Source: Thermoleophilia bacterium (GTDB lineage Bacteria; Actinomycetota; Thermoleophilia; BMS3ABIN01). Taken from it: a DNA stretch of 64,000 nucleotides. The translations under genes were made by a program, and so were the position numbers. Positions 1-64,000 of the stretch are shown here, piece by piece (within the stretch, counting starts at the first letter, position 1; each line of letters starts with the position of its first letter). The stretch is from contig JACUUL010000001.1 in assembly GCA_014859345.1 (NCBI GenBank), positions 2,720-66,719 on the forward strand. The letters are read 5' to 3'. A model generated the notes under the pieces. That model made no database searches. It saw only the letters and a program-made list of their open reading frames with translations, and was not told where the DNA came from.

Positions 1-381
1 GTGGCGGGTATGGTCGAAACGCTGGCGCAGCCAGTTAGAGGCGTCCTTGAACTTCTTGTATGTGATGAGACGGATGACCAGCTCTTCACGGGCCTCTTCA
101 GGGGTGAGCTCCTCCAGGTCGAACTCCCCGGGCCGGGGCAACAACTGGGCTGACTTTATCTCCAGGAGCGAGCTCATGAGGATGAGGAACTCACTGGCAG
201 CCTCCAGGTCCAGCTCCTCTTTTTGCTCCAGCCGCTCCAGGTAGGAGATGACAATTTCGGCCAGCGAAACCTCGAAAATGCTGATCTCCTCTCTGAGGAT
301 AAGCGTCAGAAGCAGATCGAAGGGGCCATGAAAGATCTCCAGGTCAAGGTCCGGCAGCTCCAGGTGCCAGTCACCTGCCAT
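1..381 (-). CDS. scpA: Segregation and condensation protein A (ScpA), N-terminal part; gene runs off the window start
   Basis: Minus-strand translation from ATG at 381 reads MAGDWHLELPDLDLEIFHGPFDLLLTLILREEISIFEVSLAEIVISYLERLEQKEELDLEAASEFLILMSSLLEIKSAQLLP. This fits the ScpA N-terminal pattern (FxGPLDLLLxLI..EI.I..I.LA.I..QYL.YL). No stop occurs before position 1. It is absent from the ORF track, probably because it is open at the edge. Confidence 0.55.
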   Translation of the reverse strand, partial: MAGDWHLELPDLDLEIFHGPFDLLLTLILREEISIFEVSLAEIVISYLERLEQKEELDLEAASEFLILMSSLLEIKSAQLLPRPGEFDLEELTPEEAREELVIRLITYKKFKDASNWLRQRFDHTRH

Positions 382-480
382 CAAACCACCCCCGACCGCG
401 GGTAATGCCTGCGTTCGCGTGCCATCTCCCGCCTGCTTTTCTCCGCGCAGCCTGGGTTCCTGTTGCCGCTTTTTCCCTTT

Positions 481-1491
481 TTATATCCCGATCGCCTCGC
501 ATGCCTCCCCCAGCACTTCGGATGCGACTTTCTGGGCCCGCTGGCGGCCATCCTCCAGGATCGCCTCGATGCGACCAGGTTCGGTCATCAGCCGGCTCCG
601 TCTTTTCTGGATGGGTTCCAGCATGCCCACGACCCGGTCCGCCAGCCGACCCTTGCATTCGGTGCAGCCGATGGCGGCGGCGCGGCAGGCCCTGTCGATT
701 TCGTCAAGCTCCGCTGGCGGCGCCTCGAAAAAGCTGTGATAGGAAAAGACGTTGCAGGCTTCCGGATGGCCGGCGTCCCTGAGCGTCTTGCGGGCCGGAT
801 CGGTGTACATGGACATGACTTTTTTGCGCACGGTCTCGGCGTCGTCGGCCAGGTCGATGGTATTTCCGTAGGACTTGCTCATCTTGCGGCCGTCCAGCCC
901 CTGCAGGCGGGGCGTCTCGGTCAGTATCGCCCGGGGCTCCGGGAAGACCGGGCCGTAGAGCCCGTTGAAGCGGCGCACAATCTCACGGGCCAGCTCGAGG
1001 TGCGAAACCTGGTCCTCCCCCACCGGCACCCGGCCGGCCTTGTACAGGATGATGTCGGCGGTCTGCAGCACGGGATAGCCGAGGAAGCCGAAGGTGGCTA
1101 TGTGCTCGCCCAGCTCGCTGATCTGCTCCTTGTATGAAGGTACGCGGGTGAGCCAGGAGACCGGCACCAGCATGCCCAGCAGCAGGGCCAGCTCGCTATG
1201 CTCGCGAACGTCGGACTGCCGGAAGATGACGCTGCGCTCGGGGTCGATGCCCACCGCGATCCAGTCAGCCACCATCTCGACGCCATCGGCCTTCATGCCG
1301 GCGACATTATCGAAGCGGGTGGTGAGCGCATGCAGGTCGGCCACACAGTAGAAGCAGTCATAATCCTCCTGCAGCCTTACCCAGTTGGGTAGCGCCCCAA
1401 GAAGGTGGCCCAGATGCAGGCGGCCCGTGGGCCGCATTCCGGAAAAGACTCGCTCGCGCGGGGGAAGCCGGGGTTCCTTGGGTTCGGACAT
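481..1491 (-). CDS. trpS: Tryptophan--tRNA ligase (class I aaRS)
   Basis: 336 aa. N-terminal RPTGRLHLGHLLG (HIGH-type motif) and KMSKS near the C-terminus; size and motifs typical of TrpS. Confidence 0.88.
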   Translation of the reverse strand: MSEPKEPRLPPRERVFSGMRPTGRLHLGHLLGALPNWVRLQEDYDCFYCVADLHALTTRFDNVAGMKADGVEMVADWIAVGIDPERSVIFRQSDVREHSELALLLGMLVPVSWLTRVPSYKEQISELGEHIATFGFLGYPVLQTADIILYKAGRVPVGEDQVSHLELAREIVRRFNGLYGPVFPEPRAILTETPRLQGLDGRKMSKSYGNTIDLADDAETVRKKVMSMYTDPARKTLRDAGHPEACNVFSYHSFFEAPPAELDEIDRACRAAAIGCTECKGRLADRVVGMLEPIQKRRSRLMTEPGRIEAILEDGRQRAQKVASEVLGEACEAIGI

Positions 1492-1582
1492 GGAGGGATT
1501 TTATCGGAGCGGGGCGGAATATTAAAGCGGCGCGGGGGGAAATCAATTCCGCGGTCCGCGTGATGAGAATTGCGTGGCGGGT

Positions 1583-1945
1583 TTATTCGAACTGGCTGAG
1601 CTGATCCTCGTCCATGCCGAAATAATGGCCCAGCTCGTGCATGACCGTTTTGAGCACCTGCTCCCGGATTTCCTCGTCGGTTCGGCAGATCTGCAAGATG
1701 GGAAGGCGGAAGATCGTGATGCGGTCTGGAAGGACGCCCGCGTAGCCGAAGTCGCGCTGCGTGAGTGGAATTCCCTCATAGAGGCCCAGCAGATGATACG
1801 GGTCCCCCTCATCCATCTCATCCATCTGGCCGGGCCCGGGAAGGTCGGCGACATGGATGGCCACGTTTTCCAGCGCCTGGAAAAACTTTTCCGGAAGCGC
1901 GGCCAGGGACTCGCCTACCAGCTGTTCAAATCGCGCCGGATCCAC
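1583..1945 (-). CDS. Small zinc metallopeptidase-like protein (MMP-like minimal metalloprotease domain, COG3824-type)
   Basis: 120 aa with HELGHYFGMDEDQL (HExxH zinc-binding motif) near the C-terminus. Confidence 0.45.
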   Translation of the reverse strand: MDPARFEQLVGESLAALPEKFFQALENVAIHVADLPGPGQMDEMDEGDPYHLLGLYEGIPLTQRDFGYAGVLPDRITIFRLPILQICRTDEEIREQVLKTVMHELGHYFGMDEDQLSQFE

Positions 1946-2017
1946 CGGGTTTCACTCCTTGTCAGATTTGAGCGGATGGTTCTCTCATCGGCCGCCGGAA
2001 AGAAAATCTGCAGCGCC

Positions 2018-2962
2018 TCAGGTCCAGTGCAGCACAGCATAGGCGGTGGCCGTCCACAATACCACATTTATCAGCAAAGGTACATCGGTAAGAAGCACCT
2101 GCTCCGGGGAGCCGCCCCGCTGGCGGCGGTGCAGAAGATACAGATACCGGAATAAGCCATAAAGCACAAACGGGATGGTCAGCATCATCCATTCAGAGTC
2201 CAGCGCCGTGAAGCTGTACAGGGAATAGGAAACCAGGCTGGCAGCGGCCGCCACCCCAATCATCTGGTCCAGGAGCGCGAGGCTGTAATGCTCGAGGATG
2301 CTGCGATGATTGGCCGACTCTCCTTCCAGCAGCGTCAGTTCCGCCCTTCTTTTCGCCAGAGCCAGGAAGAGGGCCAGGAGCAGCGTGCATAGTACCAGCC
2401 ACGGTGAAATATAGGCGTGTATGACCGCGCCTCCCGCGACGGCCCTGAGGACAAACCCCGCGGCTATGCCCAGCACATCGAGTATCATCAGATGCTTCAG
2501 CACAAACGTGTACAACAGTTGCAAGACAATGTAGAAGGCAAAGAAGAGGGACATCAAAGGCTCGATCGCCAGCCCGAAGCCCAGGGCCGCCGCAATCAAC
2601 AGGCCGGAAATGGCTACGGCAGTGGCCGCGTCCACCCGGCCGCTGGCGATGGGGCGGTCTTTCTTGACCGGGTGAAACCGGTCCCGCTCCCTGTCAAGAA
2701 CGTCATTTATCAGATAGCCGGCCGACACAACCGCGCAGAATCCGGCAAAGGCGGCCCAGACTGTCAGCTGCAGGTCCCAGTTAAAGACGTTCTGGGAAAA
2801 GATCAGCCCGGCGAAAACGACCAGGTTCTTGATCCACTGCTTCGGCCTGAGCGACACCAGGATGTCCCGGGCCAGTCCGGCCCGGCTCTTCCCGGCGCCG
2901 GCCAGAGGGCTGCCGCCGATCTCCCCGTCTGGAGCTATCCCCCGGCTGTCGAAATTATCCAT
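2018..2962 (-). CDS. UbiA-family prenyltransferase, decaprenyl-phosphate phosphoribosyltransferase (DPPR synthase, Rv3806c-like)
   Basis: 314 aa polytopic membrane protein. LRPKQWIKNLVVFAG and NDVLDRERDRFHPVKKDRPIASGRV (NDxxDxxxD...KxRP) match the Rv3806c-type UbiA family. Overlaps the upstream GT-C gene by 8 nt. Confidence 0.65.
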   Translation of the reverse strand: MDNFDSRGIAPDGEIGGSPLAGAGKSRAGLARDILVSLRPKQWIKNLVVFAGLIFSQNVFNWDLQLTVWAAFAGFCAVVSAGYLINDVLDRERDRFHPVKKDRPIASGRVDAATAVAISGLLIAAALGFGLAIEPLMSLFFAFYIVLQLLYTFVLKHLMILDVLGIAAGFVLRAVAGGAVIHAYISPWLVLCTLLLALFLALAKRRAELTLLEGESANHRSILEHYSLALLDQMIGVAAAASLVSYSLYSFTALDSEWMMLTIPFVLYGLFRYLYLLHRRQRGGSPEQVLLTDVPLLINVVLWTATAYAVLHWT

Positions 2963-4508
2963 CTTGGTAAGTCCATTGTCCCGTGCCCTGATCCAGCGCT
3001 CTTATGAGCCTCAGCAACCCGGTTTCGGAATCGTAGCTGAACAAATAGCCATCTCCCTCATCTCTGGCAGATTTGACTGAGCTGCCCAGATATATGACCT
3101 TCAGGTCGTCCCTGTCATAGGCGATGCGTATGGCCGGCTGCAGGCCGGTGATAAAAACATACGCGCCTCCCTGCCATTCAGGGACGCCCCTGAAATAGAT
3201 TTTAGCATTCTCATGAGGGTCGGGAAGCAGGGCCCGGGCCTGCAGGGGCAGGCTGTGGTTTATGGCGGCCGCCCTCTCCCAGGGCCTGTTATTGAAATTC
3301 ACTCCCACAAAATACACCGGCAGCAGGGCCAGCAGGGCTGCCGCCGCGCCTATCTGCCACTTGCGGTTTTTCCATCCGAACTCGAGCAGCCCCAGCGCTA
3401 CCAGTGACAGAACGGCCAGTGTGGGAAAATACAGCACACGAATTTCCCGGAGGCTGTGATTCACTCCCATCATAAAGAGCTGTGCATAAACAGGCGCAAT
3501 CGAGGCGCCGAGGAAAACTGCCATGAACAGCCACAGCCGTCTGATTCCCGCAGATGTGCGCTGCCAGCGCCAGAACACGACCAGAAGCGCCGACAGGCAC
3601 AACAAGCTGGTAAACGCCAGCAACGCATATATGGCCCCCATGGGAAACTCATGACTATTAAGCGGCGACAGGAGAGTAGTGATGGTGCGGGCGGCGGCGC
3701 CCGGATAGGGCCTGCCTATGACAGGCACATCCTGGTATCCGCCCAGGCGCCCCAGGCTGGCGTAGCGCACGGCGATATGGCCCATGAATATCACAAAAAA
3801 AATCGAAAGCCTCGCAAGCGGCCCGTACATGCGCGGCAGAAGCGAAGTCAGATCCGCCCGGACACTGTCGGCTTCCCGAGTTCTGTCCTCCGATGGAAAC
3901 CGGCGGCCATACAGCAATTCCATGGCCGGAACAAGCACAATCAGGACCATCGCTGTCTCTTTGCTGAAAAACGCTGCGACAGCCGCCAGCATGGCTCCTG
4001 CGAAGGCAAAGCGGTTCCCTGACCTGATGGTGACCCCGTAAAGGCACAGTGCCAGCAGGGTGAACATCAGAGCCAGAAGATCAAAGCGTCCAGACACCCA
4101 GGTAACCGTCTCCGGAGCCACCGGGCTGATTACGAACAGCGTCGCGGCAAGTCCCGCGGAAAGCCTGCGGGCTCCCCAAATCGTAAGGAACCAGAAGAGC
4201 AGATATGCTGTCGCCGCCTGCAACAGGGTATTGATCAGATGAGCGGGCCAGGCCGACATCCCGAAAACGTTATATTGAATCCACCACACAAACAGCGGTA
4301 CTGGCCTGACGAAGCTGGGCAACACCGTAAACAGCTGCCAGAGGCCGGTAACCTCCAGGGAGCCGGCCCTGCTTATGAAGGCGAAGTCATCGGCGATGAA
4401 CGTGTTGTTCATTACAGTCCAGTAGGCTGCCACAACCAGGCCAAAAAGGAAGGCAAACATTGATAGTCCGGACAAACCAGACTTTCTCGTCCATGACATA
4501 TCACTCAT
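2955..4508 (-). CDS. GT-C fold membrane glycosyltransferase (ArnT/PMT_2-like), paralog 1
   Basis: 517 aa, about 12 predicted TM helices, acidic DD motif in the first loop (FIADDFAF), C-terminal soluble domain. Clear similarity along its length to the upstream 514-aa paralog (AYWTVMNNTFIADDF vs AVYWPVLNNTLISDDH; DGYLFSYDSETGLLRLI vs DGYLIDYDQEQGLLRLV). Confidence 0.45.
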   Translation of the reverse strand: MSDMSWTRKSGLSGLSMFAFLFGLVVAAYWTVMNNTFIADDFAFISRAGSLEVTGLWQLFTVLPSFVRPVPLFVWWIQYNVFGMSAWPAHLINTLLQAATAYLLFWFLTIWGARRLSAGLAATLFVISPVAPETVTWVSGRFDLLALMFTLLALCLYGVTIRSGNRFAFAGAMLAAVAAFFSKETAMVLIVLVPAMELLYGRRFPSEDRTREADSVRADLTSLLPRMYGPLARLSIFFVIFMGHIAVRYASLGRLGGYQDVPVIGRPYPGAAARTITTLLSPLNSHEFPMGAIYALLAFTSLLCLSALLVVFWRWQRTSAGIRRLWLFMAVFLGASIAPVYAQLFMMGVNHSLREIRVLYFPTLAVLSLVALGLLEFGWKNRKWQIGAAAALLALLPVYFVGVNFNNRPWERAAAINHSLPLQARALLPDPHENAKIYFRGVPEWQGGAYVFITGLQPAIRIAYDRDDLKVIYLGSSVKSARDEGDGYLFSYDSETGLLRLIRALDQGTGQWTYQDG

Positions 4509-4555
4509 CGATGGCCCCTGTTGCGCTCAGAATTCTTGAACAAAGCGGCTCCATG

Positions 4556-6100
4556 TCAATTATCCTTGACCAATCTCAAAAGGCCCTGCTCCTGGTCATA
4601 ATCAATTAGGTAGCCATCAGTATCACTTTCAGGCAAAGGCTCATCGAAGTAATCCCCTGATGCCAGTCTCCTGACGCGGGTCACAATAATGTCGTCGCGG
4701 CCATACGCAGAATATAAAGCTTGCCGGAATCCAATCACGAAGACATAGCTGTCTTTCCAGGCAGGCACATGGATGAAGGTCATCCTGGCATTCTGCGGCG
4801 GATCAGGTATCAGCTCCACAGTCTGTTTTGGAATACTGTAATTCATTGCCGCTGCCCGCTGCCACGGACGGTTGTTGGCATGCAGTCCCGCTATATATAC
4901 CGGCAGCAAGACCGATAAGGCCAGGATTGCGAAAATCCGCCATGACCGTTTATGCCAGCCGAATTCCAGCATGCTGATAGCCAAGAGGGCCAGAACCGCA
5001 AGAGTCGGGGAATAAAGCAGGCGGCTCTCGCGAAGATTATTGGAAACGCCTGTCTGAGAAAGAACGGCATAACCGGGAAGAAGGGAACCGATTAAAAAGA
5101 TGATCATAAAGACAAGCATTTTTTTTGAATCGGCCGCGGCCCGGCGCCAGCGCAAAATGACAAGCGATCCACCGATGAGGAAAAGAGTGGCAGAGTAAAA
5201 ACCCAGGTAACGGATCAACCCCCATGACACCTCCGCGCTGTTTAGCGGCGATAGTGTTGTCTTTAAAGTGCTCAAGGCGTTTGCTCCCGGCAAAGCAAGC
5301 AACGGGAGGTCGCCATAACCGCCCATTCTCCCGAGAATCGCATAATGAAGCACAACGCTGGCGAACACGATCACGGAAAAAACAAACATCCTTGTCAGAA
5401 ATTTCCAATCAGAAAATTGAGCCCGGCTATTATTTATCAGCATTTTGGCAATATTGGCTTTCCTGCTGTCAATAGCGTAGGAGGATCTGTCCGCATAAAG
5501 AAGCTCCATGGCGGGCAACATCAGGACAAGCATGTATGCCTGTTCCTTGCTTAATAAGGCGGCCATGGCGGCCGCCATGGCCGTGCCGAAATAACCCCAG
5601 CTTTTCTTTTTGAGTGCGAAGAAATAAAGTCCGACAGTCAACAACGTGAAGAACAGCGCCATCAAATCATGCCGTCCAGACAGCCAGGTGGCCGCTTCCG
5701 GCGCGACTGGCGTCACTAAAAAAAGTACCGCAGCGGCAGTGGCCGTAAGACCGCGTGCCCCAAGCATTCGTAAAAGCCAAAACATAAGGCTGGCGACGCC
5801 CGCGTGCAGAAACACATTGATTAAATGCGCGGGCCAGGGATTAAAGTCAAAAAGGCGAAACTGGATCCAATAGGTCAGCCAGGTGAATGGCCGAACAGAG
5901 AAGTTTGACTGCAGAGTGAATAAGGAACCAAGCTCGGAGACTGGCAAGGAGCGCAACTCATAATAATAGAAGTGGTCATCGGAGATGAGAGTGTTGTTGA
6001 GCACTGGCCAGTACACCGCCACCGCCAGTCCGGCAAGAAGAATGAACAAGAAAAACAGTCCGCTCAGATTCTTTGATTTATTCTCTTTCCCCCCTTTCAC
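4556..6100 (-). CDS. GT-C fold membrane glycosyltransferase (ArnT/PMT_2-like), paralog 2 (lower GC)
   Basis: 514 aa, same architecture and conserved blocks as 2955..4508, but markedly lower GC (about 45% vs about 60%). Confidence 0.45.
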   Translation of the reverse strand: MKGGKENKSKNLSGLFFLFILLAGLAVAVYWPVLNNTLISDDHFYYYELRSLPVSELGSLFTLQSNFSVRPFTWLTYWIQFRLFDFNPWPAHLINVFLHAGVASLMFWLLRMLGARGLTATAAAVLFLVTPVAPEAATWLSGRHDLMALFFTLLTVGLYFFALKKKSWGYFGTAMAAAMAALLSKEQAYMLVLMLPAMELLYADRSSYAIDSRKANIAKMLINNSRAQFSDWKFLTRMFVFSVIVFASVVLHYAILGRMGGYGDLPLLALPGANALSTLKTTLSPLNSAEVSWGLIRYLGFYSATLFLIGGSLVILRWRRAAADSKKMLVFMIIFLIGSLLPGYAVLSQTGVSNNLRESRLLYSPTLAVLALLAISMLEFGWHKRSWRIFAILALSVLLPVYIAGLHANNRPWQRAAAMNYSIPKQTVELIPDPPQNARMTFIHVPAWKDSYVFVIGFRQALYSAYGRDDIIVTRVRRLASGDYFDEPLPESDTDGYLIDYDQEQGLLRLVKDN

Positions 6101-6406
6101 GATGCTTCCGGCTCCAATTGAAATGAATGGGAAAAAAAGTACCGAAAATTATCAGCCAGCGGCTGTATTTTGTTCTTCGGGCTAACAAAACGCAGTTCCA
6201 TTGACAGGAAAGCACTGCAGCCATTTAAAACGAAAGACGCGGCCGCTATGAAATGAACCGTGCTGCCTAACGAGCGTCCAAAGTATTTTGAAAGGAAGAA
6301 CCGGGGAAATGCGGTTAAGGGGATGACGATGCCCCTGACGAAATTCATGGGATATGCAGGTGTGATGCTTCCCCACCTCCAAGGAAACAAACGGCTTTGA
6401 GAGGTT

Positions 6407-6440
6407 TTATTGTAGTATAAATATGGTTAAAGAGAAATGG
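6407..6440. promoter_or_regulatory. Copy A of a conserved about 34-nt intergenic motif (ATTGTAGTATAAAT...GAGAAATGGG)
   Basis: Exact 11-mer ATTGTAGTATA and GAGAAATGGG block are shared with 8065..8098. Both copies lie 30-60 nt 3' of a minus-strand stop codon. Confidence 0.3.
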
Positions 6441-6473
6441 GATGACCGGGTTTGTCCGGGAAGGGCTGTCTAA

Positions 6474-7925
6474 TTAAGGATGCCTCGGAATTTCTCTTTT
6501 TTTAAGCCAAAAATTTCGATTGAACAGGACAGTCCAGATGCGTTTGAGGATTACCTTGAGCTGATAAAGAGTCTTTATTTCCCTGGCCATCCCCCAGATC
6601 ACCCGTGGCCTGACATAAAATCCGATGACTGCTTTCCTGACGAATTTCTCAAGGACCCGGGAGTCAATTTCAGACACAAAAGGAATGATCTGGTAATACA
6701 AGAATTTGTTCCAGTCAAAATCTTCCGCCGGGACTTTTTTCCTCCAGTCTGAATAAATTTCAGTTCCGGGCAAGGGCATGACAGGAGAAAAGCTTGCCTT
6801 GTTCAGCTTCAGCCTTCTGGAAAATCTTATGGTCTTCTTAATCTCCTCCACTGTCTCCCCGGGATATCCCAGAAGAAAAAAGCCGGTCACGTTTAAATTG
6901 GACGAATTTTTAATAAGATCCACCTTCTCTTCAATCTGGTCCGTCGTGAGTTTCTTTCTCATCCTCCTGAGGACATCGTCGGATCCCGATTCAATCCCGA
7001 CAGCAACCGAATAGCACCCCGAGTCTTCCATGGCTTCAAGCATCTCCGCGTCGATGCGGTCAAGCCTGATTCCGTTCGGGCAGGCCCATGGCATTCTTAA
7101 ATTCCTTCGCTTCACAAGCGATGTGAACTCCATGACGTAATCCTTCTTCATCGTGAAGTTGTCATCTTCGATATGGAATTCCTTGATTCCATAATTTCTG
7201 ACCAGATACTCGATTTCATCAACGACATCCTCTGCCGGCCTGTACCTGATTTTTCTGCCGAACACCTTAAACGCGGCGCAGAAGGTGCACGGATAGGGAC
7301 AACCCCGGGAAGTCAACACCGGAGCGACCGGATATCCGCGCGAAAAGGTGCCGTGAGGAGATATGGGATATGTCCTGGGATCGATGAGGTCCCAGGCGGG
7401 GCGGGGAAGCGTGGCAAGATCTTCCGACTGAGCTATCTCGTTTATGCAGACTTCACCTTCATTAACCGGGTAAGCCACGTTCTTTATGCCGGCAAGCCTG
7501 GTTTTGTCATCAAGATCGCCCTTGTCGAGCTTCATCAGTTCCACGATGGCCTCTTCTCCTTCGCCGACCACCGCGCAATCAACGTCCGGTAATATCGAAA
7601 ACGTCTGCTCTACATCTCCCGATGGATGGGGGCCGCCCAGAACCAGGATGGCCTCCTCGTTCAAAGCCCGGGCAACATGGACCATCCGCCTGGCGGACGG
7701 GATGCCGCTGGTATAAACCTGAAAGCCGATAAGATGGAATTCCTTTCCCGACAGATATCCCCTGAAATCCTCAGGGCCGATATCTTCCTTGTTGCAATCG
7801 AGAATCACCGCGTCCAGCCCGCTTTCCCGAAGCGAGGCGGCGAGATAGCCGAGACCCAGGTTAGGCATGACGCTATAGGTGTAAACGTCTTTTGGTTTTA
7901 TCAATAAGGCTTTTCTTTGTTCCAT
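6474..7925 (-). CDS. B12-binding radical SAM protein (class B radical SAM)
   Basis: 483 aa. N-terminal cobalamin-binding (Rossmann-like) domain, then CPYPCTFC (CxxxCxxC radical SAM cluster motif). Lower GC than the surrounding genome. Confidence 0.8.
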   Translation of the reverse strand: MEQRKALLIKPKDVYTYSVMPNLGLGYLAASLRESGLDAVILDCNKEDIGPEDFRGYLSGKEFHLIGFQVYTSGIPSARRMVHVARALNEEAILVLGGPHPSGDVEQTFSILPDVDCAVVGEGEEAIVELMKLDKGDLDDKTRLAGIKNVAYPVNEGEVCINEIAQSEDLATLPRPAWDLIDPRTYPISPHGTFSRGYPVAPVLTSRGCPYPCTFCAAFKVFGRKIRYRPAEDVVDEIEYLVRNYGIKEFHIEDDNFTMKKDYVMEFTSLVKRRNLRMPWACPNGIRLDRIDAEMLEAMEDSGCYSVAVGIESGSDDVLRRMRKKLTTDQIEEKVDLIKNSSNLNVTGFFLLGYPGETVEEIKKTIRFSRRLKLNKASFSPVMPLPGTEIYSDWRKKVPAEDFDWNKFLYYQIIPFVSEIDSRVLEKFVRKAVIGFYVRPRVIWGMAREIKTLYQLKVILKRIWTVLFNRNFWLKKREIPRHP

Positions 7926-7957
7926 ATCCCGGCAAGGTCCGTTATCGCGGCGCGGCA

Positions 7958-8007
7958 GGAAAGGAAAACCGGCGCACGCAACCGAAAATTCGCGCCGGCC
8001 TTTTTCT
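7958..8007. terminator. Bidirectional rho-independent terminator-like hairpin
   Basis: CCGGCGC-16 nt loop-GCGCCGG (7969-7998), followed by TTTTTCT on the plus strand and preceded by GGAAAGGAAAA (T-rich on the minus strand). Lies between the Cys-rich gene and the radical SAM gene. Confidence 0.4.
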
Positions 8008-8064
8008 ATCCCGGAGGTTCAGGCTGTCCCGAACACTCACTCGACAGACGTAAATGGGAAGTTA

Positions 8065-8098
8065 AATTGTAGTATATATGCGATTCGAGGAAAATGGG
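8065..8098. promoter_or_regulatory. Copy B of the conserved intergenic motif (ATTGTAGTATATAT...GAGGAAAATGGG)
   Basis: See copy A at 6407..6440. An additional AAATGGGAAG sits just upstream at 8053-8062. Confidence 0.3.
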
Positions 8099-8160
8099 CA
8101 GGGAACAGCCCGTGTATGTCAGGGAATCGCAGAGTATTGCGCCTGTCCCGGGCGAGACAG

Positions 8161-8532
8161 CTAGGTATTATTGGGATAAACAGCTTCTTCCGCGGAATAG
8201 CGGTCCCTCAGGGCGCGCCGGCAGTTATCTCCATGCTCACGGTTATATGCCTTCTCTACCGTGACCGAACAACGGTCCAGGGGGGGCCTGACAACCTTGA
8301 CCGCGCCGAAGCCTCCCTTGCGCTTCTCCAGCTCCTTGAAGCCTTCCAGGTCGATCTCCACGGCGAAGACCTTGTAAAGGCAGCCAAAGTAGGTGCCGGA
8401 ATTGCCCTCGTCATAGGAATATATATATTTGCAGCCGGAATTGAAACAATTGGCCGGGTAGATGACCTTCTCGCAGAGCACGCCGCACTCGGCGCATTCG
8501 AGTTCTTCGCTTAGTTCCAGAATTAAAGACAT
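8161..8532 (-). CDS. Small cysteine-rich hypothetical protein (possible metal/Fe-S binding)
   Basis: Starts at internal ATG 8532 (MSLILELSEELECAECGVLCEKVIYPANCFNSGCKYIY...). The eight Cys fall in CxxC-like clusters. Divergent from nrdJ. No confident family assignment. Confidence 0.3.
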   Translation of the reverse strand: MSLILELSEELECAECGVLCEKVIYPANCFNSGCKYIYSYDEGNSGTYFGCLYKVFAVEIDLEGFKELEKRKGGFGAVKVVRPPLDRCSVTVEKAYNREHGDNCRRALRDRYSAEEAVYPNNT

Positions 8533-8739
8533 TTGTACCTTTCGCTTTGCCGCAGCCCGGGTCCTGATAAAACCGTCCGGGGATTTCGAACCTGCAGAGC
8601 CGCTCGTTTCCAAACTGCATAATTGTACTGCCTCGGGGAGCTTTGGGCAAGGTCTTGCGGTTCAATTATTTTGAGAGGGGGTAGAAGAAAACAAGATTGA
8701 ATCCGGCAGGCGCCTGAACCGCTGCGTTTCAAAGAAACA

Positions 8740-10851
8740 ATGGCAGAGATTAAAATCAAGGAGATTCGCGCCCGCAATGGCCGCCTCCTGGCCTTTGACG
8801 CCGGGCGGATCGAGCGAGCGATCGCCAGGGCCGTGGCGGCAGCGGGTGAGAGTGATGGCGAGGTATCGCGAGAGCTGGCCCAGCAGGTTATTGACCGGCT
8901 CGATCAGAAATATGCCGGCGGGACCCCCACTGTCGAGGAGATACAGGACATGGTGGAAACCGTGCTGATGGAGACGGGTCACGCCGAGACAGCCCGTGCC
9001 TACATCACCTACCGCCGGCGCCATGCCGACCTCCGGGCCGCCAAGCGCTTTCTGGGCGTAAAGGATGACCTGAAGCTGCCGATCAACTCGCTGACCGTCC
9101 TGAAAAAGAGATATCTCGTCAAGGACGAAAAGGGCGAGGTGGTAGAGACGCCGCGGGAGATGTTCAATCGGGTGGCCGGCCACATCGCGGCGCCAGACGC
9201 CGCCTACGGCGACGATGCGGCCGCCTCGGAAGAGGCCTTTTTCCGGATCATGGCCAGCCGCGAATTCCTGCCCAACTCCCCCACCCTGATGAACGCCGGC
9301 ACGGAGCTGGGGCTGCTCTCGGCCTGTTTTGTCCTGCCGGTGCCAGACTCGATCCCCGGCATCTTCGATTCCATAAAATACATGGCCATAATCCACCAGG
9401 CCGGCGGCGGCACAGGGTTTTCCTTCTCCAACCTGAGGCCCAAGGGAGACATCGTGGGCACCACTCACGGCATCGCCTCCGGGCCCGTCAGTTTCATGAG
9501 CGCCTTTGACGGGGCCACCGAGGTCATAAAACAGGGCGGGCGGCGCCGGGGGGCAAATATGGGCGTGCTGAGAGCGGACCACCCCGACATCCTTGAGTTC
9601 ATCACGGCCAAGCAGCGGGAGGACTTCCTGGTGAATTTCAATGTTTCGGTGGCAGCCACGGACGCCTTCATGCGGGCGGTCCGCGATGACGGCGAGTTCG
9701 ACCTGATTAACCCGCGCAACGGCGAAGTCACCGGCAGTTTAAAGGCGCGCCCGGTGATGGAGGCCATTTCCTCGGCTGCCTGGCGCACCGGAGACCCGGG
9801 AATGATCTTCCTGGACCGCATCAACGAGGCGAATCCCACTCCACAACTGGGCCCCATGGAGACGACCAATCCCTGTGGCGAACAGCCGCTGCTGCCCTAT
9901 GAGTCCTGCAACCTTGGGTCGATCGACCTGGCCAGGCTGGTCAAAAACAGCAGCATGGACTGGAAGCGGCTGGGCGGGCTTATCGACATCTCGGTTCATT
10001 TTCTGGATAACGTCATCGACGCCAACCGCTTTCCCCTTGCCGAGATCACCGAGATGACCAACGGCAACCGCAAGATCGGCCTGGGAGTCATGGGCTTTGC
10101 CGAAGCGCTGATCAAGTTGGGCATCCGCTATGACTCCGAGGAGGGGCTGGCAACCGGCGAGAAGATCATGAAATTCATCTCTGAGAGAAGCATCGCCAAA
10201 TCGCGGGAGATCGCCCGCCGGCGCGGCTCCTTCCCGAACTTCGAGGGCAGCCTGTGGCAGCAGCGGGGCCTGAGCGAGATGCGCAATTCCACAGTGACCA
10301 CCGTGGCGCCGACCGGCACGATCAGCGTCATCGCCGGCACCAGCAGCGGCATCGAGCCGCTTTTCGCGATCTCTTTCGTGCGGGATGTGATGGAGGGCAC
10401 CCGACTGCTGGAGGTCAATCCGGAGTTCAAGCGGGTGGCCATCGAACGCGGCTTCTACAGCGACGATCTGATGATGCGAATCGCCAAAACCGGCAGCGTC
10501 CAGGATGTGGAGCAAATCCCTGAGGATGTCAGGAACCTCTTCCGGACCGCTCATGACATCATGCCGGAATGGCATGTGCGCATGCAGGCGGCCTTCCAGA
10601 AGCATGTGGACAATGCAGTTTCCAAGACGATAAACCTGCCCCGGGAAGCCGGAATCGACGAGGTCCGCAAGGCGTACCTGCTTGCCTACGACCTGGGCTG
10701 CAAGGGGATCACGGTCTTCCGTTACGGCAGCAAGAAACAGCAGGTTCTGTACCTGACCGGGGACATCATGGGAAACGGCGCCGAAGCCGAGCATCTGCGC
10801 GCCGCCCCGGAGTTTGCCGGAGGATGCCCCACCATCGACTGCGAGTTTTAG
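8740..10851 (+). CDS. nrdJ: Ribonucleoside-diphosphate reductase, adenosylcobalamin-dependent (class II)
   Basis: 703 aa. N-terminal ATP-cone, catalytic NPCGEQPLLPYESCNLGSIDL block, C-terminal Cys pair (CPTIDCEF). No nrdB/nrdG partner nearby. Sits in a genome segment rich in B12 biosynthesis genes. Confidence 0.75.
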   Translation: MAEIKIKEIRARNGRLLAFDAGRIERAIARAVAAAGESDGEVSRELAQQVIDRLDQKYAGGTPTVEEIQDMVETVLMETGHAETARAYITYRRRHADLRAAKRFLGVKDDLKLPINSLTVLKKRYLVKDEKGEVVETPREMFNRVAGHIAAPDAAYGDDAAASEEAFFRIMASREFLPNSPTLMNAGTELGLLSACFVLPVPDSIPGIFDSIKYMAIIHQAGGGTGFSFSNLRPKGDIVGTTHGIASGPVSFMSAFDGATEVIKQGGRRRGANMGVLRADHPDILEFITAKQREDFLVNFNVSVAATDAFMRAVRDDGEFDLINPRNGEVTGSLKARPVMEAISSAAWRTGDPGMIFLDRINEANPTPQLGPMETTNPCGEQPLLPYESCNLGSIDLARLVKNSSMDWKRLGGLIDISVHFLDNVIDANRFPLAEITEMTNGNRKIGLGVMGFAEALIKLGIRYDSEEGLATGEKIMKFISERSIAKSREIARRRGSFPNFEGSLWQQRGLSEMRNSTVTTVAPTGTISVIAGTSSGIEPLFAISFVRDVMEGTRLLEVNPEFKRVAIERGFYSDDLMMRIAKTGSVQDVEQIPEDVRNLFRTAHDIMPEWHVRMQAAFQKHVDNAVSKTINLPREAGIDEVRKAYLLAYDLGCKGITVFRYGSKKQQVLYLTGDIMGNGAEAEHLRAAPEFAGGCPTIDCEF

Positions 10852-11268
10852 GAAATCTATCCCTAAAATCCGCTCCTCAATGCCGGGTCTGGATGATTTT
10901 AAGGGTAATGCCCTCTCCTTTGTTCTTCCCCCCGTCAATGTTAAAAGCTCTGCCCCTGCGTGAAAATTTCCTCAATTTGCAGGCATATCATCGCTCCTGG
11001 AATCGTCACGTACTCTTTAAATACGACCACTTTGGTCAAAAAAGTTATAGCAATAATAAAAATAGGGGTTTTCCCCGATAGCCAGGCGCCCGCGCCCGCG
11101 ATATGCTCTCAGCACGTAGTTTTAGTCCTACCTTTTTAGGAGCGAGGCACCTGACCGCGCCCGGCGACGGACAATTTTCTCGAAGCGCCGGGTTGGGGAG
11201 GCTTTGAGGACAAGGGGCTGGCGGATAACGACGGCTGTTTGGTTCGATAAATCGATTCCAGCAAGGAG

Positions 11269-11754
11269 GTGACGAAAATGCAGCTTACCAGGCAAGCGGA
11301 TTATGCGATCAGGGCGCTTCTTAAATTATCAGAAGTTGAGTATGGCAGCGTTATCCAGACCAAGGAAATCGCTTCTTGTGAAGCGATTCCGGAGAAATAT
11401 CTGCCGACCATCATGCGCACCCTGGCTCGCGCCGGCCTTGTAAGGACCCTGAGGGGCAATCAGGGCGGCGTTCTGCTGGCCCGCCAGCCGTCCGAGATAA
11501 ACCTGCGGGAAGTCATAGAGGCAATCGAGGAGCCGATTGTACTCAATCGCTGTCTTCGTGATAGAGGCGAGTGCTCACGTGAGGAGTTTTGCCCCGTTCA
11601 CCCCGTCTGGGACCGCATACAGAAATCACTCGTGGAGCGGCTTGAATCCACTACGTTTGCCGATCTGGCAACGGAGAGAATATCTGCGGCGGCCGGGTCT
11701 TCCAAGGGATGGCAATACGATGAAGATCCGAGACGGGAAAAAGTTCCCGCTTAG
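11269..11754 (+). CDS. Rrf2-family transcriptional regulator (IscR/NsrR-like, 3-Cys cluster-ligand motif)
   Basis: MQLTRQADYAIRALLKLSE (Rrf2 winged-helix N-terminus) and CLRDRGECSREEFCPV (C-x6-C-x5-C). Confidence 0.8.
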   Translation: MTKMQLTRQADYAIRALLKLSEVEYGSVIQTKEIASCEAIPEKYLPTIMRTLARAGLVRTLRGNQGGVLLARQPSEINLREVIEAIEEPIVLNRCLRDRGECSREEFCPVHPVWDRIQKSLVERLESTTFADLATERISAAAGSSKGWQYDEDPRREKVPA

Positions 11755-12036
11755 GATTCCGAAGCAGGATGGGAGTGACTGGGCCTCCAGGAGGGCACTC
11801 ATCGACGGATAGCTGATGTGGCAGCGAAACAGCGGAGCCGGGTTTGGAGAGGACACGAAGCCAAGACACGCGCGCAAGACCCGGATAAAAAACTTCATAA
11901 GGGAATTTTCTCCCTATTTCTCAGGCAGGCGACAAGCCTGCCTGATGACTTTGCGAAGCCCTTTGGTGTCCTTCCGTTTCAACAGCACGCCCTTTTTCAG
12001 CTTTAAAGCGCCGCCTGTTTAGGTTAATATTTTCCC

Positions 12037-12345
12037 GTGAAAGGTCGATCGCCCAGACCGGTAAAGGATTACTACCGCATCCTGCAGGTACACCCCGAAG
12101 CTTCTCCGGAGGTTATTGATCGCGCCTACAAGGCTCTGGCCCGCAAGTACCATCCGGATTCGTGGCCCGCAGAGAAGCAGAACTGGGCGAACATGAAGAT
12201 GCAGGAAATCAACGAAGCCCGGGCCGTACTCGGCAATCCCGCGCGCCGGGCAGAGTATGCCCGTTACCGGCGAACCGAATTCTGGCGGATTTTCTGGCGG
12301 GAAGGGCTTTCCGGCTTATCACGAAAGTGGGCCGGGAAGGGGTAA
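12037..12345 (+). CDS. J-domain (DnaJ-like) small protein
   Basis: DYYRILQVHPEASPEVIDRAYKALARKYHPD is a J-domain signature with HPD. 102 aa, GTG start. Confidence 0.5.
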   Translation: MKGRSPRPVKDYYRILQVHPEASPEVIDRAYKALARKYHPDSWPAEKQNWANMKMQEINEARAVLGNPARRAEYARYRRTEFWRIFWREGLSGLSRKWAGKG

Positions 12346-12377
12346 AAGCTTCCCCCATTCTGGTTTGACCGCGGGTA

Positions 12378-12848
12378 TTATTCGGATGGCATAGGAGTGT
12401 CGGTTGGCTTGCCGCGCCCCTCGTATGCTTCATCTATCCGGTCCCGTATCTCTCTGAGCGAGAGATCCTCCTTCATCCACTCGCCGATGTCGATCGCCTC
12501 CTCAAGGCATATGGCGCAGCCGGCGGCATGCTCATCAAAATCACCGGTTTTCCTGTCGATGAAGCAGTCCTTGAGGTTCTGGTATTTCTCGGGGTTCTGT
12601 TCGCATCCGCAATAACAAGGAACCGCCTCCAGCGCCTCCGGATAGGTCGCTGCGATCCGGTAGCCCTTCAGAGAGTCTTCGGAGCGGTATACGAACTGCG
12701 GGAAATCGACATCCGCTGCCAGCGTCTCATCGCTCCCCCCGCCGCAGCCGGCCAGCGCCATCGTAGCCATGAGAAGAACCAGGGCGCCGGCGCCCAGCAT
12801 TACTGGTATTCTGTTTTTTATTGACAATATCTTCATTTTTTCAATCAA
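12378..12848 (-). CDS. Lipoprotein with PCYCGC-motif domain
   Basis: Signal peptide plus lipobox (LAGCGG), then VPCYCGCEQNPEKY, which matches the PCYCGC-motif domain family. Additional CxxC (CAIC). Confidence 0.55.
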   Translation of the reverse strand: MIEKMKILSIKNRIPVMLGAGALVLLMATMALAGCGGGSDETLAADVDFPQFVYRSEDSLKGYRIAATYPEALEAVPCYCGCEQNPEKYQNLKDCFIDRKTGDFDEHAAGCAICLEEAIDIGEWMKEDLSLREIRDRIDEAYEGRGKPTDTPMPSE

Positions 12849-12880
12849 ATCATTAATCTGGAAGTTGTAATAGCGTCAGC

Positions 12881-14248
12881 CTAGCATGCTCCGCTCATGG
12901 GAATCAGGAACAGATAGCCAAATCCGGCCGCGGCCGCCAGCACCATGAAACGCCGCGAGGCGATGCCGCCGCGGCTGCTTTCTCCCCCAAGGCCGGATCT
13001 GGTCAGCCTCCATGAGAGATACAGTCCGATCCCCAGGATCACGAACTGAACAGACTTAAGCGGAATGCTGGTGAAATAAACGTTGTCCGGCGGCATGTGC
13101 CCGTCCCAGCCAAAGAGCCGGGACTCGGCCATCACGGTTTCCAGCGAAGGCCAGAGGCCGTACCTGAGATGCTGCAGCGCCAGGGCCAGGAAAACGCCCA
13201 GGGATAATGGCAGATACGAGAAAGCCATTCCGGCGAAGGCCCTTGAATCCCGCGATTGCCGCCAGACCAGCCACGAGCCAAGCAGCTGCACAGCCAGAAC
13301 CGCGCCCACCAGCGCCGAGACGCCGCCAATCACGGAGAGCCGGTAGTTATAGTCGAAGTACGGGAGAGCGAACTGTTGATAGCGGGCAAAAAGCGGGGTC
13401 ATGCGCACCGAGTCCGCGGCCATCAGTCCCAGCAGCAGCAGTGAAAGAAACGCCTCCGGCCGCCCGAACTCCCGGACGCCGGGAAGCCGGCCGCCGCTGA
13501 CGCCAAACGTGGTCCTGATTCCGGAAACGTCCGGCAGGGTGCAGGCGCCGCACATCTGGCACTGGCTGGGCTGCCTCAGGCTCTGGGGCGACTGGCCGGC
13601 CGGACAGGAAACGGCCTTATACCTGACTCCTCCGCCCACGGGCTGAAGCCAGGAGAAAAACGAATACACCCGGGTTATCATTCCCACCGGGCACAGGTAA
13701 CGGCAAAAGGTTCTGCCCTTGTAGAGGACAGTCATGCCGAAGGCCAACAGGATCATGGCGATCAGAATGACGCCGGTGGCGCCGGGATTCTCCTCCAGGC
13801 CGAGAGCCAAAAAGGCCAGGCCAAAGAAGAAAACCGATAACGCTCCCATCCACGGTCCCCAGCTCCTGAGCAGGGAGGGAGCCGCAGACTTGCTACCCAG
13901 ACGGGCAGCAAAATCGGCAGCCGCCCCGAACGGACATATGCCGCACCAGATCCTGCCTCCAAGGAGCAGGATGAACGGCAGGCCAGGCCACCAGAGCTTC
14001 CAGACCACCTCGGTTGCCAGATTCCCTTCCGCCCGCCGCACCGGGTTAAAGGCAAAATATATGAGGACGACCAGTCCCGCGAAAAACAGCAGGTGGAAGG
14101 TGCCCGGATACCACCGCCAGTAAAGCAGCCGGTCCATCCCCGCCCGCGCGGGCCGCGTTGCGGCGGACTTCAATGTTCCCACCGCCGCGCCTTCTGCAGA
14201 TTGTTTCATTATTCCAGGTAGTTCACCCGGATAGCCACCTTGTTCCAA
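12881..14248 (-). CDS. Membrane polyferredoxin-like 4Fe-4S binding protein (NapH/MauN/FixG-like)
   Basis: 455 aa, multiple TM helices. CGICPFG, CRYLCPVG and CQMCGACT motifs are typical of membrane-bound CxxCP polyferredoxins. Confidence 0.5.
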   Translation of the reverse strand: MEQGGYPGELPGIMKQSAEGAAVGTLKSAATRPARAGMDRLLYWRWYPGTFHLLFFAGLVVLIYFAFNPVRRAEGNLATEVVWKLWWPGLPFILLLGGRIWCGICPFGAAADFAARLGSKSAAPSLLRSWGPWMGALSVFFFGLAFLALGLEENPGATGVILIAMILLAFGMTVLYKGRTFCRYLCPVGMITRVYSFFSWLQPVGGGVRYKAVSCPAGQSPQSLRQPSQCQMCGACTLPDVSGIRTTFGVSGGRLPGVREFGRPEAFLSLLLLGLMAADSVRMTPLFARYQQFALPYFDYNYRLSVIGGVSALVGAVLAVQLLGSWLVWRQSRDSRAFAGMAFSYLPLSLGVFLALALQHLRYGLWPSLETVMAESRLFGWDGHMPPDNVYFTSIPLKSVQFVILGIGLYLSWRLTRSGLGGESSRGGIASRRFMVLAAAAGFGYLFLIPMSGAC

Positions 14249-14388
14249 GATGGAGCGGGATCATTTGAGTTGACTATTACCTCGAACAGGTGGGGGCCAC
14301 CCATCCCTCTTCCCATGTGCGATGACACGGTCAGATCCGCTGTCTCGCCCGGCTCTATTGCCGTGGAACTCACGGCCGCCATGGCGTC

Positions 14389-14679
14389 TCAGCAGCCCTC
14401 CAGCCGCTTGACCTCCAGTTCTCCCAGGTGAAGCGGCCCGGTGCCAGTATTTTTCAGCTCAAAATCATGCTCGACCAGTTCCCCCACCGGCACTTCGCCG
14501 AAATCGTACATGGTTTCACTTATCTCAAGCCTGCCACCTGTATCGGCGGTGATTACCGCCGTGCTGGCTTCCTCCTCCCCGCAACCGGCAAGCAGCACCA
14601 TCAGCGCCAGGGCAGAGCCCAGCGCCGCCAGGATCGCGGCTCCCTGCCGTTTGCCGCGAAAATTCACGATAAAGCCCAT
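14389..14679 (-). CDS. DUF1573-domain lipoprotein
   Basis: Signal/lipobox (LLAGCGEE) and MYDFGEVPVGELVEHDFELKNTGTGPLHL, a typical DUF1573 signature. Confidence 0.5.
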   Translation of the reverse strand: MGFIVNFRGKRQGAAILAALGSALALMVLLAGCGEEEASTAVITADTGGRLEISETMYDFGEVPVGELVEHDFELKNTGTGPLHLGELEVKRLEGC

Positions 14680-14822
14680 CAGCAGCTCCTTTTTACGAGG
14701 CGAGCCCGGCGGGCAGCCGGTGTAAATCGCTCGGCTGAAACTAATAAAAGTAGTACTTCTACATCATAGCCGCATTTTAAAGCCTTTTGCATGGTTATCC
14801 CAGTTAAGAATTCTTAAAAAGC

Positions 14823-14844
14823 GATTCTGAAATGATTCTGAAAT
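14823..14844. repeat. Tandem direct repeat GATTCTGAAAT x2 in an AT-rich divergent intergenic region
   Basis: Seen directly at 14823-14833 and 14834-14844, between the DUF1573 operon (minus) and the sensor gene (plus). Confidence 0.4.
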
Positions 14845-14927
14845 ATTAGACGTGATTTTATCCGAAAAGGCGCAGCCCGGCCCGGCCCAAATGCAAGTTA
14901 TTCCATTCTTTTGCTTGAAAGCGGGAA

Positions 14928-15653
14928 TTGGTCTATAAATCAGAAACCGGTTTTGTTAGAGCTTTTTCTAGCTCTGTCGCCTATAATTCAGATTCGGGCC
15001 GCGCCGCCGGGAAGATGGTCTCTTTCAGCCAGGGAAGTATTGCTGTTGTGATGATTTTTTCCAAAAATTTTCCCAACCGGCATGTGATCATGATGATGGT
15101 CGTCATCATTCAGCTGGGCGTAATCGGTTTGCTCGACATGCTGTTTTTAGTTGAGCTTCCCCTGATGTATGTTTTGTGGCTGGTCCCGATATTTTTCGCT
15201 TTGTTCTTTTTGAGTACGGCCGAAGTTGTGGCGGTAGCGCTGGCCGCCTCCATGATCTGTCTGACCGCGCAAGCGGCCGCCGCGGAAAGGCTGTCTCTGA
15301 TTAATTGCCTTGCCATCGCCTTGTTCGGCATTGCCGCCGCTATTGCAGCGATTCCGGTGCGCCGGTATATCCAAACCGTCAACATGACCCGCAGCGCGCT
15401 GGAAAAATCCCCGCTTGCTCATGCAAAGTTCACGTTTCCCGGATATTCCATCATTGATTGCAACAGCGCCTTCGAAAAGCTGTCAAGCACGATGACCGGC
15501 CCGGGTCCGAAAAAATCGCTTTTTGACGCTTTCCCCCGGGAATCGGCCAATCAGATGGCCGAGCTCATGGATGAAGTCATCGCATCTCACACAGAGACCG
15601 AATGCAAGGAGCTCCGCTTTCCATCTCCCGGTGGCGGCTTTTATTTTTGGTGA
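14928..15653 (+). CDS. Sensor protein N-terminal part: membrane segments plus first half of a PAS domain (interrupted by in-frame TGA at 15651-15653)
   Basis: Hydrophobic TM block, then PAS-like FPGYSIIDCNSAFEKL...ECKELRFPSPGGGFYFW ending at a TGA. Same frame as the next ORF. Confidence 0.35.
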   Translation: MVYKSETGFVRAFSSSVAYNSDSGRAAGKMVSFSQGSIAVVMIFSKNFPNRHVIMMMVVIIQLGVIGLLDMLFLVELPLMYVLWLVPIFFALFFLSTAEVVAVALAASMICLTAQAAAAERLSLINCLAIALFGIAAAIAAIPVRRYIQTVNMTRSALEKSPLAHAKFTFPGYSIIDCNSAFEKLSSTMTGPGPKKSLFDAFPRESANQMAELMDEVIASHTETECKELRFPSPGGGFYFW

Positions 15654-17324
15654 GTGAGCTTTGTCCCACTTTCCCCGTCGGGGAGAGTGACCCCCCGGAG
15701 TGTGAGCATGTTCGCCTATGAGGTCACGGAGTCGATCACCCGGTCCCGGACGCAGGAAGCCGCCCTCAGGGTCAGCGTGTCGGCAATGTCCAGCCTCGAT
15801 TTCGACGAGACAATCATGGTGGTTATGGATGGATTGACTTCTATCACTGGAGTTGATACCGCGGCGCTGTTTCTGGTCGAGGACGATCAGTGGGTAGGAA
15901 AGGCCGGCCATGGGGAAATCTCCACCGGGCTGGTCCAGAAACTTCGATTCCCTTATGAAGCGATAGCCCCGGCCCGCGAAAGCGTTGAAAGAAAAGAAGT
16001 GATCACAATCGATGACGCGGGCAGTGACGGAGGACTCGACGCGGAATATGCAAGAAAACTGAAAGTCAGATCCGCCATGGTAGTGCCGCTGGTCAGCGGC
16101 AGCCGCGCCATAGGCGCCGTTGTTTTGTACCCCACTGGCGAAAAGCGGCTTTTTGATGAAGATCAGATCAAGTTCGCCACGATCATCGGCTCCCATGCCG
16201 CCCTGGCCATAGAAAATTCAATAATCTACCAGAACGAGCTTGCCATCAGAAAGTCCCTGGAAGCCATCGAGTTGGTGTCCGAGGCCGGACTGGTGTCTCT
16301 GGATCTCGAGGAGGTTCTGTTCGAGCTGGTAAACCGGACCCAGGACGTCATGCAGATGGATGCTGCCATGTTCCTGCTCTACGATGCCCGGGAAAATTGC
16401 CTGGTCGGGCGCGCCGCGACCGGCGCCTCGGACAAGGTTCCCATCTCGCAGATAAAGCTCGCGCCGGGAGAAGGGATAGCCGGCCGGGCGTTTCAGGAAG
16501 GCGCTCCCATGAAAATCGACGACATCCGCGGCCACGAGAGCGAGATGTGTGCCGAGATGTGCCCTCTGGCTGATTGCCACACCGGCGACTGTCCGTTCTC
16601 CGAACAGCACGGGATAGTCTCCGTGCTGGCGGTGCCGCTCAGGGTGACAGGCAGGCTGATCGGCGTGCTGCAGATCGGCAGCCGCCGCCAGGCCGCCTTC
16701 TCGGCCAGGGAGTGGGGACTTATCCAGGTGCTCGCCGACCGTGCCTCGCTAGCCGTGCAGAACTCGATGCTACACGAGGAAACCGCGCGGGAGCTGGCCC
16801 GGGTGAAGCTGCTCCGCGAGCTGGCCGATGCCTGCGCCGGCTCGCAGCACAAAGATGCCATCGCCGAGCGGGCCCTGCAGGCGGTTTACGAACGCATGGA
16901 CTGCTCCATCGCCAGCATCTACTGGCTTGACCCGGAAAGGGATGAGCTGGTCAACCTGGCTTTCAGAGGCCACCCGCCCGGCGTGGCGGAGAATCTCAGG
17001 ATTATCGGCCTGGATCGCAGCGAGTTGCTGCTCATACGCGCGGTTAACGAGCGACGCATCATCACTCATGAAGATTTCAACGTTGATAACGCCAGCGAAC
17101 AGGAGGCCGGGATCCTTCGGCAGATGGACATCGGCTACAGCCGCTGCGCCAGAGTTCCCATCGTTTACCAGAATGAGCCGGTGGGAGCCATGGCGGTAGT
17201 CTTCAGGGACAGCCGGGCCTTCACTTCTGGAGAACTGGAAACACTAAAGAGCATCTCGCATCTGCTGGCGGTGGCGTTCAAGAACTCCTCCGTGGACCGG
17301 GAAAGTCCTCTGCTGGAAAGCTGA
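15654..17324 (+). CDS. Multi-GAF domain sensor protein (continuation of a PAS domain, then about 3 GAF domains, no recognisable output domain)
   Basis: Starts immediately after the TGA in the same frame. VSFVPLSPSGRV...SMFAYEVTESITRSRTQEAAL reads as the C-terminal half of a PAS fold. Repeated GAF-like blocks follow. Confidence 0.55.
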   Translation: MSFVPLSPSGRVTPRSVSMFAYEVTESITRSRTQEAALRVSVSAMSSLDFDETIMVVMDGLTSITGVDTAALFLVEDDQWVGKAGHGEISTGLVQKLRFPYEAIAPARESVERKEVITIDDAGSDGGLDAEYARKLKVRSAMVVPLVSGSRAIGAVVLYPTGEKRLFDEDQIKFATIIGSHAALAIENSIIYQNELAIRKSLEAIELVSEAGLVSLDLEEVLFELVNRTQDVMQMDAAMFLLYDARENCLVGRAATGASDKVPISQIKLAPGEGIAGRAFQEGAPMKIDDIRGHESEMCAEMCPLADCHTGDCPFSEQHGIVSVLAVPLRVTGRLIGVLQIGSRRQAAFSAREWGLIQVLADRASLAVQNSMLHEETARELARVKLLRELADACAGSQHKDAIAERALQAVYERMDCSIASIYWLDPERDELVNLAFRGHPPGVAENLRIIGLDRSELLLIRAVNERRIITHEDFNVDNASEQEAGILRQMDIGYSRCARVPIVYQNEPVGAMAVVFRDSRAFTSGELETLKSISHLLAVAFKNSSVDRESPLLES

Positions 17325-17402
17325 CCTTGGTGTTTGACTGACCGGCCTTTCCCCCTCAGGGCCAGGATTCTGCCGCTCCGGGCAACCTGCTAGTATATCT
17401 TT

Positions 17403-18350
17403 ATGACTGTCCGCATAGGCCACCTGTCCACCTTCTACCATACCTCCATCCTGTTGATGGCCGACAAAACGACTGCGGAGAGGCTCGGTGCCGAAACCGA
17501 GTGGATCCTCATGGGGACGGGGCCGGATCTGGTCGGGGCCATCGGCAGGGGAGAGCTGGAAATCGCCTATATCGGCCTGCCGCCGGCGCTGGTAGGCATA
17601 TCCGGTGGCGTTCCCATCGTATGTGTGGCCGGCGGGCATGAGGAAGGAACCGTTGCCATTGGCAGGGTGGAAGACTCCGGTTATCCCGAGCATAGGGATC
17701 TGGGGGCGGTGCTCGGCCAGTATGAAGGTGAAAGGATAGGCGTGCCCGGCAAGGGGTCGATACATGACGTGATCCTGGCCGATGCCCTGGCACGGCACGG
17801 CCTGACCGGAAAAATAGACATAGTCAATTTCAGGTGGGCGGACATGGTTACGGAAGCCCTGGCAGAAGGAAATGTACGGGCCGCCTTCGGGACTCCCGCC
17901 CTGGCCGTATCCGCCCGCCGGTATGCAAGGTGCAAGATCATATGGCCGCCAAACCTTTTGTGGCCGGAGAATCCCAGCTACGGAATCCTGGCCCGTAAGG
18001 AATTTGTCGAGGCCGCCCCGGAGCTGCTTAAAAGCTTTCTTCTCCTTCACGAAGAGGCCACGAAAAGAATAAGGGAAGTTCCCGGCGAGGCCGCCTCCAC
18101 GATAGCCAAGTTCGTATCAGTCGTGGAAAGCGATTTCGTCCTTGAGGCGATTTCAGTATCTCCCAGATATTGCGCCGCACTCACGCCCGGGTTTATCGAT
18201 TGCACCATGAGGTTCGCCGGAGCGATGAAGTCGCTGGGATACATTGAGCGGATACCGGGAATGGAGGAGGTATTCGATTCCTCATTCATAAATGAAGTTC
18301 ACGGTCCGGGAGAGCATTATTCAAAGGGAATCAACAAAGGAGGTCTTTGA
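17403..18350 (+). CDS. NMT1/THI5-like (SsuA/TauA-type) substrate-binding fold protein, no signal peptide
   Basis: 315 aa periplasmic-binding-protein type II fold pattern. No N-terminal signal, so probably cytoplasmic. Family assignment tentative. Confidence 0.35.
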   Translation: MTVRIGHLSTFYHTSILLMADKTTAERLGAETEWILMGTGPDLVGAIGRGELEIAYIGLPPALVGISGGVPIVCVAGGHEEGTVAIGRVEDSGYPEHRDLGAVLGQYEGERIGVPGKGSIHDVILADALARHGLTGKIDIVNFRWADMVTEALAEGNVRAAFGTPALAVSARRYARCKIIWPPNLLWPENPSYGILARKEFVEAAPELLKSFLLLHEEATKRIREVPGEAASTIAKFVSVVESDFVLEAISVSPRYCAALTPGFIDCTMRFAGAMKSLGYIERIPGMEEVFDSSFINEVHGPGEHYSKGINKGGL

Positions 18351-18784
18351 TGTCTGCGGATAAACCCCTGCCTCGTCCCCGCAGGAAATCACGGGAGCCC
18401 GAAGGAGGGCTGCTGGCGGACAAGATGGCCAGGGCCATGGCAGAGGGCAGGTTTGATGAGTTTGTCGATAAAGAGCTGAAGGGAAACGAGGGCGCCCGCC
18501 GGCTAGCCGAATTGATGATGCATACCACGGGCATGGCTCCGCCCGCGGCCGGCAAGCAAAAGCGGAAGCAAACGCCTCGCAAAAAGATCCCGCCGGAGCA
18601 GAACGCCACCGGTAAAGAAAAAGTTGCGACCGGTGAGAAGCCGGGAGCCGCGGCCTCTCTGAAGCCGGGCGTAATGGAGGAGCTTTCCCGAATCGCCGCG
18701 GAAAATGGCGTTGAGGTGGACTGGATAATATCCAGGGCTCTAGGCCTTTATATCCGGGACCACCGGGCCACAGGCAGGCTTTAG
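18347..18784 (+). CDS. Hypothetical protein (basic, low-complexity middle; possible RHH-like C-terminus)
   Basis: 145 aa, overlaps the previous gene by 4 nt. No recognisable motif. Confidence 0.3.
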   Translation: MMSADKPLPRPRRKSREPEGGLLADKMARAMAEGRFDEFVDKELKGNEGARRLAELMMHTTGMAPPAAGKQKRKQTPRKKIPPEQNATGKEKVATGEKPGAAASLKPGVMEELSRIAAENGVEVDWIISRALGLYIRDHRATGRL

Positions 18785-18836
18785 AATCTGTTGCGATCGC
18801 TGCAAATAACCAAAAGGCCTTGATCGTCCGGAAGCT

Positions 18837-19925
18837 TCAGGACGCCAGGAACTTCATGAACCTGTCGCGTATCTGTTCTGCGTCGAGAGGTATCTGCGAA
18901 ACTTTTCTGTCCCCTGCGCGCGCCGGCACGTGCAGGAAAAAAGGGCTTTCCGGCTTTTTCAGGGCGTCCAGGATTTCCTCAGCTGCCGCCGCTTTCCCGG
19001 TATGGCGAAAGCCCATGCCCCGGGCCAGCAGCTCCAGCTCGACGCAGCTGCCGGTCAGCGTCGGCTGTCCTCCGGTGGATCCGTAGGAGGCGTTGTCCAC
19101 CGCGATCACAAACAGGTTGCCGGGGTCCAGCATCGCGGCGGTGGCCAGGGTGCCCGGATTCATCAAAATGCTGCCGTCGCCTTCTATTACATAGATCTTT
19201 TTTGCTGTCGAAATGGCAAGTCCCAGACCGATCGCTGTCGCCATCCCCATGCTCCCCAGCATATAGAAATTTGAAGGCTGTTCGATGATCTCGTAGAGCT
19301 CTTTCGCTGGCACGCCGAGATTGCAGACCACCGCTTCGCCCCTGAGCGCCGGGGCAGCGGCCTCTATCACGGCGTAGCGGTCAAGCGCCGGTGCGGGAAT
19401 GTCCGCTATATCAAATGCTCCCGCTGAGACCTTGCAGGCGCGTCCGGAACTCTCACCCATGACCTCCGAACCTTCCCAGAGGACCGGGCTCATGAGGAAG
19501 AAATGTATGCTGCCCTCCGCGTATGCCCTATTGAGTTCTCCCGCAACCTTGCCCATGTCTTCGGCGGTGTGTAGTTCAGTCGAGTCCAGGCCCAGGGCAT
19601 CCAGAAGGCCGGGGAGCGCGCGGCCCATGGGAACCTGTGCGGCTATGCCCTCCTTGTACACACCCCGCCAGCTCACGAAAACAGCAAGCGGCAGGCCATA
19701 ATAAAAGTTGAGGGACATCAGGGCGTTTATCATGTTGCCGACGCCCGAGCTCTGGATCATCAAGGCGGGCCTTTTCCCGGCCAGGGCAGCTCCCGCCGCG
19801 ATGCCCATTCCCTCTTCTTCGCGGGTAAGCGGCACTCTCCGAAAATAGCTGTCGGAGAGAGTCAAAAGCCCCTTTATCCTGTCGCAGGGGAGGGTGCAGA
19901 GGAGATCGACTCCTCCGGCCCTCAT
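18837..19925 (-). CDS. Fused TPP-dependent sulfopyruvate decarboxylase (ComD-ComE like; alternatively phosphonopyruvate decarboxylase)
   Basis: 362 aa. The N-terminal half resembles ComD (GIAAGAALAGKRPALMIQSSGVGN). The C-terminal half carries a TPP-binding motif (VIEGDGSILMNPGTLATA) like ComE. No PEP mutase gene nearby, which favours sulfopyruvate. Confidence 0.6.
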   Translation of the reverse strand: MRAGGVDLLCTLPCDRIKGLLTLSDSYFRRVPLTREEEGMGIAAGAALAGKRPALMIQSSGVGNMINALMSLNFYYGLPLAVFVSWRGVYKEGIAAQVPMGRALPGLLDALGLDSTELHTAEDMGKVAGELNRAYAEGSIHFFLMSPVLWEGSEVMGESSGRACKVSAGAFDIADIPAPALDRYAVIEAAAPALRGEAVVCNLGVPAKELYEIIEQPSNFYMLGSMGMATAIGLGLAISTAKKIYVIEGDGSILMNPGTLATAAMLDPGNLFVIAVDNASYGSTGGQPTLTGSCVELELLARGMGFRHTGKAAAAEEILDALKKPESPFFLHVPARAGDRKVSQIPLDAEQIRDRFMKFLAS

Positions 19926-19930
19926 GGCCT

Positions 19931-21184
19931 TCAGGAATATCTCTTCAGGGTTTGGCAGAAAAGCTCCTCCAGTTCAGGATTGCTTATCTCTTTCGAAACC
20001 AGCTCGCCCTTGACCTTGCGGGCCTTCCTTTCCCTTTTGATGAGTTTCTCGCCCCCGCCTGTAATGTTGAGCAGGACCGGGTCTGTCTTTGGCAGCGAAC
20101 CAGCGGCCTTGACAAGCGACGCCACCGCCACAGCCGCGGCCGGAACTATATCCAGGCCTTCCGTTTCTTCAAACAGTTCTGCCGCCTCCCGGGCCTCCTC
20201 GTTGGTTATGCCGTAGAAATCACCGCCGCACGCCTCGAGCGCGTCGTATACGCCTCCCTGCACCGAGTAGGCCGGATACCGGGACGACAGTACCCGGGTG
20301 GAGATCATTTCTATCAACCTCGAGTCCAGATCCTTGGCAGCCAGTTCCCTCCTGTGATGCTTCCAGGCCCAGTACATGGGAGCGAAGGGCAGGTTCTGCG
20401 CCAGATGAAGCTGGGGAAGACTGTTGCCGAAACGCCCGTCCGCCAAAAACCTCTCAGCCATCTCCCAAGACGCGATCGCCCCGGCGCCGCTTCCTACCGC
20501 CTGGAAATAATGCGCCGGCAGCCTGCCCATCGCCGAAACTGCTTCCAGGAGCACCACCCCCAGGCCGTCCCGTTTGGCGACGTTCTTCACCCCTCCCTCA
20601 AATGGCATTCCGGAGACCCGGGCGACCCTTCCGGCCAGATCTATGGCATCGGAATAATCGCCGTCCTTGACCACCAGGGTAAGCACACCCGCGGAATCGG
20701 TGTGGTACCACATCTCCTTCCAGCACATGAAGGGGACAACTATAATCACCGGATAGCATGCCTTGGCGGACAGGTAAGCGAAAGATCTTGCGGTATTTCC
20801 GGCTGAGGCCACAACCAGCCCTTCCACGCCATTCTCCCTGGCATTCTCCATTACCACCGCTGCCTCGAACTCCTTGAACGTGCAGGTCTCCGTAAGCGCT
20901 CCTATTTCCGGGGTGTAACCCGTGTATGCAACATGGAGATCGTCAAGCCCGAGTGCCCGGGCAAGACCCTGTGAGCGGTATATCACCGGACCGGGCATTT
21001 TGAATGCCGGCTCGTGGACGGGCAGCCAGTTGAAGCGCCAAATGCCCGGGGCGCCGCTTTCGCGAAACAGCCTGTCGCGGTACTCGGTGACCAGCAGGGA
21101 ATTCGGGCAATGCTCGCAAAAGGCGCAATAGATCTCCTCAAGCGCCTTGCCGCATTTCCTGCATCTTATACGAAAATGGCTCAT
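19931..21184 (-). CDS. Threonine synthase-like PLP enzyme with N-terminal zinc ribbon; candidate cysteate synthase
   Basis: Real start ATG at 21184, forming an ATGA overlap with the HdrD-like stop. CRKCG...CAFCEHC zinc ribbon, TFKE PLP-lysine region, Gly-rich SAGNTARS. Adjacent ComDE-like gene supports a sulfonate (cysteate to sulfopyruvate to sulfoacetaldehyde) route. Confidence 0.5.
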   Translation of the reverse strand: MSHFRIRCRKCGKALEEIYCAFCEHCPNSLLVTEYRDRLFRESGAPGIWRFNWLPVHEPAFKMPGPVIYRSQGLARALGLDDLHVAYTGYTPEIGALTETCTFKEFEAAVVMENARENGVEGLVVASAGNTARSFAYLSAKACYPVIIVVPFMCWKEMWYHTDSAGVLTLVVKDGDYSDAIDLAGRVARVSGMPFEGGVKNVAKRDGLGVVLLEAVSAMGRLPAHYFQAVGSGAGAIASWEMAERFLADGRFGNSLPQLHLAQNLPFAPMYWAWKHHRRELAAKDLDSRLIEMISTRVLSSRYPAYSVQGGVYDALEACGGDFYGITNEEAREAAELFEETEGLDIVPAAAVAVASLVKAAGSLPKTDPVLLNITGGGEKLIKRERKARKVKGELVSKEISNPELEELFCQTLKRYS

Positions 21185-22383
21185 AAGCAGCCTGCCAGAA
21201 GTTCCATGATGTCCGTTATCCTGACCTGCTTTTCGTATCCCTCCATGGCCTCGTTCACCTTTGAATAGCACGCGGGACAGCTCAAAATGAACCTGTCCGC
21301 GTTCTTCTCCCAGGCCTCGTCTATAGCCAGCCTGCCAATTGCCACCGCATTCTCATGAAACACCTTCCGGGCTGCTCCCCCGGCTCCGCAGCATCGCGAA
21401 TCCCTGCGGTTCCGGTCGAACTCGAGGAGCTTAAGGCCCGGTATCGCCCTCAGGACCTCTCTGGGTTCCTCGATCACGCCCACCCCCCTGCTCAGGTAGC
21501 ATGGGTCGTGGTAGATAACCTTCCCGTTAAATCCACTTTTTAGCTTAAGCGTGCCTTCGGCCAAAGCCCGGCTGGCAAATTGCGTCATGTGCCTTATGCG
21601 GAAGGGTAGCTCCTTTCCCAAAAAGAGCGGCCATTCCCTGGCCATCATGTTCACGCAGCAGGGACAGGAACATATAAGTGTCTCGACCCCCTTATCCTGA
21701 TAAGCGGATACGAGCTGTTTGACAAGACCTTCCAGCAGATCGAACTGGCCGGTTATGAAAAGGGGAAAGCCGCAGCAGACCTCTTCCTCGGCGCCAAGCA
21801 TTGTAAACGGCTCTCCGGCAGCGGCCAGCACGAGCGCGTCTCCCCTTACCATGGGATGCGCTTCGTACGCCCCCGTGCATCCAACGTAGTATGCAATCTT
21901 CGCTTTCGCGACAGGCTCCACTCCCTCCGGGAACCAAGGCGAAAACCTCTCTGACGCCGGCTTGTCGTACACATTTCCCGTCTCCTTAACAAAACCGGGT
22001 ATCAATTTCTGTGGACCGATGGGGCCAAGGCCCCTCCTCACCATTTCGCGCCTCAGCATGGGCCATAGCCTCTGGGTGTAGATGCCTACCGGGCAGACTT
22101 CGCCGCACGCGCCGCAGGTTGTGCACTCGAAGATCGCCTTGGTGAACTCCTCGAGCAGCTCCTGGTTCACCCTTCGCCGGCCGAACAGCATGCCCTTGAG
22201 GCCCTGGGTCGACTTGATGAACTCCCTGAATATGCGTATCTTCTCACGGGGAGATACGGAAGCGTCGCCGGTCACATCCTGAACAGGACATTTCTTCAGG
22301 CATTCGCCGCACTGGGTGCAGGCGTCGATTTCGATCACCTGTTGACGCGAGAGGCAGCTGGTGAATGAGTCTTTCTTAATCAT
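21181..22383 (-). CDS. HdrD/DsrK/GlcF-family iron-sulfur protein (two 4Fe-4S ferredoxin motifs plus two CCG domains)
   Basis: CTQCGECLKKCPV and CTTCGACGEVCPV, then VCCGFPLF...CSCPCC and RCCGAGG...SCPAC (CCG-domain signatures). Confidence 0.7.
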   Translation of the reverse strand: MIKKDSFTSCLSRQQVIEIDACTQCGECLKKCPVQDVTGDASVSPREKIRIFREFIKSTQGLKGMLFGRRRVNQELLEEFTKAIFECTTCGACGEVCPVGIYTQRLWPMLRREMVRRGLGPIGPQKLIPGFVKETGNVYDKPASERFSPWFPEGVEPVAKAKIAYYVGCTGAYEAHPMVRGDALVLAAAGEPFTMLGAEEEVCCGFPLFITGQFDLLEGLVKQLVSAYQDKGVETLICSCPCCVNMMAREWPLFLGKELPFRIRHMTQFASRALAEGTLKLKSGFNGKVIYHDPCYLSRGVGVIEEPREVLRAIPGLKLLEFDRNRRDSRCCGAGGAARKVFHENAVAIGRLAIDEAWEKNADRFILSCPACYSKVNEAMEGYEKQVRITDIMELLAGCL

Positions 22384-23047
22384 GCAAGAGACCCTCGGTT
22401 TCCTCCTGCCTTCTTCTGGACTCGATCGTTGTGAAGGGAGCCGTGAAGATGTGGGTGGGCAGGAAGGCCAGAACGACGAATGCCAGCAGGAAATGCAGCG
22501 GGAAAAGCCAGTTTTGCGGCGGTGCGATTATCCGGAAGGAAAATATGCCCATCATGAAATTTTTCGCAGCTGTTATGTCGGCCCTGAAGTACTGGGCCAG
22601 AAACAGACCGGTGAGCCCCAGGAGCAGGATGGTGGCGGTGAGCATCAGGTTGTAGATGGAGCTGTACTTCATTCTTTCCCACACCAGCCGGTAAATCAGG
22701 ATATAGGCCAGCGAGGCGATCAGGGCCACGCCGGCATAAGGCTTGATTTGCGCCAGCACAATCATCCAGCGGGGGACGTCATAGAAGAAAAATCTCAGAT
22801 GGCCGAGAAAGACCAGAATGAACGAGATATGGAAAACCCATGATCCCGGCCATATGCCCGGATTGGCATTGAACAGCCTCCTGAGCAGGAAAATATCCAG
22901 TATCGCCAGCAGGATGGAGGAAATGGACTGCTTGCCACCAGGCGCCGGAGATCCATCTCCCCGGATGTAGATCAGAAACCGGACGGTTACGCCTACATAG
23001 AAAACGAGCAGCGCCGCATAAGCGACAATCGCCAGCAGAATGGCCAT
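22376..23047 (-). CDS. NarI/HdrE/DsrM-like membrane di-heme cytochrome b subunit
   Basis: 223 aa, 5 TM helices, His pairs in TM helices (FHISFILVFLGHL; PLHFLLAFVVLAFLPTH). Overlaps the downstream HdrD-like gene by 8 nt, as in hdrED/dsrMK pairs. Confidence 0.55.
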   Translation of the reverse strand: MAILLAIVAYAALLVFYVGVTVRFLIYIRGDGSPAPGGKQSISSILLAILDIFLLRRLFNANPGIWPGSWVFHISFILVFLGHLRFFFYDVPRWMIVLAQIKPYAGVALIASLAYILIYRLVWERMKYSSIYNLMLTATILLLGLTGLFLAQYFRADITAAKNFMMGIFSFRIIAPPQNWLFPLHFLLAFVVLAFLPTHIFTAPFTTIESRRRQEETEGLLHD

Positions 23048-23050
23048 CGC

Positions 23051-23389
23051 TCACCTTTCCAGCTCCAGGATTTCTTGCATGAACTCGATATGGGCGTCTT
23101 TCGGCAGGCGAAATCCGGCCTCCGCCTCCAGCGCCATCAATATCCCGGCCGGGACCGGACAGGACACGTGCTTTAAATGCCTGTCCGCGGCCCGGTAAAC
23201 CGGATTTTCCATGAACCTGACGAAGGCGTCCATACGGTTCAGCTCTTTAATGTCGCCGGCCATGCGGGTCACGTGCTCGCAGTCGCTCTTCATTTCAACG
23301 CTGTATGGCTCATTTTTGCCGCCGTTTCGTATGCGTACCCAGGTGATGAAACCGCAGGCCCCAGAGGTTATCCTGACGGAGGTGGTCAC
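23051..23389 (-). CDS. Hypothetical 112-aa protein, translationally coupled between RACE and HdrE-like genes
   Basis: 4-nt overlap with the RACE stop and a 3-nt gap to the HdrE-like start. Contains 4 Cys and 6 His. No known family recognised. Confidence 0.3.
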   Translation of the reverse strand: MTTSVRITSGACGFITWVRIRNGGKNEPYSVEMKSDCEHVTRMAGDIKELNRMDAFVRFMENPVYRAADRHLKHVSCPVPAGILMALEAEAGFRLPKDAHIEFMQEILELER

Positions 23390-25362
23390 CCTTTTACCGG
23401 CACGGCCGAGCCGGATTCCTCAAGCATTTTCTTTACATGAGGAAATTTGTCTTTCATGTGGGGTATATGCATGGCCTGTATGAACTCTTTCTCGAATTCC
23501 GGCTCCACTGCTATTTCCAAGTACTCGAGTTCTCTGGCCTGCTTCCTGGCCTCCAGCCGCTTGGTCCTGCTCAAAAGGGCCATTATGGCTCCATCGCCTG
23601 CGGCATTGCCCACCGCGTAAACCTTCTCCGGATCGCAATCAGGAAACATCCCCAGTGTCATCGCGGATTTCTTGTGTATGTAACTTCCAAAGGCCCCGGC
23701 CAGTATGACCTTTTCCACTTTCGCTATGCCCATTTTTTTCATCATCAGCTTGGCGCCGGTGTAAAGGGCCGCCTTGGCCAGCTGCAGCGCCCGGACGTCC
23801 GCCTGCGCGATGGTAATGTCTGTGCCAATAGATGTTTCCTTCGCCCAGGCCAGGACATATTCGAGTTTCCCGTCATGGTCCCGGCGAACTCTCTCCGTAT
23901 CCAGATCCTTGGCCATTCTTCCGGATTTGTCTATTATGCCTGCCTTGAACATCTCCGCCACTACATCGATTATCCCGGAGCCGCATATGCCCTTTGCCTC
24001 TATGTCGCCCTTGATTTCGGTATGCCATTCCTCTTTGCCAATTACTTTATACACGGGCTCCCTGGTCTGCGGGTCGATCTTCACTTTCTCTATGGCGCCG
24101 GGGGCGGCCCTCATGCCGAATTTTATCTGGGCTCCCTCAAATGCCGGACCCGTGGCGCAGGAAGTCGAGGAGAGATGTTCCTTGTTTCCGAGCAGGAGCT
24201 CGCCGTTCGTGCCAATGTCGATAATCAGAACCTTCTCTTTCATCCGGTACGGCTCCTCAGCAATGAGGACGCCCACGTTGTCCGCGCCCACGAAACCCGC
24301 CTCGATCGGCAGGACATGAACATAGGACGCATGGTTAATCCCTATATCCATATCCCGGGCCTTGATGTTAAGGTCGTTCTGCACCGCCGGGATGAAAGGC
24401 GCCAGGCCGATATACACCGGATTAAGGCCCAGGAATATATGGTGCATGGCTGTATTGAAGACTATTGTCATGTCCACTATCGACTGGCCGCCGGGCTTCG
24501 CGTCCATTTCGTAATTCGCTGTCAGCCTGCCGATCAGGTCGTTCAGGCCGTCTATCAAGGCCTTCTGCATGGTCTCGAGCCCGCCCTCGGTCATCATGGC
24601 GTAGGTGATCCGGGACATCACGTCCTCGCCGTAAGGAACCTGGGGATTCATCATCGACTCGGTTCTGACCACCTCGCCGGTTGTCAGCTCGCATAGGTAC
24701 GCGGCCACGGTAGTGGTCCCCACGTCCACCGCCAGCCCCAGGGAGGATTCCACGAAACCCGGTTCCACTTTCACTATCTCGGAATCCATCCATATGGAGA
24801 CTGTAATTTTCCAATCACCTTCCCTGATGACGTCCTGCAGGCCAGTAAGCACGGCATAGTCCATCGAGAGGCCCGTGAGGCCGTATTCCGCCTCGATCTC
24901 GGCTTTCAGCCTTTCCAGGTCACCCACGATAGTTTTTTCCAGAGTGGGTTTCTCCAGCTCCACGAAGTATTTCCTTACCGCCGGCTCAATAGGCACGGTC
25001 ACCTTCCGGGCCGTCTTTCTGACTATCTGCTTTCCGGCACGGGATTTCTCGGGAACGAAGAGCTTGACGTCTCCATGGAGCTCGGCGGCGCAGGCGAGCC
25101 TGATATTCTCACCGTCGGCGGGTTTTATGAACTTCTTTTCCCCATCCGTAATGGGACTCAGATTTGTCATCCGGGAATCAATATTGTCTTTCTCGAAATA
25201 ACCTTCATCCACCCGGACCTTGCATTTGCCGCAGGTTCCCTTGCCTCCGCATATGGATTCGAGATCCACTCCCAGTTGCTGCGCGGCCTCGATCAGGCTT
25301 TTTCCCTCTTCCACTTCGCCGCGCCGGCCCGAGGGCTGAAAAATTACCTTATGCTTGCGCAT
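23386..25362 (-). CDS. RACE-type reductive activator of corrinoid enzymes (2Fe-2S ferredoxin plus ASKHA ATPase domain; RamA/RACo-like)
   Basis: 658 aa. N-terminal plant-type ferredoxin (CGGKGTCGKCKV) followed by a large ASKHA/DUF4445-type ATPase domain. Confidence 0.8.
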   Translation of the reverse strand: MRKHKVIFQPSGRRGEVEEGKSLIEAAQQLGVDLESICGGKGTCGKCKVRVDEGYFEKDNIDSRMTNLSPITDGEKKFIKPADGENIRLACAAELHGDVKLFVPEKSRAGKQIVRKTARKVTVPIEPAVRKYFVELEKPTLEKTIVGDLERLKAEIEAEYGLTGLSMDYAVLTGLQDVIREGDWKITVSIWMDSEIVKVEPGFVESSLGLAVDVGTTTVAAYLCELTTGEVVRTESMMNPQVPYGEDVMSRITYAMMTEGGLETMQKALIDGLNDLIGRLTANYEMDAKPGGQSIVDMTIVFNTAMHHIFLGLNPVYIGLAPFIPAVQNDLNIKARDMDIGINHASYVHVLPIEAGFVGADNVGVLIAEEPYRMKEKVLIIDIGTNGELLLGNKEHLSSTSCATGPAFEGAQIKFGMRAAPGAIEKVKIDPQTREPVYKVIGKEEWHTEIKGDIEAKGICGSGIIDVVAEMFKAGIIDKSGRMAKDLDTERVRRDHDGKLEYVLAWAKETSIGTDITIAQADVRALQLAKAALYTGAKLMMKKMGIAKVEKVILAGAFGSYIHKKSAMTLGMFPDCDPEKVYAVGNAAGDGAIMALLSRTKRLEARKQARELEYLEIAVEPEFEKEFIQAMHIPHMKDKFPHVKKMLEESGSAVPVKG

Positions 25363-25582
25363 CTCTCTTCCTCCATGAAGTTTCGGATATCCCTTTAATC
25401 ACTGTTGCCGTAATCATCATCCTGAGGGATAAATGAGGGGACGGTTACCCCCGACTGCCGGATTACCGGCCGTCCTGTAACCGAAGCAGATGGTAAAAAT
25501 GCGGGGCAAACTTACCGACCGTCCCCCAATCGCGCCAATGGGGAGGTGGCGATATCCGATGTCACGTTTAACTCTGTTTCCT

Positions 25583-26266
25583 CTATTCGGCCTCTGCCTC
25601 TTGTTTAAGCCTTTTGAGAGAGCTGACCATGTCTATGGCGTCCTTGAGCGCGTTGCTGGCGTCGGCCGCGTATCCGTCTGCGCCCCACTTGTCGGCTATG
25701 TCCTGTGACGCCGGGGCGCCGCCTATCATTATTATACAATCTGGGTTCTTCTCCTTGAGATCATGGATAACCTTCTCCATGCCCGACATGGTCGTCGTCA
25801 TCATGGCGGACAGGCAAACAAGATCCGAATCCGTCCGGAGCTGCTCTTCAACGAACTTGTCGAGGGGCACGTCCCTGCCCAGGTCATAGACCGTGAAGCC
25901 GGCCACGTCGAACATCATCTTGACTATGTTTTTGCCGATATCGTGGACGTCTCCTTCCACCGTGCCGATTACCACCGACCCCCTGACACCCAGATCCAGC
26001 TGTTCGACATGGGGCCTGAGAATATCCAGCCCGGCATACAGGGCATCCGCGCACATCAGCAGCTCGGGGACGAAATATTCCTCCTCCTCGAAAAGCCTGC
26101 CGACTTCCTCCATGCCGGTCACCAGTCCGTCGAATATCGCGTCATTGGCCTTGAGGCCCTCGTCCAGCGCTATCTGCGCCCACTCCCTGGCTGTGTCCTC
26201 GTCGTACTCGATAACGGCGTTTTTGAGATTTTCCAGTATTTCCTGTTTCCGTTCTTCCGTAGCCAT
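25583..26266 (-). CDS. Corrinoid (cobalamin-binding) protein, MtaC/MtbC-like
   Basis: 227 aa. B12-binding DxHxxG motif (GDVHDIGKNIV) and N-terminal helical cap domain. Confidence 0.8.
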   Translation of the reverse strand: MATEERKQEILENLKNAVIEYDEDTAREWAQIALDEGLKANDAIFDGLVTGMEEVGRLFEEEEYFVPELLMCADALYAGLDILRPHVEQLDLGVRGSVVIGTVEGDVHDIGKNIVKMMFDVAGFTVYDLGRDVPLDKFVEEQLRTDSDLVCLSAMMTTTMSGMEKVIHDLKEKNPDCIIMIGGAPASQDIADKWGADGYAADASNALKDAIDMVSSLKRLKQEAEAE

Positions 26267-26270
26267 TAGC

Positions 26271-27320
26271 TCACCTCGCGTAGTTTCTAACCGCGTCCAT
26301 CATCGCCTCGAAGTTCCGGGGCGGAACCGTGGGCCATATATCACAGCCCGGCCACACGGCGCTGACCCCGTCGTCCAGGCATTTATTTATCGTTTGCTCC
26401 ACCAGTTCCGGAGTGCCGGATACCAAAACGTTGAACGGGTCGTAATTTCCGAATACCAGGGCATCGGGACCAAGCTCCTCCCTGGTCTTGATTATTTCGT
26501 TTCTCTGGTCCACGCTGATCGCATCGGCCCCGGCTTCCACCATGGCGCCGACTATCGGGTTTGTCTTGCCGCAGATATGGTTTACGCTGGGCACCGTGAT
26601 TTCAGCAAATATCTTCTTCAGGTTGGGCAGAATCAGTTTCTTGAAGATCCGGGGGCTAAGCACATCCGAAGTCGCCCCCATCTCCCTGACGGTAAGGTAG
26701 TCGATGCCCGCTTTTTCGTACCGCTTTAGCACCGCTATGATGACATCAGCCAGCTTGTCGAGCAGCGCCTCCACCTTGTCGGGCTTCTTGAATGAGAGCT
26801 TGAGGAGGTCGTTGAGCTCCATAATCTGTCCTGCCAGGGTAAACGGGCCCAGCACATAGCTCCCGACCGGCACCTCACCCTTGAGTTCCTCCTTGGCCAG
26901 CCCTATCGCTTCGCACACAAGGGGAACCCGGCCCTTCTCGGCCACATCGGCCGGCATGGAGAGATCCATTTCATCTTCGCTATGGATGACCTTCTCCTTG
27001 ATCGTGGGGTAAAACAGGTCCTCCGTGTGGGCATAGGTGTTTATCTCGCATCCGATGGCCTCGGCCTCGACGCAAAGATCAAACGGCACCACGGCGCAGT
27101 CGAACCCGAAGAGTTTCGGAGTGGAAACGGCCGCTTCGGCCATCTGCCGGCTATCCAGGTGCACTTCAGCGAACTTGTAGCCCAGCTTCTCGAGTCCGGC
27201 GGTGGTCACGTTGCCCAGGCCGCTGAAGCAGGCCGGCCTGTCCGTCTTCTCGCCAGCAAACACGCTGGCGACCCTTTCTTTGGCGGTCATCGTCTTAAGC
27301 TCCTGTTCTTTCCTGTTCAT
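26271..27320 (-). CDS. MtaA/CmuA-family (UroD-fold) zinc methyltransferase 1
   Basis: 349 aa. UroD-family N-terminus, zinc ligand motif VNHICGKT and downstream PGCDIWP, as in methylcobamide:thiol methyltransferases. Confidence 0.75.
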   Translation of the reverse strand: MNRKEQELKTMTAKERVASVFAGEKTDRPACFSGLGNVTTAGLEKLGYKFAEVHLDSRQMAEAAVSTPKLFGFDCAVVPFDLCVEAEAIGCEINTYAHTEDLFYPTIKEKVIHSEDEMDLSMPADVAEKGRVPLVCEAIGLAKEELKGEVPVGSYVLGPFTLAGQIMELNDLLKLSFKKPDKVEALLDKLADVIIAVLKRYEKAGIDYLTVREMGATSDVLSPRIFKKLILPNLKKIFAEITVPSVNHICGKTNPIVGAMVEAGADAISVDQRNEIIKTREELGPDALVFGNYDPFNVLVSGTPELVEQTINKCLDDGVSAVWPGCDIWPTVPPRNFEAMMDAVRNYAR

Positions 27321-27326
27321 GTTTTT

Positions 27327-28289
27327 TCACTTTTTTGCCTTGGCTTTCCGGCCCCCACCGGCTTCGAGTTTCTCAATGAAGTCAGGGAAATATTTCCGCA
27401 GGGGCAGATCCGGGTTATCCGGTATCTGCCCGGTCTCATCGTACACCAGGGTGGAAAGCAGTACGTGGGCGGTCGCCACGGCCGGAAATATCCTGGGCGC
27501 CGTCACTATTGGGCCGTAAAGATTGAAGTCGCTCCACAGGGCGGTTGACATTCCCTGCGCCACCGCGTCCATTGCCCTGAAGCCTTCCTGCCCCCAGGCA
27601 TCTTTCGCTTCTTGCCACATATGTGTCCCGTTCGAGTACGCCGCGCCGCAGGGGTAGCCGAGCTCCTCCTTTATCATCTTGTTGGCAAGCAACGAAAAGG
27701 ACGTGGACGGCAGATTCATGACAGAGGTGTCCACGATTACGGTATCGAAGGCGTCCGCTCCCTGCTCGAGTATGCTCTTCAGGGATTTCAGCCTGCCCTT
27801 GGGAGACTGGTCCTCGTCATCGAACGCCTGGATTATGACGTGTTTGATTCCAAGGTTCTTGAGGGTTTCGACCTGTCCCCTTATATCCTTGTCCCAGGCA
27901 GTGATGCTGTTGTAAAGAAACTTGTCCTGGGCCCCGATCTCGGCGACGTACTCAGTGGCTTTTGCGCGTTTTTTGGGAACCCACATATCGATGCCGAAAG
28001 GCATGTCAGTCGTTTCGGTATAGAAATCTATGTAAATCCTGGCTTCATCCGGAGAATTAGCCACCATGGCGACCATGGCGGGTATGCCGGTGGCCCGGGA
28101 GAGTTCTTCCTGTTTCCTGATTAGATCAACGGCTTTTTCCCGGTCGAAGTCTCCTTTTCTGTCACGCAGTATCCTGTCTTTGTTATGGAACATCGATGCG
28201 ATCAGCAACGGCGGGTTGTCGCCGGGCTGCCCGCCGATCTTTATCCCGTCAAACTCAAAGACTTTCTGCGGAGTCGCAAACCTGAACAT
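27327..28289 (-). CDS. MtrH-like (pterin-binding) methyltransferase, probable methylcorrinoid:tetrahydrofolate methyltransferase
   Basis: MtrH-family similarity begins at MFRFATPQKVFEFDGIKIGGQPGDNPPLLIASMF (ATG at 28289). The longer track ORF would overlap the AhpD-like gene, so the internal start is used. Confidence 0.65.
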   Translation of the reverse strand: MFRFATPQKVFEFDGIKIGGQPGDNPPLLIASMFHNKDRILRDRKGDFDREKAVDLIRKQEELSRATGIPAMVAMVANSPDEARIYIDFYTETTDMPFGIDMWVPKKRAKATEYVAEIGAQDKFLYNSITAWDKDIRGQVETLKNLGIKHVIIQAFDDEDQSPKGRLKSLKSILEQGADAFDTVIVDTSVMNLPSTSFSLLANKMIKEELGYPCGAAYSNGTHMWQEAKDAWGQEGFRAMDAVAQGMSTALWSDFNLYGPIVTAPRIFPAVATAHVLLSTLVYDETGQIPDNPDLPLRKYFPDFIEKLEAGGGRKAKAKK

Positions 28290-28350
28290 CACCTCTCCTT
28301 GGATATTCTCAGGCCGGCGGAGGGAATTCCCTCCGCCGGTCTTTTTTGCC

Positions 28351-28950
28351 CTAGTAGATCCCGTGGTCCCATTTCGGCTCGGGGAGATACTCCCACGGTT
28401 CGCCTTTGCGATGCTTGGCCTCGATGTCGAGGCATTTGACCGCGTATTCGAATGCGTACGGTATGCCCGGACCGCCAGGTACAAAGCCGGCCAGAATCAT
28501 CCCCACGGACGCCGCCTCGAATATTTCCTCGGTGGTCGCTCCCGCTTCTATGGCCGGAACCACGTGAATGATGCACCGGGGAGAGCAATAGGAAACGCCG
28601 CCGGCCATGAACATCAGTTCCTTGATCTTTTTCGAAAGGGCGCCGTCGCCGAACACGCTGGCGTAGAAATCGGCGAAGGTCTTGCCCGGCACCGGCGTTA
28701 CCGTGTTGATCGTCTGGAACATCCTGGGCGTGAAGCCCATGACGTTTTTCATGTATTCGTTGCATTCCTCCGGCGACATCGCCGCGCATTCTTCCATCGT
28801 CATCGCTTTCATGCTGCTCTCAGCCATTTCTGCTCCTTTCTCGCTTTCGTCCCCGCCCTCCCGCTTCGAAGTGGAGGCGAAAAATTTTTTAAGTTCGTCC
28901 CAGAAATTCATCTCTTCGGCTCCTCTCCCGGCTTTTATAAGCCAGAACAC
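28351..28950 (-). CDS. Carboxymuconolactone decarboxylase/AhpD-like family protein
   Basis: CSPRCIIHV (CxxCxxxH AhpD-core motif). Confidence 0.55.
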   Translation of the reverse strand: MFWLIKAGRGAEEMNFWDELKKFFASTSKREGGDESEKGAEMAESSMKAMTMEECAAMSPEECNEYMKNVMGFTPRMFQTINTVTPVPGKTFADFYASVFGDGALSKKIKELMFMAGGVSYCSPRCIIHVVPAIEAGATTEEIFEAASVGMILAGFVPGGPGIPYAFEYAVKCLDIEAKHRKGEPWEYLPEPKWDHGIY

Positions 28951-28989
28951 CCAGCAGCTTTTCCCCTAAGTCATCGCACCTCCTCCCAC

Positions 28990-30018
28990 CTAAAGCTTCC
29001 ATTCTCTCGCCGTCCGGATGAATGCCTCAATGTTCTCGTAAGGCACGGTTGGCGGTATATCGCAGCCAGGCATCAACACAAACCCTCCGTCCGTCCCCGC
29101 CGTCTCGATTATCCGGCGCGAAACCTCTTCCACCTGCGCCGGGCTTCCCTGGTCCATGACGGCCACAGGATCAATATTGCCGCCGAAGCACATTTTCCCG
29201 TGCAGCGTCTCCTTCGCCTTGGCGATATCAGTCTTGTGGTCCAGGCTTATGCAGCTTGCCCCCGTATCGACCATCAGGTCAAGCCTGTCGGTGGTGTTCC
29301 CGCATATATGCACCAGGGTGTGCCTGTCATGCTGCTTTGCCCAATCGGTGAACTTTTTAAGGTATGGCAGGGCGAATTCCCGAAACTGTTTTTTGGAGAT
29401 GAGGTCTCCCGAAGCGGTTGGGTCTGCCAGCGAGATGACTTCGAGCGTCCCGTCCCGCACCAGGGGCTCGAATAAATGGATAAGAAGGCCGGTAGTGAAA
29501 TCTGCCATTTTGTGAACGAAGTCCGGCCGTTTGAAGGTGGCCTTCATCATGGTCTCTTCGCCCACAAACCGGGCGGCCAGAGTATATGGACCCCAGGCGG
29601 TCATCGTCACAACATATTCGTCTCCAATCTTCTTTTTGGTCTCCCTGAGGGCTTCTTTGACTGTATTTATCACCTCGTTCCTGTCCAGAGCCGAGTAGTC
29701 CAGTTTATCGATATCCTCGGCAGTGTCGACCAGGTGCTCCTTTAGATCGGGAGCGCCCATCTCTCGGTACTTTATCCCCCCGCCAAACGCCGAAGCGTGA
29801 AAGTTGTTATAACCCGAGCCCGCGTACACGATGTCACAGAGGAGCTTCCCCGACGTAGTAACCAGCATGTCTGTCATCTTCCCCACATCGGTCGCCAGTT
29901 CCTCGAAGGAGGTGCCAAAATTTCTGATGCTCCACATGCCTGCCCCGAACAGGGTGACCGGCACCCTCTCGGTCTTCTTGCCCTCATAAGCATCCAGGAT
30001 AATCTGTTTTGGTGTCAT
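28990..30018 (-). CDS. MtaA/CmuA-family (UroD-fold) zinc methyltransferase 2
   Basis: 342 aa. VHICGNTT and PGCDIPP zinc-ligand motifs. Paralog of 26271..27320 but clearly divergent. Confidence 0.75.
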   Translation of the reverse strand: MTPKQIILDAYEGKKTERVPVTLFGAGMWSIRNFGTSFEELATDVGKMTDMLVTTSGKLLCDIVYAGSGYNNFHASAFGGGIKYREMGAPDLKEHLVDTAEDIDKLDYSALDRNEVINTVKEALRETKKKIGDEYVVTMTAWGPYTLAARFVGEETMMKATFKRPDFVHKMADFTTGLLIHLFEPLVRDGTLEVISLADPTASGDLISKKQFREFALPYLKKFTDWAKQHDRHTLVHICGNTTDRLDLMVDTGASCISLDHKTDIAKAKETLHGKMCFGGNIDPVAVMDQGSPAQVEEVSRRIIETAGTDGGFVLMPGCDIPPTVPYENIEAFIRTAREWKL

Positions 30019-30511
30019 GCCCCTTCCCTTTCGTATTTTCTTAAATGCCTAAGGACCGATTTCCTCAAAACCGGACCCTCAGGGGACCAACAGCGAACGA
30101 AGGAACAATTGGAGCGGCGTCTTTTATGCAGTGTCTCCGGGCTCGTTTTTGTTAATCTCTGATTGTCATATATTCTATCTTATCTGAAGGTCGTATCGGG
30201 TCGCAGTCCGGCTACATCCTGCTTCATTGCCGAGAAACAAAAGCCCAGGAAACTGTCTGGTGTTATCAACTGGCAATGGCGAAGGCCACCCCCCTCCACG
30301 GGCCGTCATCACTGCCTGACCTCTTTCCCCCATACGGTAGAGGTCAAACCGTTCGCCGCGGATATCATGTTCATCGCGAACAATCCGCGCTTTGTCGTGA
30401 AGGGCGTGGCGATGCGCCTGCCTTAACGTTCAAAAACCAGTTCTTCGCTGAGGAGTCTATCCTACGATCTTTTCCAAACTCAAGGCCGGAGTTGACCGGA
30501 TGATCGTTATG

Positions 30512-30922
30512 TCAAAAACAGAGGGTTCCCCTGGCCTGAGAAGCGAGGTCAATGAGGCTCATGGCTCCGGCGGGCGTAGCTTCGGGAATCAGGCCTTCGG
30601 GAGCTATATTCTTGTTCGCCATGGTCTGCGTGCAGCACTGGATTTCGACGCCCATGTCGATCGCTTCATAAAGCCTTTGGCCGATTGTCGGCATGCCCTG
30701 CGCCTCTTTTTCATGCTTCTCGACGGAGCCCTTTGCCATGACATCCACCGCTTCCTGGATGCAGTACAGAATGGATCGGCAATTCGCGGCGGCCGCCAGC
30801 GAGGCGAACATGAGAGCCGAGCGCACGCGAGCCGGGTTTTCGAATCCGGACGCGCACACTACTATGAACAGATTGTCGACTTCCGCGCCTTTTGGATCTG
30901 TTTGCTGACGAACTTTCAGCAT
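30512..30922 (-). CDS. DsrE/DsrF/TusD-like sulfur-relay family protein
   Basis: Start at internal ATG (MLKVRQ...). IVVCASGFENP conserved-Cys region typical of the DsrE family, about 135 aa. Confidence 0.4.
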   Translation of the reverse strand: MLKVRQQTDPKGAEVDNLFIVVCASGFENPARVRSALMFASLAAAANCRSILYCIQEAVDVMAKGSVEKHEKEAQGMPTIGQRLYEAIDMGVEIQCCTQTMANKNIAPEGLIPEATPAGAMSLIDLASQARGTLCF

Positions 30923-30923
30923 G

Positions 30924-31454
30924 TCAGACCGTTTCCAGCTCGGCATGCAACGCGACAGGCCTGGAGAGCGTCACTCCCACAGGCGACGTGGCGAGCACAT
31001 GTTTATGAAGTTCTTCCAGCGTCTCTTTATCCGCATCAGACTTTATCTTCACGTTGGCTGTGATGTTCTTGAACCCCGGGAGCTTGTCCATGCTGAGGCT
31101 CTCGGGCGGTTCCAGCCCCAGGAAGCCCGGCAGGTCAATCTCGCCCTCGAGGTTGATGCTGATATCCTCGATGTTGATATTCCTGACCGCGGCGTTCATG
31201 GCGTAACCGATCGTCAGGCATGCTCCATAGGCCTGAAGCACCATCTCGACCGGGTTTGCCGCCATGTTTGTCCCGCACAGCATCTCGGGCTCATCAGCCA
31301 GGAGCGTGAAGTCGCGCGAGCACGTCTCGACCTGGAATCCGCCTTTCCACGACGTCGATGCTTTCCAGACCGTCCTGCCCGTATCCCAGTTCTCCTTGAC
31401 CGTCTCAACAACCTTTATCAGGTCCTCGGTTTCCAGTCCGTTTACTACAGGCAT
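30924..31454 (-). CDS. OsmC/Ohr-family peroxiredoxin-like protein
   Basis: Start at internal ATG (MPVVNGL). Two conserved Cys (ETCSRD...LCGTN ... GACLTIGY) as in OsmC. Confidence 0.5.
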   Translation of the reverse strand: MPVVNGLETEDLIKVVETVKENWDTGRTVWKASTSWKGGFQVETCSRDFTLLADEPEMLCGTNMAANPVEMVLQAYGACLTIGYAMNAAVRNINIEDISINLEGEIDLPGFLGLEPPESLSMDKLPGFKNITANVKIKSDADKETLEELHKHVLATSPVGVTLSRPVALHAELETV

Positions 31455-31659
31455 CGCAAATCCTCCTATTTTGTTGTTACCGCAGTTATAGTATAACAAT
31501 AGTTCAGTTTAGGAGCCACGTTTTCACCCTTGCCCCTGTCTCCATGATGGTCAAACAGTCAGTTATGACCCGGAATAATGCCCCGTTTACGATCCGGAAG
31601 ATCGTTCCCGGCCCATGATTTTCTGATACCCGGGATTCTCCATCATAAACCCGGTTTGA

Positions 31660-32430
31660 TCAAAGAGCCGCCGCTGCCGCCAGCAAAGCGGCCACTCTGC
31701 CGGTCTCGACCGAGGCTCCCAGTAAATCGCCGTTGGCTCCTCCGAACCAGCGTCTGCCCGCCGCCGCCAGCAAAATGGCCACTGCCAGCGCCCCTGCCCC
31801 GCAAACCAGCGGGATTAAGATGCCCAGCGGAATGGCCAGCAGCGCGAGAAGGATCAGGACAATCGCCGATGCCGCCATTCCCCGCCATCCTTTCGATCCG
31901 GCGATGAAGACGCTGCCGCTGCCCTTGTGAGAGGGCCGGCTGAACATGGCCAGGGCGAAAAGGGAGAATCGCGCTGAGAGTTCAACCGACATCATCAGCC
32001 ATGGCCAGTGGCGCTCTTCGATTCCGGGCAGCGCTTCTGAAAGCGCCGCCCAGGATACAAGGTAGACAAGCAGCAGTGCCGCGATGGCGCCGATGCCCAT
32101 GGTGCGATCCTTAAGCACCGCCAGGCGCCGCGACCGGGAGCCGCCGGCCATGACCGCGTCGCCCACGTCGGCCAGGCCGTCAGCGTGATGGAGGCCGGTG
32201 AGGAGCAGGGCCAGCGCCAAAATTATCGCCGCCACAACCTGCGCTTCAAACAGCCCCGAAAGGCCCCAGCCGGCCAGACCCTCGACTCCGCCCAGAAAAA
32301 CGGCCACCAGCGGCAGCAAGAAGGCGGCCCGGGTGACTTCTTCGATGCCGCCGGCGCGGGCCAGGGGGAGAATCGTGAAAAAACCGAAAGCCAGGCGCAG
32401 CTGTCTCACGGAAACGTCCTCATTTCGCAA
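31660..32430 (-). CDS. cobS: Adenosylcobinamide-GDP ribazoletransferase (cobalamin synthase)
   Basis: 256 aa polytopic membrane protein. LAFGFFTILP N-terminal motif. Confidence 0.8.
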   Translation of the reverse strand: MRNEDVSVRQLRLAFGFFTILPLARAGGIEEVTRAAFLLPLVAVFLGGVEGLAGWGLSGLFEAQVVAAIILALALLLTGLHHADGLADVGDAVMAGGSRSRRLAVLKDRTMGIGAIAALLLVYLVSWAALSEALPGIEERHWPWLMMSVELSARFSLFALAMFSRPSHKGSGSVFIAGSKGWRGMAASAIVLILLALLAIPLGILIPLVCGAGALAVAILLAAAGRRWFGGANGDLLGASVETGRVAALLAAAAAL

Positions 32431-33199
32431 GCAACTTTGTCAGGCTCCGGACGAGTATCTCCAGATCGTGGATGGCGCCGGGCTCGGCCGGCCGGTCCAC
32501 CACCAGCAGTTCGATGCCCTCGGCGGCGGCCGCATCCGCCTTTTCCATAAGGCCGCCCTCGAGGCCGGAATCCTTGGTGAGCAGGATCCCTGCCCGGCTG
32601 TGCCGGATGCATGCCCGGTTGAACTCGACACTGAAGGGCGGATGGGCGGCGATGATATCGCGCGGATCCATGCCCAGGCGTTCGCACTCCGCCAGAGATT
32701 CGGGCACAGGCAGGATGCGGGCGGTGAAATCGATATGTTCCCGGACAAAAGGCTCCAGGTGGCGGGTGCCAACGGTGAGCAGGGCCCGGCCGGGGCGGTC
32801 CTTTAGAATCTCCAGGGCTTCGCTGAAGGAGGCGGCCCGGATGACGTCCGCTTTCGGGATGGGCGAGGCCGGCCGGCTGTACCGCAGGTATGGCAGGCCG
32901 GCCTGGCGGGCGGCGAGGCGGGCCTGGTCGCTGGCGGCCAGGGCGTAGGGATGTGAGCAATCGACGATGGCGGCGGCCCCCAGCTCGGAGGCGCGCCGGG
33001 CCATGCGGCAGGCATCCTTGGGTCCGGTATCCGCCAGGTGGCTGCCGGCCTCTGCAGACAGGACCGCCCCCCAGGGGGTGGCCACGCTGACGGTTACGCT
33101 GTAGCCCTCCGCCTGGAGGCGGGCGGCAGCCTGGTTTGCCTCGCCGGTGCCGCCTATCAGATAGAGGGCCGGAGCTGACCGCGTCTGACTCAAGCTCAC
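32420..33199 (-). CDS. cbiJ: Cobalt-precorrin-6A reductase
   Basis: 259 aa, LYLIGGTGEANQAA N-terminal dinucleotide-binding motif typical of CobK/CbiJ. Confidence 0.8.
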   Translation of the reverse strand: MSLSQTRSAPALYLIGGTGEANQAAARLQAEGYSVTVSVATPWGAVLSAEAGSHLADTGPKDACRMARRASELGAAAIVDCSHPYALAASDQARLAARQAGLPYLRYSRPASPIPKADVIRAASFSEALEILKDRPGRALLTVGTRHLEPFVREHIDFTARILPVPESLAECERLGMDPRDIIAAHPPFSVEFNRACIRHSRAGILLTKDSGLEGGLMEKADAAAAEGIELLVVDRPAEPGAIHDLEILVRSLTKLLAK

Positions 33200-35082
33200 G
33201 ACTCCTTCCGGTAACCCCGCCGGGTTACCATCTTCCCGTCGATGATCTCCGTGCGGGAGTTTCCTATGATAACCGCGGTCCGCATGTCTATATCCTGTCC
33301 GGACAGCTGCCCGAGGTTGACAATAGCTGCTTTCTCGCCGGGACCGCCGGCTTCACGCACCCAGCCCACGGGGGTCTCCGGCAGCCTATGCTCAAGCAGG
33401 ATGTCGCAGGCCTCCTCGAAAAGAGGGCGGCGTTTCCTGCTGGTAGGGTTGTAGAGACAGATGACCATGTCCGACGCCGCAGCCGCCGCCGCGCGGCGCA
33501 GAACCTCCTCCCTGGGCGTAAGCAGGTCGCTGAGGCTTAACACGATAAAATCATTCATCAGCGGGGCTCCCAGGCGGGCGGCGGCGATGTGGGCGGCGCT
33601 GACGCCGGGCAGGATCCGCACCGGCACGTGGCCGGCCACCTCGAGAAGTGGGCCCGCCATGCCGTAGACGCCTGGGTCGCCACTTGAGATCAGGGCCACT
33701 GTCTTGCCCTCGCGCGCCAGGTTAAGAGCCTCGCGGCAGCGGTTCACCTCCCTGCCCATGGATCCGGCAAGGTATTTTTTTTCGGGAAAAATGCGGCGCA
33801 CCTGATCGATATAGGTACGATAGCCGACGACCACGTCGGCGTTCTCGATGGCGGCAGCCGCTTCTGCGGTGAGCAATCCGGACGTGCCCGCGCCGATGCC
33901 AACCGCCAGGACCTGTCCGCAGCCGGCCGGCCGGGACTCAGCCTGTCCGGACGCGGCCGGCATTGGCGCCGGCCGTGGTCCGACACGCGGCGGAACAGAT
34001 CGCGGAGCGGGTCGCGGCTTCAGGGCCAGCGCCACAGTTACCGGGCCGTGAACCGACTTGGCGGCAACCAGCTCGGATCCGGCCCCCGCTCCCAGCAGCG
34101 CCGCGGGTTCCGACACGGCGGGGGTTCCGACCTTGGCGGCCACGAAATCTCTGCCCGGACGGCCAAGGGCGCCCAGCTGGCTGGCAGTGTAAAAAATCAG
34201 TTCCACGTCAAGCTCGCGGGCGGCCTCCTCAAGCCCGGCCTCATCCTTTTTTACATCGATGCTGGCCAGAGAGCTGAGCGACAGGGGATCGATTCCGGCG
34301 GCCGAGCAGGCTTCATAAACCGCTGAGATCACCTTTCCGGGCGCCACCCCCCGCCTGCAACCCACTCCGGCGCAGACGACGCGGGGAACCAGCCGGGCAG
34401 TCGGAATCATATCCTCGTAAGGCTCCGCATCGCGAACGCTTGGGTTGGTTATTAGCAGGCGGCCGGCGTATCCGCGCGGTTCGGCCCCGGAAGGCATCCA
34501 GTCGTAGCCGTCGATGCCGGGATCCCGGGTAGCCTGAATGCAGAGGCGGTTGCCATCCACCAGCAGGGCGGTCACCCGCCTGAGCTCATCCTGCCCGGCG
34601 ACGCGGCAGTCAAGCAGGCGGGCCACTTCGTCCGGCGCCGTGAGCCCCTGCACGTCGCTGGAAGTGGTGATGGCGGCCTCGCCTCCCAGGTATGCTGCCA
34701 TGTCCCTGGCCAGATCGTTGGCGCCGGCGGCATGGCCGCCCAGCAGAGGAATCGCGTGCCGGCCTTCCTCATCCAGCACTATTACCGCGGGATCGACATG
34801 TTTGGTGGACAGATGTGGCGCCAGCAACCGGAAAACGATACCGGCGGCCATGACGGCCACGACGGTGTCGCCGGCCAGAAACCGTTCGGGAAGCGTCTCG
34901 GCAAGATTGTCAAAGGGGGAGCAATGCCCGCATCCCAGACTCTGGCAACGGGGCAGATAAGCTGTGCCGCCAAACCGGTCGCGAAGGCTGAGCGCCGTGA
35001 GCGCCCCGCCGGCGGTCAGCGAGAAATAGCTGATATGATCAGCTTTCCCCCGGCTCACCGGACTCGCCCTGCCTGTACCCAT
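33196..35082 (-). CDS. cbiGH: Fused cobalt-precorrin-5A hydrolase / cobalt-factor III C17-methyltransferase (CbiG-CbiH)
   Basis: N-terminal CbiG-like region followed by a precorrin methyltransferase domain (VLAVGIGAGTSGLLTAEAAAAIENADVVVGY). Confidence 0.8.
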   Translation of the reverse strand: MGTGRASPVSRGKADHISYFSLTAGGALTALSLRDRFGGTAYLPRCQSLGCGHCSPFDNLAETLPERFLAGDTVVAVMAAGIVFRLLAPHLSTKHVDPAVIVLDEEGRHAIPLLGGHAAGANDLARDMAAYLGGEAAITTSSDVQGLTAPDEVARLLDCRVAGQDELRRVTALLVDGNRLCIQATRDPGIDGYDWMPSGAEPRGYAGRLLITNPSVRDAEPYEDMIPTARLVPRVVCAGVGCRRGVAPGKVISAVYEACSAAGIDPLSLSSLASIDVKKDEAGLEEAARELDVELIFYTASQLGALGRPGRDFVAAKVGTPAVSEPAALLGAGAGSELVAAKSVHGPVTVALALKPRPAPRSVPPRVGPRPAPMPAASGQAESRPAGCGQVLAVGIGAGTSGLLTAEAAAAIENADVVVGYRTYIDQVRRIFPEKKYLAGSMGREVNRCREALNLAREGKTVALISSGDPGVYGMAGPLLEVAGHVPVRILPGVSAAHIAAARLGAPLMNDFIVLSLSDLLTPREEVLRRAAAAAASDMVICLYNPTSRKRRPLFEEACDILLEHRLPETPVGWVREAGGPGEKAAIVNLGQLSGQDIDMRTAVIIGNSRTEIIDGKMVTRRGYRKES

Positions 35083-35848
35083 GCGAAAATTCCTTGGAGT
35101 ACAGTTTCGATTCCTCGCCCTGCTGCGCCAGCGCCGCGCCGATGAGGATGATCGCGGTGCGGTCCATCTTGGCTTCCCTGATCGCCTCTCTCATATCCTG
35201 CACATTTGTGCGCAGCACTTTCTCCTGCGGCCAGCTGGCCTGCTGGACGATGACAACCGGTGTCTCCGGCGGATAATGGGCAGCCAGCCTCTCATGCAGC
35301 CTGCTGATCAGGCCGGCGCTCAGGAATACCGCCATGGTGGCGCGATGCTCGGCCAGCATGGCGATATCCTCCCTCTCAGGCACGGGCGTGCGGCCGGCGG
35401 CACGGGTTACGATCACCGTCTGGGAAACACCCGGAACCGTCAGCTCGCTGCTGATGGCGGCTGCGGCAGCGCCCAGAGAAGATACTCCAGGCACCACTTC
35501 CAGATCGACGCTCGCCTCGCGCAATTTGGCGATCTGTTCCTTGATGGCGCCAAAGAAAGCGGGGTCGCCGCTGTGCAGGCGCACCACCCTCTTGCCGTGC
35601 TTGACCCGGTCCACCATGATCTCGACTATATAATCGAGACAGAGAGGGGCGCTGTCGATGCGTTCGGCTTTCGGGCACAGCTCCAGCACCTCGGGACTGA
35701 TCAGCGAGCCGGCGTAGATGACGACATCGGCCTGCTCGAGCAGCCGCATCCCCTTTATAGTGAGCAAATCGGGGTCGCCGGGACCTGCCCCGACGAAATG
35801 GACCCTGTGGGTCACTGTTTTCCGATTCTTGTTTCTGTCAGGATTCAT
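35039..35848 (-). CDS. cbiF: Cobalt-precorrin-4 C11-methyltransferase
   Basis: VHFVGAGPGDPDLLTIKG...ADVVIYAGSL. Start codon uncertain (44-nt overlap with cbiGH if ATG 35848). Confidence 0.85.
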   Translation of the reverse strand: MNPDRNKNRKTVTHRVHFVGAGPGDPDLLTIKGMRLLEQADVVIYAGSLISPEVLELCPKAERIDSAPLCLDYIVEIMVDRVKHGKRVVRLHSGDPAFFGAIKEQIAKLREASVDLEVVPGVSSLGAAAAAISSELTVPGVSQTVIVTRAAGRTPVPEREDIAMLAEHRATMAVFLSAGLISRLHERLAAHYPPETPVVIVQQASWPQEKVLRTNVQDMREAIREAKMDRTAIILIGAALAQQGEESKLYSKEFSHGYRQGESGEPGES

Positions 35849-35954
35849 TTTGCATACCTTTCGCGGTTTTATCGTGCGGATCGTGCCCGGTCAAACATCG
35901 CCTGCTGAAGAAAGCAGCCAGGATATTCGAAGGGAAAGAAATTATAGTACACTC

Positions 35955-36665
35955 CTATGGCTGTTTAATCCAAATTATGGAAAAATACGGCAAATTAGCG
36001 GCTGCTTTGCGGTCGAGTTGTTCGATGATCTGCTCCGAGGGACCACCGAGCTCGATGGCAGCGCTGGCCCGGCCGAAGGCGCCGTCACTTTCCAGCAGAC
36101 CCAGGGCTTCCTCCGAGAGCGACCGCGGTTTCATGATAATGACCGAGCCGCCCATCTCCAGCGCTTTTTTTAAAGACCGGCTTGACCCCCCGGTCACAAC
36201 CGCCGTTGGCGAGTCTCCGGAAGCCAGGGGCAGGCCGATGGCCGCGGCAAAAGCATTCATGGCGGCGATGCCGCTTATCACTTCCACCTTTCCCGGAAAG
36301 CGCTCCGCCAGATAACCGAAGGTGCTATAAAAAAGCGGGTCTCCCAGCGAGAGGTAAGCCACGTCGCGGCCGCCGCGGGCGGCTTCCGCAAGGGACGCGG
36401 CGGCCTGCTCGTGTGCCTGGGCCAGGCTATCCCTGTTTTTGGTCATGGGCATGAGCAGAGGCAGCAGCGTAGTTTCAGGCCTCAGATGGATCCTGACCGT
36501 TTCCAGGGCCCGGCTGCGAGCGCCCCTCCGACGCACGGGAAAAGCTATGATGGCAACGTTCCTGATTATCCTCAGCGCTTTCAAGGTAACCAGCTCCGGA
36601 TCGCCGGGTCCGACGCCGACGCCGTACAGGATCCCGTTTTCGTTATTCACTTTCTCCGCTACCAA
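35955..36665 (-). CDS. cbiL: Cobalt-precorrin-2 C20-methyltransferase
   Basis: GILYGVGVGPGDPELVTLKALRIIRNV... Confidence 0.8.
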   Translation of the reverse strand: MVAEKVNNENGILYGVGVGPGDPELVTLKALRIIRNVAIIAFPVRRRGARSRALETVRIHLRPETTLLPLLMPMTKNRDSLAQAHEQAAASLAEAARGGRDVAYLSLGDPLFYSTFGYLAERFPGKVEVISGIAAMNAFAAAIGLPLASGDSPTAVVTGGSSRSLKKALEMGGSVIIMKPRSLSEEALGLLESDGAFGRASAAIELGGPSEQIIEQLDRKAAANLPYFSIIWIKQP

Positions 36666-36740
36666 ATACGGCCTCCATCATAAATCAAGGGTCAACATAA
36701 TATGGGTCGCCGTGCTCATTTGTGGTGTTTTTTGATTGTC

Positions 36741-38030
36741 TCATGCTCCCGGAACCGGTTTGTCACCCGTGAAGATGATCACCGGATTTTGCTTCTGCCA
36801 GTTATCTTTTGTTCTCCGCGCGACCGTCACCCGGGTCGCGGTGAGGTGCTTCAGGTCAGATTGCCCGAACTGCTGGTGGGCGATTTCCTTGGTTTTTTGA
36901 AGGAGCGCGGTCACCACGATGCGCCCGCCAGGAGCCAGCGCCCTGACGGCAGTCTTGAATATCGGAGCCAGCATCCCCCCGTTGCCGCCGATGATCACCA
37001 GATCGGGCGTAGCCAGGGTTTCCAGCCCCTCGGGAGCCTCCGCGCACACAACCTCCACCCGGGCGCCGAAGCGGCTGGCATTGGCTGCGGCCAGATGGCA
37101 CGCAGCCGGGTCCCGGTCAACGGCGATCACCTGCGCGGCGGGTTCCAGCAGCGAACATTCTACGCCGTACGAGCCGGTTCCGGTTCCTATATCCCAGATG
37201 ACCCGTCGTCCCGCCGGCCGGGCCCTGGATAGCATCACGGCCCGGATCTCGGACTTGGAAAGGGGAATCCCTGCCGCCCTGAGCCACAACCCGTCGGGAA
37301 TCCCGGGCGCGGGGGCCGGCGAAGGGATACGCTCATCCGGAGCTCCGCCCAGCGGCGCGTCGGCCTTTCGGTTCTCTCCGGGACTCCCTTGGGCAGACGG
37401 CCTTACCAGCAACAGGGAATGTCCGGGAAAAACCCCGGCCGCGATTTCCCGCAGGCTTCCTTCCCTGACAAGCTCTTCTTCTTCGCCCAGAAAGGCTCCG
37501 ACCGCAGCCTCACAATCAGGCATCGTGTCAAGCAGCCGCCCGGCAATCGCCTGTGGGGGGTTGCTCTCGTCACAGAAATACAGCACCGGCCCCGAAGGCG
37601 GTTCCCCAGACGCCTCGGCCGCCCGCCCATGCAGGCTGATAAGCCGCCAGTCCTGCCAGGGAAGACGCAGGCGCGCCGACATGAGCTGCACCGAGGAGAT
37701 TCCCGGCAACACCCTGATCCTGTCCTTGAAATGTTTCATCAGGTAGGAAAGAATGCTGTAACAGCCGGGATCCCCGCTGGTCAACACGCAAACGTCGGCC
37801 TGTTCCAGATGGCCGGCGATGAAATCCCGGGCCTCTTCGAAATCGGCGCCGATGGCGTGAGTCGATTCCGCCCCGGGAGCCAGATCGTCGGCCAGCCTGA
37901 GCAGCCGGGCGGCGCCCGCGAACACCCGGCAGCCGGCTATGGCCTGCCTGGCCTGAGCGGTCAGAAGACCGGGAGATCCGGAACCGGCGCCGACTACGAA
38001 CAGTGTGTGCCTGCCGTGGGTCATGGACAT
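36741..38030 (-). CDS. cbiET: Fused cobalt-precorrin-6B/7 C5,C15-methyltransferase, decarboxylating (CbiE-CbiT)
   Basis: N-terminal tetrapyrrole methylase domain (LFVVGAGSGSPGLLT). C-terminal class I SAM MTase (VIWDIGTGTGSYGVE). Confidence 0.8.
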   Translation of the reverse strand: MSMTHGRHTLFVVGAGSGSPGLLTAQARQAIAGCRVFAGAARLLRLADDLAPGAESTHAIGADFEEARDFIAGHLEQADVCVLTSGDPGCYSILSYLMKHFKDRIRVLPGISSVQLMSARLRLPWQDWRLISLHGRAAEASGEPPSGPVLYFCDESNPPQAIAGRLLDTMPDCEAAVGAFLGEEEELVREGSLREIAAGVFPGHSLLLVRPSAQGSPGENRKADAPLGGAPDERIPSPAPAPGIPDGLWLRAAGIPLSKSEIRAVMLSRARPAGRRVIWDIGTGTGSYGVECSLLEPAAQVIAVDRDPAACHLAAANASRFGARVEVVCAEAPEGLETLATPDLVIIGGNGGMLAPIFKTAVRALAPGGRIVVTALLQKTKEIAHQQFGQSDLKHLTATRVTVARRTKDNWQKQNPVIIFTGDKPVPGA

Positions 38031-38079
38031 GCCTTGCCAAATCTGTTTTTCAAGCTTTCAGTCATTCGGTATTACGTGC

Positions 38080-39183
38080 TTATCCGGAGCGGCCCACGAC
38101 CCGGCCGCCGCCGTCGGTCAGCAAAACCAGGGCCTTGAAGCCATACTCTTTCTTCACCCGCGCCGCCACCCGGCCGGCGGCGACGTCCAGCACTTCGAAA
38201 TCGCCCGCGCGGCGCAGGCTGCGGATTGCCGCCTCTGTGGTGGGCATCATTTCCAGCGCCGCTGCCCTTTCGCCGCTCAGTCCCGCGGCCGTGGCGCATT
38301 CCGCGAGCACGTCCAGCGGCATGGCAGACCGGCGCGAATGGGTATCGAAATCTCCACGGGCCATCTTGGCCAGCTTTGACACATGGCCGGCAAGCACGAC
38401 CTGCCTGAATCCCCTGTCCCGGGCCGCGCCCAGCATCATGCCGAAGAAATTGCCGGCGTGAATCACGGCTTCCGGCTGGCAGCCGGCCCCGATCGCGGCC
38501 TTTTCGCCCTTGGCCCCTGGCACCAGGACCGGTTCCCTTACCCCGGATGCCCGGGCCACATCCAGTTGCGGCAAAAGTGAATCCTGGTACGCGGCTACAG
38601 ACCAGGGTTCCACCCGTCCGGTCGTACCCAGGATGCTGAGCCCGCCCGATATGCCCAGCCTGGGATTAAACGTCCTCCGGGCCAGCCGGCCGCCCCCGGG
38701 TATGGAAACGGTGATGTCGGCTCCCTGCGGCAGCGCCAGCCGCGCCTCGGCCCGTATCTGCTTTAAGGGGGTTGGGTTGATGGCCGGCCGGCCGGGCTTG
38801 ACCGGCAGGCCTTCCCGGGTCACCAGACCGACGCCCTCCCCGCCTTTGACGAGCACGCGGCCGTCCCGCCGCGGGCTCGCGCGAACCGTGATCGTGACGC
38901 CGTCGGTGATGTCGGGATCGTCGCCCGCGTTCTTGACTACGGAGCAGGCTCCATCACCGTTCATGGTCACTTGAAAGACGGCTGCTTCCCCGCCGGGCAA
39001 AACGATCTCCACCGAACCGGCCTTCCCCGGGTTCGCCGGATAACCGTCATCACTATTGCCCAACCGGGGCAGGGAACCGGTGGCCGCCATCAGCGCCGCT
39101 GCCCGGGTGGCCGCCTGGGCGCACGCGCCGGTGGTGTAACCCCTGGCCGGCTTTTGGCTTTTTTTCTTGCCAGATTCCTTCAT
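38080..39183 (-). CDS. cbiD: Cobalt-precorrin-5B (C1)-methyltransferase
   Basis: RGYTTGACAQAATRAA. Start at ATG 39183 (MKESGKKK). Confidence 0.8.
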   Translation of the reverse strand: MKESGKKKSQKPARGYTTGACAQAATRAAALMAATGSLPRLGNSDDGYPANPGKAGSVEIVLPGGEAAVFQVTMNGDGACSVVKNAGDDPDITDGVTITVRASPRRDGRVLVKGGEGVGLVTREGLPVKPGRPAINPTPLKQIRAEARLALPQGADITVSIPGGGRLARRTFNPRLGISGGLSILGTTGRVEPWSVAAYQDSLLPQLDVARASGVREPVLVPGAKGEKAAIGAGCQPEAVIHAGNFFGMMLGAARDRGFRQVVLAGHVSKLAKMARGDFDTHSRRSAMPLDVLAECATAAGLSGERAAALEMMPTTEAAIRSLRRAGDFEVLDVAAGRVAARVKKEYGFKALVLLTDGGGRVVGRSG

Positions 39184-39217
39184 TTCCAAGGCGATCTTCA
39201 GTCTGCCGTCCGCGTTT

Positions 39218-40054
39218 TCAGACCTGGGCGGGCTCGATCCCGCTTCGCGCCAGCAGCCGCCGCTCAAGCTCCTTGCGGGCCATGCCCACCGTGAGAGGCA
39301 GTTCGGTCAGATCGGGAAACACTTCAAAGAGATACGAGATGCGCGGCAGCCGCAGATGGCAGCGCTCGATCAGCCCCCGGCTGCCGAAGACCTCCTTCAG
39401 TCCGCCCCTGACCGCAACCCGTCCGGACCTGAGCAGGCAGACCTGTTCCGCGTAGAGCGGTATCAGGTCTACGTCATGGGTAGCCATGACGATCGTCATG
39501 CCGGCGCGGTTGAGACTGAGCAGCAGACGCATGATGCGTTTCTCTCCCATTGGATCCAGGCTGGCGGTGGGCTCATCCAGGATGAGCACCCGCGGCTGCA
39601 TGGCGAGCACCCCGGCTATTGACAGCCGTTTTTTCTGTCCATGGCTCAGATGATGGATGGGCCGCCCCAGCAGGCTGTGGATTCCCACCTGAGCGGCGGC
39701 CGCCTCCACCCGCCGCCCGACCTCATGGTCAGACAGGCCCAGGTTGCGCGGACCGTAAGCTATGTCATCCTCCACGGTGGGGGCAAAAATCTGGTCATTG
39801 GGATCCTGAAAGACGAAACCCGCTATCCTGTTAATCTTCTCGAAACTCTTCTTTTCCACAGAAATCCCGTTCACGGCCACTGTGCCAGCCTGGGCTGCCA
39901 GCAGCCCGTTCAGGTGCTTGAGCAGCGTCGATTTCCCGGAGCCGTTGGCTCCCATAACCGCCAGGAAAGACCCCTCCGCCACCTCGAGCGACACTTCTTC
40001 CAAAGCCTTGACGCCGCCTGGATAAGTGAAGCAGAGATTTCTGACGCTGATCAC
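39218..40054 (-). CDS. cbiO: Cobalt ECF transporter ATP-binding subunit
   Basis: Walker A GANGSGKST, ABC signature, Walker B ILILDEPTASLD. A probable GTG start at 40054 forms a GTGA overlap with the cbiQ stop. The track ORF extends further upstream. Confidence 0.8.
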   Translation of the reverse strand: MISVRNLCFTYPGGVKALEEVSLEVAEGSFLAVMGANGSGKSTLLKHLNGLLAAQAGTVAVNGISVEKKSFEKINRIAGFVFQDPNDQIFAPTVEDDIAYGPRNLGLSDHEVGRRVEAAAAQVGIHSLLGRPIHHLSHGQKKRLSIAGVLAMQPRVLILDEPTASLDPMGEKRIMRLLLSLNRAGMTIVMATHDVDLIPLYAEQVCLLRSGRVAVRGGLKEVFGSRGLIERCHLRLPRISYLFEVFPDLTELPLTVGMARKELERRLLARSGIEPAQV

Positions 40055-40818
40055 CGCCAGCCCTCCAGGGCCAGAACCACAAGAAGGACAAGCAGCAGGG
40101 CAGTCGCCAGCCCCGCGCCCACGTCGAGGCGCGACGGCCGGGGCAGGTTCCCGGATACCAGCGAACCGGCTCCGCGGCAGCTCATCGCCTCCGCCGAGCG
40201 CAGGCCCCTCTCGTATACCCTGAGAAAAAGCGATCCTCCCAGCATCCTGCTGCTGGAAAGGCCCGCGGCCGCCGAGGTCCACCCCAGGCGCGACCGCTGA
40301 GCCTCGCGCATCCGCGCGTACTCGGCGTATATATCAAATAAATACCGGTAGGTTAAAAGCACCACTTCGACAAATGTGGCCGGCACCCGGAACCAGCGGA
40401 GGGCCATGCAAAGGCGGTTGATGGGCGTGGTCACTCCCAGAACAACCACGACCAGCGCGCCTGATACCACGCGAAGGGAAAGATAAATGCCGTGAAGCAG
40501 GCCGTCCAGATGCAAGTCGATAAACCAAAGGCTGGCAAAGACCGCCCGGCCCTCAAAAACGGTCTGGGAAGCGATGATGAAAATGGCGAAAGTCGCGGGG
40601 AAAGCGATCATTATCAGCTGGCGCCGGTAGGGAACGCGGCCCGCAACCATAAGCAGCAGCATCGCAAAGGATATGACGAGGGGCACCAGGAATGTGGCGG
40701 CCAGCAGGTTCACCGCCAGCAGGCCGGCCACCGACGCTATCTTCACCCGCGGGTCTACCCGGGAGAGCCAGCCGCCGCTCCAGGCGTAATCGTCTCTGCC
40801 ATGTGACGCTCCGGTCAT
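40051..40818 (-). CDS. cbiQ: Cobalt ECF transporter transmembrane (T) component
   Basis: 255 aa polytopic membrane protein, EcfT/CbiQ pattern, located between cbiN and cbiO. Confidence 0.8.
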   Translation of the reverse strand: MTGASHGRDDYAWSGGWLSRVDPRVKIASVAGLLAVNLLAATFLVPLVISFAMLLLMVAGRVPYRRQLIMIAFPATFAIFIIASQTVFEGRAVFASLWFIDLHLDGLLHGIYLSLRVVSGALVVVVLGVTTPINRLCMALRWFRVPATFVEVVLLTYRYLFDIYAEYARMREAQRSRLGWTSAAAGLSSSRMLGGSLFLRVYERGLRSAEAMSCRGAGSLVSGNLPRPSRLDVGAGLATALLLVLLVVLALEGWR

Positions 40819-41168
40819 CGGGTACGCTCCTTGCCGGACGCTCCAGCAGCGGCTCGGGGCGGAAGACGGGCTCCGCTGTTTTCGTCCGGATTAGGATTAC
40901 GGCCGGCTTCTTTCTCCCTGCCGCCGGCAAAGAGAACGCGCCAGTAATAGCCGGCCGCGAAACCGGCGGCGGCTCCCCCGGCCAGAAAGAGGAAAAGCAG
41001 CAAATCTCCATCGATGCTCCAGGGCAGGATCCGGGACTCGCCGGCGCCGGCTTCAGCGGCCAGCGAGAGCGAGACTGCCTCCGTGATATCGCCGTCCCAT
41101 TGGGACCGGGTCAGGAACACGCTCGTTAAAAACACGGCAACAAGCATCAGAATGATCAAGCGTTTCAC
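40815..41168 (-). CDS. cbiN: Cobalt transport protein CbiN
   Basis: 117 aa, two TM helices, typical size and position between cbiM and cbiQ. Confidence 0.7.
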   Translation of the reverse strand: MKRLIILMLVAVFLTSVFLTRSQWDGDITEAVSLSLAAEAGAGESRILPWSIDGDLLLFLFLAGGAAAGFAAGYYWRVLFAGGREKEAGRNPNPDENSGARLPPRAAAGASGKERTR

Positions 41169-41824
41169 GGGCGCATCACCACCCCGGCCAGCAACTCGGC
41201 CCGTTGCCTGGCGATAAAGACAACCACCCCTGCCGTGAGCAGGCCCTCGGCGATGGCCAGCGGAACCTGCGTCGGCAAGAAAGAGGCGAAAGCGGCGGCC
41301 CAGACCAGGGTCACAGGCTCCTGACCGTGCAGCGATAACGCCAGCTGCAGAGCCGTGATGGCGTAAGTGACCAGGTCGCCGGTAAAGCCGGCCATGCCGG
41401 CGGCTGCGCCAATGCCGAATCCCAGCCGGCGGGAAACCCTGAAGGCGGCGAACCCTGCCAGTGACCCGCCGATCGCCATGGCGAAAACGTTTGCTCCCCA
41501 GGTGGTGATGCCGCCATGCGCGAAAAACAGGGCCTGCAGGAGCAAGGCCACCGCTCCCAGCACTATCGCTGTCAGGGGTCCCAGAATGATGGCCGCCAGC
41601 GGCGTGCCGCAGGGGTGGGAGACGGTGCCCAGGCCCGGCACAGGCACCGGCATCAGTGAAATCACGAACACGAAGGCGCCCAGCAGTCCCACCAGCGCCC
41701 GGGTCTGGGGCAGTTCGTTAAACCTCTTCCTGAGGCTTGCCAGTCCCGTACCTATGAAAGCAAGCGCCGGCGCGTACCAGGCCAACGCCTGTCCGGCGGG
41801 TATCAAGCCTTCCGGGATATGCAT
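41165..41824 (-). CDS. cbiM: Cobalt ECF transporter substrate-capture component CbiM
   Basis: MHIPEGLIPAG N-terminus, hallmark of CbiM/NikM. The ATG at 41824 overlaps the stop of the upstream gene (TGATG). Confidence 0.85.
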   Translation of the reverse strand: MHIPEGLIPAGQALAWYAPALAFIGTGLASLRKRFNELPQTRALVGLLGAFVFVISLMPVPVPGLGTVSHPCGTPLAAIILGPLTAIVLGAVALLLQALFFAHGGITTWGANVFAMAIGGSLAGFAAFRVSRRLGFGIGAAAGMAGFTGDLVTYAITALQLALSLHGQEPVTLVWAAAFASFLPTQVPLAIAEGLLTAGVVVFIARQRAELLAGVVMRP

Positions 41825-43068
41825 CAGGATCTCCTCATCCGGCCGCAATTTCCTCCGGCATGGATACCGGTGGCGTTTGGGCCGCGGGCGTCCCTGGGCG
41901 CGCCGGCGGCTGCCAGCCGCATCAGCGCGTTGGCGGCGGCAACGGCCACGTTGCTGCCGCCCCGGTGTCCGGGAAGGGTTATGTGGGGCAGGCCGGAATC
42001 CATCAGCGCCCGCTTGCTCTCAGCGGCGCCGATAAAGCCTACCGGGACCCCCACTATCAGAGCCGGCCGCGCCCCGGTTTCTTCTGCCAGCCGCAGGCAT
42101 TCGAACAGGGCGGTGGGGGCGTTGCCGATGACGATGATAGCGTCGCCGAGAGCGCCCGCGGCTCGGCGGATTCCCGCCGCGCCGCGCGTAATCCCTTCCC
42201 TTCGCGCCAGATTTAGTGTTTCCTCGCCGGTGATGCGGCAGCAGACATCCAGTCCCATCCTGGCGGCGGTGGGCTCTATCCCCGCCGCGACCATTTTGAC
42301 GTCACAGATGATCCGGGCATCCCCTCTGCCGGAGCTGCCGCTGGCCCTGGCGCCCCTCCAGCCGCCAGCATCCAATCCCCTGCCGGCATCGTTTCCGGTC
42401 CCGACATCATCATCTGCGCCGGTGCAGCCCGCGGCGGCGGCGCCATTCTCGAGGATGCGGAGGGCGGATCCGACAGCATCCCTGGAGAAAACCAGTTCTC
42501 CGGCCAGCCCCGGATCGCCGGTGGCATGAACCACGCGCCTGGTTATCTGATACTCGGGCGAAGCCGGATCGGAAGGCTTCAACATCTGGTCGATGACCTC
42601 AAAACTTTCTGACTCGATCGGGTGCTGGGGAAGGCTGGCGCGTTCGCTGCTGCCTGGAGGCGGACCGCTGCCACAGCGGCCGGCTACCGACTCTTCGATC
42701 CTGGCCAGCATCACATCCACCAGCCGTGAATCGGCGCCCAGCGAGCCGGCCAGGACCAGTTCGACCCCGGGAAGTTCCGTTTCCAGCTTTCTCAGCTCTT
42801 CGGGGATGTCAAGTTTCATGTGATTCCCGGCAAACAGGAAATATGGAGTCACCACGATTCGGCGGACGCCTCCGGCAGCCAGGTGGCGGCAGGATTCCGC
42901 CAGTGTGGGACGGTTAAACTGAAGTGAAGCCGCCGTCACCGGATATTCACAACGAGCGGCCAGCCGCCCGGCGACCCATTCCAGCAGCAGCGCTGCCTCC
43001 GGCGCCCGGCTGCCGTGCCCCAGCACCACCACGCCTGTTTTCAAAGCGTTGCCGAATTTTGCCGTCAT
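41824..43068 (-). CDS. cbiXC: Fused sirohydrochlorin cobaltochelatase (small CbiX-type) / cobalt-precorrin-8 methylmutase (CbiC)
   Basis: N-terminus VVVLGHGSRAPEA...PYFLFAGNH (CbiX). C-terminus IVIGNAPTALFECLRL...IVGVPVGFIGAAESK (CbiC). Confidence 0.7.
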   Translation of the reverse strand: MTAKFGNALKTGVVVLGHGSRAPEAALLLEWVAGRLAARCEYPVTAASLQFNRPTLAESCRHLAAGGVRRIVVTPYFLFAGNHMKLDIPEELRKLETELPGVELVLAGSLGADSRLVDVMLARIEESVAGRCGSGPPPGSSERASLPQHPIESESFEVIDQMLKPSDPASPEYQITRRVVHATGDPGLAGELVFSRDAVGSALRILENGAAAAGCTGADDDVGTGNDAGRGLDAGGWRGARASGSSGRGDARIICDVKMVAAGIEPTAARMGLDVCCRITGEETLNLARREGITRGAAGIRRAAGALGDAIIVIGNAPTALFECLRLAEETGARPALIVGVPVGFIGAAESKRALMDSGLPHITLPGHRGGSNVAVAAANALMRLAAAGAPRDARGPNATGIHAGGNCGRMRRS

Positions 43069-44534
43069 GCCGCCCTCCCGGACCCGGCGCAGGCTTCGAC
43101 GAAGCGTGCAGCCGCGCCATGATCCCCGGCGAAATGAATATGAACATACGAGGCCAGCAGGTTCCCCCGGCAGAAGCCATCCTGCTCCACTTCAGGCCGT
43201 TTGCTGGAAAAACAGTCGTAAGCCAGGCGGTCTTCCTGCCATTTGACCCGGGACCAGTGAAACTCGTGGCCTCGAACGCGTTCGCCTGCCTCCATCAGGA
43301 TGTTCGAAACCCGCGCCCTGGCTTCCACGTATCCCAGCGCCTGCCGGCGGCCGGTCATCCGGGCCTCGCTGTCAATGACCCCGGCCATCTCCCGGCGGCG
43401 GCCATTGACCTCCACTCCCCGGCAAAGATACACCATGCCGCCACACTCGGCATACGCCGGCAGGCCTGCCCGCAAGGCCGCCGCCACGGAGCGGCGCATG
43501 GCGCTGTTGGCTTCCAGCTGGCCGGCGAACACTTCCGGAAAGCCGCCGCCCAGATACAGGCCCTCGCAGGCGGGCAGGCCCTCATCGCGCAGCGGGCTGA
43601 ACCGGACCAGTTCGGCGCCGGCAGCTTCCAGCGCCTCCAGTCCGTCCGCATAATAAAAAGAGAAGGCCTCGTCCCTGGCCACTGCGATGCGCGGGCAGCG
43701 CCCGCCGGAATGATTCGGGCCCGGAGCAGCCTTGCCAGAGCCGCCTTCTGCCGCCATTTTTTCCGCCGGCCTGTCCGGGCCGGATCCGGTTTGTGCGCCC
43801 GGGATTCCCTGATTCTTCAACGGGCCTGCGTCTCTCGCAGATCCGCCGCCGGCGCCGCCGGCCATGGCAGCCACGGCTTCGATGTCGACGTTTCGCCCGA
43901 CGTGGTCGATGATGCTTTCCATCTTCCGGCCTGCTGCCTCCAGTTCGCTTTCCGGCACCAGGCCCAGTTGCCGCGAGCCCAGCGTTATGCCTTCCGCCCG
44001 CGGAATCTCGCCCAGAACCGGCACCCCCGCCTCGCGGGCGGCGTCCCTGAGAACGCGGGCGTGACCGGGGCTGCCCACGTTGTTTAAGATGACCCCCGCC
44101 AGGTCAATACTCCGGTCGAACCGGTCAAACCCCGTCAGCAGCGGAGCCAGGCTGCGGCCCAGCCGGGCGCAGTCGGCCACCAGCACCACAACGGCGCCGG
44201 TCAAACGCGCCATTTCGGCAGTGCTTCCCTCATCCCTGCCGCCGGCGCGCCCGTCGAACAGTCCCATCACTCCCTCGATGACGCCGATGTCCGCTCCGGC
44301 GGCGCCCCGGGCGTAAATTCTGCTTACCACCGCAGGCGATGTGAGCCAGGTATCAAGATTACGGGACAAGACTCCCGTCGCTCTCTGATGATAACCCGGG
44401 TCTATATAATCCGGGCCAACCTTGAAAGGAGCCACCGTAAAACCCTGCCGCCGCAAAGCCCCCATAATCCCGGTGGCGACAGTGGTCTTTCCAACGCCGC
44501 TGGCGTGTCCGGCTATTACCAGCGGGCGCTTCAC
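43065..44534 (-). CDS. cbiA: Cobyrinate a,c-diamide synthase
   Basis: MKRPLVIAGHASGVGKTTVATGIMGAL, plus a C-terminal glutamine amidotransferase domain. Confidence 0.85.
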   Translation of the reverse strand: MKRPLVIAGHASGVGKTTVATGIMGALRRQGFTVAPFKVGPDYIDPGYHQRATGVLSRNLDTWLTSPAVVSRIYARGAAGADIGVIEGVMGLFDGRAGGRDEGSTAEMARLTGAVVVLVADCARLGRSLAPLLTGFDRFDRSIDLAGVILNNVGSPGHARVLRDAAREAGVPVLGEIPRAEGITLGSRQLGLVPESELEAAGRKMESIIDHVGRNVDIEAVAAMAGGAGGGSARDAGPLKNQGIPGAQTGSGPDRPAEKMAAEGGSGKAAPGPNHSGGRCPRIAVARDEAFSFYYADGLEALEAAGAELVRFSPLRDEGLPACEGLYLGGGFPEVFAGQLEANSAMRRSVAAALRAGLPAYAECGGMVYLCRGVEVNGRRREMAGVIDSEARMTGRRQALGYVEARARVSNILMEAGERVRGHEFHWSRVKWQEDRLAYDCFSSKRPEVEQDGFCRGNLLASYVHIHFAGDHGAAARFVEACAGSGRAA

Positions 44535-45625
44535 GCCAGCGCCTTTTTCAGTGCGGAAATCAACTGGTAGTTCTCCTGGTCCGAGCGCACCGCCACCCGG
44601 ATGAACCGGTTGCCCAATTCCGGGAAGGAGCGGCAGTCACGCACCATAATGCCCATGCGCCCCAGGCAGTCAGCCAATTCATCCGAACCGGCGGTAGCGA
44701 GACGGCAGAGGATGAAATTCGCCTCCGATGGCAACGGGTCGATGCCGGGCAGGGAAGCCAGAGCCCGGAACAGCCGGAAACGGGACCGGAAGTTCACCCG
44801 TCTGGCCTCGAGCAGATAGGCGGTATCCGCCAGGGCCGCCCTGCCGGCGGCACGGGCAAAGACGTTTATATTCCAGGGAGGCATCATCTCCCGCAGCGAC
44901 AGGGCAAAATCCTCCCGCGCAACCAGGCAGCCCAGCCTCAGGCCCGCCAAGGCATGCGATTTGGTAAAAGAACGCACGACGAAGATTCCCTCTGCGGCAT
45001 CCCCGGTCAGGACAGAGGCGCCCTCACCGGCGAAATCGATGAAAGCCTCATCCACCACCAGGCCGGCGCCGGCGGCCCGGCATTGCCGCCACAACCAGAC
45101 GACTTCATCAGCCGGGACCAGATAGCCGGTGGGATTATTGGGATTGCAGAGAAACACCAGGTCATGACCCGCCGGGCGGATCCGTCTCACATCAAGAGCA
45201 AAATCTTCCTCTTCCCTTAACTTGAAGGAGTCGCAGGCGGCGCCGGCCGGCACGCAGGCGCGGCGGTACTCGGAAAATGTCGGTTCCACGACCAGGACCC
45301 GCGCGGGCTTGAGGGCTCTGACCAGCCAGTAAAGAACCTCGATGCTGCCGTTTCCGGGAACTACCCGGCAGGCAGGCACGTCCAGATATGCAGCCATCTG
45401 CTCCGCCAGTCCGGCCGCGTCCTCTTCCGGATAGTGGGAGATCTCCAAAGCCGCTCCCCTGACGGCAGCGGCCACCCCGGCAGGCGGTCCCAGCGGGTTG
45501 ATGCTGGCGCTGAAATCGAGAAGTTCCTCTTTGGGGATTCTGTAGCGCCGGGCAGCATCATCACGCCGGCCGCCATGGACCGGCGCCTTCCCGGACAACG
45601 TATCGGTATTACGCAAATCAGTCAT
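44531..45625 (-). CDS. cobD: L-threonine-O-3-phosphate decarboxylase (aminotransferase class I/II fold)
   Basis: Histidinol-phosphate aminotransferase-like PLP enzyme, positioned between cbiA and cobO/cbiB as in cob operons. Confidence 0.65.
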   Translation of the reverse strand: MTDLRNTDTLSGKAPVHGGRRDDAARRYRIPKEELLDFSASINPLGPPAGVAAAVRGAALEISHYPEEDAAGLAEQMAAYLDVPACRVVPGNGSIEVLYWLVRALKPARVLVVEPTFSEYRRACVPAGAACDSFKLREEEDFALDVRRIRPAGHDLVFLCNPNNPTGYLVPADEVVWLWRQCRAAGAGLVVDEAFIDFAGEGASVLTGDAAEGIFVVRSFTKSHALAGLRLGCLVAREDFALSLREMMPPWNINVFARAAGRAALADTAYLLEARRVNFRSRFRLFRALASLPGIDPLPSEANFILCRLATAGSDELADCLGRMGIMVRDCRSFPELGNRFIRVAVRSDQENYQLISALKKALA

Positions 45626-45704
45626 TCAAACTCCATCGTCGGCAGCAGTTTTCCGGAAACCTTCCGCGGTGGAAAGAAAGCGATCTTCCCGACCGTCCGG
45701 ACGT

Positions 45705-46298
45705 TCAATATTCCGTTCCTTCCCGGGCCCGGATACCATTCCGGAACGGGTGTTTGATCTTCTTCATTTCCGTGACGTAATCACAAATCTCCACCAGCTC
45801 CGGAGGCGCGTGCCTGCCTGTCAGCACCAACTCCAGGCTGTCGGCCTTGTCCCTGACAACCTCGATCAACTCCTGAAGAGGCACGAGTTCCTGCTTGACC
45901 ACATGGGTTACCTCATCAAGTATGACCAGGTCGTGATTGCCGCTTTTCACCAGCTCTTTCGAAACCTCCCACCCCCGGGCTACCGTCTGCCCGCTTTCCT
46001 CAACTTCACGTTTTTCTTCTTCCGTGGCGAACCGGGAGGCGCCGAACCGCTGGATGGTGAACGGCCCGTCCATCTTTTCCACGAACACTATCTCTCCCGT
46101 CTTCATCTTCGTGCGTTTCAGAAACTGGACCATGGCTACCCGGCGATCCCGCCCCAGTGCCCTGAGGGCCAGACCCAGAGCCGCGGTGGTCTTTCCCTTG
46201 CCGTCTCCGGTGTACAGATGAACCAGTCCCTGCCTGCGGGTCTGCTCCCAGATGACTTGCGCCAGCAGGTCATGATCCGGGGGTCTCTGGTCGTTCAT
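45705..46298 (-). CDS. cobO: Cob(I)yrinic acid a,c-diamide adenosyltransferase (CobA/BtuR type)
   Basis: HLYTGDGKGKTTAALGLALRALG P-loop. Start at ATG 46298, directly after the cbiB stop. Confidence 0.8.
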   Translation of the reverse strand: MNDQRPPDHDLLAQVIWEQTRRQGLVHLYTGDGKGKTTAALGLALRALGRDRRVAMVQFLKRTKMKTGEIVFVEKMDGPFTIQRFGASRFATEEEKREVEESGQTVARGWEVSKELVKSGNHDLVILDEVTHVVKQELVPLQELIEVVRDKADSLELVLTGRHAPPELVEICDYVTEMKKIKHPFRNGIRAREGTEY

Positions 46299-47287
46299 GG
46301 CCCGCCTCCGGTGCTTGAAACCCGCCTTCTTCCTCCGAGGCCCGCCAGCCATCTGAGCGCGGTGCCCGCTGCCAGGATCACCAGGGCCACGCCGTACATG
46401 AGACTGACAGCCCGGCCGATGTCGGCGCGGCCGGGAGGCCGTCCGGTTCCCATGGGCCGGGCATCAACCCTGCGGCCTCCATAGCAGCGGGCGCCTCCCA
46501 GACCGACTCCGAGGGCGCCCGCGAAGGCGGCCTCGCAAACGCCGGCGTTGGGGCTCTCGTGCCCGGCCCCGTCACTTAGCCAGACCTGGAGCGCTCTCCT
46601 GGCGTCGGCCCTTGCCAAGGGGCTTGCGACAACCGTTGCCAGCGCCGTGAGCCGCGCCGGCGCGTAACCGGCCAGATCATCAAGGCGGGCGGCTGCCCAG
46701 CCGAAGTCACGGTAGCGGTCGTTTTTGTAACCAATCATCGAATCCATGGTGTTAACCATCCTGTATGACAAAGCCAGCGGCGCTCCCCCGATGAACCCGT
46801 AAAACATGGGGGCCACGATCCCGTCATTGGTGTTCTCCGCCACGCTTTCCACCGCGGCCCTGGCCACCCCGGCCTCGTCCAGGCGGCCGGTGTCGCGGCC
46901 GACGATGCGAGCCACCTGCAGGCGGCCGGTTTCCAGGCTGTCGCCCAGTCCCTCCTCCACGTCGCGGGCCGCCTCTCCGAGGGAGCGTACGGTGATTGCC
47001 GAGGCCAGCATGGCCGCCTCGGCAACTCCGGCCAGGCGGCGCGGCGCAATCCTCAGTATTCCCCGGGCGGCAAGATAAGTACCCGCGGGCAGCGCCACGG
47101 CGATCAATATCCCGGCCAGGCGCCTCCAACCCGGGTTCAGTCCAGCCCTGTCCGCCGCCCTTTCAGCTTGCTCCACAACTTTTCCCATCAGGCAGACGGG
47201 ATGCACGGCCTCGGCCGGCTCTCCCACGGCCAGATCCAGCGCCAGCGCCAGTCCCGGCTTCATGCCCGGGCCAATGTTTCCGGGCAT
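46295..47287 (-). CDS. cbiB: Adenosylcobinamide-phosphate synthase
   Basis: ALALDLAVGEPAEAVHPVCLMGK, CbiB/CobD membrane protein pattern. Confidence 0.8.
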   Translation of the reverse strand: MPGNIGPGMKPGLALALDLAVGEPAEAVHPVCLMGKVVEQAERAADRAGLNPGWRRLAGILIAVALPAGTYLAARGILRIAPRRLAGVAEAAMLASAITVRSLGEAARDVEEGLGDSLETGRLQVARIVGRDTGRLDEAGVARAAVESVAENTNDGIVAPMFYGFIGGAPLALSYRMVNTMDSMIGYKNDRYRDFGWAAARLDDLAGYAPARLTALATVVASPLARADARRALQVWLSDGAGHESPNAGVCEAAFAGALGVGLGGARCYGGRRVDARPMGTGRPPGRADIGRAVSLMYGVALVILAAGTALRWLAGLGGRRRVSSTGGGP

Positions 47288-47390
47288 TACCGGCGCCCCT
47301 TTAAAACCTGCTCCCGCCCGCCCTCAGCAGTCTGCCACGGACGACGGCTGTCTTTCGGGAGATTGGGGCGGCTCACGCGCCAGGCAGCGT

Positions 47391-48950
47391 TCACGCCAAT
47401 CCTGCTATCTCATATATTTTCTCAATATCAACAGAGTTCCTCAGCGCCACGGCCAGCCGGTCGTATTCGTGCTCTTTCGCCGCGGCCCGGTCTATCAGCG
47501 GCAGCTCGGCCGGCATGCCGAACCAGGACAGCAGGCCTGCCAGCACCTCGTTACTGTCAAAGAATCCATGCATGTATGTGCCCAGCACCAAACCGTTTTC
47601 GCTTACGGCTCCGTCCGGGCCGGACCGCGTCCCCAGCAGATGCGCCGCCTGGGGCCCGAGGTATGTCTGACCCATATGAATCTCATAGCCGGACACTGCG
47701 GTGCCCCTCGGCAGCAGGGCGTTATAGCCGGTGATCCTCCCTGACTGCTGCCTCGTTTCCTTTTCAGGCTCAAAGACCGTCTCTACGTCAAGCAGGCCCA
47801 GGCCCTTGACGCTGCCGGCGCCGCCGTCCAGGCCGCGCCGGTCAAGGACTTTCTTGCCCAGCATCTGAAACCCGCCGCAGATGCCGATCACAGGCGTGCC
47901 GCCCTGTGCCCGGCGGATTACCTCAGCGGCAATGCCGCTCGACCAGAGAAAGCGCAGATCGGCGACCGTGCTCTTGGTTCCGGGGATGATGATCAGATCT
48001 GCCCCGCGCAGGCCGGCGGCGTGCTCCACGTAGCCGCATTCAAACCCGGGACAATCGCTCAAGGCATCAAAATCGGTGAAGTTGGAAAGACGCGGCAGTC
48101 TCAAAATGCGTACCCGGACGGGGTCGCCATGCCTGGCAGCCCTGTCCCCGCCGCCGCGCACGTCCGAGGGGAAGAGCGCCCTCGCGCCCTGTCCAGGGCC
48201 GGGTGGTTCAGATGAACGCTGCGGCAGCCCCACGGAATCCTCCTCTTCGACGCGCAGGTCCTTTACATAGGGAACCACGCCCAGCACCGGCCGCTGGCAA
48301 TGGCTCTCGAGAAAATCAAGTCCCGGCTCCAGGATAGTCCTGTCTCCCCGGAACTTGTTGATGATGAAGCCGGCAACCCTTTGCCGGTCGCTGTCCTGAA
48401 GCAGTTCCATGGTGCCCACCAGTTGGGCAAACACACCGCCGCGCTCGATGTCACCCACAAGCAGCACCGGCGCCTCGGCCATCTCGGCCACAACCATGTT
48501 GGCGATATCCCGCCCCCGGAAGTTCACCTCGGCAGGGCTGCCGGCCCCTTCGATGAGCACGACTTGGAAATCTCGTCTCAGCCGGTCCAGAGAGTCGTAT
48601 ACCGCGTCCATCAGCCCCATTTTGTAATCGTGGTAGTCTTGCGCGGTCATGGTAGCCACAGGCTTGCCCTGCACCACGACCTGGGCGCCGGTATCGGTGG
48701 TGGGCTTGAGCAGCACCGGGTTCATGTCGGTATGGGGTTTGACCCGGGCCGCTTCCGCCTGGACCACCTGCGCCCTGCCCATCTCGCCGCCCTCGGCGCT
48801 GACAAAGGAATTTAGCGACATGTTCTGGGATTTGAACGGCGCCACCGAGAAGCCATCCTGAGCCATGATGCGGGCCAGTCCGGCTACCAGCAGGGTTTTA
48901 CCGGCGTGGGAAGCGGTACCCTGGATCATTAGTGTCTTTGCCGCTGGCAT
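47391..48950 (-). CDS. cobQ: Cobyric acid synthase
   Basis: 519 aa. LMIQGTASHAGKTLLVAGL N-terminus plus C-terminal GATase domain. Confidence 0.85.
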   Translation of the reverse strand: MPAAKTLMIQGTASHAGKTLLVAGLARIMAQDGFSVAPFKSQNMSLNSFVSAEGGEMGRAQVVQAEAARVKPHTDMNPVLLKPTTDTGAQVVVQGKPVATMTAQDYHDYKMGLMDAVYDSLDRLRRDFQVVLIEGAGSPAEVNFRGRDIANMVVAEMAEAPVLLVGDIERGGVFAQLVGTMELLQDSDRQRVAGFIINKFRGDRTILEPGLDFLESHCQRPVLGVVPYVKDLRVEEEDSVGLPQRSSEPPGPGQGARALFPSDVRGGGDRAARHGDPVRVRILRLPRLSNFTDFDALSDCPGFECGYVEHAAGLRGADLIIIPGTKSTVADLRFLWSSGIAAEVIRRAQGGTPVIGICGGFQMLGKKVLDRRGLDGGAGSVKGLGLLDVETVFEPEKETRQQSGRITGYNALLPRGTAVSGYEIHMGQTYLGPQAAHLLGTRSGPDGAVSENGLVLGTYMHGFFDSNEVLAGLLSWFGMPAELPLIDRAAAKEHEYDRLAVALRNSVDIEKIYEIAGLA

Positions 48951-49012
48951 GCCTCAGGCCCTTTCCGGAAACCCGGGCACGGGAGCCGGCGTTTCTCTGT
49001 CCACGATTCTGA

Positions 49013-49549
49013 TCATTTCACCCTCACCGGCAAACCGGACACACACAGATAGACCTCGTCGGCAACCGCGGCCAGTTTCTGATTGGCGCGCCCGGCCAGG
49101 TCGCGGAAGACGCGGGCCAGAGCGTTGTCGGGGACGATGCCCATTCCCACCTCGTTGCTTACCAGAATGACGCGGCCGTTACCTTCCGATCGTGAAACGC
49201 AAAGTCCGGCCAGCCGTTCCATTTCCCCATCCACCAGCTTCTCCAGCCGCATCCCGGAGCCGGGCCCCTGGCTCAGCAACAGATTTGAGATGTATACAGT
49301 GAGGCAATCCACCAGCACGGTGCCGCCGCCGGCAAGCGCCGCCTCCACGGCGCCGGGCAGATCATCGTAAGCTTCCACGGTCTGCCATTCCCGGGGCCTT
49401 CGGCGCCGGTGTCCGGCTATGCGGTCGCCCATTTCGGCATCGCCGGCCCGGGCGGTGGCGATGTAGGTTACCCGGCCGCCATGCTCGCGGGCCAGCCTTT
49501 CCGCCAGGCTGCTCTTGCCGCTCCTGGCTCCTCCGGTAATGAATATCAT
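49013..49549 (-). CDS. cobU: Adenosylcobinamide kinase / adenosylcobinamide-phosphate guanylyltransferase
   Basis: MIFITGGARSGKSSLAERLA P-loop, 178 aa. Confidence 0.85.
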   Translation of the reverse strand: MIFITGGARSGKSSLAERLAREHGGRVTYIATARAGDAEMGDRIAGHRRRRPREWQTVEAYDDLPGAVEAALAGGGTVLVDCLTVYISNLLLSQGPGSGMRLEKLVDGEMERLAGLCVSRSEGNGRVILVSNEVGMGIVPDNALARVFRDLAGRANQKLAAVADEVYLCVSGLPVRVK

Positions 49550-49564
49550 GCCGTCCTCAAGACG

Positions 49565-49592
49565 GAAAAAGCCCTCTTCAAACGAAGCGGGC
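49565..49592 (-). terminator. Intrinsic terminator/attenuator (expression platform) between riboswitch and cobU start
   Basis: Minus strand reads GCCCGCTTC-GTTT-GAAGAGGGC followed by TTTTTCCGTCTTGAGG-ATG. Stem 9 bp with one mismatch. The RBS follows immediately. Confidence 0.5.
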
Positions 49593-49639
49593 TGGAAAGA
49601 AAATCGGTTTTCAACCTAGCCACTCCTATCCGCGAAGAG

Positions 49640-49800
49640 CGTTTGAGGCTAGAGCCTGCGGGCAGGTTTCCTGGCTCCCGGCGCCATGACTTCTGTTGAA
49701 TACATACGCGCGCGCCGGCTACAGTGGCGGGACCGCGCCGGCATCAAACCGGCTTCCCCTGCACGCCCGGTCTCAAAAATTCCGGACGCATGCCACAGGC
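49640..49800 (-). promoter_or_regulatory. Cobalamin (B12) riboswitch in the 5' leader of the cobU-led cob operon
   Basis: Minus strand reads ...GCAGGGGAAGCCGGUUUGAUGCCGGCGCGGUCCCGCCACUGUAGCCGG...GAAGUCAUGG...GGAGCCAGGAAACCUGCC... It contains the B12-box GCCACUG plus the conserved GGGAAGCCGGU..UCCGGCGCGGUCCCGC and GAGCCAGGA.ACCUGCC blocks of RF00174-type cobalamin riboswitches. Confidence 0.75.
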
Positions 49801-49861
49801 TGCAGCTATAATGACTGATTTTGGAAGTATACGGGCAGGCGAGAGGTTTTTCAAGAATGCT

Positions 49862-51253
49862 TTAGCGGAATATCAGCTCATAAAAATAAAACCCCGTAAA
49901 AAAGGCGTAGAAGAGGACCGCGGCAAGGGTGGCGGCTATCCACACGGGTCCGGGGGCGAGCGCACGGGGCAGCCTCCGCAAGTTCAGGTAGAGGGTAACG
50001 GATACGACCACGGGAATATGCGCCGCGGAAATTGCCCCGCCTATGAACAAAATGCCGACTGGATCACGGAGCAGGAGGTAAACCGCGACCGGCGCGGCCG
50101 TTAGCACCGCGATGACATAACCGTTCCTCAGAAGCAGCCGCCGCCGCGGTTTGGAGGATTCATCAATCCCGCGGCGCCTCAGCAGTATCAAGGTGGCGTC
50201 GGCATACATTCTTCCCCATCCATCCTGGTTCGCCAGAACAGAGCCCCACAGGGCCACAAAGATGCCGGTGACAAAAACCCAGGTTCCCGCGGGACCCCAT
50301 ACATCGGAGAGAAGCCTGGCGATATCCTCGGCCACCCGGATTCCCTCGGGGACGATCCCGAGCGGAGCCAGCAGCTCGGCGCCGAGTGTAAGAAAGGAAA
50401 CGTTGACGACAGTCGCTCCGACCACGCCTATGGCTGCCGTCGTTCCGGTGATGATCATCCATGAGCGCAGGCTCGCCTGCCTGCCGGCTGCCGAAACGGC
50501 CTTGCCTTGTTCGTCATCCTGCTCTTCCTCCTCGAATACAGGCCCTCCAAAGCCCCGCGCCGCAACCCAGTACGAGTACCACATCATGCCGGCCGCTCCC
50601 GCCAAAAGAAATCCAAACCAGGGAAGCACGAAATGCGCGTCGAAGTCCAGAGGCAGGACCGGAGCCAGGCCATGTGCGTACGGGCCGAATCCGGGAAAAA
50701 CAACGATCGCGGTGACGACCGTCGATACAATAAGAACAGCGGCCAAGCCGGCCGTCACCTTTTCCAGATGCCTGTACCTTCCGCTGACCACCAGCGCGCT
50801 CGAGACAAGAATAATGCCGACCGCAAAATAAGCCTGCCTTTCCGGCAGGACGATCCCCAGCGCGCTGCCGATCAACGCGGCAATGCCGGCCACCACCACG
50901 ATGCCGCTGGCCAGCCCAGGCAGAAAAATGAGCCATACTATCCATCCCCTGGGACCCGGAATGCCGTAATACCCTTCGAGAATGGATCTCCCGGAAACGA
51001 CGGTGTAACGGCCGATTTCACGAATGATTACCCAGGTCAGAAAAGCCACCAGCAAGGCAGCCCAGAGAAGTTCATACCCGTAGCGCGATCCGACTCTGGG
51101 CGTAAACAGTATCGAGCCGGACCCTACGGAGGAGACCATCCAGAGGAGCCCCGGGCCGTACCATTTCAGCCGTCTCCATCCGCCTGGAGCGACAGCCACC
51201 CTGTCCCGGCAGTGCTCCCGGCCGTTCTGTTGGGGAGTTTCGATATCGGGCAC
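49862..51253 (-). CDS. Nramp-related membrane transporter with a non-canonical metal-binding motif
   Basis: 463 aa. YGPGLLWMVSSVGSGSILF...GSRYGYELLW follows the Nramp TM1 pattern (GPGfl...YiDPGN...G..fGY.LLW), but DPGN is replaced by SVGSGS. Confidence 0.5.
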   Translation of the reverse strand: MPDIETPQQNGREHCRDRVAVAPGGWRRLKWYGPGLLWMVSSVGSGSILFTPRVGSRYGYELLWAALLVAFLTWVIIREIGRYTVVSGRSILEGYYGIPGPRGWIVWLIFLPGLASGIVVVAGIAALIGSALGIVLPERQAYFAVGIILVSSALVVSGRYRHLEKVTAGLAAVLIVSTVVTAIVVFPGFGPYAHGLAPVLPLDFDAHFVLPWFGFLLAGAAGMMWYSYWVAARGFGGPVFEEEEQDDEQGKAVSAAGRQASLRSWMIITGTTAAIGVVGATVVNVSFLTLGAELLAPLGIVPEGIRVAEDIARLLSDVWGPAGTWVFVTGIFVALWGSVLANQDGWGRMYADATLILLRRRGIDESSKPRRRLLLRNGYVIAVLTAAPVAVYLLLRDPVGILFIGGAISAAHIPVVVSVTLYLNLRRLPRALAPGPVWIAATLAAVLFYAFFTGFYFYELIFR

Positions 51254-51368
51254 GCACTCCTTAAAATCGCTCAGGGTGATAATGCCCGATTCGCCCGGGA
51301 TTGGAACTATGAAGAAACGGATGCCAGGCCGCGCTCAGAAAGGCTTGCGCCTCGTTCCGGGGATGACT

Positions 51369-52055
51369 TTACGGGTTATGTTCCACCATCTCGTCGAAAT
51401 CAACCTGCAGGATGCCCTTGCGGATGGCGTAGCGCACAAGTTCGGCGCGCTTGTGCAGGTTGAGCTTCTCCATGATGTTGGCCTTGTGGGTTTCCACCGT
51501 CTTGACGCTGATGAACAGGCTCTCAGCGATCTCCCGGTTGGTGTATCCCTCGGCCACCAGCCGAAGAATTTCCCGCTCCCGCTCGGTCAACGCATCGAAG
51601 CTCGAGGTTGGCTCCTGGCCCGCTTTCAGCTTCTCCAGGTAATCCTCGACCACCATCTTGGCGGCGGATGGATAGAGAAAGCAGTCTCCCCGGGAAACCA
51701 CGTGGATGGCGTTGACCAGGTCGCTGTCGGCGGCCTTCTTCAGCACGTAGCCTGAGGCGCCCGCCTGGAGAACCTGGAACAGGTACTCCTCGTTGTCGTG
51801 CATGGTCAGCACCAGCACCTTGACATCATTGTCCCGTTTCTTTATCTGCTTGGTGGCCTCCATGCCGTTCATCACCGGCATGCCGATGTCCATCAGCACG
51901 ATGTCCGGATGCAGCTCCTGCGTTTTCTGGACCGCTTCGCGGCCGTTTTCAGCCTCGCCGACGATCTCGATGTCGCTCTCCTCGCCTAACAGGCGCATCA
52001 GGCCCGAGCGCAGGATTGCGTGGTCGTCGGCGAGCAATATCCTGATCTTGCTCAC
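51369..52055 (-). CDS. Response regulator, NarL/LuxR family
   Basis: ILLADDHAILRSG...DIVLMDIGMP receiver domain, plus C-terminal LuxR HTH (REREILRLVAEGYTNREIAESLFISVKTVETH). Confidence 0.85.
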   Translation of the reverse strand: MSKIRILLADDHAILRSGLMRLLGEESDIEIVGEAENGREAVQKTQELHPDIVLMDIGMPVMNGMEATKQIKKRDNDVKVLVLTMHDNEEYLFQVLQAGASGYVLKKAADSDLVNAIHVVSRGDCFLYPSAAKMVVEDYLEKLKAGQEPTSSFDALTEREREILRLVAEGYTNREIAESLFISVKTVETHKANIMEKLNLHKRAELVRYAIRKGILQVDFDEMVEHNP

Positions 52056-53164
52056 CAGATGCCCTCCTTGTTAGTATCGATTGGAACTTCGAAGAAGATA
52101 GTGGAGCCATGGCCCGGCCTGGTATCAAACCCGAGCGAGCCGCCCACCAGCTCGATTCTTTCCTTCATGCCGTGCAAGCCGAGCCCCCGGCCCTGCTCGG
52201 ACATAACCTCCTGCGAGTCAAACCCCTGGCCGTTGTCCGATATCGATCCTTCTATCCCGTTGCCTTTGTGCTTGAGCAGAACTCGGCACTCGCTGGCTCC
52301 GGAGTGCCGGGCAACATTGGTTAGGGCCTCCTGGACTACCCGGTATAATACCGTCTCCATCTCGGGAGATAACCTCTGTGACAGCACCAGCGGCTGAATA
52401 TCCACGGCAATACCGGTATTTGCGGAAAATTCCTTGACGTAAGAGCGAAGCGCTGCCGAGAGCCCCAGATCGTCGAGCACGCTGGGCCTGAGCCTGATGG
52501 CCATGGTATGAACCTCGTTAAGCGTCGAATGAGCCAGGTCGCTGATGCCGTTCAGACGCTCCTTGATTTCCGCCATGCCATCCGGAACCACTTCCTCCAC
52601 CATCCTGATGCCGATCACCAGCCCGGTCAGGGACTGGCTGGTCTCGTCGTGAAGCTCTCGCGCGATCCGCTTGCGCTCCTCTTCCTGGGCCTGGATCACC
52701 GACGCCGCCGCCCGCCGGCGCTGCCACTCCATGGAGTTGAGCATGGCGTTCAGGCTCTTGGAAAGATCCTCGATCTGGGGATCGTCCCTGACCTCCGGCA
52801 CGCGGATGCCGCGGTGCCCGGCGCGTATCGCCTTCATCGTGTCGGTTACGTCATCAAGAGGCCGGAAGGCCAGCTTGACCAGCAGATAATTAACCAGGAT
52901 GGAAAGTGAGACGCCGCTGGCAAGGAACAAAACCAGGTATCCGAGCTCGCCATCCTGGAAATACAACTTCTGCAGATAGATGCCCAGGCTGGCGCCGATG
53001 GCGATGAGGATGGTGTTCGCGATGACGACTTTCTGAAAAAGGGGGCGCCTCTTGACCCGGTCCATGACCGGATTGACATAATCGCAGATACACCGGTCCC
53101 AGACCTCCTGCCTCGGGGGAGACGCAGCCGCATCGACCTGTTCAATTGCTTCCTGGCTTCCCAT
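52052..53164 (-). CDS. Sensor histidine kinase (HisKA_3/NarX-DegS type)
   Basis: Two TM helices, then ELHDETSQSLTGLVIGI (H-box of HisKA_3) and an HATPase_c region. 4-nt overlap with the response regulator gene. Confidence 0.8.
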   Translation of the reverse strand: MGSQEAIEQVDAAASPPRQEVWDRCICDYVNPVMDRVKRRPLFQKVVIANTILIAIGASLGIYLQKLYFQDGELGYLVLFLASGVSLSILVNYLLVKLAFRPLDDVTDTMKAIRAGHRGIRVPEVRDDPQIEDLSKSLNAMLNSMEWQRRRAAASVIQAQEEERKRIARELHDETSQSLTGLVIGIRMVEEVVPDGMAEIKERLNGISDLAHSTLNEVHTMAIRLRPSVLDDLGLSAALRSYVKEFSANTGIAVDIQPLVLSQRLSPEMETVLYRVVQEALTNVARHSGASECRVLLKHKGNGIEGSISDNGQGFDSQEVMSEQGRGLGLHGMKERIELVGGSLGFDTRPGHGSTIFFEVPIDTNKEGIW

Positions 53165-53506
53165 CTGGATTTCCTGCTCTTTACCCGGATTATTACAGGA
53201 TTATGAATTCGGCCAGGGAACGCTGGCGGCGCTACATCCGCTGCCTGCAAGCGGAACCCAGCCTGCCCCCGCAATTTATTACGCCCTGGGTATTTTACAT
53301 GGTATCAGACGGCTGCCTGTAAGGCCACATATCGCCGGCAAACGGCGTATGCCAAACGTCGCCGTCAAATCGCGTGTATAAGGGATATATCGGCTTCTGC
53401 TACGGACCCTCCTGATCCGGTTTCCCGGCGGGTAAAATTGGGCTGAGAATGCCTCGGGCAGGGAGAGCCTGCCGGGACAGGCAGCGGGAAAGAGTCCGGC
53501 GCGGTC

Positions 53507-53992
53507 CTAGTCGCTTAAAACCCGCGAATGCTTCAGGGACTCGTCTGGCGGGGCGGCCTCCAGGGGCATTCCATCCTTCGCCTGCACATATGTTCGTGAA
53601 ACCAGGTCGGCGAAGGTGGTGTTATGCAGCTGTGCTATCAGGGAATTCTGCACGTTCTCGCAGACCGGCCGGAAGGTGCAGCTGTCCTGATGGACACATT
53701 GTTCCGGGCTTCTGAGGCAGGGGACCAGCGAGATCGGCCCTTCCACCGCTTCGATGACTTCAAGCACAGAGAGGTCCTCCGGCGGCCGGGCCAGCATGAC
53801 ACCGCCCTGGTTCCCCCTCAGCGTGCGGATGAGCCCGGCGCGAGCCAGTGTGCGAATAATGGAAGGAAGATATTTGCTCGGGATTACCTGGCGGGCGGCT
53901 ATCTCCTTCGTCTGCACCACTTTGCCGTAAGGAAGATTGGCAAGATGCAGAACAGCGCGGACGCCGTAATCGCTCTGTCTGGTTAGATGCAC
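53507..53992 (-). CDS. Rrf2-family transcriptional regulator, second paralog (3-Cys motif)
   Basis: MHLTRQSDYGVRAVLHLANLP and CLRSPEQCVHQDSCTF. Confidence 0.8.
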   Translation of the reverse strand: MHLTRQSDYGVRAVLHLANLPYGKVVQTKEIAARQVIPSKYLPSIIRTLARAGLIRTLRGNQGGVMLARPPEDLSVLEVIEAVEGPISLVPCLRSPEQCVHQDSCTFRPVCENVQNSLIAQLHNTTFADLVSRTYVQAKDGMPLEAAPPDESLKHSRVLSD

Positions 53993-54378
53993 CGTCCACC
54001 CATAACAAATCTTTCTTTCGTCTCACCGGGTGGCGGAACATGCCAAATCCGGCCGATGGCATGATAAAACATGCTGCTGACCTCCATGAAGGGGATGACA
54101 TCTCCCGATCCCCGCTTCCCGGTGCGTCTCTTAAAGAGAGCTGCCTGGCGGCTAAGTTTATGACGAGTTACAGTTTTTGTCAATCATACTCCTCTGTAGT
54201 AGTTTCTAAAGGCGGTGTTCCCGCTTGCACCATGTTTGCTCTCCATGGTTATTTTTGGGGATGGCAATCCGCGCTAAGCAGCGATTTCGGCAATGCCTTT
54301 CCAGCTGTTAAGTCAATCTTTCAACATCTCAGCGGTACTTTTTTACCCGCTGATGGCACCAGTACCGGTGCCGGGGAG

Positions 54379-54771
54379 CTACGGCTGCCTGCGCCAGGGC
54401 CAGCGGCCATCCACCTCCACCTCCAGGGTGAAGCTCAGGAATGTCCGCACCAGCACGATGGCAGCCAGGACTCCCACGTTCTGAAAGGTGGGCGAGATGG
54501 CGACGGTGCGGATGATGTCGGCGGCGATGAGCACTTCCAGGCCGAGCAGAATGGCCCGGGCCATGCTCTGACGGCCCCGCTGGAAGGCAACCGGCCGTTG
54601 TTCCCGGTTGAAGAAACGGGCGCTAAACGTAATCAGGCCCGCCGCTGTTCCCAAAACGATGACAGCGACCCCCAGGATGTCCAGCGACTTGCCGACCAGC
54701 TCTACTGTCTCGCTGAATTCCATGGCTCCCTTCGGAAGCAGAAGGAGCTCACAAATCCATACGGCTTCCAT
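54379..54771 (-). CDS. DUF1622-family small membrane protein
   Basis: MEFSETVELVGKSLDILGVAVIVLG...ILLGLEVLIAADII pattern. Chosen over the overlapping plus-strand 283-aa ORF. Confidence 0.45.
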   Translation of the reverse strand: MEAVWICELLLLPKGAMEFSETVELVGKSLDILGVAVIVLGTAAGLITFSARFFNREQRPVAFQRGRQSMARAILLGLEVLIAADIIRTVAISPTFQNVGVLAAIVLVRTFLSFTLEVEVDGRWPWRRQP

Positions 54772-54917
54772 ACTACAACAGGCATGGCGTATTTATTTCC
54801 CCGCGGCCATGGGATTAAACGGCTTTGGCAAGCCCGCGTGCTTGAAAAACCTGCCGGCATTGCCGTAGTCCGGCCGGTTTCCGGAATTTGACGGCGGTAT
54901 ATGGCCGTTCTGCCTGT

Positions 54918-55946
54918 CTAGGCAGCCTTGCGCATCTGCGCCCGGCGGCTTATGTATCCGGCCGCGTCGACAACCCGGCGCGCGTACCCCCATTCGTTGT
55001 CGTACCATGCCACCACTTTCACGGTATGGCCGTTGATGGCCATGGTTGAGGAGGCGTCCACCACCGCTGAATAGGTGCTGCCGATTATGTCGGACGAAAC
55101 CAGCGGTTCCTCGCTGATGCCCAGGATGCCGCGCATCTCTTCGGCGGCCGCGCGCCGGCGGATAGCCTCATTGACCTTTTCCTCATCAACCGTCCGCTCC
55201 GTGTTGGCCACGAAATCGATTACGGAGCCGCAGAGCACCGGCACCCGCATTGCCATGCCGTTGACCTTGCCTCTGAGCTGCGGCAGGGTCTCGGCCGTGG
55301 CGATGGCCGCGCCGGTGGTGGCGGGAACGATGTTGTGCGCTCCCGCCCGGCCCCTGCGCCAGTCCTTGCCGGGCTTGTCCACTATCCCCTGGCCGCTCGT
55401 GAGGGCGTGCACGGTGGTCAGCAGGCCTTCCACGATGCCGAATTCCTCGTCCAGCACCTTCGCCACCGGCGCCAGGCAGTTGGTGGTGCAGGAGGCGTTG
55501 GATATCACCAGGTGATCCGAGGGATCGAACTTATCCTCGTTCACCCCCATGCAGATGGTGATATCAGCGCCCTTGGAGGGCGCCGTCACCAGAACCCGCT
55601 CGGCGCCGGCGTCAAGATGTCTGCCGGCCTCGGTCCTGGCGGTGAAGGCGCCGCTGGCCTCGATCACGGTTTCGACCCCCTTTTCGCCCCACGGCAACTG
55701 TTCCGGATCGCTGATTCTGGTGAAGGGTATCTGCCGGTCGTCCCAGGAAAGCATGCCGTCATTTACGCCGATACTGGCGTCTGGAGACGAATACACGCTG
55801 TCGTGAAGCAGCAGATAGGCCAGATTCTCCAGGTCCGCGACGTCGTTGATCGCCACCACTTCAAGGCCGTCGCCACTTTCCATGATCTGGCGGAAGGTGA
55901 GCCGCCCGATCCGCCCAAACCCGTTGATTGCTACCTTGGTCGCCAT
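54918..55946 (-). CDS. gapA: Glyceraldehyde-3-phosphate dehydrogenase, type I
   Basis: MATKVAINGFGRIGR and active-site SNASCTTNCLAP. Confidence 0.9.
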   Translation of the reverse strand: MATKVAINGFGRIGRLTFRQIMESGDGLEVVAINDVADLENLAYLLLHDSVYSSPDASIGVNDGMLSWDDRQIPFTRISDPEQLPWGEKGVETVIEASGAFTARTEAGRHLDAGAERVLVTAPSKGADITICMGVNEDKFDPSDHLVISNASCTTNCLAPVAKVLDEEFGIVEGLLTTVHALTSGQGIVDKPGKDWRRGRAGAHNIVPATTGAAIATAETLPQLRGKVNGMAMRVPVLCGSVIDFVANTERTVDEEKVNEAIRRRAAAEEMRGILGISEEPLVSSDIIGSTYSAVVDASSTMAINGHTVKVVAWYDNEWGYARRVVDAAGYISRRAQMRKAA

Positions 55947-56021
55947 GATCCTACCTCCCATAAGAAGAAATCAGTACTCCTTGATGACTTCCCGATATGG
56001 CAGGTTCGAAACCGGGCAGAT

Positions 56022-57068
56022 CTACTGTTCTTCCATCTCCGGTCTGTACTCCCCGAGCAGGGCGGCTCCATTGAGGCGCGCCCGTTTCAGAAGCGCCTCC
56101 TGCGCCGGCCCCCGGTTGCCCGGCTGGCCCTTCCATGCCCGTAGCGCCGAGGCCTGCAGGGCCCGCCCGTAGGAGAAGCTCAGATGCCAGGGAGCGACGC
56201 TGCCGGCGGCATTTATCGCGTTGAGATTGGCCGTGGCCTGCTGCTCGCTTAGTCCCCCCGAAAGGAAGACCACACCGGGCAGCTCATCCGGCAGCACCTC
56301 GCTCAGGCAATCGATCGTCATCCGGGCCACTTCGGCCTCATCGGCCTGGACGGCCGCGTCCGCGCCGCTTACGACCATGTTCGTCTTCAGCAGAATCTGG
56401 GGAAAAGGCACCCGGTACAGCGCCAGCCGGTCAAAGACGGCGGCCAGGGTCCGCCGGGTCGCGTCGTAGCACTGCCGGATCGAATGTCCGCCATCCATCA
56501 GGACTTCAGGCTCGACGATGGGCACCAGGCCGTGCTCCACGCAAAGAGCAGCATAATAGGACTGCACGTGGGCGTTGGCTTCGATGCAGTAGTCCGTGGG
56601 CAGGCCGTCGCCGACGGAATACACGGTCCGGAACTTGGCAAACCGGGCGCCCAGCGACCGGTACTCCGGTAACCGCTCCGCCAGGCCGTCGAGGCCCTCG
56701 GTGATCTTCTCGCCCTTGGAGCCCGCAAGGTCCTTAAGGCCCTTGTCGACCTTGATTCCCGGAATGATGCCCCTGCGAGCCAGGACCCCGGCCAGCGGCG
56801 TGCCGTCGCCGGCCTGCTGACGGATCGTCTCATCAAACAGAATGACGCCGCCGATAAATTCCTCGATGCCCTCGGCGGTAAATAGGATCTCCCGGTAGGA
56901 CCGCCGGTTTTCCTCGGTTGATTCCACCCCGATCTGATCGAACCTCTTCTTGATGGTGCCCGAGCTTTCGTCGGCGGCCAGGATGCCCTTCCCGTCGCAG
57001 AGGGCGAGAGCTGTTTCTTCGAGGGCTGGAGCTGAAGCGACCGGATCGTTCTGCTCTGACATTTTCAC
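56022..57068 (-). CDS. fbaB: Fructose-bisphosphate aldolase, class I
   Basis: GILAADESSGTIKKRF and the overall class I FBA pattern. Confidence 0.85.
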   Translation of the reverse strand: MKMSEQNDPVASAPALEETALALCDGKGILAADESSGTIKKRFDQIGVESTEENRRSYREILFTAEGIEEFIGGVILFDETIRQQAGDGTPLAGVLARRGIIPGIKVDKGLKDLAGSKGEKITEGLDGLAERLPEYRSLGARFAKFRTVYSVGDGLPTDYCIEANAHVQSYYAALCVEHGLVPIVEPEVLMDGGHSIRQCYDATRRTLAAVFDRLALYRVPFPQILLKTNMVVSGADAAVQADEAEVARMTIDCLSEVLPDELPGVVFLSGGLSEQQATANLNAINAAGSVAPWHLSFSYGRALQASALRAWKGQPGNRGPAQEALLKRARLNGAALLGEYRPEMEEQ

Positions 57069-57142
57069 TCCTTCGGTTGACGGTTACATTCCTTTTTGCC
57101 TGCGATTGTTTAACGCCTGTGAGTTAGCCAGTAGATTTCGTC

Positions 57143-57167
57143 GAAAAAAGCCGGCTGCCGGCCGGCT
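57143..57167 (-). terminator. Rho-independent terminator downstream of tRNA-Thr
   Basis: Minus strand reads AGCCGGC-CGGCA-GCCGGCT followed by TTTTTT. Confidence 0.4.
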
Positions 57168-57269
57168 TCACCGACGTCCACTGTTTCACATCCTTAAACA
57201 ACTTCCCCGGGGGAAAGAATCTAAAACAGCGGTCAATCCAGGATTGAAAATAGCAAAGTTATGATCGGT

Positions 57270-57296
57270 CAATGAAATCTGGAGCCGGTGACCTGG
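57270..57296. repeat. Tandem duplication of the 13-nt tRNA-Thr 3' end (TGGAGCCGGTGAC x2, 1-nt spacer)
   Basis: 57270-57282 and 57284-57296 are identical. The second copy is the authentic 3' end (including CCA) of the tRNA. Confidence 0.6.
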
Positions 57297-57360
57297 AGCC
57301 GGTGACAGGATTCGAACCCGTGGCCTGCTGATTACAAATCAGCTGCTCTAGCCAACTGAG
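57284..57360 (-). tRNA. tRNA-Thr (anticodon UGU), CCA encoded
   Basis: Minus strand reads GCCGGTGTAGCTCAGTTGGCTAGAGCAGCTGATTTGTAATCAGCAGGCCACGGGTTCGAATCCTGTCACCGGCTCCA. It folds into a cloverleaf: acceptor GCCGGTG/CACCGGC, D arm GCTC..GAGC, anticodon loop TTTGTAA, T loop TTCGAAT. Confidence 0.85.
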
Positions 57361-57553
57361 CTACACCGGCTCGGGGCAGGCGCGCCTGGCTTTATTCCGT
57401 GCGCTGGAATAAATAAACCGCACGATGACGCTCAACGCCGAAGCAGGATTATTATACCCGAGGATCATTGGAGAACGAATCCGGGATCAAACACTCGATC
57501 CCTCAACAACGCGGATTCAGGTCATCGGCAAAATATGCGCCGGTGATATGGCG

Positions 57554-58243
57554 TTAAAGGATGACCTGGCGGCTTTGAAGGTGTAAATCCACCTTGCGCT
57601 TGATGCGCTGCAGAGCGTTGTCCACGCTCTTGGTGTCGCACTTGAGACGGGCCGCGATCGCCTCGTATGAGCGCCCTTCCAGGTAAAGCCCCAGGACACT
57701 GGTCTCGAGGTCGCTGAGCAGGCGGGCCAGGCAGTCCTTGAGGCTGTCGACCTCCTCGGAGCTGATGACCTGGTTCAGCGGATCGTGTACGGGAGACCCG
57801 GGCAGGATGTCGCCCAGCGAACATTCGCCCTCGTCATGCGAACCGGGGCTGTGGCTGAGAGACAGGTAACTGTTAAGGGGAGCATGTTTCTGGCGGGAAG
57901 CCGTCTTGATAGCGGTGATGATCTGCCTGGTGATGCAGAGTTCGGCGAAACTGCGGAAGGAAGCCTCACGGTCATCCCGGTAGTCGCGAATCGCCTTGTA
58001 GAGGCCTACCAGCCCCTCCTGGATCAAATCGTCGATGTCGCCGCCATACATGAAATAGGAGCTGGCCTTGAGCTTCACGAATCCCTGGTACTTGCAGATC
58101 AGTTGCTCATAGGCATCGATCCGGCCGGCGCGGACCTCCTCCAGAAGGGCCAGATCCTCATCCTGAGGAGTAGGTTTAGAGATTGAATCCTGGTTACCGG
58201 GTTCAGCGGAAGATCTCGTTTTTTTCCCACGTGAAGATCTCAA
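57554..58243 (-). CDS. sigH: RNA polymerase sigma factor, sigma-70 family (SigH-like)
   Basis: Region 2 block IDAYEQLICKYQGFVKLKASSYFMYGGDIDDLIQEGLVGLYKAIRDYRDDREASFRSFAELCITRQI. Lies downstream of yacP and cysS as in Bacillus/Clostridia. Start uncertain (TTG at 58243 suggested; the track ORF extends to 58408 and overlaps yacP). Confidence 0.6.
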   Translation of the reverse strand: MRSSRGKKTRSSAEPGNQDSISKPTPQDEDLALLEEVRAGRIDAYEQLICKYQGFVKLKASSYFMYGGDIDDLIQEGLVGLYKAIRDYRDDREASFRSFAELCITRQIITAIKTASRQKHAPLNSYLSLSHSPGSHDEGECSLGDILPGSPVHDPLNQVISSEEVDSLKDCLARLLSDLETSVLGLYLEGRSYEAIAARLKCDTKSVDNALQRIKRKVDLHLQSRQVIL

Positions 58244-58292
58244 GACTTCCCCCTCTCTCTGCCTTACGGCAAATAGTTCGGGATTTGCGCCC

Positions 58293-58802
58293 CTACCTAC
58301 CTCCTCTGCGCAGCCGCTCGAGCTTCTCCAAAGTCTCAACGTCAAGCTTATGCTCAAGCTTCCAACGGATTCTATCCTTTTTTGTGCTTTTTGCAACCCT
58401 TTTTTCAAGATTTTTTATTTCTGCTATGAAATGGCGGGGCGGTATGCGCTCAACCCGCGGCTGCATCGCTCCCTTCTGAACCTCCCAATCCGCGCTAACT
58501 ACCCGGATACGCTGACGCGTCCCGGCCAGATGCTGCTGCACCAGCCGGCCGATGATGACATCTGCGCTTTCGGCGGCTGAGGCGAACTTGAGCGTAACCG
58601 GAGTCCCTTGGATAGAGTGGCTCTTTGAAGCGCGGGCCTGAGCGGAATCAAAGACGATGATGGTTTTGACGCCCATGGAAGCCGCGTGGCTGATAACTCC
58701 CTCTACGAACCGCCGTCGCTTCTCCTCCAGCTCCCCGGCCCGGAGGCCGCCATCACCCTCCATGGCGTGCATCACGTTGTAGCCGTCAATGATGTAGATC
58801 AT
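58293..58802 (-). CDS. yacP: NYN-domain ribonuclease, YacP/Rae1-like
   Basis: MIYIIDGYNVMH N-terminal NYN/PIN-like motif, 169 aa. Conserved position between cysS and sigH. Confidence 0.55.
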   Translation of the reverse strand: MIYIIDGYNVMHAMEGDGGLRAGELEEKRRRFVEGVISHAASMGVKTIIVFDSAQARASKSHSIQGTPVTLKFASAAESADVIIGRLVQQHLAGTRQRIRVVSADWEVQKGAMQPRVERIPPRHFIAEIKNLEKRVAKSTKKDRIRWKLEHKLDVETLEKLERLRRGGR

Positions 58803-58886
58803 GAGTTCCGGTTTCGGTTCGGTTCCTCTTTGAATTTCCGTACAACTTCGTCCTGGAATCCGGAAACCCTGGGCAGGCAGGGGAGA

Positions 58887-60320
58887 TTATTTCCTCTTCA
58901 CCAGCCTCGGTCCCTGGGGAGTATCGCGGATCTCATAACCCGCTTCGCGGATCCTGTCCCGGGCCGCGTCGGCCTCGGCGTAATCGCGTTCGTCGCGGGC
59001 TTTTTCACGGGCTTCAACCAGCTCCAGCAGCTCCGCCTCCAGACCCGTTTCCACAAAATCAGCCATGGTCAGCTCTATCCCGATGATACGCAGAAAACGG
59101 GTCAGCAGGTCTCTGGCCTCGCCCAGGAGTTCCGCGTCGGCCTTGCCGGCCACCGAGGCCTCCTCAGTGTATTCATTGATAGCCTTGACCAACCCGAAAA
59201 GCGCCGCCAGGGCGCCGGCGGTGTTGGCGTCGTCCTGCATCTCCGCGTGAAATTCCTTGTCGGCCCGCACGATGGCGTCCTTCAGGTATTCGCCGCTGGG
59301 CGCCCCTTCCCCATCGGGAACGATCTCCGTCTCTTCGATGACGCTGTGCATCTTCCAGTAGCAGTTCCGCAGACGATCCAGCTGTGCCTGGGCTTCCTCG
59401 AGATTCGTGGTTGAGAACTCCAGAGGGTTGCGGTAGTGGGTGGCGGCGAAGAAGAGGATGAGCACCCGCGGATCGTAATGCTTGAGGAACTCTCTGAGCA
59501 GGAAGATGTTTCCCACTGACTTGCTCATCTTCTCTTCCTTGCGGGTGATCATACCGTTGTGCATCCAGTAGCGCACGAATTCGCCTCCCGTCACCGCCTC
59601 CGCCTGGGCCACCTCGTTCTCGTGGTGAGGGAAGATCAGGTCGCGGCCGCCGCCGTGGATATCGAAGCTCTCGCCCAGATACTTGAGGGACATGGCGGTG
59701 CATTCTATGTGCCAGCCCGGCCGTCCCGGACCCCAGGGGCTGTCCCAGACCGGCTCGCCCCGCTTGGCCGCCTTCCAGACGGCGAAATCCAGCGGATTTT
59801 CCTTGGCCTCGCCCTCGCGAGGCGGTTCCAGGTGCTTCATCTGATCTGTCTTTTGCCCGGAAAGCTTGCCATAGCCGGGGAACCTTTGCACCCGGTAGTA
59901 GACGCTGCCACCCGTTTCATAGGCCATGTCCAGTTCGATCAGCTTCTGGCACAGGGCGATTATCTCGCCGATGTGCTCCGTTGCCCGGGGCTCGATATCC
60001 GGCCGCCCCAGGCCCAGACGGCCGGTATCCTGAATGTACGCCTCAGAGTAGAACCTGGATACCTTTTCGGGAGCGCGGCCTTCCTCGCGGGCCCGGTCGA
60101 TGATCTTGTCGTCGACATCCGTGATGTTTTCGACCACGGTGACGTCGTAACCCTGGTCGCGCAAGTAGCGCGCCAGCACCTGGAAGAACACAAAGGGCCT
60201 CGCGTTGCCCACGTGGATGTAGCCATAGACGGTGGGGCCGCAAACGTAGATGCCGACTTTGCCGTCCTCGCCGGGCACAAGCTCTTCTTTTTGCCTGGTT
60301 AGAGAGTTGAAGATGATCAT
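58887..60320 (-). CDS. cysS: Cysteine--tRNA ligase
   Basis: [18 protein letters not shown] (HIGH-type motif) and KMSKSVGN. Confidence 0.9.
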
Positions 60321-60341
60321 GGCAAGATAATAAACAAAATC

Positions 60342-61874
60342 CTAGGCGGCGGCGAACCGGCGGGCGGCTTCCAGGCGTTCGCGTACCGTTTCACGTCCCA
60401 GCCCGGGCAACAGGTATACCAGTTCCGGCCCGGATGTTTTGCCCGTAAGCGCGATGCGCAGCGTGCGAAACAGGCGCTTGGGCGGGATATTCTCTTCCCG
60501 GCACGCGGATTTGAGCGCGCCAAGCAGGTTTTTGGCCTCGTCCAGCTCCCTGTCGACCGCGGCCGGGTCAAGCCCCGCGGCCGGCTTGATGGCATCGATT
60601 TGCTCCAGAGCCAGTTCCAGGACGCGCCCTGCCTCGCTGTTCCGGATCTCGGCCGCCTCACCTGCCGGATCAAGGGGCTCGGCGTGGAAAAAGCTTTCGA
60701 CCAGAGAACCGGCGTCTTCCAGGGTGACCAGCGCGGTCTGAATGGCCGCCTCGGCTACCGCCAGCTGGCCGGCGCTTTTGCGGGCCGCGGCGTCCCCCAG
60801 AAACGATTGGATGGCCTCGTGGAAGTCCTTTCGGCTCATATCACGGATGTGAAGACCGTTCAACCAGTTGAGTTTGGCGATATCAAAGATGGCGGGACTC
60901 CTGGCCACCCGCATCAACTCGAACTGCCGCTCCATCTCCTCAAGTGGAAGTTTCTCCTCACCGCCCTCCGGCGACCACGAAAGCAGGGCCAGGTAATTGA
61001 CGATGGCGCCCGGCAGATAGCCCATGCTCCGGAATTCACCAACCGAGGTGGCTCCGTGGCGCTTGGAGAGCTTGCCGCCATCGGGCCCCATGATCAGGGA
61101 ATGGTGAGCGAATGCGGGAGGCTCATTCCCCAGCGCTTCGAAAACCAGAATCTGGCGCGCCGTGTTGGTGAGGTGGTCTTCTCCCCGGATCACGTGGGTG
61201 ATCTCCATGCCGATGTCGTCCACCACGACCGCGAAGTTGTACGAGGCGCCGCCGCCGGAGCGCAGAATGATGAAATCGCCAAGCATGTCCGATTCGAAAC
61301 CGGTGGGTCCATGAATGATGTCGGCCACGGTGATCTTCCGTCCCGCGGGGACTTTGAAACGGATGGCGGCCGGCTCGCCTGCCGCCATCCGGCTGCCAAT
61401 CTCATCTTCAGAAAGCAGGGCGCACCTTCGGTCATACCGGGGCATCTCGCCGCGGTCAAGACAATCCTGCTTTAGTTCCTCCAGGCGCTCCTGTGGGCAA
61501 AAGCAATGATAGGCCTTATTCTCCTGGAGCAGGCGCTTTGCCGCGTCACGGTACACGCCGGCGGCGGAGCGCTCACTCTGGCGGTACGGTCCCGCTCCGC
61601 CTCCCCGCTCCGGTCCCTCGTCCCACCCCAGGCCCAGCCATAAAAGATCGTCCATGATGGACTGCTCGAATTCACGGGAGGAGCGCGCCACGTCCGTGTC
61701 CTCCACCCTGAGGATAAAGACCCCGCCCGTATGGCGGGCGAACAGGTAGTTGTAGAGGGCCGTGCGGGCGGAGCCCACATGCAGGGCGCCGGTGGGACTG
61801 GGCGCGAAGCGGACCCGCGCGGGGCCGGGGACGTGATTGCCGGGAGTCATAACTTCCAGCTCACTCTGGGACAC
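60342..61874 (-). CDS. gltX: Glutamate--tRNA ligase
   Basis: VRFAPSPTGALHVGSARTALYNY and KLSKRHG. Confidence 0.9.
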   Translation of the reverse strand: MSQSELEVMTPGNHVPGPARVRFAPSPTGALHVGSARTALYNYLFARHTGGVFILRVEDTDVARSSREFEQSIMDDLLWLGLGWDEGPERGGGAGPYRQSERSAAGVYRDAAKRLLQENKAYHCFCPQERLEELKQDCLDRGEMPRYDRRCALLSEDEIGSRMAAGEPAAIRFKVPAGRKITVADIIHGPTGFESDMLGDFIILRSGGGASYNFAVVVDDIGMEITHVIRGEDHLTNTARQILVFEALGNEPPAFAHHSLIMGPDGGKLSKRHGATSVGEFRSMGYLPGAIVNYLALLSWSPEGGEEKLPLEEMERQFELMRVARSPAIFDIAKLNWLNGLHIRDMSRKDFHEAIQSFLGDAAARKSAGQLAVAEAAIQTALVTLEDAGSLVESFFHAEPLDPAGEAAEIRNSEAGRVLELALEQIDAIKPAAGLDPAAVDRELDEAKNLLGALKSACREENIPPKRLFRTLRIALTGKTSGPELVYLLPGLGRETVRERLEAARRFAAA

Positions 61875-61895
61875 ATTGGCATGGCGCCGCAGGCT

Positions 61896-62243
61896 TTACT
61901 CGGTCACGTCCGAAAAATGAACGACCGTGACTGTGTCCTGCAGTGTGACCGGCCGGTTATAGACCTGGCTCAAGAGATGCACTACCTCGTCCACCCGGCG
62001 GAATTCAGGGTTCTCGCGTTCCACGTCGCGGGGACTAAGGTCGTCGATCGGCTTGACCTCGACGCTGTCAATGATGGCGGTAAACAGCTTCTGCCGGGGT
62101 CCGTACTTGCGGCCGATCGTGATCCATACCAGTTGGCCTTTCTTGTACTTGTGACTTTTATCGCCGAGGCGAACGGTCGCCGTCTTGCGCCGGTGCTTGA
62201 GCTGATCGTCATAGAAATGCGAATAAAAATTGATGGCGTACAT
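61896..62243 (-). CDS. Small ASCH/PUA-like domain protein (tentative)
   Basis: 115 aa, beta-rich pattern with a basic patch. Weak family assignment. Confidence 0.3.
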   Translation of the reverse strand: MYAINFYSHFYDDQLKHRRKTATVRLGDKSHKYKKGQLVWITIGRKYGPRQKLFTAIIDSVEVKPIDDLSPRDVERENPEFRRVDEVVHLLSQVYNRPVTLQDTVTVVHFSDVTE

Positions 62244-62281
62244 TTGCGTTACTCCTTTTTTAAGCCTTCAGGCCGTCCCCG

Positions 62282-62848
62282 CTATATTTCCCCGCATTCT
62301 AGCAAACATGTCGCGACGGCCGCGATTCCCTCGCCCCGGCCGGAAAAACCCATGCGCTCGGTAGTGGTGCCGCGCACGCCGATATCGGCGGCGCTGATTC
62401 CCAGCGCTCCCGACAGGGACTGGCGAATACGGGCCCGCTGAGGCGCGATCCTGGGTTCTTCGGCTATCACCACCGCATCGATATTGCCGATCCGGAAACC
62501 GCGCTGATGCAGCATCGTCCGGATCTGCCTCAGCATCTCGAGGCTGGCCGCGTCCTTATACTTCGGGTCGCTGTCAGGAAAATAATGACCGATATCCTCA
62601 AGCCCCGCGGCGCCGAGCAGGGCGTCGGCGACGGCATGGCTGAGAACATCGGCATCGGAATGGCCTTCGAGGCCCTGGGGATGGTCAAATTCAACTCCGC
62701 CGAGCACCAGGCGCCGCCCGGCCGCGGCCTGCGCGAAACGGTGGGCGTCAATGCCTATGCCGGTGCGAATTCTCACTGTCGGGTCCCGGTTTTTTGGCCA
62801 TTCATTTTCATCTGCGTTATCATCTGCGTTATCATCCGCATATCTCAT
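62282..62848 (-). CDS. ispF: 2-C-methyl-D-erythritol 2,4-cyclodiphosphate synthase
   Basis: IGIDAHRF...HSDADVLSHAVADALLGAAGLEDIGHYFPDSDPKYKDA...TTTERMGFSGRGEGIA. Start is ATG 62848 (ATGA overlap with ispD, giving a DDNADDNADEN extension) or GTG 62777. Confidence 0.85.
   Translation of the reverse strand: MRYADDNADDNADENEWPKNRDPTVRIRTGIGIDAHRFAQAAAGRRLVLGGVEFDHPQGLEGHSDADVLSHAVADALLGAAGLEDIGHYFPDSDPKYKDAASLEMLRQIRTMLHQRGFRIGNIDAVVIAEEPRIAPQRARIRQSLSGALGISAADIGVRGTTTERMGFSGRGEGIAAVATCLLECGEI
62809..62844. repeat. 12-nt tandem repeat CATCTGCGTTAT x2 plus a degenerate third copy
   Basis: 62809-62820 and 62821-62832 are identical. 62833-62844 matches at 9/12. Lies at the ispD/ispF junction. Confidence 0.5.
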
Positions 62849-63609
62849 TCTCCGCGTCGTATAAGGATTTCTTCCGCCATCAGGACGTCGAGAGGCTCGG
62901 TCAACTTGATGTTTTCCCTGCTTCCCGGCACCATCACCACCCGCCCGCCAATCCGCTCAACGAGATATGAGTCATCCGTGGCTTTCTCCAATATTTCCGG
63001 CGGAAGCGCAAAAGCCTGCTCCAGGATTGCCCGCCGGAATATCTGAGGAGTCTGCGCCGCCCACAGCCGCCCCCGCTCCGGAGTGCCGGATATCCAAAGC
63101 GATTCCGGTTCTGTCTCTTTTATGGTATCAATCACGGGCAGGCCGAATACGGCGCCGTCGACTCCTTCTTCATTAACACGCGCCAGCCCTTCCCTAAGGA
63201 GCTCCCCGGGAAACAACGGCCGGGCGCCATCATGAACGGCCACGGCATCGATCTCCGGAGAGAGTTCCCGGAAAGCGTTGATCACAGAGGCGGCCCGGTG
63301 CTCGCCTCCCGCGACCACAGCCTTGACTTTGGCGAAACCGCGATCCGAGATCAGACGGCGGCCCGCAGAGGCATTCTTCGTGTCGATGGCGACCACGATC
63401 TCGGATACCTGCGAAAGTGGCTCGAATATCCCGATTGTACGGGCCAGGACCGGCTCTCCAGCCAGCTTCAGCAGCTGCTTGGATGCGCCGGCCCGCATGC
63501 GGCTGCCGGCGCCGCCGGCCGCTATGATGATTCCCAGATTCAATTTCGCTCTAATTCGTATTTCATGCGGACGATTTGCATTGTACCCCCGGGCTTCCTC
63601 GAATTTCAT
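62845..63609 (-). CDS. ispD: 2-C-methyl-D-erythritol 4-phosphate cytidylyltransferase
   Basis: IIIAAGGAGSRMRAGASKQLLKLAGEPVL. Confidence 0.8.
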   Translation of the reverse strand: MKFEEARGYNANRPHEIRIRAKLNLGIIIAAGGAGSRMRAGASKQLLKLAGEPVLARTIGIFEPLSQVSEIVVAIDTKNASAGRRLISDRGFAKVKAVVAGGEHRAASVINAFRELSPEIDAVAVHDGARPLFPGELLREGLARVNEEGVDGAVFGLPVIDTIKETEPESLWISGTPERGRLWAAQTPQIFRRAILEQAFALPPEILEKATDDSYLVERIGGRVVMVPGSRENIKLTEPLDVLMAEEILIRRGE

Positions 63610-63785
63610 GTTTTCCCGCCGGGAGAAAGGTTTCCGCGAAGCGCGTCTCCCGCATCAAAAGCGAACGGCAAATGTTCCTTCCCGGCCCCGGGGTTTCTCC
63701 CGCCGAATTTGCCGCAAAGAAAGACCGCCGGCAAAACCAGCGGTCGTCGAAAATTGAAACCATAATTAACCGGGTCTATATGAAC

Positions 63786-64000
63786 TTACTGGATATCATT
63801 GATTTTTGTAACGGAGATGGCAGGCCGCATTTCCTTGAGGACGCCGTCGAGAAACCTGTCTGCCTCTCTCTCATCCAGGCCCCGTGCGTACATGAGCTCG
63901 CTGGCCAGGATCTTCTTGGCGCGGTTGAACATCTGCTTCTCTCCGGTGGAAAGGCCCTTTTCCTGTTCCCTCAGGGAAAGATTCCTGACCACCTCCGCCA
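63786..64000 (-). CDS. 3' end of a gene continuing beyond the window end (unknown; the yacL-like position in Firmicutes synteny)
   Basis: Open reading frame reaches the window edge. C-terminal 68 aa show no diagnostic motif. Confidence 0.25.
   Translation of the reverse strand, partial: AEVVRNLSLREQEKGLSTGEKQMFNRAKKILASELMYARGLDEREADRFLDGVLKEMRPAISVTKINDIQ

Follow-up and report, generated by a model that had tools for sequence, protein, structure and literature searches.

A UbiA-family gene that follows two tandem GT-C glycosyltransferase genes raises the question of whether the three act together in glycosylation of the cell envelope, and if so, with which sugar. The original prediction, made for a 64-kb stretch of DNA (hereafter the window), read them as an arabinan-like, lipid-linked pentose pathway in a Firmicutes-like genome, outside Actinobacteria. 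We favor, with a probability of roughly 0.55, the reading that the three genes are the core of a module for the extracytoplasmic addition of a pentofuranose to a surface glycan. The locus appears to be one more instance, incomplete within this stretch, of a surface-sugar decoration system already known to be widespread in bacteria, and not an arabinan pathway outside Actinobacteria.

Host and gene layout

Proteins identical to those of the window come from a deposited MAG that bears the name Thermoleophilia bacterium (Actinomycetota), the sample being a Kerch mud-volcano metagenome. The closest homologs occur in MAGs of Thermoleophilia or Actinomycetes and in BMS3Abin01, the namesake of a GTDB order in Thermoleophilia, Actinomycetota, and the G+C content of the window is 59.6%. 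The host is an uncultured, anaerobic mud-volcano member of Thermoleophilia (Actinomycetota), and the placement in a Firmicutes-like genome was mistaken.

All four predicted genes were confirmed in place, all on the minus strand (Table 1). Coupling within the window rests on this shared strand and on an 8-nt overlap (ATGGATAA) between the stop codon of GT-C B and the ATG of the UbiA homolog. The proposed translational coupling holds for that junction but not for the two GT-C genes, which stand 47 nt apart (95 nt if the start chosen in the Logan gene call is used), a gap that contains a promoter-like site in a consensus scan, although these scans were uninformative. The 373-nt leader of GT-C A has a G+C content of 0.46 and weak promoter and terminator consensus matches, and a search of it for a riboswitch or other RNA returned no Rfam family at E ≤ 1. 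GC3 is uneven along the operon (0.76 for the UbiA homolog, 0.68 for GT-C B, and 0.59 for GT-C A), which suggests that the genes were assembled in stages.

The original prediction also mentioned a metallopeptidase-like neighbor. This Zincin_1 gene starts 72 nt after the UbiA stop codon with its own AAGGAG ribosome-binding site, and no homolog was found in the other UbiA or GT-C loci retrieved up to that point; it has no conserved link to the system and is probably a co-directional neighbor that does not belong to it. The upstream B12-radical-SAM gene has one moderate homolog, ∼7 kb from a PPPRS homolog (see below) in locus L041, and only distant generic homologs, ∼4 to 6 kb upstream, in Clostridium loci. 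Given the locus comparison, both genes were treated as neighbors and rejected as traveling components of the system.

Table 1. Features of the locus, in coordinates of the 64-kb window
Feature	Position	Strand	Basis or remark
GT-C glycosyltransferase A (514 aa)	4556..6100	-	by sequence, uncharacterized PMT_2/TMTC-like family
GT-C glycosyltransferase B (517 aa), paralog of A	2955..4508	-	PMT_2 18.7 bits; 44% identity to A
PPPRS / DPPR-synthase homolog, UbiA superfamily (314 aa)	2018..2962	-	NF008977, NF008978, PF01040, PDB 8J8J
Zincin_1 (PF06262) small metallopeptidase-like gene (120 aa)	1583..1945	-	PF06262 113 bits
D41-D42 codons of GT-C A, putative catalytic acidic pair, first extracytoplasmic loop	5975..5980	-	alignments, model
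D40-D41 codons of GT-C B, counterpart of the DD pair of A	4386..4391	-	alignments
Motif NDVLDRERDRFHPVKKDRP, UbiA homolog residues 86-104, cytoplasmic loop 1	2651..2707	-	Mg2+-binding N/D, pyrophosphate-binding K/R
373-nt intergenic region 5' of GT-C A	6101..6473	-	presumed to hold the promoter and to begin the transcription unit

The UbiA homolog and the GT-C pair

The UbiA homolog scored 276.1 bits against NF008977 (cut-off 234) and 222 bits against NF008978 (cut-off 207), NCBIfam models with equivalog cut-offs that are both named decaprenyl-phosphate phosphoribosyltransferase, and 94.7 bits against PF01040. Other UbiA-type models (heme o synthase, UbiA, ChlG, GGGP synthase, and others) gave 20 to 59 bits against cut-offs of 180 to 353. 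In a sequence search of the PDB, residues 28 to 310 matched 8J8J (Rv3806c) with E 8.6e-36, and the next family matches reached only E 9e-4; identity to Rv3806c is 32.7% over 281 aligned residues. Rv3806c binds Mg2+ through N73 and D77 of its NDxxD motif and phosphoribose and pyrophosphate through K28, Y70, Q135, and Y157 together with R22, K87, R90, K143, and Y138, and the phosphoribose-binding residues are not kept in ordinary UbiA prenyltransferases (PMC10994848). Identical in the window protein are R22, K28, Y70, N73, D77, K87, R90, Q135, Y138, and K143 (Rv3806c numbering); N73 and D77 correspond to its N86 and D90, and the other kept binding residues are its R39, K45, Y83, K100, R103, Q148, Y151, and K156. 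The sole substitution among the compared binding residues, F170 in place of Y157, also occurs in some mycobacteria (PMC10994848). In the motif NDVLDRERDRFHPVKKDRP, labeled Rv3806c-type in the original prediction, both the N/D residues and the K/R residues (K100 for K87 and R103 for R90) match.

The NCBIfam scores, the 8J8J match, and the binding residues agree with the original prediction that the protein is of the DPPR-synthase type and not a MenA, UbiA, or chlorophyll synthase, and we strongly predict that it acts as a polyprenyl-phosphate 5-phosphoribosyltransferase (PPPRS). The protein is a bare UbiA domain without a fused HAD phosphatase domain and is closer to a widespread non-mycobacterial clade (41 to 68% identity) than to Rv3806c. 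Standard annotation already names it correctly. The rarity that the original prediction implied does not hold: PPPRS homologs are very widespread in other phyla, at least 556 relatives occur in one-genome-per-species contigs, cultured Clostridium species among them, and the logic of PPPRS plus GT-C was published as widespread in 2024 (PMC11127046).

The two GT-C proteins are 44% identical over 509 aa (E 4e-127). GT-C A scored 25.7 bits against PMT_2, and like its paralog falls below the cut-off of 26.1; neither protein matched Pfam PMT or PMT_4TMC at E ≤ 0.01, and the NCBI annotation name, GT39 protein O-mannosyltransferase, was rejected on these grounds. Because neither matched any PDB chain by sequence at E ≤ 1, the fold was established through a predicted model. 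A protein was to count as GT-C if its membrane domain has 7 to 13 TM, with TM1 followed by an extracytoplasmic loop, and if its structure is similar to those of solved GT-C enzymes. The model is confident, has a polytopic membrane domain with an extracytoplasmic loop after TM1, and resembles solved GT-C enzymes, which account for all of its significant fold matches. As far as a predicted structure can, this settles the GT-C fold of the window proteins, for which the sequence alone gives a weaker call.

In the model of GT-C A, D41-D42 directly follow TM1 (helix 8-29). This DD pair is invariant in an eight-sequence family alignment, and in a larger alignment of 40 sequences, TPR-bearing relatives among them, D42 never varies and D41 is at least 90% conserved. 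Judged by topology, the pair is the putative equivalent of the catalytic Asp of solved GT-Cs. Alignment A1 has 72 family-invariant positions, including DD, R70-P71, H92, K185-E186, and R360, and both copies carry all of them; neither ORF is disrupted, and each has the length usual in the family. The fear that the GT-Cs might be non-catalytic for want of conserved acidic loop residues is eased, as both keep DD after TM1.

Membership in Emb GT53, AftA GT85, AftB GT89, AftC GT87, or AftD was rejected, as no Pfam or NCBIfam model of these matched the GT-Cs; a phmmer comparison with solved Emb, AftA, AftB, and AftD chains returned nothing at E ≤ 1. The predicted fold scores better against PMT and STT3 than against Aft or Emb, and its likeness to the latter is that of GT-C enzymes in general. 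Outside the family, the closest relatives by sequence are TMTC-like GT-Cs that bear TPRs, and the window proteins carry a family-specific 85-residue C-terminal domain and no TPR or MIR domain. A family size of eight members, from a word-indexed search, was discarded, as exhaustive HMMER searching gives ∼37 full-length cluster representatives; at E ≤ 1e-10 the family grades into ∼28,000 PMT_2/TMTC-like proteins. By sequence comparison, the GT-Cs are a small uncharacterized PMT_2/TMTC-like family and not Emb/Aft enzymes.

Genomic context and competing readings

In a locus of a second MAG (L095), a PPPRS 61% identical to that of the window lies two genes from a GT-C of the same family (634 bits), a linkage of the same two families that supports a real coupling of PPPRS and GT-C. 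The cluster also contains Wzy_C, two GT4 genes, a polysaccharide deacetylase, a carbamoyltransferase, a GT87-like gene, and a PMT_2-like GT-C, and has three GT-C-type genes, one of them the GT87-like gene. Across phyla, a large polytopic membrane protein lies directly beside the PPPRS homolog in 27 of 68 species-representative loci; in a Peptococcaceae MAG a PMT_2 GT-C adjoins it, and in Clostridium the conserved module joins PPPRS to an 8-9-TM protein and a small transporter of the SMR/EamA-like kind. Compared with the GT-C profile, the Clostridium neighbors of PPPRS gave only a weak match (49% probability), and those of the Bacteroidota homologs showed no similarity. Genes for other members of the GT-C family are accompanied by GT4, GT2, Wzy_C, Polysacc_synt, and ABC-2 genes in clusters for surface polysaccharide, with three paralogs in one cluster (L004) and two in another (L005). 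The GT2 genes of such clusters were compared with GtrB/DPM1-like polyprenyl-P-hexose synthases, a match to which would have pointed to a hexose donor; they showed only generic GT2 similarity and no pair of TM at the C terminus. No PPPRS was detected within 10 kb at six GT-C family loci (L002, L004, L005, L090, L093, and L094), which are most of those inspected. In the closest PPPRS clade (60 to 68% identity), five of the seven other inspected loci have the housekeeping arrangement RecN-UbiA-DUF362-LPG_synthase_TM and no GT-C.

We detected neither a DprE1-type (FAD_binding_4/ALO) nor a DprE2-type (short-chain dehydrogenase) gene among ORFs of at least 200 aa across the 64 kb, and L095 likewise has none. 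Pfam searches of the window found no 5'-phosphatase (HAD or PAP2) and no flippase (MATE, SMR, or GtrA-like), nor does a small ORF with 3-4 TM lie close to the operon. With no phosphatase, flippase, or epimerase gene found in the 64 kb, the module is incomplete locally; the phosphatase and flippase may be encoded elsewhere. As no epimerase is nearby, the default sugar is ribofuranose, and arabinofuranose or xylofuranose would require an epimerase encoded elsewhere in the genome. The arabinan-like part of the original prediction is unsupported on this count and because the GT-Cs are not of the Emb/Aft type. Its general logic, glycosylation with a lipid-linked pentose on the outer side of the membrane, is the reading that we consider best.

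The proposed route begins on the cytoplasmic face, where the UbiA-family enzyme is strongly predicted from its sequence to move 5-phosphoribose from PRPP to polyprenyl phosphate. A phosphatase would then strip the 5'-phosphate and a flippase take polyprenyl-P-ribofuranose to the outer face, steps for which no gene was found in the window. There the GT-C pair, through the Asp-Asp of loop 1, would put the pentofuranose on a cell-surface polysaccharide or other envelope glycoconjugate, both donor and acceptor being putative. Since the two GT-Cs are paralogous, they probably differ in the linkage that each forms or in the acceptor position that each serves.

Three other readings bear on this route. 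The adjacency may be incidental, which is possible, though on balance unlikely: the GT-Cs would use a polyprenyl-phosphate hexose (mannose or glucose) from a GT2 elsewhere and modify surface polysaccharide or, like PMTs, secreted proteins, and PPPRS would feed a separate pathway, which seems to be its role in sister genomes. The TMTC-like nearest relatives, the six GT-C loci lacking PPPRS, and the five closest-clade PPPRS loci that share a different neighborhood lacking GT-C are consistent with such independence, as is the heterogeneous GC3 of the operon. The 8-nt overlap argues for coupling, however, as do the independent linkage of the two families in L095 and the repeated position of PPPRS beside polytopic membrane proteins across phyla, and PMT (GT39)-like chemistry fits poorly with proteins that score below the PMT_2 cut-off and match no PMT model.

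A true DPA-type pathway, in which DprE1/DprE2-like epimerization would yield polyprenyl-P-arabinofuranose and the two GT-Cs would build an arabinan-like polymer, is quite improbable. Neither the window nor L095 has a DprE1/DprE2-type gene by the search above, the GT-Cs have no Emb/Aft sequence match and a fold nearer PMT and STT3, and the PPPRS is nearer the non-mycobacterial clade than Rv3806c; what speaks for it is an actinobacterial host, in a phylum from which DPA-dependent arabinan is known, and the plurality of GT-Cs typical of arabinan assembly, in this operon and in the three GT-C-type genes of L095. It is very improbable that one or both GT-C copies are non-catalytic, as decaying duplicates or accessory subunits, so that only one enzyme acts: the 44% identity of tandem paralogs and the atypical composition of GT-C A would be compatible with decay, but both ORFs are intact with all 72 invariant positions, DD included, and several paralogs per cluster are normal in the family, as in L004 and L005.

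Significance and comparison with known systems

If the coupling of PPPRS and GT-C is real, it would provide a likely donor, polyprenyl-P-ribofuranose or an epimer, for a GT-C family in the surface-polysaccharide loci of uncultured bacteria and would extend the three-component pentofuranosylation concept of 2024 to anaerobic, deep-branching Actinomycetota. Knowledge of Rv3806c-type enzymes is unchanged, and no arabinan pathway outside Actinobacteria is revealed. More speculatively, and in our estimate decidedly unlikely, deep-branching anaerobic Thermoleophilia of the BMS3ABIN01 type would make an envelope glycan from polyprenyl-P-pentofuranose donors with several GT-Cs of a previously uncharacterized family, an evolutionary cousin of mycobacterial arabinan assembly. 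Were this true, lipid-linked pentofuranose glycosylation of the envelope would be ancestral in Actinomycetota and not an innovation of Mycobacteriales, and the GT-C family would be a new CAZy family of pentofuranosyltransferases.

The experimental precedent is Citrobacter youngae O1/O2, which encodes PPPRS (ORF15), a MATE flippase (ORF14), and a GT-C (ORF12, CAZy GT136) (Kelly et al., PNAS 2024, PMC11127046). PPPRS, flippase, and GT-C together are a common bacterial route for pentofuranose addition outside the cytoplasm, and further gram-positive examples, some with several GT-Cs, have been predicted (PMC11127046). As in C. youngae, an Rv3806c-type PPPRS gene lies beside GT-C genes in the window, and again in L095, and the predicted logic is the same, from PRPP through polyprenyl-P-Ribf to outer-face transfer to a surface glycan. 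Unlike the three-component system, the window has no detected gene for a flippase, 5'-phosphatase, or epimerase in its 64 kb, its PPPRS has no fused HAD domain, and it carries two tandem GT-C paralogs of a PMT_2/TMTC-like family.

The mycobacterial DPA/arabinan set consists of the UbiA protein Rv3806c, the phosphatase Rv3807c, DprE1/DprE2, Rv3789, EmbA/B/C, and AftA-D. The window shares with it a homologous first committed enzyme (32.7% identity in a full-length alignment), several GT-Cs downstream in the pathway, and a host phylum, Actinomycetota. It differs in that no DprE1/DprE2, PAP2 phosphatase, or GtrA/SMR flippase was found in the 64 kb, in GT-Cs that by sequence are not GT53, GT85, GT87, or GT89, and in belonging to an anaerobic Thermoleophilia-type MAG, not to Mycobacteriales, with Ribf and not Araf as the default sugar.

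D-Araf glycosylation of group IV pilin in Pseudomonas aeruginosa employs a PPPRS homolog, DprE1/E2 homologs, and the GT-C TfpW (PMC11127046; bioRxiv 10.1101/2020.04.19.049825). There, too, in a bacterium outside the mycolata, a GT-C shares a gene cluster with a PPPRS homolog, but the epimerase pair and the pilin target of that cluster have no counterpart in the context of the window. Finally, unlike PMT (GT39) or TMTC-like O-mannosyltransferases, the GT-Cs described here end in a domain of their own family in place of TPR or MIR domains, and their genomic partner is a phosphoribosyltransferase rather than a polyprenyl-P-mannose synthase.

Gene arrangement and host genome

Five co-directional genes on the minus strand of the window encode a B12-binding radical SAM protein, two tandem membrane glycosyltransferases (GT-C A and GT-C B), a UbiA-family protein and a Zincin_1 protein, their identities upheld by Pfam and NCBIfam (see table), and the predicted gene arrangement was confirmed. 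GT-C A and GT-C B are spaced by 47 nt, the GT-C B stop overlaps the UbiA ATG by 8 nt, and the Zincin_1 gene starts 72 nt past the UbiA homolog with its own AAGGAG. Neither a Logan gene call nor any other support was found for a 97-aa TTG-initiated ORF whose end reaches 4 nt into the start codon region of GT-C A, and it is unlikely to be a gene.

Coordinates of features in the window and at homologous loci
Feature	Location	Strand	Remarks
Tryptophanyl-tRNA synthetase (TrpRS)	481-1491		next after Zincin_1 gene
Zincin_1 gene	1583-1945	-	
UbiA-family gene	2018-2962	-	314 aa
GT-C B	2955-4508	-	517 aa
GT-C A	4556-6100	-	514 aa
97-aa ORF	6097-6390	-	
Spacer	6101-6473		373 nt, 46% G+C
B12-binding radical SAM gene	6474-7925	-	
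Corrinoid-dependent methyltransferase set	23386-30018	-	
Cobalamin biosynthesis and cobalt transport cluster	31660-49812	-	
Cobalamin riboswitch	49643-49812		60.1 bits
IspD, GluRS, CysRS, sigma factor	57554-63609		syntenic with L002:1669-7829
Linked GT-C and phosphoribosyltransferase	L095:1-11689		GCA_021790115.1, JAJYIM010000036.1
GT-C paralogs in polysaccharide clusters	L004:3171-13095; L005:10001-14268		
Closest-clade phosphoribosyltransferases	L007, L008, L009, L010: ~10001-10860; L098: 8001-8861		
Tandem membrane proteins, Bacteroidota/Kapaibacterium	L073:10873-14140; L074:6244-9466; L080:10862-14147		
67%-identical phosphoribosyltransferase	L099:849-5304		

The outer genes of the row were considered separately. 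The Zincin_1 gene, of which none of the other loci fetched carries a homolog and which stands ahead of TrpRS-ScpA-ScpB, was treated as unrelated to the glycosylation trio. The B12-binding radical SAM gene is set off from GT-C A by the spacer, which has no Rfam match; a single moderate homolog lies ~7 kb from a phosphoribosyltransferase homolog (L041), and distant generic homologs are found upstream in Clostridium loci. GC3 is 0.59-0.60 in GT-C A and the radical SAM gene and 0.76-0.83 in the UbiA, TrpRS and ribonucleotide reductase genes, and the segment 4556-7925 may have been acquired more recently.

The original prediction placed the locus in a Firmicutes-like genome outside Actinobacteria, a placement that is unsupported because identical UbiA-family and GT-C A proteins were deposited from an NCBI metagenome-assembled genome (MAG) named Thermoleophilia bacterium, the nearest UbiA-family homologs (60-68% identity) are from Thermoleophilia or Actinomycetes MAGs and bacterium BMS3Abin01, the G+C of the window is 59.6%, and the gene content is of anaerobe type. 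The Thermoleophilia label is taken from the deposited MAG name and these closest homologs; within Thermoleophilia (Actinomycetota), BMS3ABIN01 designates an uncultured order and family (PMC13503563). The same locus is present in the Logan assembly of SRR11917416, a Kerch Peninsula mud volcano metagenome (PMC7565565). Corrinoid methyltransferase components, an anaerobic-type cobalamin pathway, class II ribonucleotide reductase and class I aldolase are encoded elsewhere in the window, and this content fits an anaerobe.

The methyltransferase set comprises a RACo-type reductive activase, a B12-binding protein, two URO-D/MtaA-like methyltransferases and an MtrH-like methyltransferase, which indicates anaerobic methyl-group metabolism. 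The large anaerobic-type cobalamin cluster, preceded by a cobalamin riboswitch, includes CobS, CbiJ, a CbiG-CbiH-like fusion, CbiF/L-type methylases, CbiD, CbiMQO, a CbiX-CbiC fusion, CobB/CobQ, CobD and CobA/CobO. At its right end the window shares synteny with the stretch upstream of P0127, the sole member of the GT-C family in GCA_027371445.1 (L002), which adjoins an Amidase_3 gene and not a phosphoribosyltransferase.

A predicted phosphoribosyltransferase and two GT-C enzymes

Two NCBIfam equivalog models for decaprenyl-phosphate phosphoribosyltransferase matched the UbiA homolog above their curated cut-offs (276.1 versus 234 and 222 versus 207), with all remaining UbiA-type models far under threshold. 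Among all PDB sequences the sole strong match of the UbiA homolog was M. tuberculosis Rv3806c (8J8J; E 8.6e-36, residues 28-310; 32.7% identity over 281 residues), the next-best family reaching only E 9e-4. Rv3806c binds Mg2+ through N73 and D77, phosphoribose through K28, Y70, Q135 and Y157, and pyrophosphate through R22, K87, R90, K143 and Y138, and its phosphoribose sites are not kept in ordinary UbiA prenyltransferases (PMC10994848). In the alignment, 10 of these 11 positions are identical in the UbiA homolog, as are the other two motif aspartates (D74 and D81); the exception is Y157, which is Phe, a substitution seen in some mycobacteria (PMC10994848). The motif originally cited spans residues 86-104. 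Model scores, PDB match and residue identities thus set the protein apart from MenA, UbiA and chlorophyll synthases, and it is predicted to be a polyprenyl-phosphate 5-phosphoribosyltransferase (PPPRS) of the DPPR-synthase type, as proposed.

GT-C A and GT-C B are paralogs (44% identity) that barely touch the Pfam PMT_2 model and match no PDB sequence. A confident structure model of GT-C A built from a 40-sequence alignment (pLDDT 88.3, pTM 0.91) comprises ~11 TM helices and a ~85-residue C-terminal domain; the predicted fold is generic GT-C, nearest the PMT type and not specifically of the mycobacterial arabinosyltransferase type. No loss of acidic loop residues was found: the DD pair immediately following TM1 is invariant across the family, as are R70-P71, H92, K185-E186 and R360, and D42 and K185 remain invariant once TPR-bearing relatives join the alignment. 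A word-indexed search of 5.8 billion proteins found only eight family members; exhaustive HMMER gave ~37 cluster representatives matching full-length, the family merging gradually into a very large PMT_2/TMTC-like superfamily. We assign the two proteins to a small, uncharacterised family of GT-C enzymes, and the enzyme assignments of the original prediction were right. Several paralogs per polysaccharide cluster are typical of this family (three in L004/L094, two in L005), with GT4, GT2, methyltransferase, DUF2079 and GMC-oxidoreductase genes as neighbors in L004 and L005.

Proposed coupling of the enzymes and the probable donor sugar

Functional coupling of the GT-Cs to PPPRS is favored by the overlap of GT-C B with the PPPRS gene and by a second, independent linkage in a MAG (L095), where a member of the same GT-C family (634 bits) is found two genes away from a PPPRS 61% identical to that of the window, in the order Wzy_C, GT4, GT-C, GT4, PPPRS, polysaccharide deacetylase, carbamoyltransferase, GT87-like and PMT_2-like, so that one PPPRS is surrounded by three GT-C-type enzymes. 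Against coupling, PPPRS is absent within 10 kb of the GT-C family at six other loci, which lie beside an amidase or within polysaccharide clusters and often hold two or three paralogs, and at five loci the closest PPPRS clade shares a different conserved neighborhood (polyprenyl synthase, DXS, TlyA/FtsJ, NAD kinase, RecN, PPPRS, DUF362 and LPG_synthase_TM), with a GT-C in none. GC3 also counts against it, falling from PPPRS (0.76) to GT-C B (0.68) and GT-C A (0.59), with housekeeping genes at 0.81-0.83, which suggests that the operon was put together stepwise. On balance, we put the odds that the coupling is real at a little better than even.

In the closest clade, whose PPPRS is 60-68% identical and comes from Thermoleophilia-type MAGs and from BMS3Abin01, the block is strictly conserved; its MprF-like LPG_synthase_TM protein is a candidate for the missing flippase, and DUF362 for an accessory. 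At L099, PPPRS has an ABC-2 transporter permease on one side and, on the other, a convergent 1193-aa protein that carries Amidase_2, LGFP repeats and SpoIID and weakly matches Rv3811_N; LGFP/Rv3811-type cell-wall proteins are encoded near ubiA in mycobacteria.

The original prediction called the glycosylation arabinan-like. This is unsupported because no DprE1- or DprE2-type gene was detected in a scan of the ORFs of at least 200 aa within the 64 kb, and PPPRS lacking an epimerase would, by published logic, imply a ribofuranose donor; L095 likewise has no epimerase. The same scan detected no PAP2 or HAD phosphatase and no MATE transporter, and there is no small SMR/GtrA-like membrane ORF near the operon. 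With phosphatase and flippase missing, the module is incomplete within the window. It is best classed as a new example, incomplete at this locus, of the known three-component pentofuranosylation systems, with GT-Cs of an uncharacterised family; the most useful outcome is a testable donor hypothesis for this GT-C family.

PPPRS across phyla and the published system

Rv3806c-type genes are abundant far beyond Actinobacteria: a homolog search gave at least 8,000 candidates, and with each species represented by a single genome at least 556 relatives were confirmed. The 80 best-scoring of these (41-64% identity) include cultured Clostridium species and Peptococcaceae, deltaproteobacterial, Chloroflexota, WOR-3, Bacteroidota, Myxococcota and Armatimonadota genomes. 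In 27 of 68 such loci the immediate neighbor of PPPRS is a large polytopic membrane protein, and in 36 such a protein lies within three genes; in a Peptococcaceae MAG the adjoining protein is a PMT_2 GT-C. The conserved Clostridium module consists of PPPRS, an 8-9-TM protein with a weak match to the GT-C profile at the DD loop, an SMR/EamA-like protein of 118 aa and an aminotransferase.

Twelve loci of Clostridium and relatives (L026, L031, L036, L037, L039, L046, L049, L050, L053, L057, L077 and L082) share the order RecA, RNase Y, PPPRS, a 415-437-aa 6-9-TM protein that has no Pfam match, and an SMR/EamA-like protein of 118-124 aa, with the aminotransferase ending the module in loci reaching that far; the exception is L026, where the SMR/EamA-like protein is 131 aa and set apart by an intervening opposite-strand gene. 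These loci look like a complete three-component system of cultured Clostridia in a housekeeping context. Three Bacteroidota/Kapaibacterium MAGs have a tandem pair of 9-10-TM proteins (519-580 aa) after PPPRS; these match no Pfam family, and similarity to the GT-C profile could not be detected.

Kelly et al. (PNAS 2024) described a system that attaches alpha-linked pentofuranoses to glycans outside the cytoplasm by means of a polyprenyl phosphoribose synthase, a flippase and a GT-C, the choice of Ribf, Xylf or Araf being set by auxiliary epimerases, and reported gram-positive candidates, some with several GT-Cs (PMC11127046). The occurrence of PPPRS beside membrane proteins across phyla follows the pattern of that system (PMC11127046).

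Follow-up and report, generated by a model that had tools for sequence, protein, structure and literature searches.

A probably acquired low-GC glycosyltransferase and radical SAM gene pair beside a resident UbiA and GT-C gene pair in a Thermoleophilia bacterium

We analysed a 64-kb stretch of DNA (the window) from the genome of a Thermoleophilia bacterium, in which four genes on the same strand form a cluster encoding, in order, a class B radical SAM enzyme, two GT-C fold glycosyltransferases (GTC2 and GTC1), and a UbiA-family protein (Table 1). The start of the UbiA gene and the stop of GTC1 overlap by 8 nt. A sequence-only reading of this DNA had drawn attention to the GT-C and radical SAM genes but overlooked the UbiA gene, a key member that is part of the unit although it lies outside the island coordinates of 4556-8100.

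Table 1. Genes and intergenic features of the cluster and its borders
Feature	Coordinates	Strand	Remarks
UbiA-family polyprenyl-phosphate 5-phosphoribosyltransferase (DPPR synthase type)	2018..2962	-	NCBIfam and structure alignment
GTC1, GT-C fold glycosyltransferase, 517 aa (501 aa if start M17)	2955..4508	-	Native-like codon usage
Spacer between GTC2 and GTC1, 47 nt	4509..4555	.	Compositional boundary; promoter-like site
GTC2, GT-C fold glycosyltransferase, 514 aa, GTG start	4556..6100	-	GC 0.507, GC3 0.59
AT-rich spacer between the radical SAM gene and GTC2, 373 nt	6101..6473	.	GC 0.461
Class B (B12-binding domain) radical SAM enzyme, 483 aa (476 aa in NCBI call)	6474..7925	-	GC 0.500, GC3 0.60
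Small Cys-rich ORF, 150 aa (123 aa if start 8532)	8161..8613	-	GC 0.545, GC3 0.66

The promoter-like site at the GTC2/GTC1 junction is a sigma-70-like match (TTGACA, 16 nt, AAGAAT; 10/12 positions) at 4559..4532 on the minus strand, identified by consensus match only. In the longer, AT-rich spacer, an Rfam search returned no match at E<=1, and the sole feature was a weak hairpin (6165-6153). A 97-aa ORF at 6097-6390 is probably spurious, because it has no Pfam match and a GC3 of 0.53. The Cys-rich ORF matched nothing in Pfam or NCBIfam, and no homologs of it were found in any of the loci that we fetched; it was also called as a gene in an independent Logan contig (L001, see below). It sits at the outer limit of the low-GC stretch, and its membership in the unit is uncertain.

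The segment from 4.4 to 8.7 kb has the lowest GC of the whole window (~0.50 vs 0.596) and is also the poorest tetranucleotide fit to the remainder. More specifically, GC in 400-nt windows ran at 0.58-0.65 over positions 1-4400, fell to 0.43-0.53 over 4400-7200, rose to 0.51-0.56 up to ~8800, and reached 0.62-0.65 beyond, a moderate shift of ~10 points. Of all 3.5-kb windows in the 64-kb stretch (mean GC 0.595, sd 0.037), the one starting at 4451 had the lowest GC (0.499). The tetranucleotide correlation with the remaining sequence (mean 0.598, sd 0.062) was lowest at starts 3001-4501 (0.43-0.45). The lower-GC island proposed at 4556-8100 was thus borne out by GC, tetranucleotides, and codon usage (see below), with two amendments: the suggested range of 43-50% does not apply to the radical SAM gene's 5' half (0.53-0.56), and low GC continues past 8100 to ~8740, thereby taking in the Cys-rich ORF. 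Other small genes with low GC3 occur in the window, for example at 11269-11754 and 14928-15653.

Codon usage separated the cluster into two halves. Relative to 52 other genes of the window, GC3 z-scores were -2.5 (GTC2) and -2.2 (radical SAM gene), and among 35 long genes ranked by KL divergence of synonymous codon usage, these two placed 1 and 3, as against 26 for GTC1 and 31 for UbiA. Likewise, RSCU correlations with the pooled window were 0.546 (GTC2) and 0.602 (radical SAM gene), i.e., 5-7 sd under the 26 other long genes that served as reference (mean 0.883, sd 0.05, minimum 0.753), compared with 0.848 for GTC1 and 0.894 for UbiA. First-position GC and FYMINK amino-acid content of the two deviant genes had also moved toward AT-rich coding. 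Their neighbours looked native, with GC3 values of 0.68 (GTC1, GC 0.571), 0.76 (UbiA), 0.83 (TrpS), and 0.81 (RNR). Thus, GTC2 and the radical SAM gene are foreign in composition, GTC1 and UbiA are native-like, and the abrupt boundary falls between the two glycosyltransferase genes. GTC1 and GTC2 share one membrane architecture, so membrane-protein status does not account for the shift. The codon usages of GTC2 and the radical SAM gene were also unlike one another (RSCU correlation 0.431).

Both glycosyltransferases fell short of the Pfam PMT_2 threshold of 26.1 (GTC2 25.7, GTC1 18.7). An AF2 model of GTC2 (pLDDT 86.4, pTM 0.90) matched STT3/PglB, DPY19, Pmt4, and ArnT in Foldseek at probability 1.0 and TM ~0.45-0.5. 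The invariant DD pair after TM1 is present in both proteins, and GTC1 keeps 72/72 family-invariant residues, this pair included. GTC1 and GTC2 share 44% identity along their full length (~515 aa each), so they are not products of a recent duplication. Consistently, in neighbour-joining trees with few taxon labels, GTC2 grouped with P0002-P0005 and P0173, proteins of other organisms (bootstrap 100), to the exclusion of GTC1, which was sister to that clade (bootstrap 77). The family is small (~40 clusters at 50% identity), and its loci, one of which (L005) is a syntenic relative, were closer to the tetranucleotide signature of the window than all 72 background loci; judged by sequence signature, the family seems confined to genomes sharing it. 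We therefore regard a lower-GC relative carrying this lineage-restricted family, rather than a distant lineage, as the probable donor of GTC2; in keeping with this, the loci of the closest GTC2 homologs (L004/L008) have a GC of 0.49. The earlier view that the two copies are xenologs rather than recent tandem duplicates consequently survives in part: recent duplication is contradicted, and the foreign composition and separate clade of GTC2 favour xenology, but an origin in different lineages was not demonstrated, the family loci sharing the window's signature. Old paralogy with differential loss keeps an outside chance.

The identification of the third protein as a B12-binding radical SAM enzyme was confirmed by Pfam (B12-binding, E 4e-22; Radical_SAM, E 2e-26) and by a CxxxCxxC motif (CPYPCTFC) at residue 209. 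Its AF2 model (pLDDT 92.3) was nearest in Foldseek to MgmA/QCMT (9ccb), AprD4 (6fd2), TsrM, OxsB, TokK, and CysS; like the OxsB/TsrM/TokK/QCMT class, it combines an N-terminal Rossmann-type B12-binding domain, a CxxxCxxC radical SAM barrel, and a helical C-terminal part. Subfamily classification, suggested earlier by SPASM/B12 type, was only partly achieved: the B12-binding domain is there, a SPASM domain was absent by Pfam, and the enzyme stayed under the cut-offs of all named NCBIfam subfamilies (best Sden_1168, 178 vs 575), with its best partial matches to a P-methyltransferase, BchE, HpnJ, and MgmA. Because AprD4, a sugar diol-dehydratase without cobalamin binding (PMC12931638), is structurally as near as the methylases are, cobalamin binding is not assured; B12 itself is available, since the window encodes a full anaerobic cobalamin pathway. 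The best homologs were 57-59% identical, those with names being Omnitrophota, and in the same kind of sparsely labelled neighbour-joining tree the gene was nested in clades with Omnitrophota as sole named members (bootstrap 100/91/97). Going by these relationships, an Omnitrophota-like donor is likely; ortholog loci L009/L010/L012 have a GC of 0.40-0.475. Taken with the foreign codon usage of both genes, this nesting supports the proposed horizontal acquisition.

We consider it unlikely, albeit the strongest of the alternatives, that GTC2 and the radical SAM gene are instead old residents that have drifted, with GTC1 and GTC2 as ancient paralogs and with low GC and odd codons arising from weak expression or relaxed selection rather than transfer. 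Such a history would fit the island borders, where mobility genes, tRNA, direct repeats, and IS remnants were sought and none found, the multi-copy state of the GT-C family in related loci L002 and L004, which makes old paralogy normal for this family, the signature shared by the family's hosts, and the further small low-GC3 genes noted above. It is at odds with the size of the RSCU deviation, with the AT-ward shift in first-position GC and FYMINK content, and with the normal codon usage of GTC1, a paralog of like architecture and probably a member of the same operon; it likewise conflicts with the Omnitrophota nesting of the radical SAM gene, whose matches labelled Actinobacteria or Actinomycetota were only 38-40% identical.

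A function for the two low-GC genes is suggested by their neighbours. UbiA scored above the NCBIfam cut-offs of NF008977 (276, cut-off 234) and NF008978 (222, cut-off 207), gave a full-length alignment to the DPPRS structure 8j8j of M. tuberculosis (E 8.6e-36), and retained the NDxxDxxxD motif. Its homologs occur at 60-68% identity in MAGs labelled Thermoleophilia. In relatives, the surroundings of the UbiA gene are different and include no GT-C or radical SAM gene. Among species representatives, TrpS matched at 62% identity at best. A UbiA passing NF008977 and a PMT_2-type GT-C lay within a few kb in all three radical SAM ortholog loci examined, two of them possibly from related organisms, as opposed to UbiA in 0/80 and GT-C in 0/80 loci (784 kb) with distant B12 radical SAM paralogs. 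One of the orthologs carries a fused class I methyltransferase domain, and the GT-Cs beside the Omnitrophota orthologs had no BLAST similarity to GTC1 or GTC2 at E<1e-3. This recurrence with DPPR-synthase UbiA and GT-C points to a lipid-linked pentofuranose pathway; for the suggested glycan-modifying step, methylation is just one possible chemistry. Next in standing, and also improbable, is the alternative that the adjacency is accidental, the enzyme serving some other pathway (lipid, cofactor, or peptide modification) from a permissive landing spot. The 373-nt spacer, the difference in codon usage from GTC2, and the lack of a functional subfamily assignment would suit it, whereas the ortholog neighbourhoods and the common strand of all cluster genes oppose it.

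An assembly or binning chimera, in which reads of a lower-GC organism were joined into the contig, is very improbable: the source is a metagenome-assembled genome and both foreign genes resemble those of other community members, but the separate Logan contig L001 (11,936 nt, run SRR11917416) spans both borders in the same order (RNR, rSAM, GTC2, GTC1, UbiA, trpS to scpAB) with 100% identity in the compared ORFs, each border lies in a short spacer flanked by intact same-strand genes, and the best homolog (<=59% identical) is too distant for a co-assembled neighbour.

We compared the cluster with known systems. The mycobacterial decaprenyl-phospho-arabinose pathway comprises the UbiA Rv3806c (DPPRS), the phosphatase Rv3807c, DprE1/DprE2, and the GT-C arabinofuranosyltransferases Emb and Aft. 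The UbiA of the window scores above the NCBIfam cut-offs for this DPPRS and aligns with its structure, and GTC1 adjoins UbiA here as aftB (Rv3805c, GT-C) adjoins ubiA in M. tuberculosis. In contrast to that pathway, no DprE1/E2 or PAP2 phosphatase lies near the cluster, and unlike Emb/AftD, GTC1 and GTC2 have only ~515 aa and a small C-terminal beta domain, closer to STT3, DPY19, ArnT, and Pmt. Among three-component systems for extracytoplasmic pentofuranose glycosylation, the Citrobacter youngae O1/O2 prototype consists of ORF15 (PPPRS-PRP), ORF14 (MATE flippase), ORF12 (the GT-C that founded GT136), and ORF13 (SDR epimerase) (Kelly et al. 2024, PMC11127046), and systems of PPPRS, flippase, and GT-C with auxiliary donor-modifying enzymes, some with several GT-Cs, have already been described (PMC11127046). 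As in those three-component systems, a UbiA-family phosphoribosyltransferase here adjoins GT-C transferases, more than one GT-C is present, and an auxiliary enzyme could diversify the donor. The cluster differs from that of Citrobacter youngae in that its UbiA lacks a fused PRP phosphatase domain, a MATE flippase and an SDR epimerase are absent, and its host is an uncultured cobalamin-making anaerobe; moreover, a class B radical SAM enzyme takes the part of the auxiliary, which PMC11127046 does not report, the word 'radical' being absent from its text. Nor does review PMC12931638, from whose text 'glycan' and 'polyprenyl' are absent, describe the recurrence of this enzyme with DPPR-synthase UbiA and GT-C. 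Like genomic islands and seroconversion cassettes, the low-GC segment shows atypical composition and codon usage, gene trees at odds with the host, and glycan-modifying cargo. Unlike them, it lacks an integrase, a tRNA target, flanking repeats, and a phage context; it measures only ~4 kb and probably arose in two steps beside a functionally matching resident pair.

We therefore favour, as the probable reading, that the low-GC genes are the horizontally acquired outer half of a pentofuranose-adding cell-envelope glycan system whose UbiA and GTC1 are resident. Counting against it are the moderate size of the GC shift, borders free of mobility features, a neighbourhood pattern drawn from just three ortholog loci, and the lack of BLAST similarity (E<1e-3) between GTC1/GTC2 and the GT-Cs beside the Omnitrophota orthologs. 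UbiA, by its family assignment, would make a lipid-linked pentose donor, whose 5-phosphate would be removed and which would then be flipped across the membrane; in the cluster we found neither a phosphatase nor a flippase for these steps, and DprE1/E2 and an SDR epimerase are likewise absent. The class B radical SAM enzyme may tailor the lipid-linked pentose or the glycan, as its gene neighbourhood suggests, most probably by C-methylation and alternatively by radical dehydration or epimerisation. In transferring pentofuranose, GTC1 and GTC2 might then serve two distinct acceptor sites or form two distinct linkages, addition to the cell-envelope glycan presumably occurring at the outside face of the membrane. 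Historically, GTC2 and the radical SAM gene would be later arrivals, probably in separate events, and the radical SAM gene may already have worked beside a DPPR-synthase UbiA and a GT-C in its Omnitrophota-like donor. With the foreign genes adjoining a resident lipid-ribose synthase/glycosyltransferase pair, the whole looks like a mosaic cluster for attaching a five-carbon sugar, possibly in modified form, to a cell-surface glycan, and it is best read as a variation on the lipid-linked pentofuranose glycosylation systems already known, in which a class B radical SAM protein is the putative tailoring enzyme.

The drop in GC that the sequence-only reading had described across GTC2 (the second of two neighbouring GT-C fold glycosyltransferase genes), the spacer next to it and the B12-binding radical SAM gene was borne out by GC windows, codon usage and tetranucleotide composition, and it is the strongest compositional anomaly of the window. 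More specifically, GC in 400-nt windows was 0.58-0.65 over positions 1-4400, 0.43-0.53 over 4400-7200, 0.51-0.56 from there to ~8800, and 0.62-0.65 beyond; the lowest value for any 3.5-kb window (0.499, start 4451) compares with a mean of 0.595 (sd 0.037) over all such windows. Likewise, tetranucleotide composition agreed least with the remainder of the window at starts 3001-4501 (correlation 0.43-0.45; mean 0.598, sd 0.062). The end of the island, originally placed at 8100, proved slightly short, as the far edge of the low-GC stretch fades at ~8740. The gene order of this region and the other features discussed here are listed in the table.

Features of the low-GC region and of the remainder of the window
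Feature	Position	Strand	GC3	GC
trpS	481-1491	-	0.83	
Zincin_1 protein	1583-1945	-		
UbiA-family gene	2018-2962	-	0.76	
GTC1	2955-4508	-	0.68	
GTC2	4556-6100	-	0.59	0.507
Spacer, 373 nt	between GTC2 and radical SAM gene			
B12-binding radical SAM gene	6474-7925	-	0.60	
Small Cys-rich ORF	8161-8613	-		0.545 (intermediate)
Class II ribonucleotide reductase (RNR) gene	8740-10851	+	0.81	
Rrf2-family regulator, first	11269-11754		0.59 (low)	
Second, smaller low-GC dip	14601-15653			0.44-0.48
241-aa ORF	14928-15653		0.61	
Corrinoid-dependent methyltransferase system	23386-30018	-		~0.55
Cobalamin biosynthesis and cobalt-uptake cluster	31660-49549	-		0.63-0.69
Rrf2-family regulator, second	53507-53992			
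Sole tRNA found in the window	57294-57370			

Codon usage separated the genes more sharply than GC did. Relative to 52 other window genes (mean GC3 0.726, sd 0.056), the GC3 z-scores were -2.5 for GTC2, -2.2 for the radical SAM gene and -0.8 for GTC1. In a ranking of the 35 window genes of at least 250 codons by synonymous-codon KL divergence, GTC2 came 1st and the radical SAM gene 3rd, with GTC1 26th and UbiA, a gene of the decaprenyl-phosphate phosphoribosyltransferase (DPPR-synthase) type, 31st. RSCU correlations with the pooled window were 0.546 (GTC2), 0.602 (radical SAM gene), 0.848 (GTC1) and 0.894 (UbiA), compared with a mean of 0.883 (sd 0.05, minimum 0.753) for 26 other long genes. 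By RSCU, GTC1 and UbiA are ordinary, and both the KL ranks and the RSCU values bear out the proposed foreign origin of GTC2 and the radical SAM gene; the codon-usage boundary is the 47-nt spacer between GTC2 and GTC1. The region thus has the atypical composition of a horizontally acquired island. Membrane-protein composition is not the cause of the shift, because GTC1 shares the architecture of GTC2, and GTC1 and UbiA are both membrane proteins of normal GC3 and codon usage. An assembly chimera is likewise unlikely, since an independent Logan assembly contig repeats the whole arrangement over both borders and each ORF compared is 100% identical to that of the window.

Several minor elements of the region were also inspected. 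The Cys-rich ORF, which contains the stretch CAECGVLCEKVIYPANCFNSGCKY and sits between the radical SAM and RNR genes, had no family match and no homolog among the fetched loci. A 97-aa ORF (6097-6390) was taken as spurious (no family, poor coding statistics), and neither the 373-nt spacer nor the surroundings of the RNR gene yielded a riboswitch or another RNA (Rfam at E<=1 over 1-12000), so that this candidate was dropped. Elsewhere in the window, the second low-GC dip comprises an intergenic stretch and the start of the 241-aa ORF, which has an AT-rich amino-acid make-up and zero Pfam matches, and the first of two Rrf2-family regulators lies just downstream of the RNR gene.

GTC1 and GTC2 share 44% identity over their full length. 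The AF2 model of GTC2 (pLDDT 86.4, pTM 0.90) matched STT3, PglB, DPY19, Pmt4, ArnT, EmbB and AftD by Foldseek (probability 1.00, TM ~0.45-0.5), and a polytopic GT-C membrane fold is predicted; this fold comparison replaced a search of PDB sequences with the profile of the family, which returned zero matches. Every sequence in the family alignment has an acidic DD pair (D40/D41 in GTC1, D41/D42 in GTC2), as do nearly all distant PMT_2-like matches. In the GTC2 model the pair lies just past helix 6-29, i.e., right after TM1, so that conserved acidic residues occupy the first extracytoplasmic loop. Both proteins appear to be functional, because each keeps every family-invariant residue. The Pfam PMT_2 threshold (PF13231, related to GT39 and GT83; 26.1 bits) was narrowly missed by GTC2 (25.7) and missed by GTC1 (18.7), and by these scores the two form a family related to PMT_2 and do not formally belong to it. 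This family is compact, with ~40 full-length clusters in a profile search of 1.84 billion cluster representatives, and sits inside the huge GT-C superfamily. The fold, together with the adjacent, overlapping DPPR-synthase gene, suggests that the sugar donor would be polyprenyl-phosphate-linked.

In a neighbour-joining tree, GTC2 fell within a clade of five homologous proteins from other genomes (P0002-P0005 and P0173; bootstrap 100), to which GTC1 was sister (bootstrap 77); for GTC1, no homolog above ~45% identity was found anywhere. Because the GTC2 clade leaves GTC1 outside, the pair is not a lineage-specific tandem duplication, and the view that the copies are no recent duplicates holds on both identity and topology. 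The only apparent repeat shared by the two genes (4214-4252 and 5800-5838, 74% identical) reflects corresponding positions of the paralogs and gave no evidence of gene conversion. That GTC1 and GTC2 are ancient paralogs with differential loss is possible on the tree alone; codon usage, however, speaks against it.

In our reading, GTC2 instead came from a lower-GC organism within the same broad lineage, not from a distant phylum, because the loci carrying the family share the signature of the window and one of them, L005 (GCA_027371445.1), comes from a relative. The tetranucleotide match to the window was 0.77-0.78 for L002, L004/L008 and L005, compared with at most 0.751 for 72 background loci, and the closest GTC2 homologs are in L004/L008, where locus GC is 0.49 (GTC2, 0.507). 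L005 is demonstrably a relative: synteny with the window extends over 49-63.6 kb, at 52-93% identity between shared proteins. The proteins matched at this identity over 49000-63609 are IspD, IspF, GltX, CysS, YacP, a sigma factor, a histidine kinase/response regulator pair and CobU. L005 has a single GT-C of this family (P0007), followed by an Amidase_3 gene, between its sigma factor and kinase/regulator genes; the counterpart of this position in the window holds GAPDH, a class I aldolase and tRNA-Thr. The family is also multi-copy in the loci of other members (two paralogs in L002, three in L004/L008), where it lies in extensive polysaccharide gene clusters that also contain GT4, GT2, Wzy_C, DUF2079 and methyltransferase genes, and it evidently moves about within the window lineage. 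The earlier interpretation is thus supported in part: the foreign nature of GTC2 stands, and an origin of the two copies in different lineages is unproven, as the homolog loci share the window signature.

The radical SAM protein carries a Pfam B12-binding domain (PF02310, residues 17-130, E 4e-22), a Radical_SAM domain (PF04055, E 2.1e-26) and the cluster motif CxxxCxxC as CPYPCTFC at residue 209, by which it is predicted to have the radical SAM core and N-terminal Rossmann cobalamin domain of class B enzymes. Classification by SPASM/B12 subfamily, as had been suggested, yielded no assignment: the SPASM Pfam domain is absent from the protein, whose C-terminal part is helical in the model, and the scores fell below the NCBIfam cut-offs for BchE, HpnJ, HpnR, PhpK/Sden_1168, MgmA, AprD4, KedN5, BzaD and others (best scores against cut-off: Sden_1168, 178 and 575; BchE, 167 and 481; MgmA, 132 and 360). 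With the AF2 model (pLDDT 92.3), Foldseek returned MgmA/QCMT, AprD4, TsrM, OxsB, TokK and CysS. AprD4, which binds no cobalamin (PMC12931638), is structurally as close to the window enzyme as the cobalamin-binding class B matches, and B12 use is therefore predicted as likely rather than certain.

The nearest homologs of this protein are 57-59% identical, and all named ones are from Omnitrophota; in the tree it is nested in successive clades (bootstrap 100, 91 and 97) whose sole labels are Omnitrophota, and the ortholog loci have a GC of 0.40-0.475. There is thus good evidence for transfer of the radical SAM gene across phyla into the window lineage. The gene trees appear at odds with the host, with the limit that the companion genomes of GTC2 may be relatives. 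A single donor for both genes is unsupported: the two are unlike in codon usage (r 0.431) and have their closest homologs in different locus types, and none of the fetched loci holds both. Mobile-element borders were dropped from consideration, as no integrase, IS, flanking direct or inverted repeat, or tRNA was found near the island. A trpS test with one genome per species gave a top TrpS match of 62% on a 70%-GC contig (L013, CAMCDF010000036.1), which is not close and lacks the cluster, and whose GC looks too high for Bifidobacterium breve, the species given in its record; the remaining matches among these species representatives were ~50% identical and mostly from other phyla. In kind the island is ordinary, i.e., small, with a glycan cargo and without a mobile element.

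UbiA, a gene overlooked in the sequence-only reading, passes two NCBIfam equivalog cut-offs (NF008977, 276.1 against 234; NF008978, 222 against 207) and can be aligned end to end with structure 8j8j of the M. tuberculosis enzyme (E 8.6e-36). Polyprenyl-phosphate phosphoribosyltransferase (PPPRS) activity needs the loop II motif NDxxDxxxD and the loop IV motif R..E (PMC11127046), and UbiA holds both, as INDVLDRERD and KRRAEL, respectively. The gene shares 8 nt with the end of GTC1, and its codon usage is native. Homologs of 60-68% identity, several of them in Thermoleophilia-labelled MAGs, lie in the conserved context recN-UbiA-DUF362-LPG_synthase_TM, which includes neither a GT-C nor a radical SAM gene. 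In L173/L174, L175 and L177/L178 the strict order is ispA, dxs, tlyA, nadK, recN, UbiA, DUF362, LPG_synthase_TM, with no GT-C nearby.

The radical SAM orthologs have a different neighbourhood. All three ortholog loci inspected (L009, L010 and L012) hold an NF008977-passing UbiA and a PMT_2-type GT-C within a few kb, compared with zero UbiA or GT-C homologs in 80 control loci (784 kb) around distant radical SAM paralogs; these controls were reused from a metagenome scan with the radical SAM protein that had returned only paralogs of at most 31% identity. We therefore consider the radical SAM gene to be functionally tied to the DPPR-synthase/GT-C pair, and in the window it was set beside a resident pair of this kind. 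Besides the ortholog, the three loci carry one or two further B12 radical SAM genes as well as class I methyltransferases. Two or three such paralogs (26-31% identity to the window enzyme) stand side by side in these Omnitrophota-type loci, together with two class I methyltransferases, which suggests that one substrate is tailored in several steps. In L012 (8001-10154), the ortholog is fused to a class I SAM methyltransferase domain (P0061, 717 aa), with its start overlapping the end of an upstream GT-C gene that directly follows UbiA, a Rosetta-stone-type fusion that hints at a tie between this radical SAM subfamily and methyl transfer. The earlier suggestion of a glycan-modifying radical SAM enzyme becomes more specific once UbiA is added.

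A complete gene cluster for anaerobic cobalamin biosynthesis and cobalt uptake also lies in the window and is its block of highest GC. Pfam matches comprise CobS, CbiJ, CbiG with TP_methylase, three further TP_methylase proteins, CbiD, ABC_tran and CbiM, followed by CbiX with CbiC, CbiA, a class I/II aminotransferase, BtuR/CobO, CbiB, CobQ and CobU. As the full pathway is present, the host can provide B12 to the class B radical SAM enzyme and the class II RNR. Separately, a compositionally distinct corrinoid-dependent methyltransferase system (Lys-rich proteins, K/(K+R) 0.62-0.67), made up of a RACo reductive activator, a corrinoid protein, two URO-D/MtaA-like methyltransferases and an MtrH-like subunit, suggests that the organism is an anaerobic methylotroph or lives by demethylation.

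With the family assignments, folds, conserved motifs and neighbourhood rule established, we infer every catalytic step, the sugar and the acceptor as follows. Starting from PRPP, UbiA would form polyprenyl-P-ribose-5-P. The radical SAM enzyme would act as a tailoring enzyme on the lipid-linked pentose or on the glycan, and the two GT-Cs would attach the pentose to two sites on the outer side of the membrane. The class B architecture, the methyltransferase fusion and the host cobalamin supply make C-methylation the likeliest tailoring reaction; radical dehydration or epimerisation is the alternative, considered because of the similarity to AprD4. Among described systems, the cluster most resembles the three-component systems for pentofuranose glycosylation, in which a PPPRS is combined with a flippase and a GT-C, along with auxiliary epimerases and in some cases multiple GT-Cs (PMC11127046). 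Another near counterpart is the mycobacterial DPA/arabinan pathway. In the window cluster and directly beside it, we found no DprE1/E2, phosphatase, flippase, SDR epimerase or class I methyltransferase, and our literature search found no paper linking a radical SAM enzyme to PPPRS/GT-C systems.

It is plausible that the recurring UbiA/GT-C/class B radical SAM module represents a new version of a known pathway. More tentatively, and with doubt outweighing confidence, UbiA, a GT-C and at least one class B radical SAM enzyme may constitute a conserved, undescribed pathway in which a polyprenyl-phosphate-linked pentofuranose is modified by the radical SAM enzyme and then transferred by the GT-C. 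Such a pathway would have its home in Omnitrophota, and gene transfer would have brought it into the actinobacterial-type lineage of the window, where it joined a resident UbiA-GT-C pair; the modification could be C-methylation, or ribose could be turned without oxygen into arabinose, xylose or a deoxy sugar, which would replace DprE1/E2 or SDR epimerases in anaerobes.

Mycobacterial arabinan, a drug target, and O-antigen and pilin diversity all rest on lipid-linked pentofuranose glycosylation, for which, to our knowledge, the donor-diversifying routes are flavin/NAD epimerases. If the radical SAM link is coincidental, the region is an ordinary small island of surface-glycan genes. If it is true, the recurring B12-type radical SAM partner in anaerobes would bring new tailoring chemistry to this pathway, and a populous class B radical SAM subfamily for which no function is known would gain a biological context. 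For genome evolution, the region would represent a glycan cluster built piecewise, with foreign genes set beside a functionally matching resident pair without a visible mobile element.

Follow-up and report, generated by a model that had tools for sequence, protein, structure and literature searches.

The locus considered here poses a simple question: is a sensor gene that is interrupted by a single in-frame TGA a broken gene, or is its UGA translated? The gene lies in a 64-kb window (the whole stretch of DNA analyzed, from a Thermoleophilia bacterium). According to the ORF list and its translation, the ORFs at 14928-15653 and 15654-17324 share one frame with nothing but the TGA intervening, and the peptide flanking the stop is exactly as quoted in the initial annotation. 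The terminator of the sensor gene itself is the TGA at 17322-17324. At the other end, the TTG at 14928 is only the mechanical start of the ORF, and the true start is probably ATG 15051, the choice made in GenBank, or ATG 15015. GenBank carries the N-terminal piece as hypothetical protein MBE0428261.1 (IBX61_00095; 200 amino acids from ATG 15051) and the C-terminal piece as MBE0428262.1 (538 amino acids), limited to 15708-17324. The features are collected in Table 1.

Table 1. Features of the interrupted sensor gene (positions in the window)
Feature	Position	Strand	Content
Whole sensor gene, one frame	15015..17324	+	~4 TM helices, PAS, three GAF
N-terminal part	15015..15650	+	Membrane region and PAS strands A-beta to mid H-beta
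Candidate recoded codon, in-frame TGA	15651..15653	+	Preceded by a nearly invariant Trp codon, TGG
C-terminal part	15654..17324	+	Remaining PAS H-beta, I-beta, linker helix, three GAF; basis includes P0001
Candidate recoding signal, SECIS-like 10-bp hairpin	15667..15689	+	CACUUUCCCC-GUC-GGGGAGAGUG

The two pieces had initially been read as one gene whose stop falls within a continuous PAS fold, and this reading was borne out by two predictions that cross the stop. The match to Pfam PAS_4 (PF08448; 32.3 bits, gathering cutoff 23.1) extends without interruption over residues 145-240 of the joined protein and profile positions 16-108 of 110; with numbering from ATG 15015, the stop is residue 213. 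The AlphaFold model of the joined protein (mean pLDDT of 83.7) gives the PAS domain five strands; residue 213 falls within H-beta (E209-211, E215-219), and I-beta spans 229-234. Pfam places three GAF domains C-terminal to the PAS domain and identifies no output domain in the joined protein, as previously stated, nor in ~45 orthologs. These orthologs, of 735-790 amino acids and from Thermoleophilia/Actinomycetota MAGs, cover 96-98% of the joined protein; they have a common architecture and are syntenic, located beside a DUF1573/Fer4_5/PCYCGC cluster and cobalamin biosynthesis genes.

The alignment with orthologs proposed in the initial annotation showed that all ~45 continue uninterrupted across the stop position, and that the residue aligned with the TGA is hypervariable. 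Arg is the most common in the main alignment (17 sequences), followed by Ser (6), Asn (6), Asp (3), and Trp (2), plus Gly, Gln, His, and Lys; Cys, encoded by TGC, occurs only in P0008. Orthologs added by profile searches contribute Leu, Arg, Asn (three times), and Ser, and another has Gly. The Trp residues are those of P0009 and P0010 (TGG in L127). At the identical column, TGA is found in the window and in two further lineages, P0041 (L001/L004) and P0121 (L130-L132). The P0041 allele occurs on contigs from NCBI, Logan, and ENA (4 in all) and the P0121 allele in three samples; the TGA copies come from independent samples and assemblies, and orthologs align over the stop in all three. Neighbor-joining trees set the window in a clade different from that of P0041 and P0121, which indicates that, as judged from these sequence trees, TGA at this column arose at least twice. 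The 17 codons 3' of each TGA retain the family motif I/V-N/S-F/L-I/V-P....G..TPRSV, the codon before the stop is UGG in 3/3 TGA copies, and no further stops or frameshifts occur in any of the three. The third case was found with a profile of 28 N-terminal parts; the N-terminal fragment of the window, used as a query, matched itself only. Comparison of metagenome contigs with the family alignment returned, among the matches listed, distant GAF proteins (≤35% identity) and no orthologs. A profile search of the full library yielded mostly giant multi-GAF proteins and gained few partial orthologs.

A downstream SECIS-like hairpin, suggested as a search target in the initial annotation, is present at 15667-15689, and each of the other TGA copies also has a hairpin after its stop. 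The window hairpin has a perfect 10-bp stem, a GUC loop at 15677-15679, a 13-nt spacer from the UGA, and a predicted stability of -15.2 to -16.7 kcal/mol. The L004 hairpin has a perfect 8-bp stem, a UUCG loop, and a 13-nt spacer (-10.6 kcal/mol), and that of L131 a perfect 9-bp stem, a CCCCCA loop, and an 11-nt spacer (-13.4 kcal/mol). The distances from UGA to apical loop (23, 21, and 20 nt in the window, L004, and L131, respectively) give the TGA-linked hairpins SECIS-like spacing. The fraction of synonymous recodings that fold equally well or better was 0.005 for the window, 0.015 for L004, and 0.085 for L131, against a median of ~0.44 in 23 orthologs with sense codons at the column (Mann-Whitney p=0.006). 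The hairpin is missing from the closest sense-codon relatives (L122, GGG; L133, GGC; L125, AGC; L126, TCA), and P0008, the only Cys ortholog, has a hairpin at the same place that ranks among the strongest. Such hairpins are partly a by-product of Pro...Gly codons, and equally stable ones occur at 2-7 other sites within the same genes. A role as a transcription terminator was rejected, there being no U-run 3' of the hairpin.

Because the TGA occupies the same codon in three lineages and a stable RNA hairpin follows each, the UGA is best interpreted as being recoded or read through in some programmed form, with a probability of roughly 0.7 on these sequence comparisons. Programmed read-through was among the options first listed, and it is the class of explanation favored by the recurrence of the column and the hairpins. 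Recent nonsense mutation (a pseudogene) and sequencing error, the first two options listed, are not supported as leading explanations, given that the TGA column recurs and that hairpins and conserved codons co-occur with it. In the proposed mechanism, ribosomes would decode the UGA as an amino acid and produce a full-length membrane PAS-3xGAF sensor of ~757-769 amino acids, with the hairpin 11-13 nt 3' of the UGA as the putative cis signal. In the selenocysteine version, the hairpin would be exposed at the mRNA entrance when the UGA is in the A site and would be recognized there by SelB carrying Sec-tRNA(Sec). The recoded site would be an exposed position of PAS strand H-beta where nearly any residue appears to be tolerated. 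On balance, the UGA and its hairpin can plausibly be regarded as a cassette that evolved at least twice in PAS-GAF sensors of uncultured anaerobic Actinomycetota, for either selenocysteine insertion or read-through.

Selenocysteine insertion of the SECIS type is the specific mechanism put forward, tentatively and at clearly less than even odds, from the form and position of the hairpins. The consensus for bacterial SECIS (bSECIS) elements sets the apical loop at 3-9 nt, the upper stem at 4-16 bp, and the minimum free energy at ≤-7.5 kcal/mol (PMC13188914, Fig. 2); it also asks for 16-37 nt from UGA to apical loop and for a G within the first two nucleotides of that loop, usually as GG or GU (PMC13188914). 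The window hairpin agrees with the consensus on 4/4 criteria, and the flat statement in the initial annotation that selenocysteine is unlikely is therefore not upheld, with selenocysteine itself still a candidate. The hairpins of the window, L004, and L131 all fall within the ranges for loop, stem, free energy, and distance; the loop G is present in the window (GUC) and absent from L004 (UUCG) and L131 (CCCCCA). The consensus is permissive, and 6/23 sense-codon orthologs also pass all of its criteria; conversely, a subset of genuine bSECIS elements fail the consensus model (PMC13188914). Rfam searches around the two UGAs examined gave chance matches only and no SECIS family, even at E values up to 10. 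The 64-kb window, 60 ORFs of which were annotated with Pfam, contains no selA, selB, selC, selD, or known selenoproteins, and a tRNA scan found no tRNA-Sec in 23 ortholog loci. Known selenoproteins almost always align selenocysteine with Cys, at a redox site; in this family, Cys is found at the column in P0008 alone. Literature searches returned nothing relevant on selenocysteine in Thermoleophilia or related classes or on PAS/GAF selenoproteins. A selenylsulfide between Cys197 (strand G-beta) and residue 213 was considered and dropped as speculation: the register of the model pairs residue 213 with E199, and the Cys is also present in orthologs with Ser at the column.

Read-through independent of SelB is slightly less likely than selenocysteine insertion. 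A near-cognate tRNA, most likely tRNA-Trp, would occasionally decode the UGA, so that a little full-length sensor is made with Trp at this residue; most of the product would be the truncated membrane fragment, and the stop would throttle expression or switch between isoforms. No selenocysteine machinery need be assumed, the hypervariable column accepts Trp naturally in two orthologs, and all three stops are UGA preceded by UGG. The three hairpins keep their stems and differ in loop sequence, which fits a role for structure only, and the conserved codons immediately after the stop point to translation of this region. The spacing fits less well. Structures that stimulate frameshifting or read-through lie ~8 nt (range 5-9) from the A-site codon so as to touch the ribosome; the three hairpins, with spacers of 13, 13, and 11 nt, lie outside this range and would seem too distant for mechanical action. 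No precedent on a bacterial chromosome is known to us for read-through linked to a hairpin. The basal level of UGA read-through is low, so the product would be mostly truncated, and the persistence of a TGA from which 8/9 point changes restore sense is left unexplained.

Independent recent nonsense mutations are improbable. The three copies would then be decaying pseudogenes or population variants, and the shared column and hairpins coincidence or a mutational hot spot. In favor of this explanation, the window copy evolves 1.5-2.5x faster than its sister P0002, which could mean relaxed constraint, with a significant excess of unique substitutions (39 vs. 16 in the N-terminal part and 72 vs. 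39 in the C-terminal part) and departures at 3/25 conserved N-terminal columns. Codons one step from TGA (TGG, TGC, TCA, CGA, AGA) are found at the column in relatives, and the hairpins owe part of their stem to Pro...Gly codons. Against this, neither half of P0041 is accelerated and its conserved columns are retained, and other stops or frameshifts number 0 across the three copies. With ~175 of 760 codons a single step from a stop, a repeat hit on one codon has p ~0.006, and a third would be rarer still; the association of hairpin with TGA is itself at p ~0.006. The alleles are also identical over several samples and assemblies.

At similarly long odds, the gene may be a tolerated split gene in which translation ends at the UGA and restarts at the adjacent GUG/AUU/AUC or the next Met/Val, giving two polypeptides that reassemble or act separately. 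Two genes are given both by gene callers and in GenBank; the stop is followed directly by GUG in the window and by AUU or AUC in the two other TGA copies; GGAG lies 8 nt 5' of ATG 15708 in the window; and P0211 (on a 203.7-kb contig), which comes from a two-GAF subfamily and may be a fourth TGA case, likewise starts at the first Met past the column. However, the Ile/Val after the column is merely a conserved family residue, and the break falls in mid-strand in the modeled PAS H-beta and not at a natural domain boundary. A restart further downstream would leave 16-18 codons untranslated, yet these are conserved. A split gene gives the hairpin no role and does not explain the recurrence of the column.

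An error of sequencing or assembly, or a reassigned code with TGA as sense, has negligible probability, and the only point in its favor is that a MAG shows an in-frame stop at all. The stop did not arise in assembling the MAG: the Logan assembly of SRR11917416 (L121), made independently, matches the window at every position over 7100 nt, including the TGA. Two other lineages also have TGA at the column, one in 4 assemblies and the other in 3; TGA ends 33/61 ORFs in the window, the sensor gene among them; the window lacks the features of a reassigned code (tables 4 and 25); and a scan of the window for other TGA-split genes gave no convincing case, only neighboring genes or off-frame open stretches. 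Plain nonsense mutation, error, and code change are thus all disfavored by the recurrence of the TGA, the linked hairpins, and the conserved codons after the stop.

If the UGA is recoded in either of the two ways, the recoding would be of a kind so far undescribed. The selenocysteine version may be the first case of this residue in a signaling PAS domain, with Arg, Ser, or Asn at the position in homologs; the use of selenocysteine would then reach signaling domains and non-Cys positions, and sensor abundance or redox chemistry would be tied to selenium. The read-through version may be a hairpin-linked UGA read-through on a bacterial chromosome that sets the ratio of truncated fragment to full sensor; programmed read-through associated with a hairpin would then extend to a bacterial chromosomal regulatory gene, having been documented mainly in viruses and eukaryotes. 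Such cases are readily overlooked, because selenoprotein discovery pipelines demand a Cys homolog and annotation pipelines split the genes into a "hypothetical protein" and a "GAF domain protein," as GenBank does here. The convergent TGA-hairpin pairs form a compact cassette of ~45 nt that is directly testable in reporters.

Several known systems offer points of comparison. In Escherichia coli fdhF, the UGA is followed 11 nt downstream by a minimal hairpin that is bound by SelB. Genes of this type resemble the sensor gene in having an in-frame UGA with coding sequence conserved on both sides and a stable intra-ORF hairpin, here 11-13 nt past the UGA with the apical loop at 20-23 nt, and one homolog of the sensor has Cys at the site. 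Unlike known bacterial selenoproteins, the ~45 homologs have mostly Arg, Ser, or Asn there, and the product is a signaling PAS-GAF sensor and not an oxidoreductase; unlike consensus bSECIS elements, 2/3 loops lack the G and no Rfam SECIS family matches. Programmed stop-codon read-through is exemplified by the UGA of the phage Q-beta A1 protein and by retroviral and alphavirus UGA/UAG codons, at which a 3' stem-loop or pseudoknot stimulates it. The likeness consists of a leaky UGA, an unchanged frame, RNA structure on the 3' side, and the expectation of two products. To our knowledge, however, stimulation by such structures has been described from viruses and eukaryotes, with spacers of ~8 nt, whereas this is a bacterial chromosomal gene with a spacer of 11-13 nt. 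Its stop also falls in mid-domain, so that the short product would be an incomplete fold rather than a working shorter isoform. The prfB gene (RF2) is a bacterial chromosomal gene with a conserved in-frame UGA that must be bypassed for the full protein to be made. A slippery CUU and, upstream, a Shine-Dalgarno-like element carry prfB translation into the +1 frame; in the sensor gene, the frame is unchanged and the element linked to the UGA is a hairpin on its 3' side. Membrane-anchored PAS-GAF sensors without an output domain (PAS_4 with GAF/GAF_2/GAF_3) share their domain content and order with the sensor gene, as confirmed by Pfam and the AlphaFold model; the difference is an internal UGA in three lineages.

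As judged from its sequence and that of its relatives, the split sensor gene encodes a signaling protein and has an in-frame UGA that recurs among relatives and is associated with a hairpin, at a column that is non-Cys in homologs. The TGA is the sole separator of two ORFs in the same frame (14928–15653 and 15654–17324), as the initial annotation had described, and the flanking peptide quoted there matches the window translation exactly. TTG 14928 is merely the earliest possible start; ortholog N termini and the 200-aa GenBank call favor ATG 15051, with ATG 15015 as a possibility. Counted from ATG 15015, the joined protein has 769 aa. Pfam PAS_4 matches residues 145–240 (32.3 bits, cutoff 23.1; profile positions 16–108 of 110), so the PAS similarity crosses the stop, and three GAF domains follow; Pfam found no output domain in the joined protein, in agreement with the earlier reading. 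An AlphaFold2 model on the ortholog alignment (mean pLDDT 83.7) contains about four N-terminal helices and then a PAS fold with strands at 135–140, 145–149, 201–203, 209–211/215–219, and 229–234. The stop is predicted to lie in the middle of strand Hβ, which, with the PAS_4 match, bears out the continuous fold initially proposed. GenBank divides the gene into MBE0428261.1 (hypothetical) and MBE0428262.1 (GAF domain-containing) of the "Thermoleophilia bacterium" MAG, and a Logan assembly of SRR11917416 (L121) is 100% identical to the window across 7100 nt, including the TGA.

A search with the joined protein identified ~40 full-length orthologs (735–790 aa, 43–60% identity, 96–98% query coverage) in MAGs of Thermoleophilia, Actinomycetes, and Gaiellales. 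These run uninterrupted through the position and neither end nor start there. The Trp preceding the stop is near-invariant. The alignment suggested in the initial annotation as a means of finding the residue matching the stop returned a hypervariable column, with Cys only once (R17, S6, N6, D3, W2, and one each of G, C, Q, H, and K; later-found orthologs contributed one L, one R, three N, one S, and one G), which rules out a conserved Cys/Sec site across the family. Two other proteins are interrupted at this column. P0041 (557 aa) starts where the C-terminal fragment of the window starts; its gene is present both in Logan SRR13170412 (L001) and in the 194-kb NCBI contig JAJYOG010000002.1 (L004) and reads ...EGHSNFW-TGA-INLIPVSFEGRRTPRSVALFAFEV in a single frame. 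P0121 (202 aa, ending ...GGRSTFW) was located by a profile search built from 28 N-terminal parts, and its contigs from three samples (L130–L132), identical in this gene, read ...STFW-TGA-INFIPVSPQGRGTPRSVTLFAFDITDAV. In NJ trees, the window copy and P0002 (locus L122; column codon GGG) are sisters in a clade with Ser, Trp, Arg, and Cys forms, whereas P0041 and P0121 are non-sister members of another clade, with Ser-AGC, Ser-TCA, Gly-GGC, and Gln-CAA clade-mates. The TGA therefore arose independently at least twice, and the P0041/P0121 clade either gained it a further time or kept it over a long period. A single substitution would turn approximately 175 of 760 codons into a stop, and the chance that another, independent nonsense mutation falls in the codon already struck is ~0.006.

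None of the three TGA copies contains further stops or frameshifts. The family motif I/V-N/S-F/L-I/V-P....G..TPRSV is retained in the 17 codons 3' of each TGA, which argues for their translation. P0041 is unaccelerated in both halves and retains the conserved columns. The window copy carries 1.5–2.5x more unique substitutions than its sister P0002 (lineage-specific substitutions 39 vs 16 in the N-terminal part and 72 vs 39 in the C-terminal part, significant) and departs from 3 of 25 conserved N-terminal columns; this acceleration could stem from weakened constraint, from adaptation, or from a faster rate across the genome. P0211 (355 aa; 203.7-kb ENA contig, 203,709 nt), a C-terminal fragment of a two-GAF subfamily relative (cf. 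P0129, 570 aa), opens with the first Met past the column, like the annotated fragment of the window, and may represent a fourth interrupted lineage. In L133 (ENA ERZ25039554 contig_55668), the P0122 ortholog breaks off near residue 296, and the neighboring Rrf2, DUF1573, and CbiJ genes are likewise in pieces; the pattern resembles an indel-rich assembly more than a biological truncation. At L015 (6001–9435), the ortholog tblastn match spans 3.4 kb vs ~2.2 kb, suggesting an insertion or duplicated segment within or beside the gene.

A perfect hairpin occupies the same place in all three TGA copies, including the window, where the initial annotation had proposed looking for a SECIS-like element. 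Because conserved Pro and Gly-Arg codons supply part of the pairing, the 17 codons after the column were resampled synonymously, using each gene's own codon usage, in the 26 orthologs with DNA. The fraction of recodings folding at least as well was 0.005 for the window, 0.015 for L004, and 0.085 for L131 (P0121), vs 0.026 to 0.96 (median ~0.44) in the 23 sense-codon orthologs. The hairpin was associated with TGA (Mann–Whitney p 0.006; Fisher combined p 0.0005), with the caveats that the window, L004, and L131 genes hold 7, 5, and 2 further 33-nt segments of equal stability, and that the Ser ortholog L128 has a stronger local fold, accounted for by its amino-acid sequence. The closest sense-codon relatives, L122, L133 (GGC at the column), L125, and L126, lack the hairpin (local folds −9.8, a different fold; −3.0; −7.3; and −6.8). 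Among the strongest hairpins is that of the only Cys ortholog (TGC; −14.6; synonymous fraction 0.041). Directly 5' of the TGA, a terminator-like element (15621–15648, +) comprises a 5-bp CCAUC-UCCC-GGUGG hairpin and then CGGCUUUUAUUUUU; it is probably incidental because the other two TGA lineages lack the U-run, and such sites in the region number 3 against 3.0 expected by chance.

The sensor divergently adjoins a conserved cluster encoding a DUF1573/Ig-like small protein, an ORF of 41–57 aa, a Fer4_5 iron-sulfur membrane protein (430–480 aa), and a PCYCGC-motif protein, with Rrf2 and DnaJ-domain genes farther out; the conserved synteny suggests a functional link. Most orthologs abut cobS and cbiJ of the cobalamin biosynthesis cluster. 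In the window and the P0002 contig, an NMT1-type binding protein follows the sensor instead, and in the window ~14 kb of corrinoid-methyltransferase genes separates it from cobS. Most ortholog loci lack this module here, and cobS comes directly after their sensor gene. Its products are an MtrH-like methyltransferase, two URO-D/MtaA-like proteins, a B12-binding corrinoid protein, the RACo reductive activator, DUF6951, and a CCG/4Fe-4S (HdrD-like) protein. The module points to an anaerobic life that depends on corrinoids and says nothing direct on selenium. The cobalamin cluster encodes CobS, CbiJ, a CbiG-CbiH-like fusion, CbiF/L-type methylases, CbiE/T, and CbiD, together with CbiO, CbiM, a CbiX-CbiC fusion, CobB/CobQ, CobD, CobA, and CobU. 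At 30512–31499 (−), a DsrE-like ORF (144 aa) adjoins and slightly overlaps an OsmC-like ORF (191 aa). Both families include selenoproteins in other bacteria; no in-frame TGA was seen in these two ORFs.

Features of the sensor locus and its surroundings (window coordinates; L numbers are ortholog loci)
Feature	Position	Strand	Details
Divergent cluster	12378–14679	−	Synteny also in L002, L121, L123, L125–L129
Sensor gene, PAS + three GAF	15015–17324	+	Residue 1 set at ATG 15015
In-frame TGA	15651–15653	+	Residue 213 of joined protein
Window hairpin	15667–15689		CACUUUCCCC-GUC-GGGGAGAGUG; 10 bp; spacer 13 nt; dG −15 to −17 kcal/mol
L004 hairpin			CCGUCUCU-UUCG-AGGGACGG; 8 bp; spacer 13 nt; dG −10.6 to −13.5 kcal/mol
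L131 hairpin			CCCCGUUUC-CCCCCA-GGGACGGGG; 9 bp; spacer 11 nt; dG −13.4 kcal/mol
Corrinoid-dependent methyltransferase module	21181–30018	−	Between sensor and cobalamin cluster
Anaerobic cobalamin biosynthesis and cobalt-uptake cluster, large	31660–49812	−	
Cobalamin riboswitch	49643–49812		Rfam RF00174, 60 bits; upstream of cobU end of cluster

Collectively, these results suggest that recoding of some form operates at the UGA (probability about 0.7). To our knowledge, the only established bacterial mechanism combining an in-frame UGA with an intra-ORF hairpin ~11 nt 3' is selenocysteine insertion, in which a SECIS-type hairpin and SelB would direct Sec to the codon; this specific assignment is tentative, at rather less than even odds. 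The bSECIS consensus comprises an apical loop of 3–9 nt on a stem of 4–16 bp, G within the first two loop positions, a UGA-to-loop distance of 16–37 nt, and an MFE of −7.5 kcal/mol or lower (2026 review, PMC13188914). The window hairpin has all four features, so the initial view of selenocysteine as unlikely was premature; those of L004 and L131 have all save the loop G. The consensus is permissive, as 6 of 23 sense-codon orthologs pass as well. No Rfam SECIS model gave a match, no selA, selB, selC, or selD lies within the 64-kb window, and no tRNA-Sec was found in the ortholog loci examined.

The main rival, somewhat unlikely, is SelB-independent near-cognate read-through, probably by tRNA-Trp. 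It is favored by a column that tolerates any residue, the natural occurrence of Trp-Trp in two orthologs (TGG in L127), a UGG directly 5' of the UGA in all three copies, and conservation of hairpin stems but not loops. Its weak point is spacing: structures that stimulate frameshifting or read-through should be too distant to act at 11–13 nt from the A-site codon. Termination followed by reinitiation is an improbable explanation; GUG, AUU, or AUC comes right after the stop, but neither the hairpin nor the recurrent column is accounted for. Independent pseudogenization is as poorly placed, failing on the same two observations, and a simple recent neutral nonsense mutation, an option raised initially, is very unlikely as a common explanation since the column is shared, the hairpin goes with the TGA, and the flanks are intact. 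Sequencing or assembly error, also raised initially, and a genetic-code change were rejected as negligible: independent assemblies agree and the TGA recurs in other lineages, TGA terminates 33 of 61 window ORFs, the sensor included, and the window holds no other TGA-split gene.

Existing pipelines miss such a case: annotation cuts the gene in two, and selenoprotein searches depend on homologs with Cys. Compared with known systems, the 11–13-nt spacing of the sensor hairpins matches that of the E. coli minimal SECIS. Counting against Sec, the homologs are, unlike those of nearly all known selenoproteins, overwhelmingly non-Cys at the column, the three loops differ among themselves, and the sensor is not a redox enzyme. 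Whichever decoding mechanism applies, the sensor UGA would vary known recoding in a new way.
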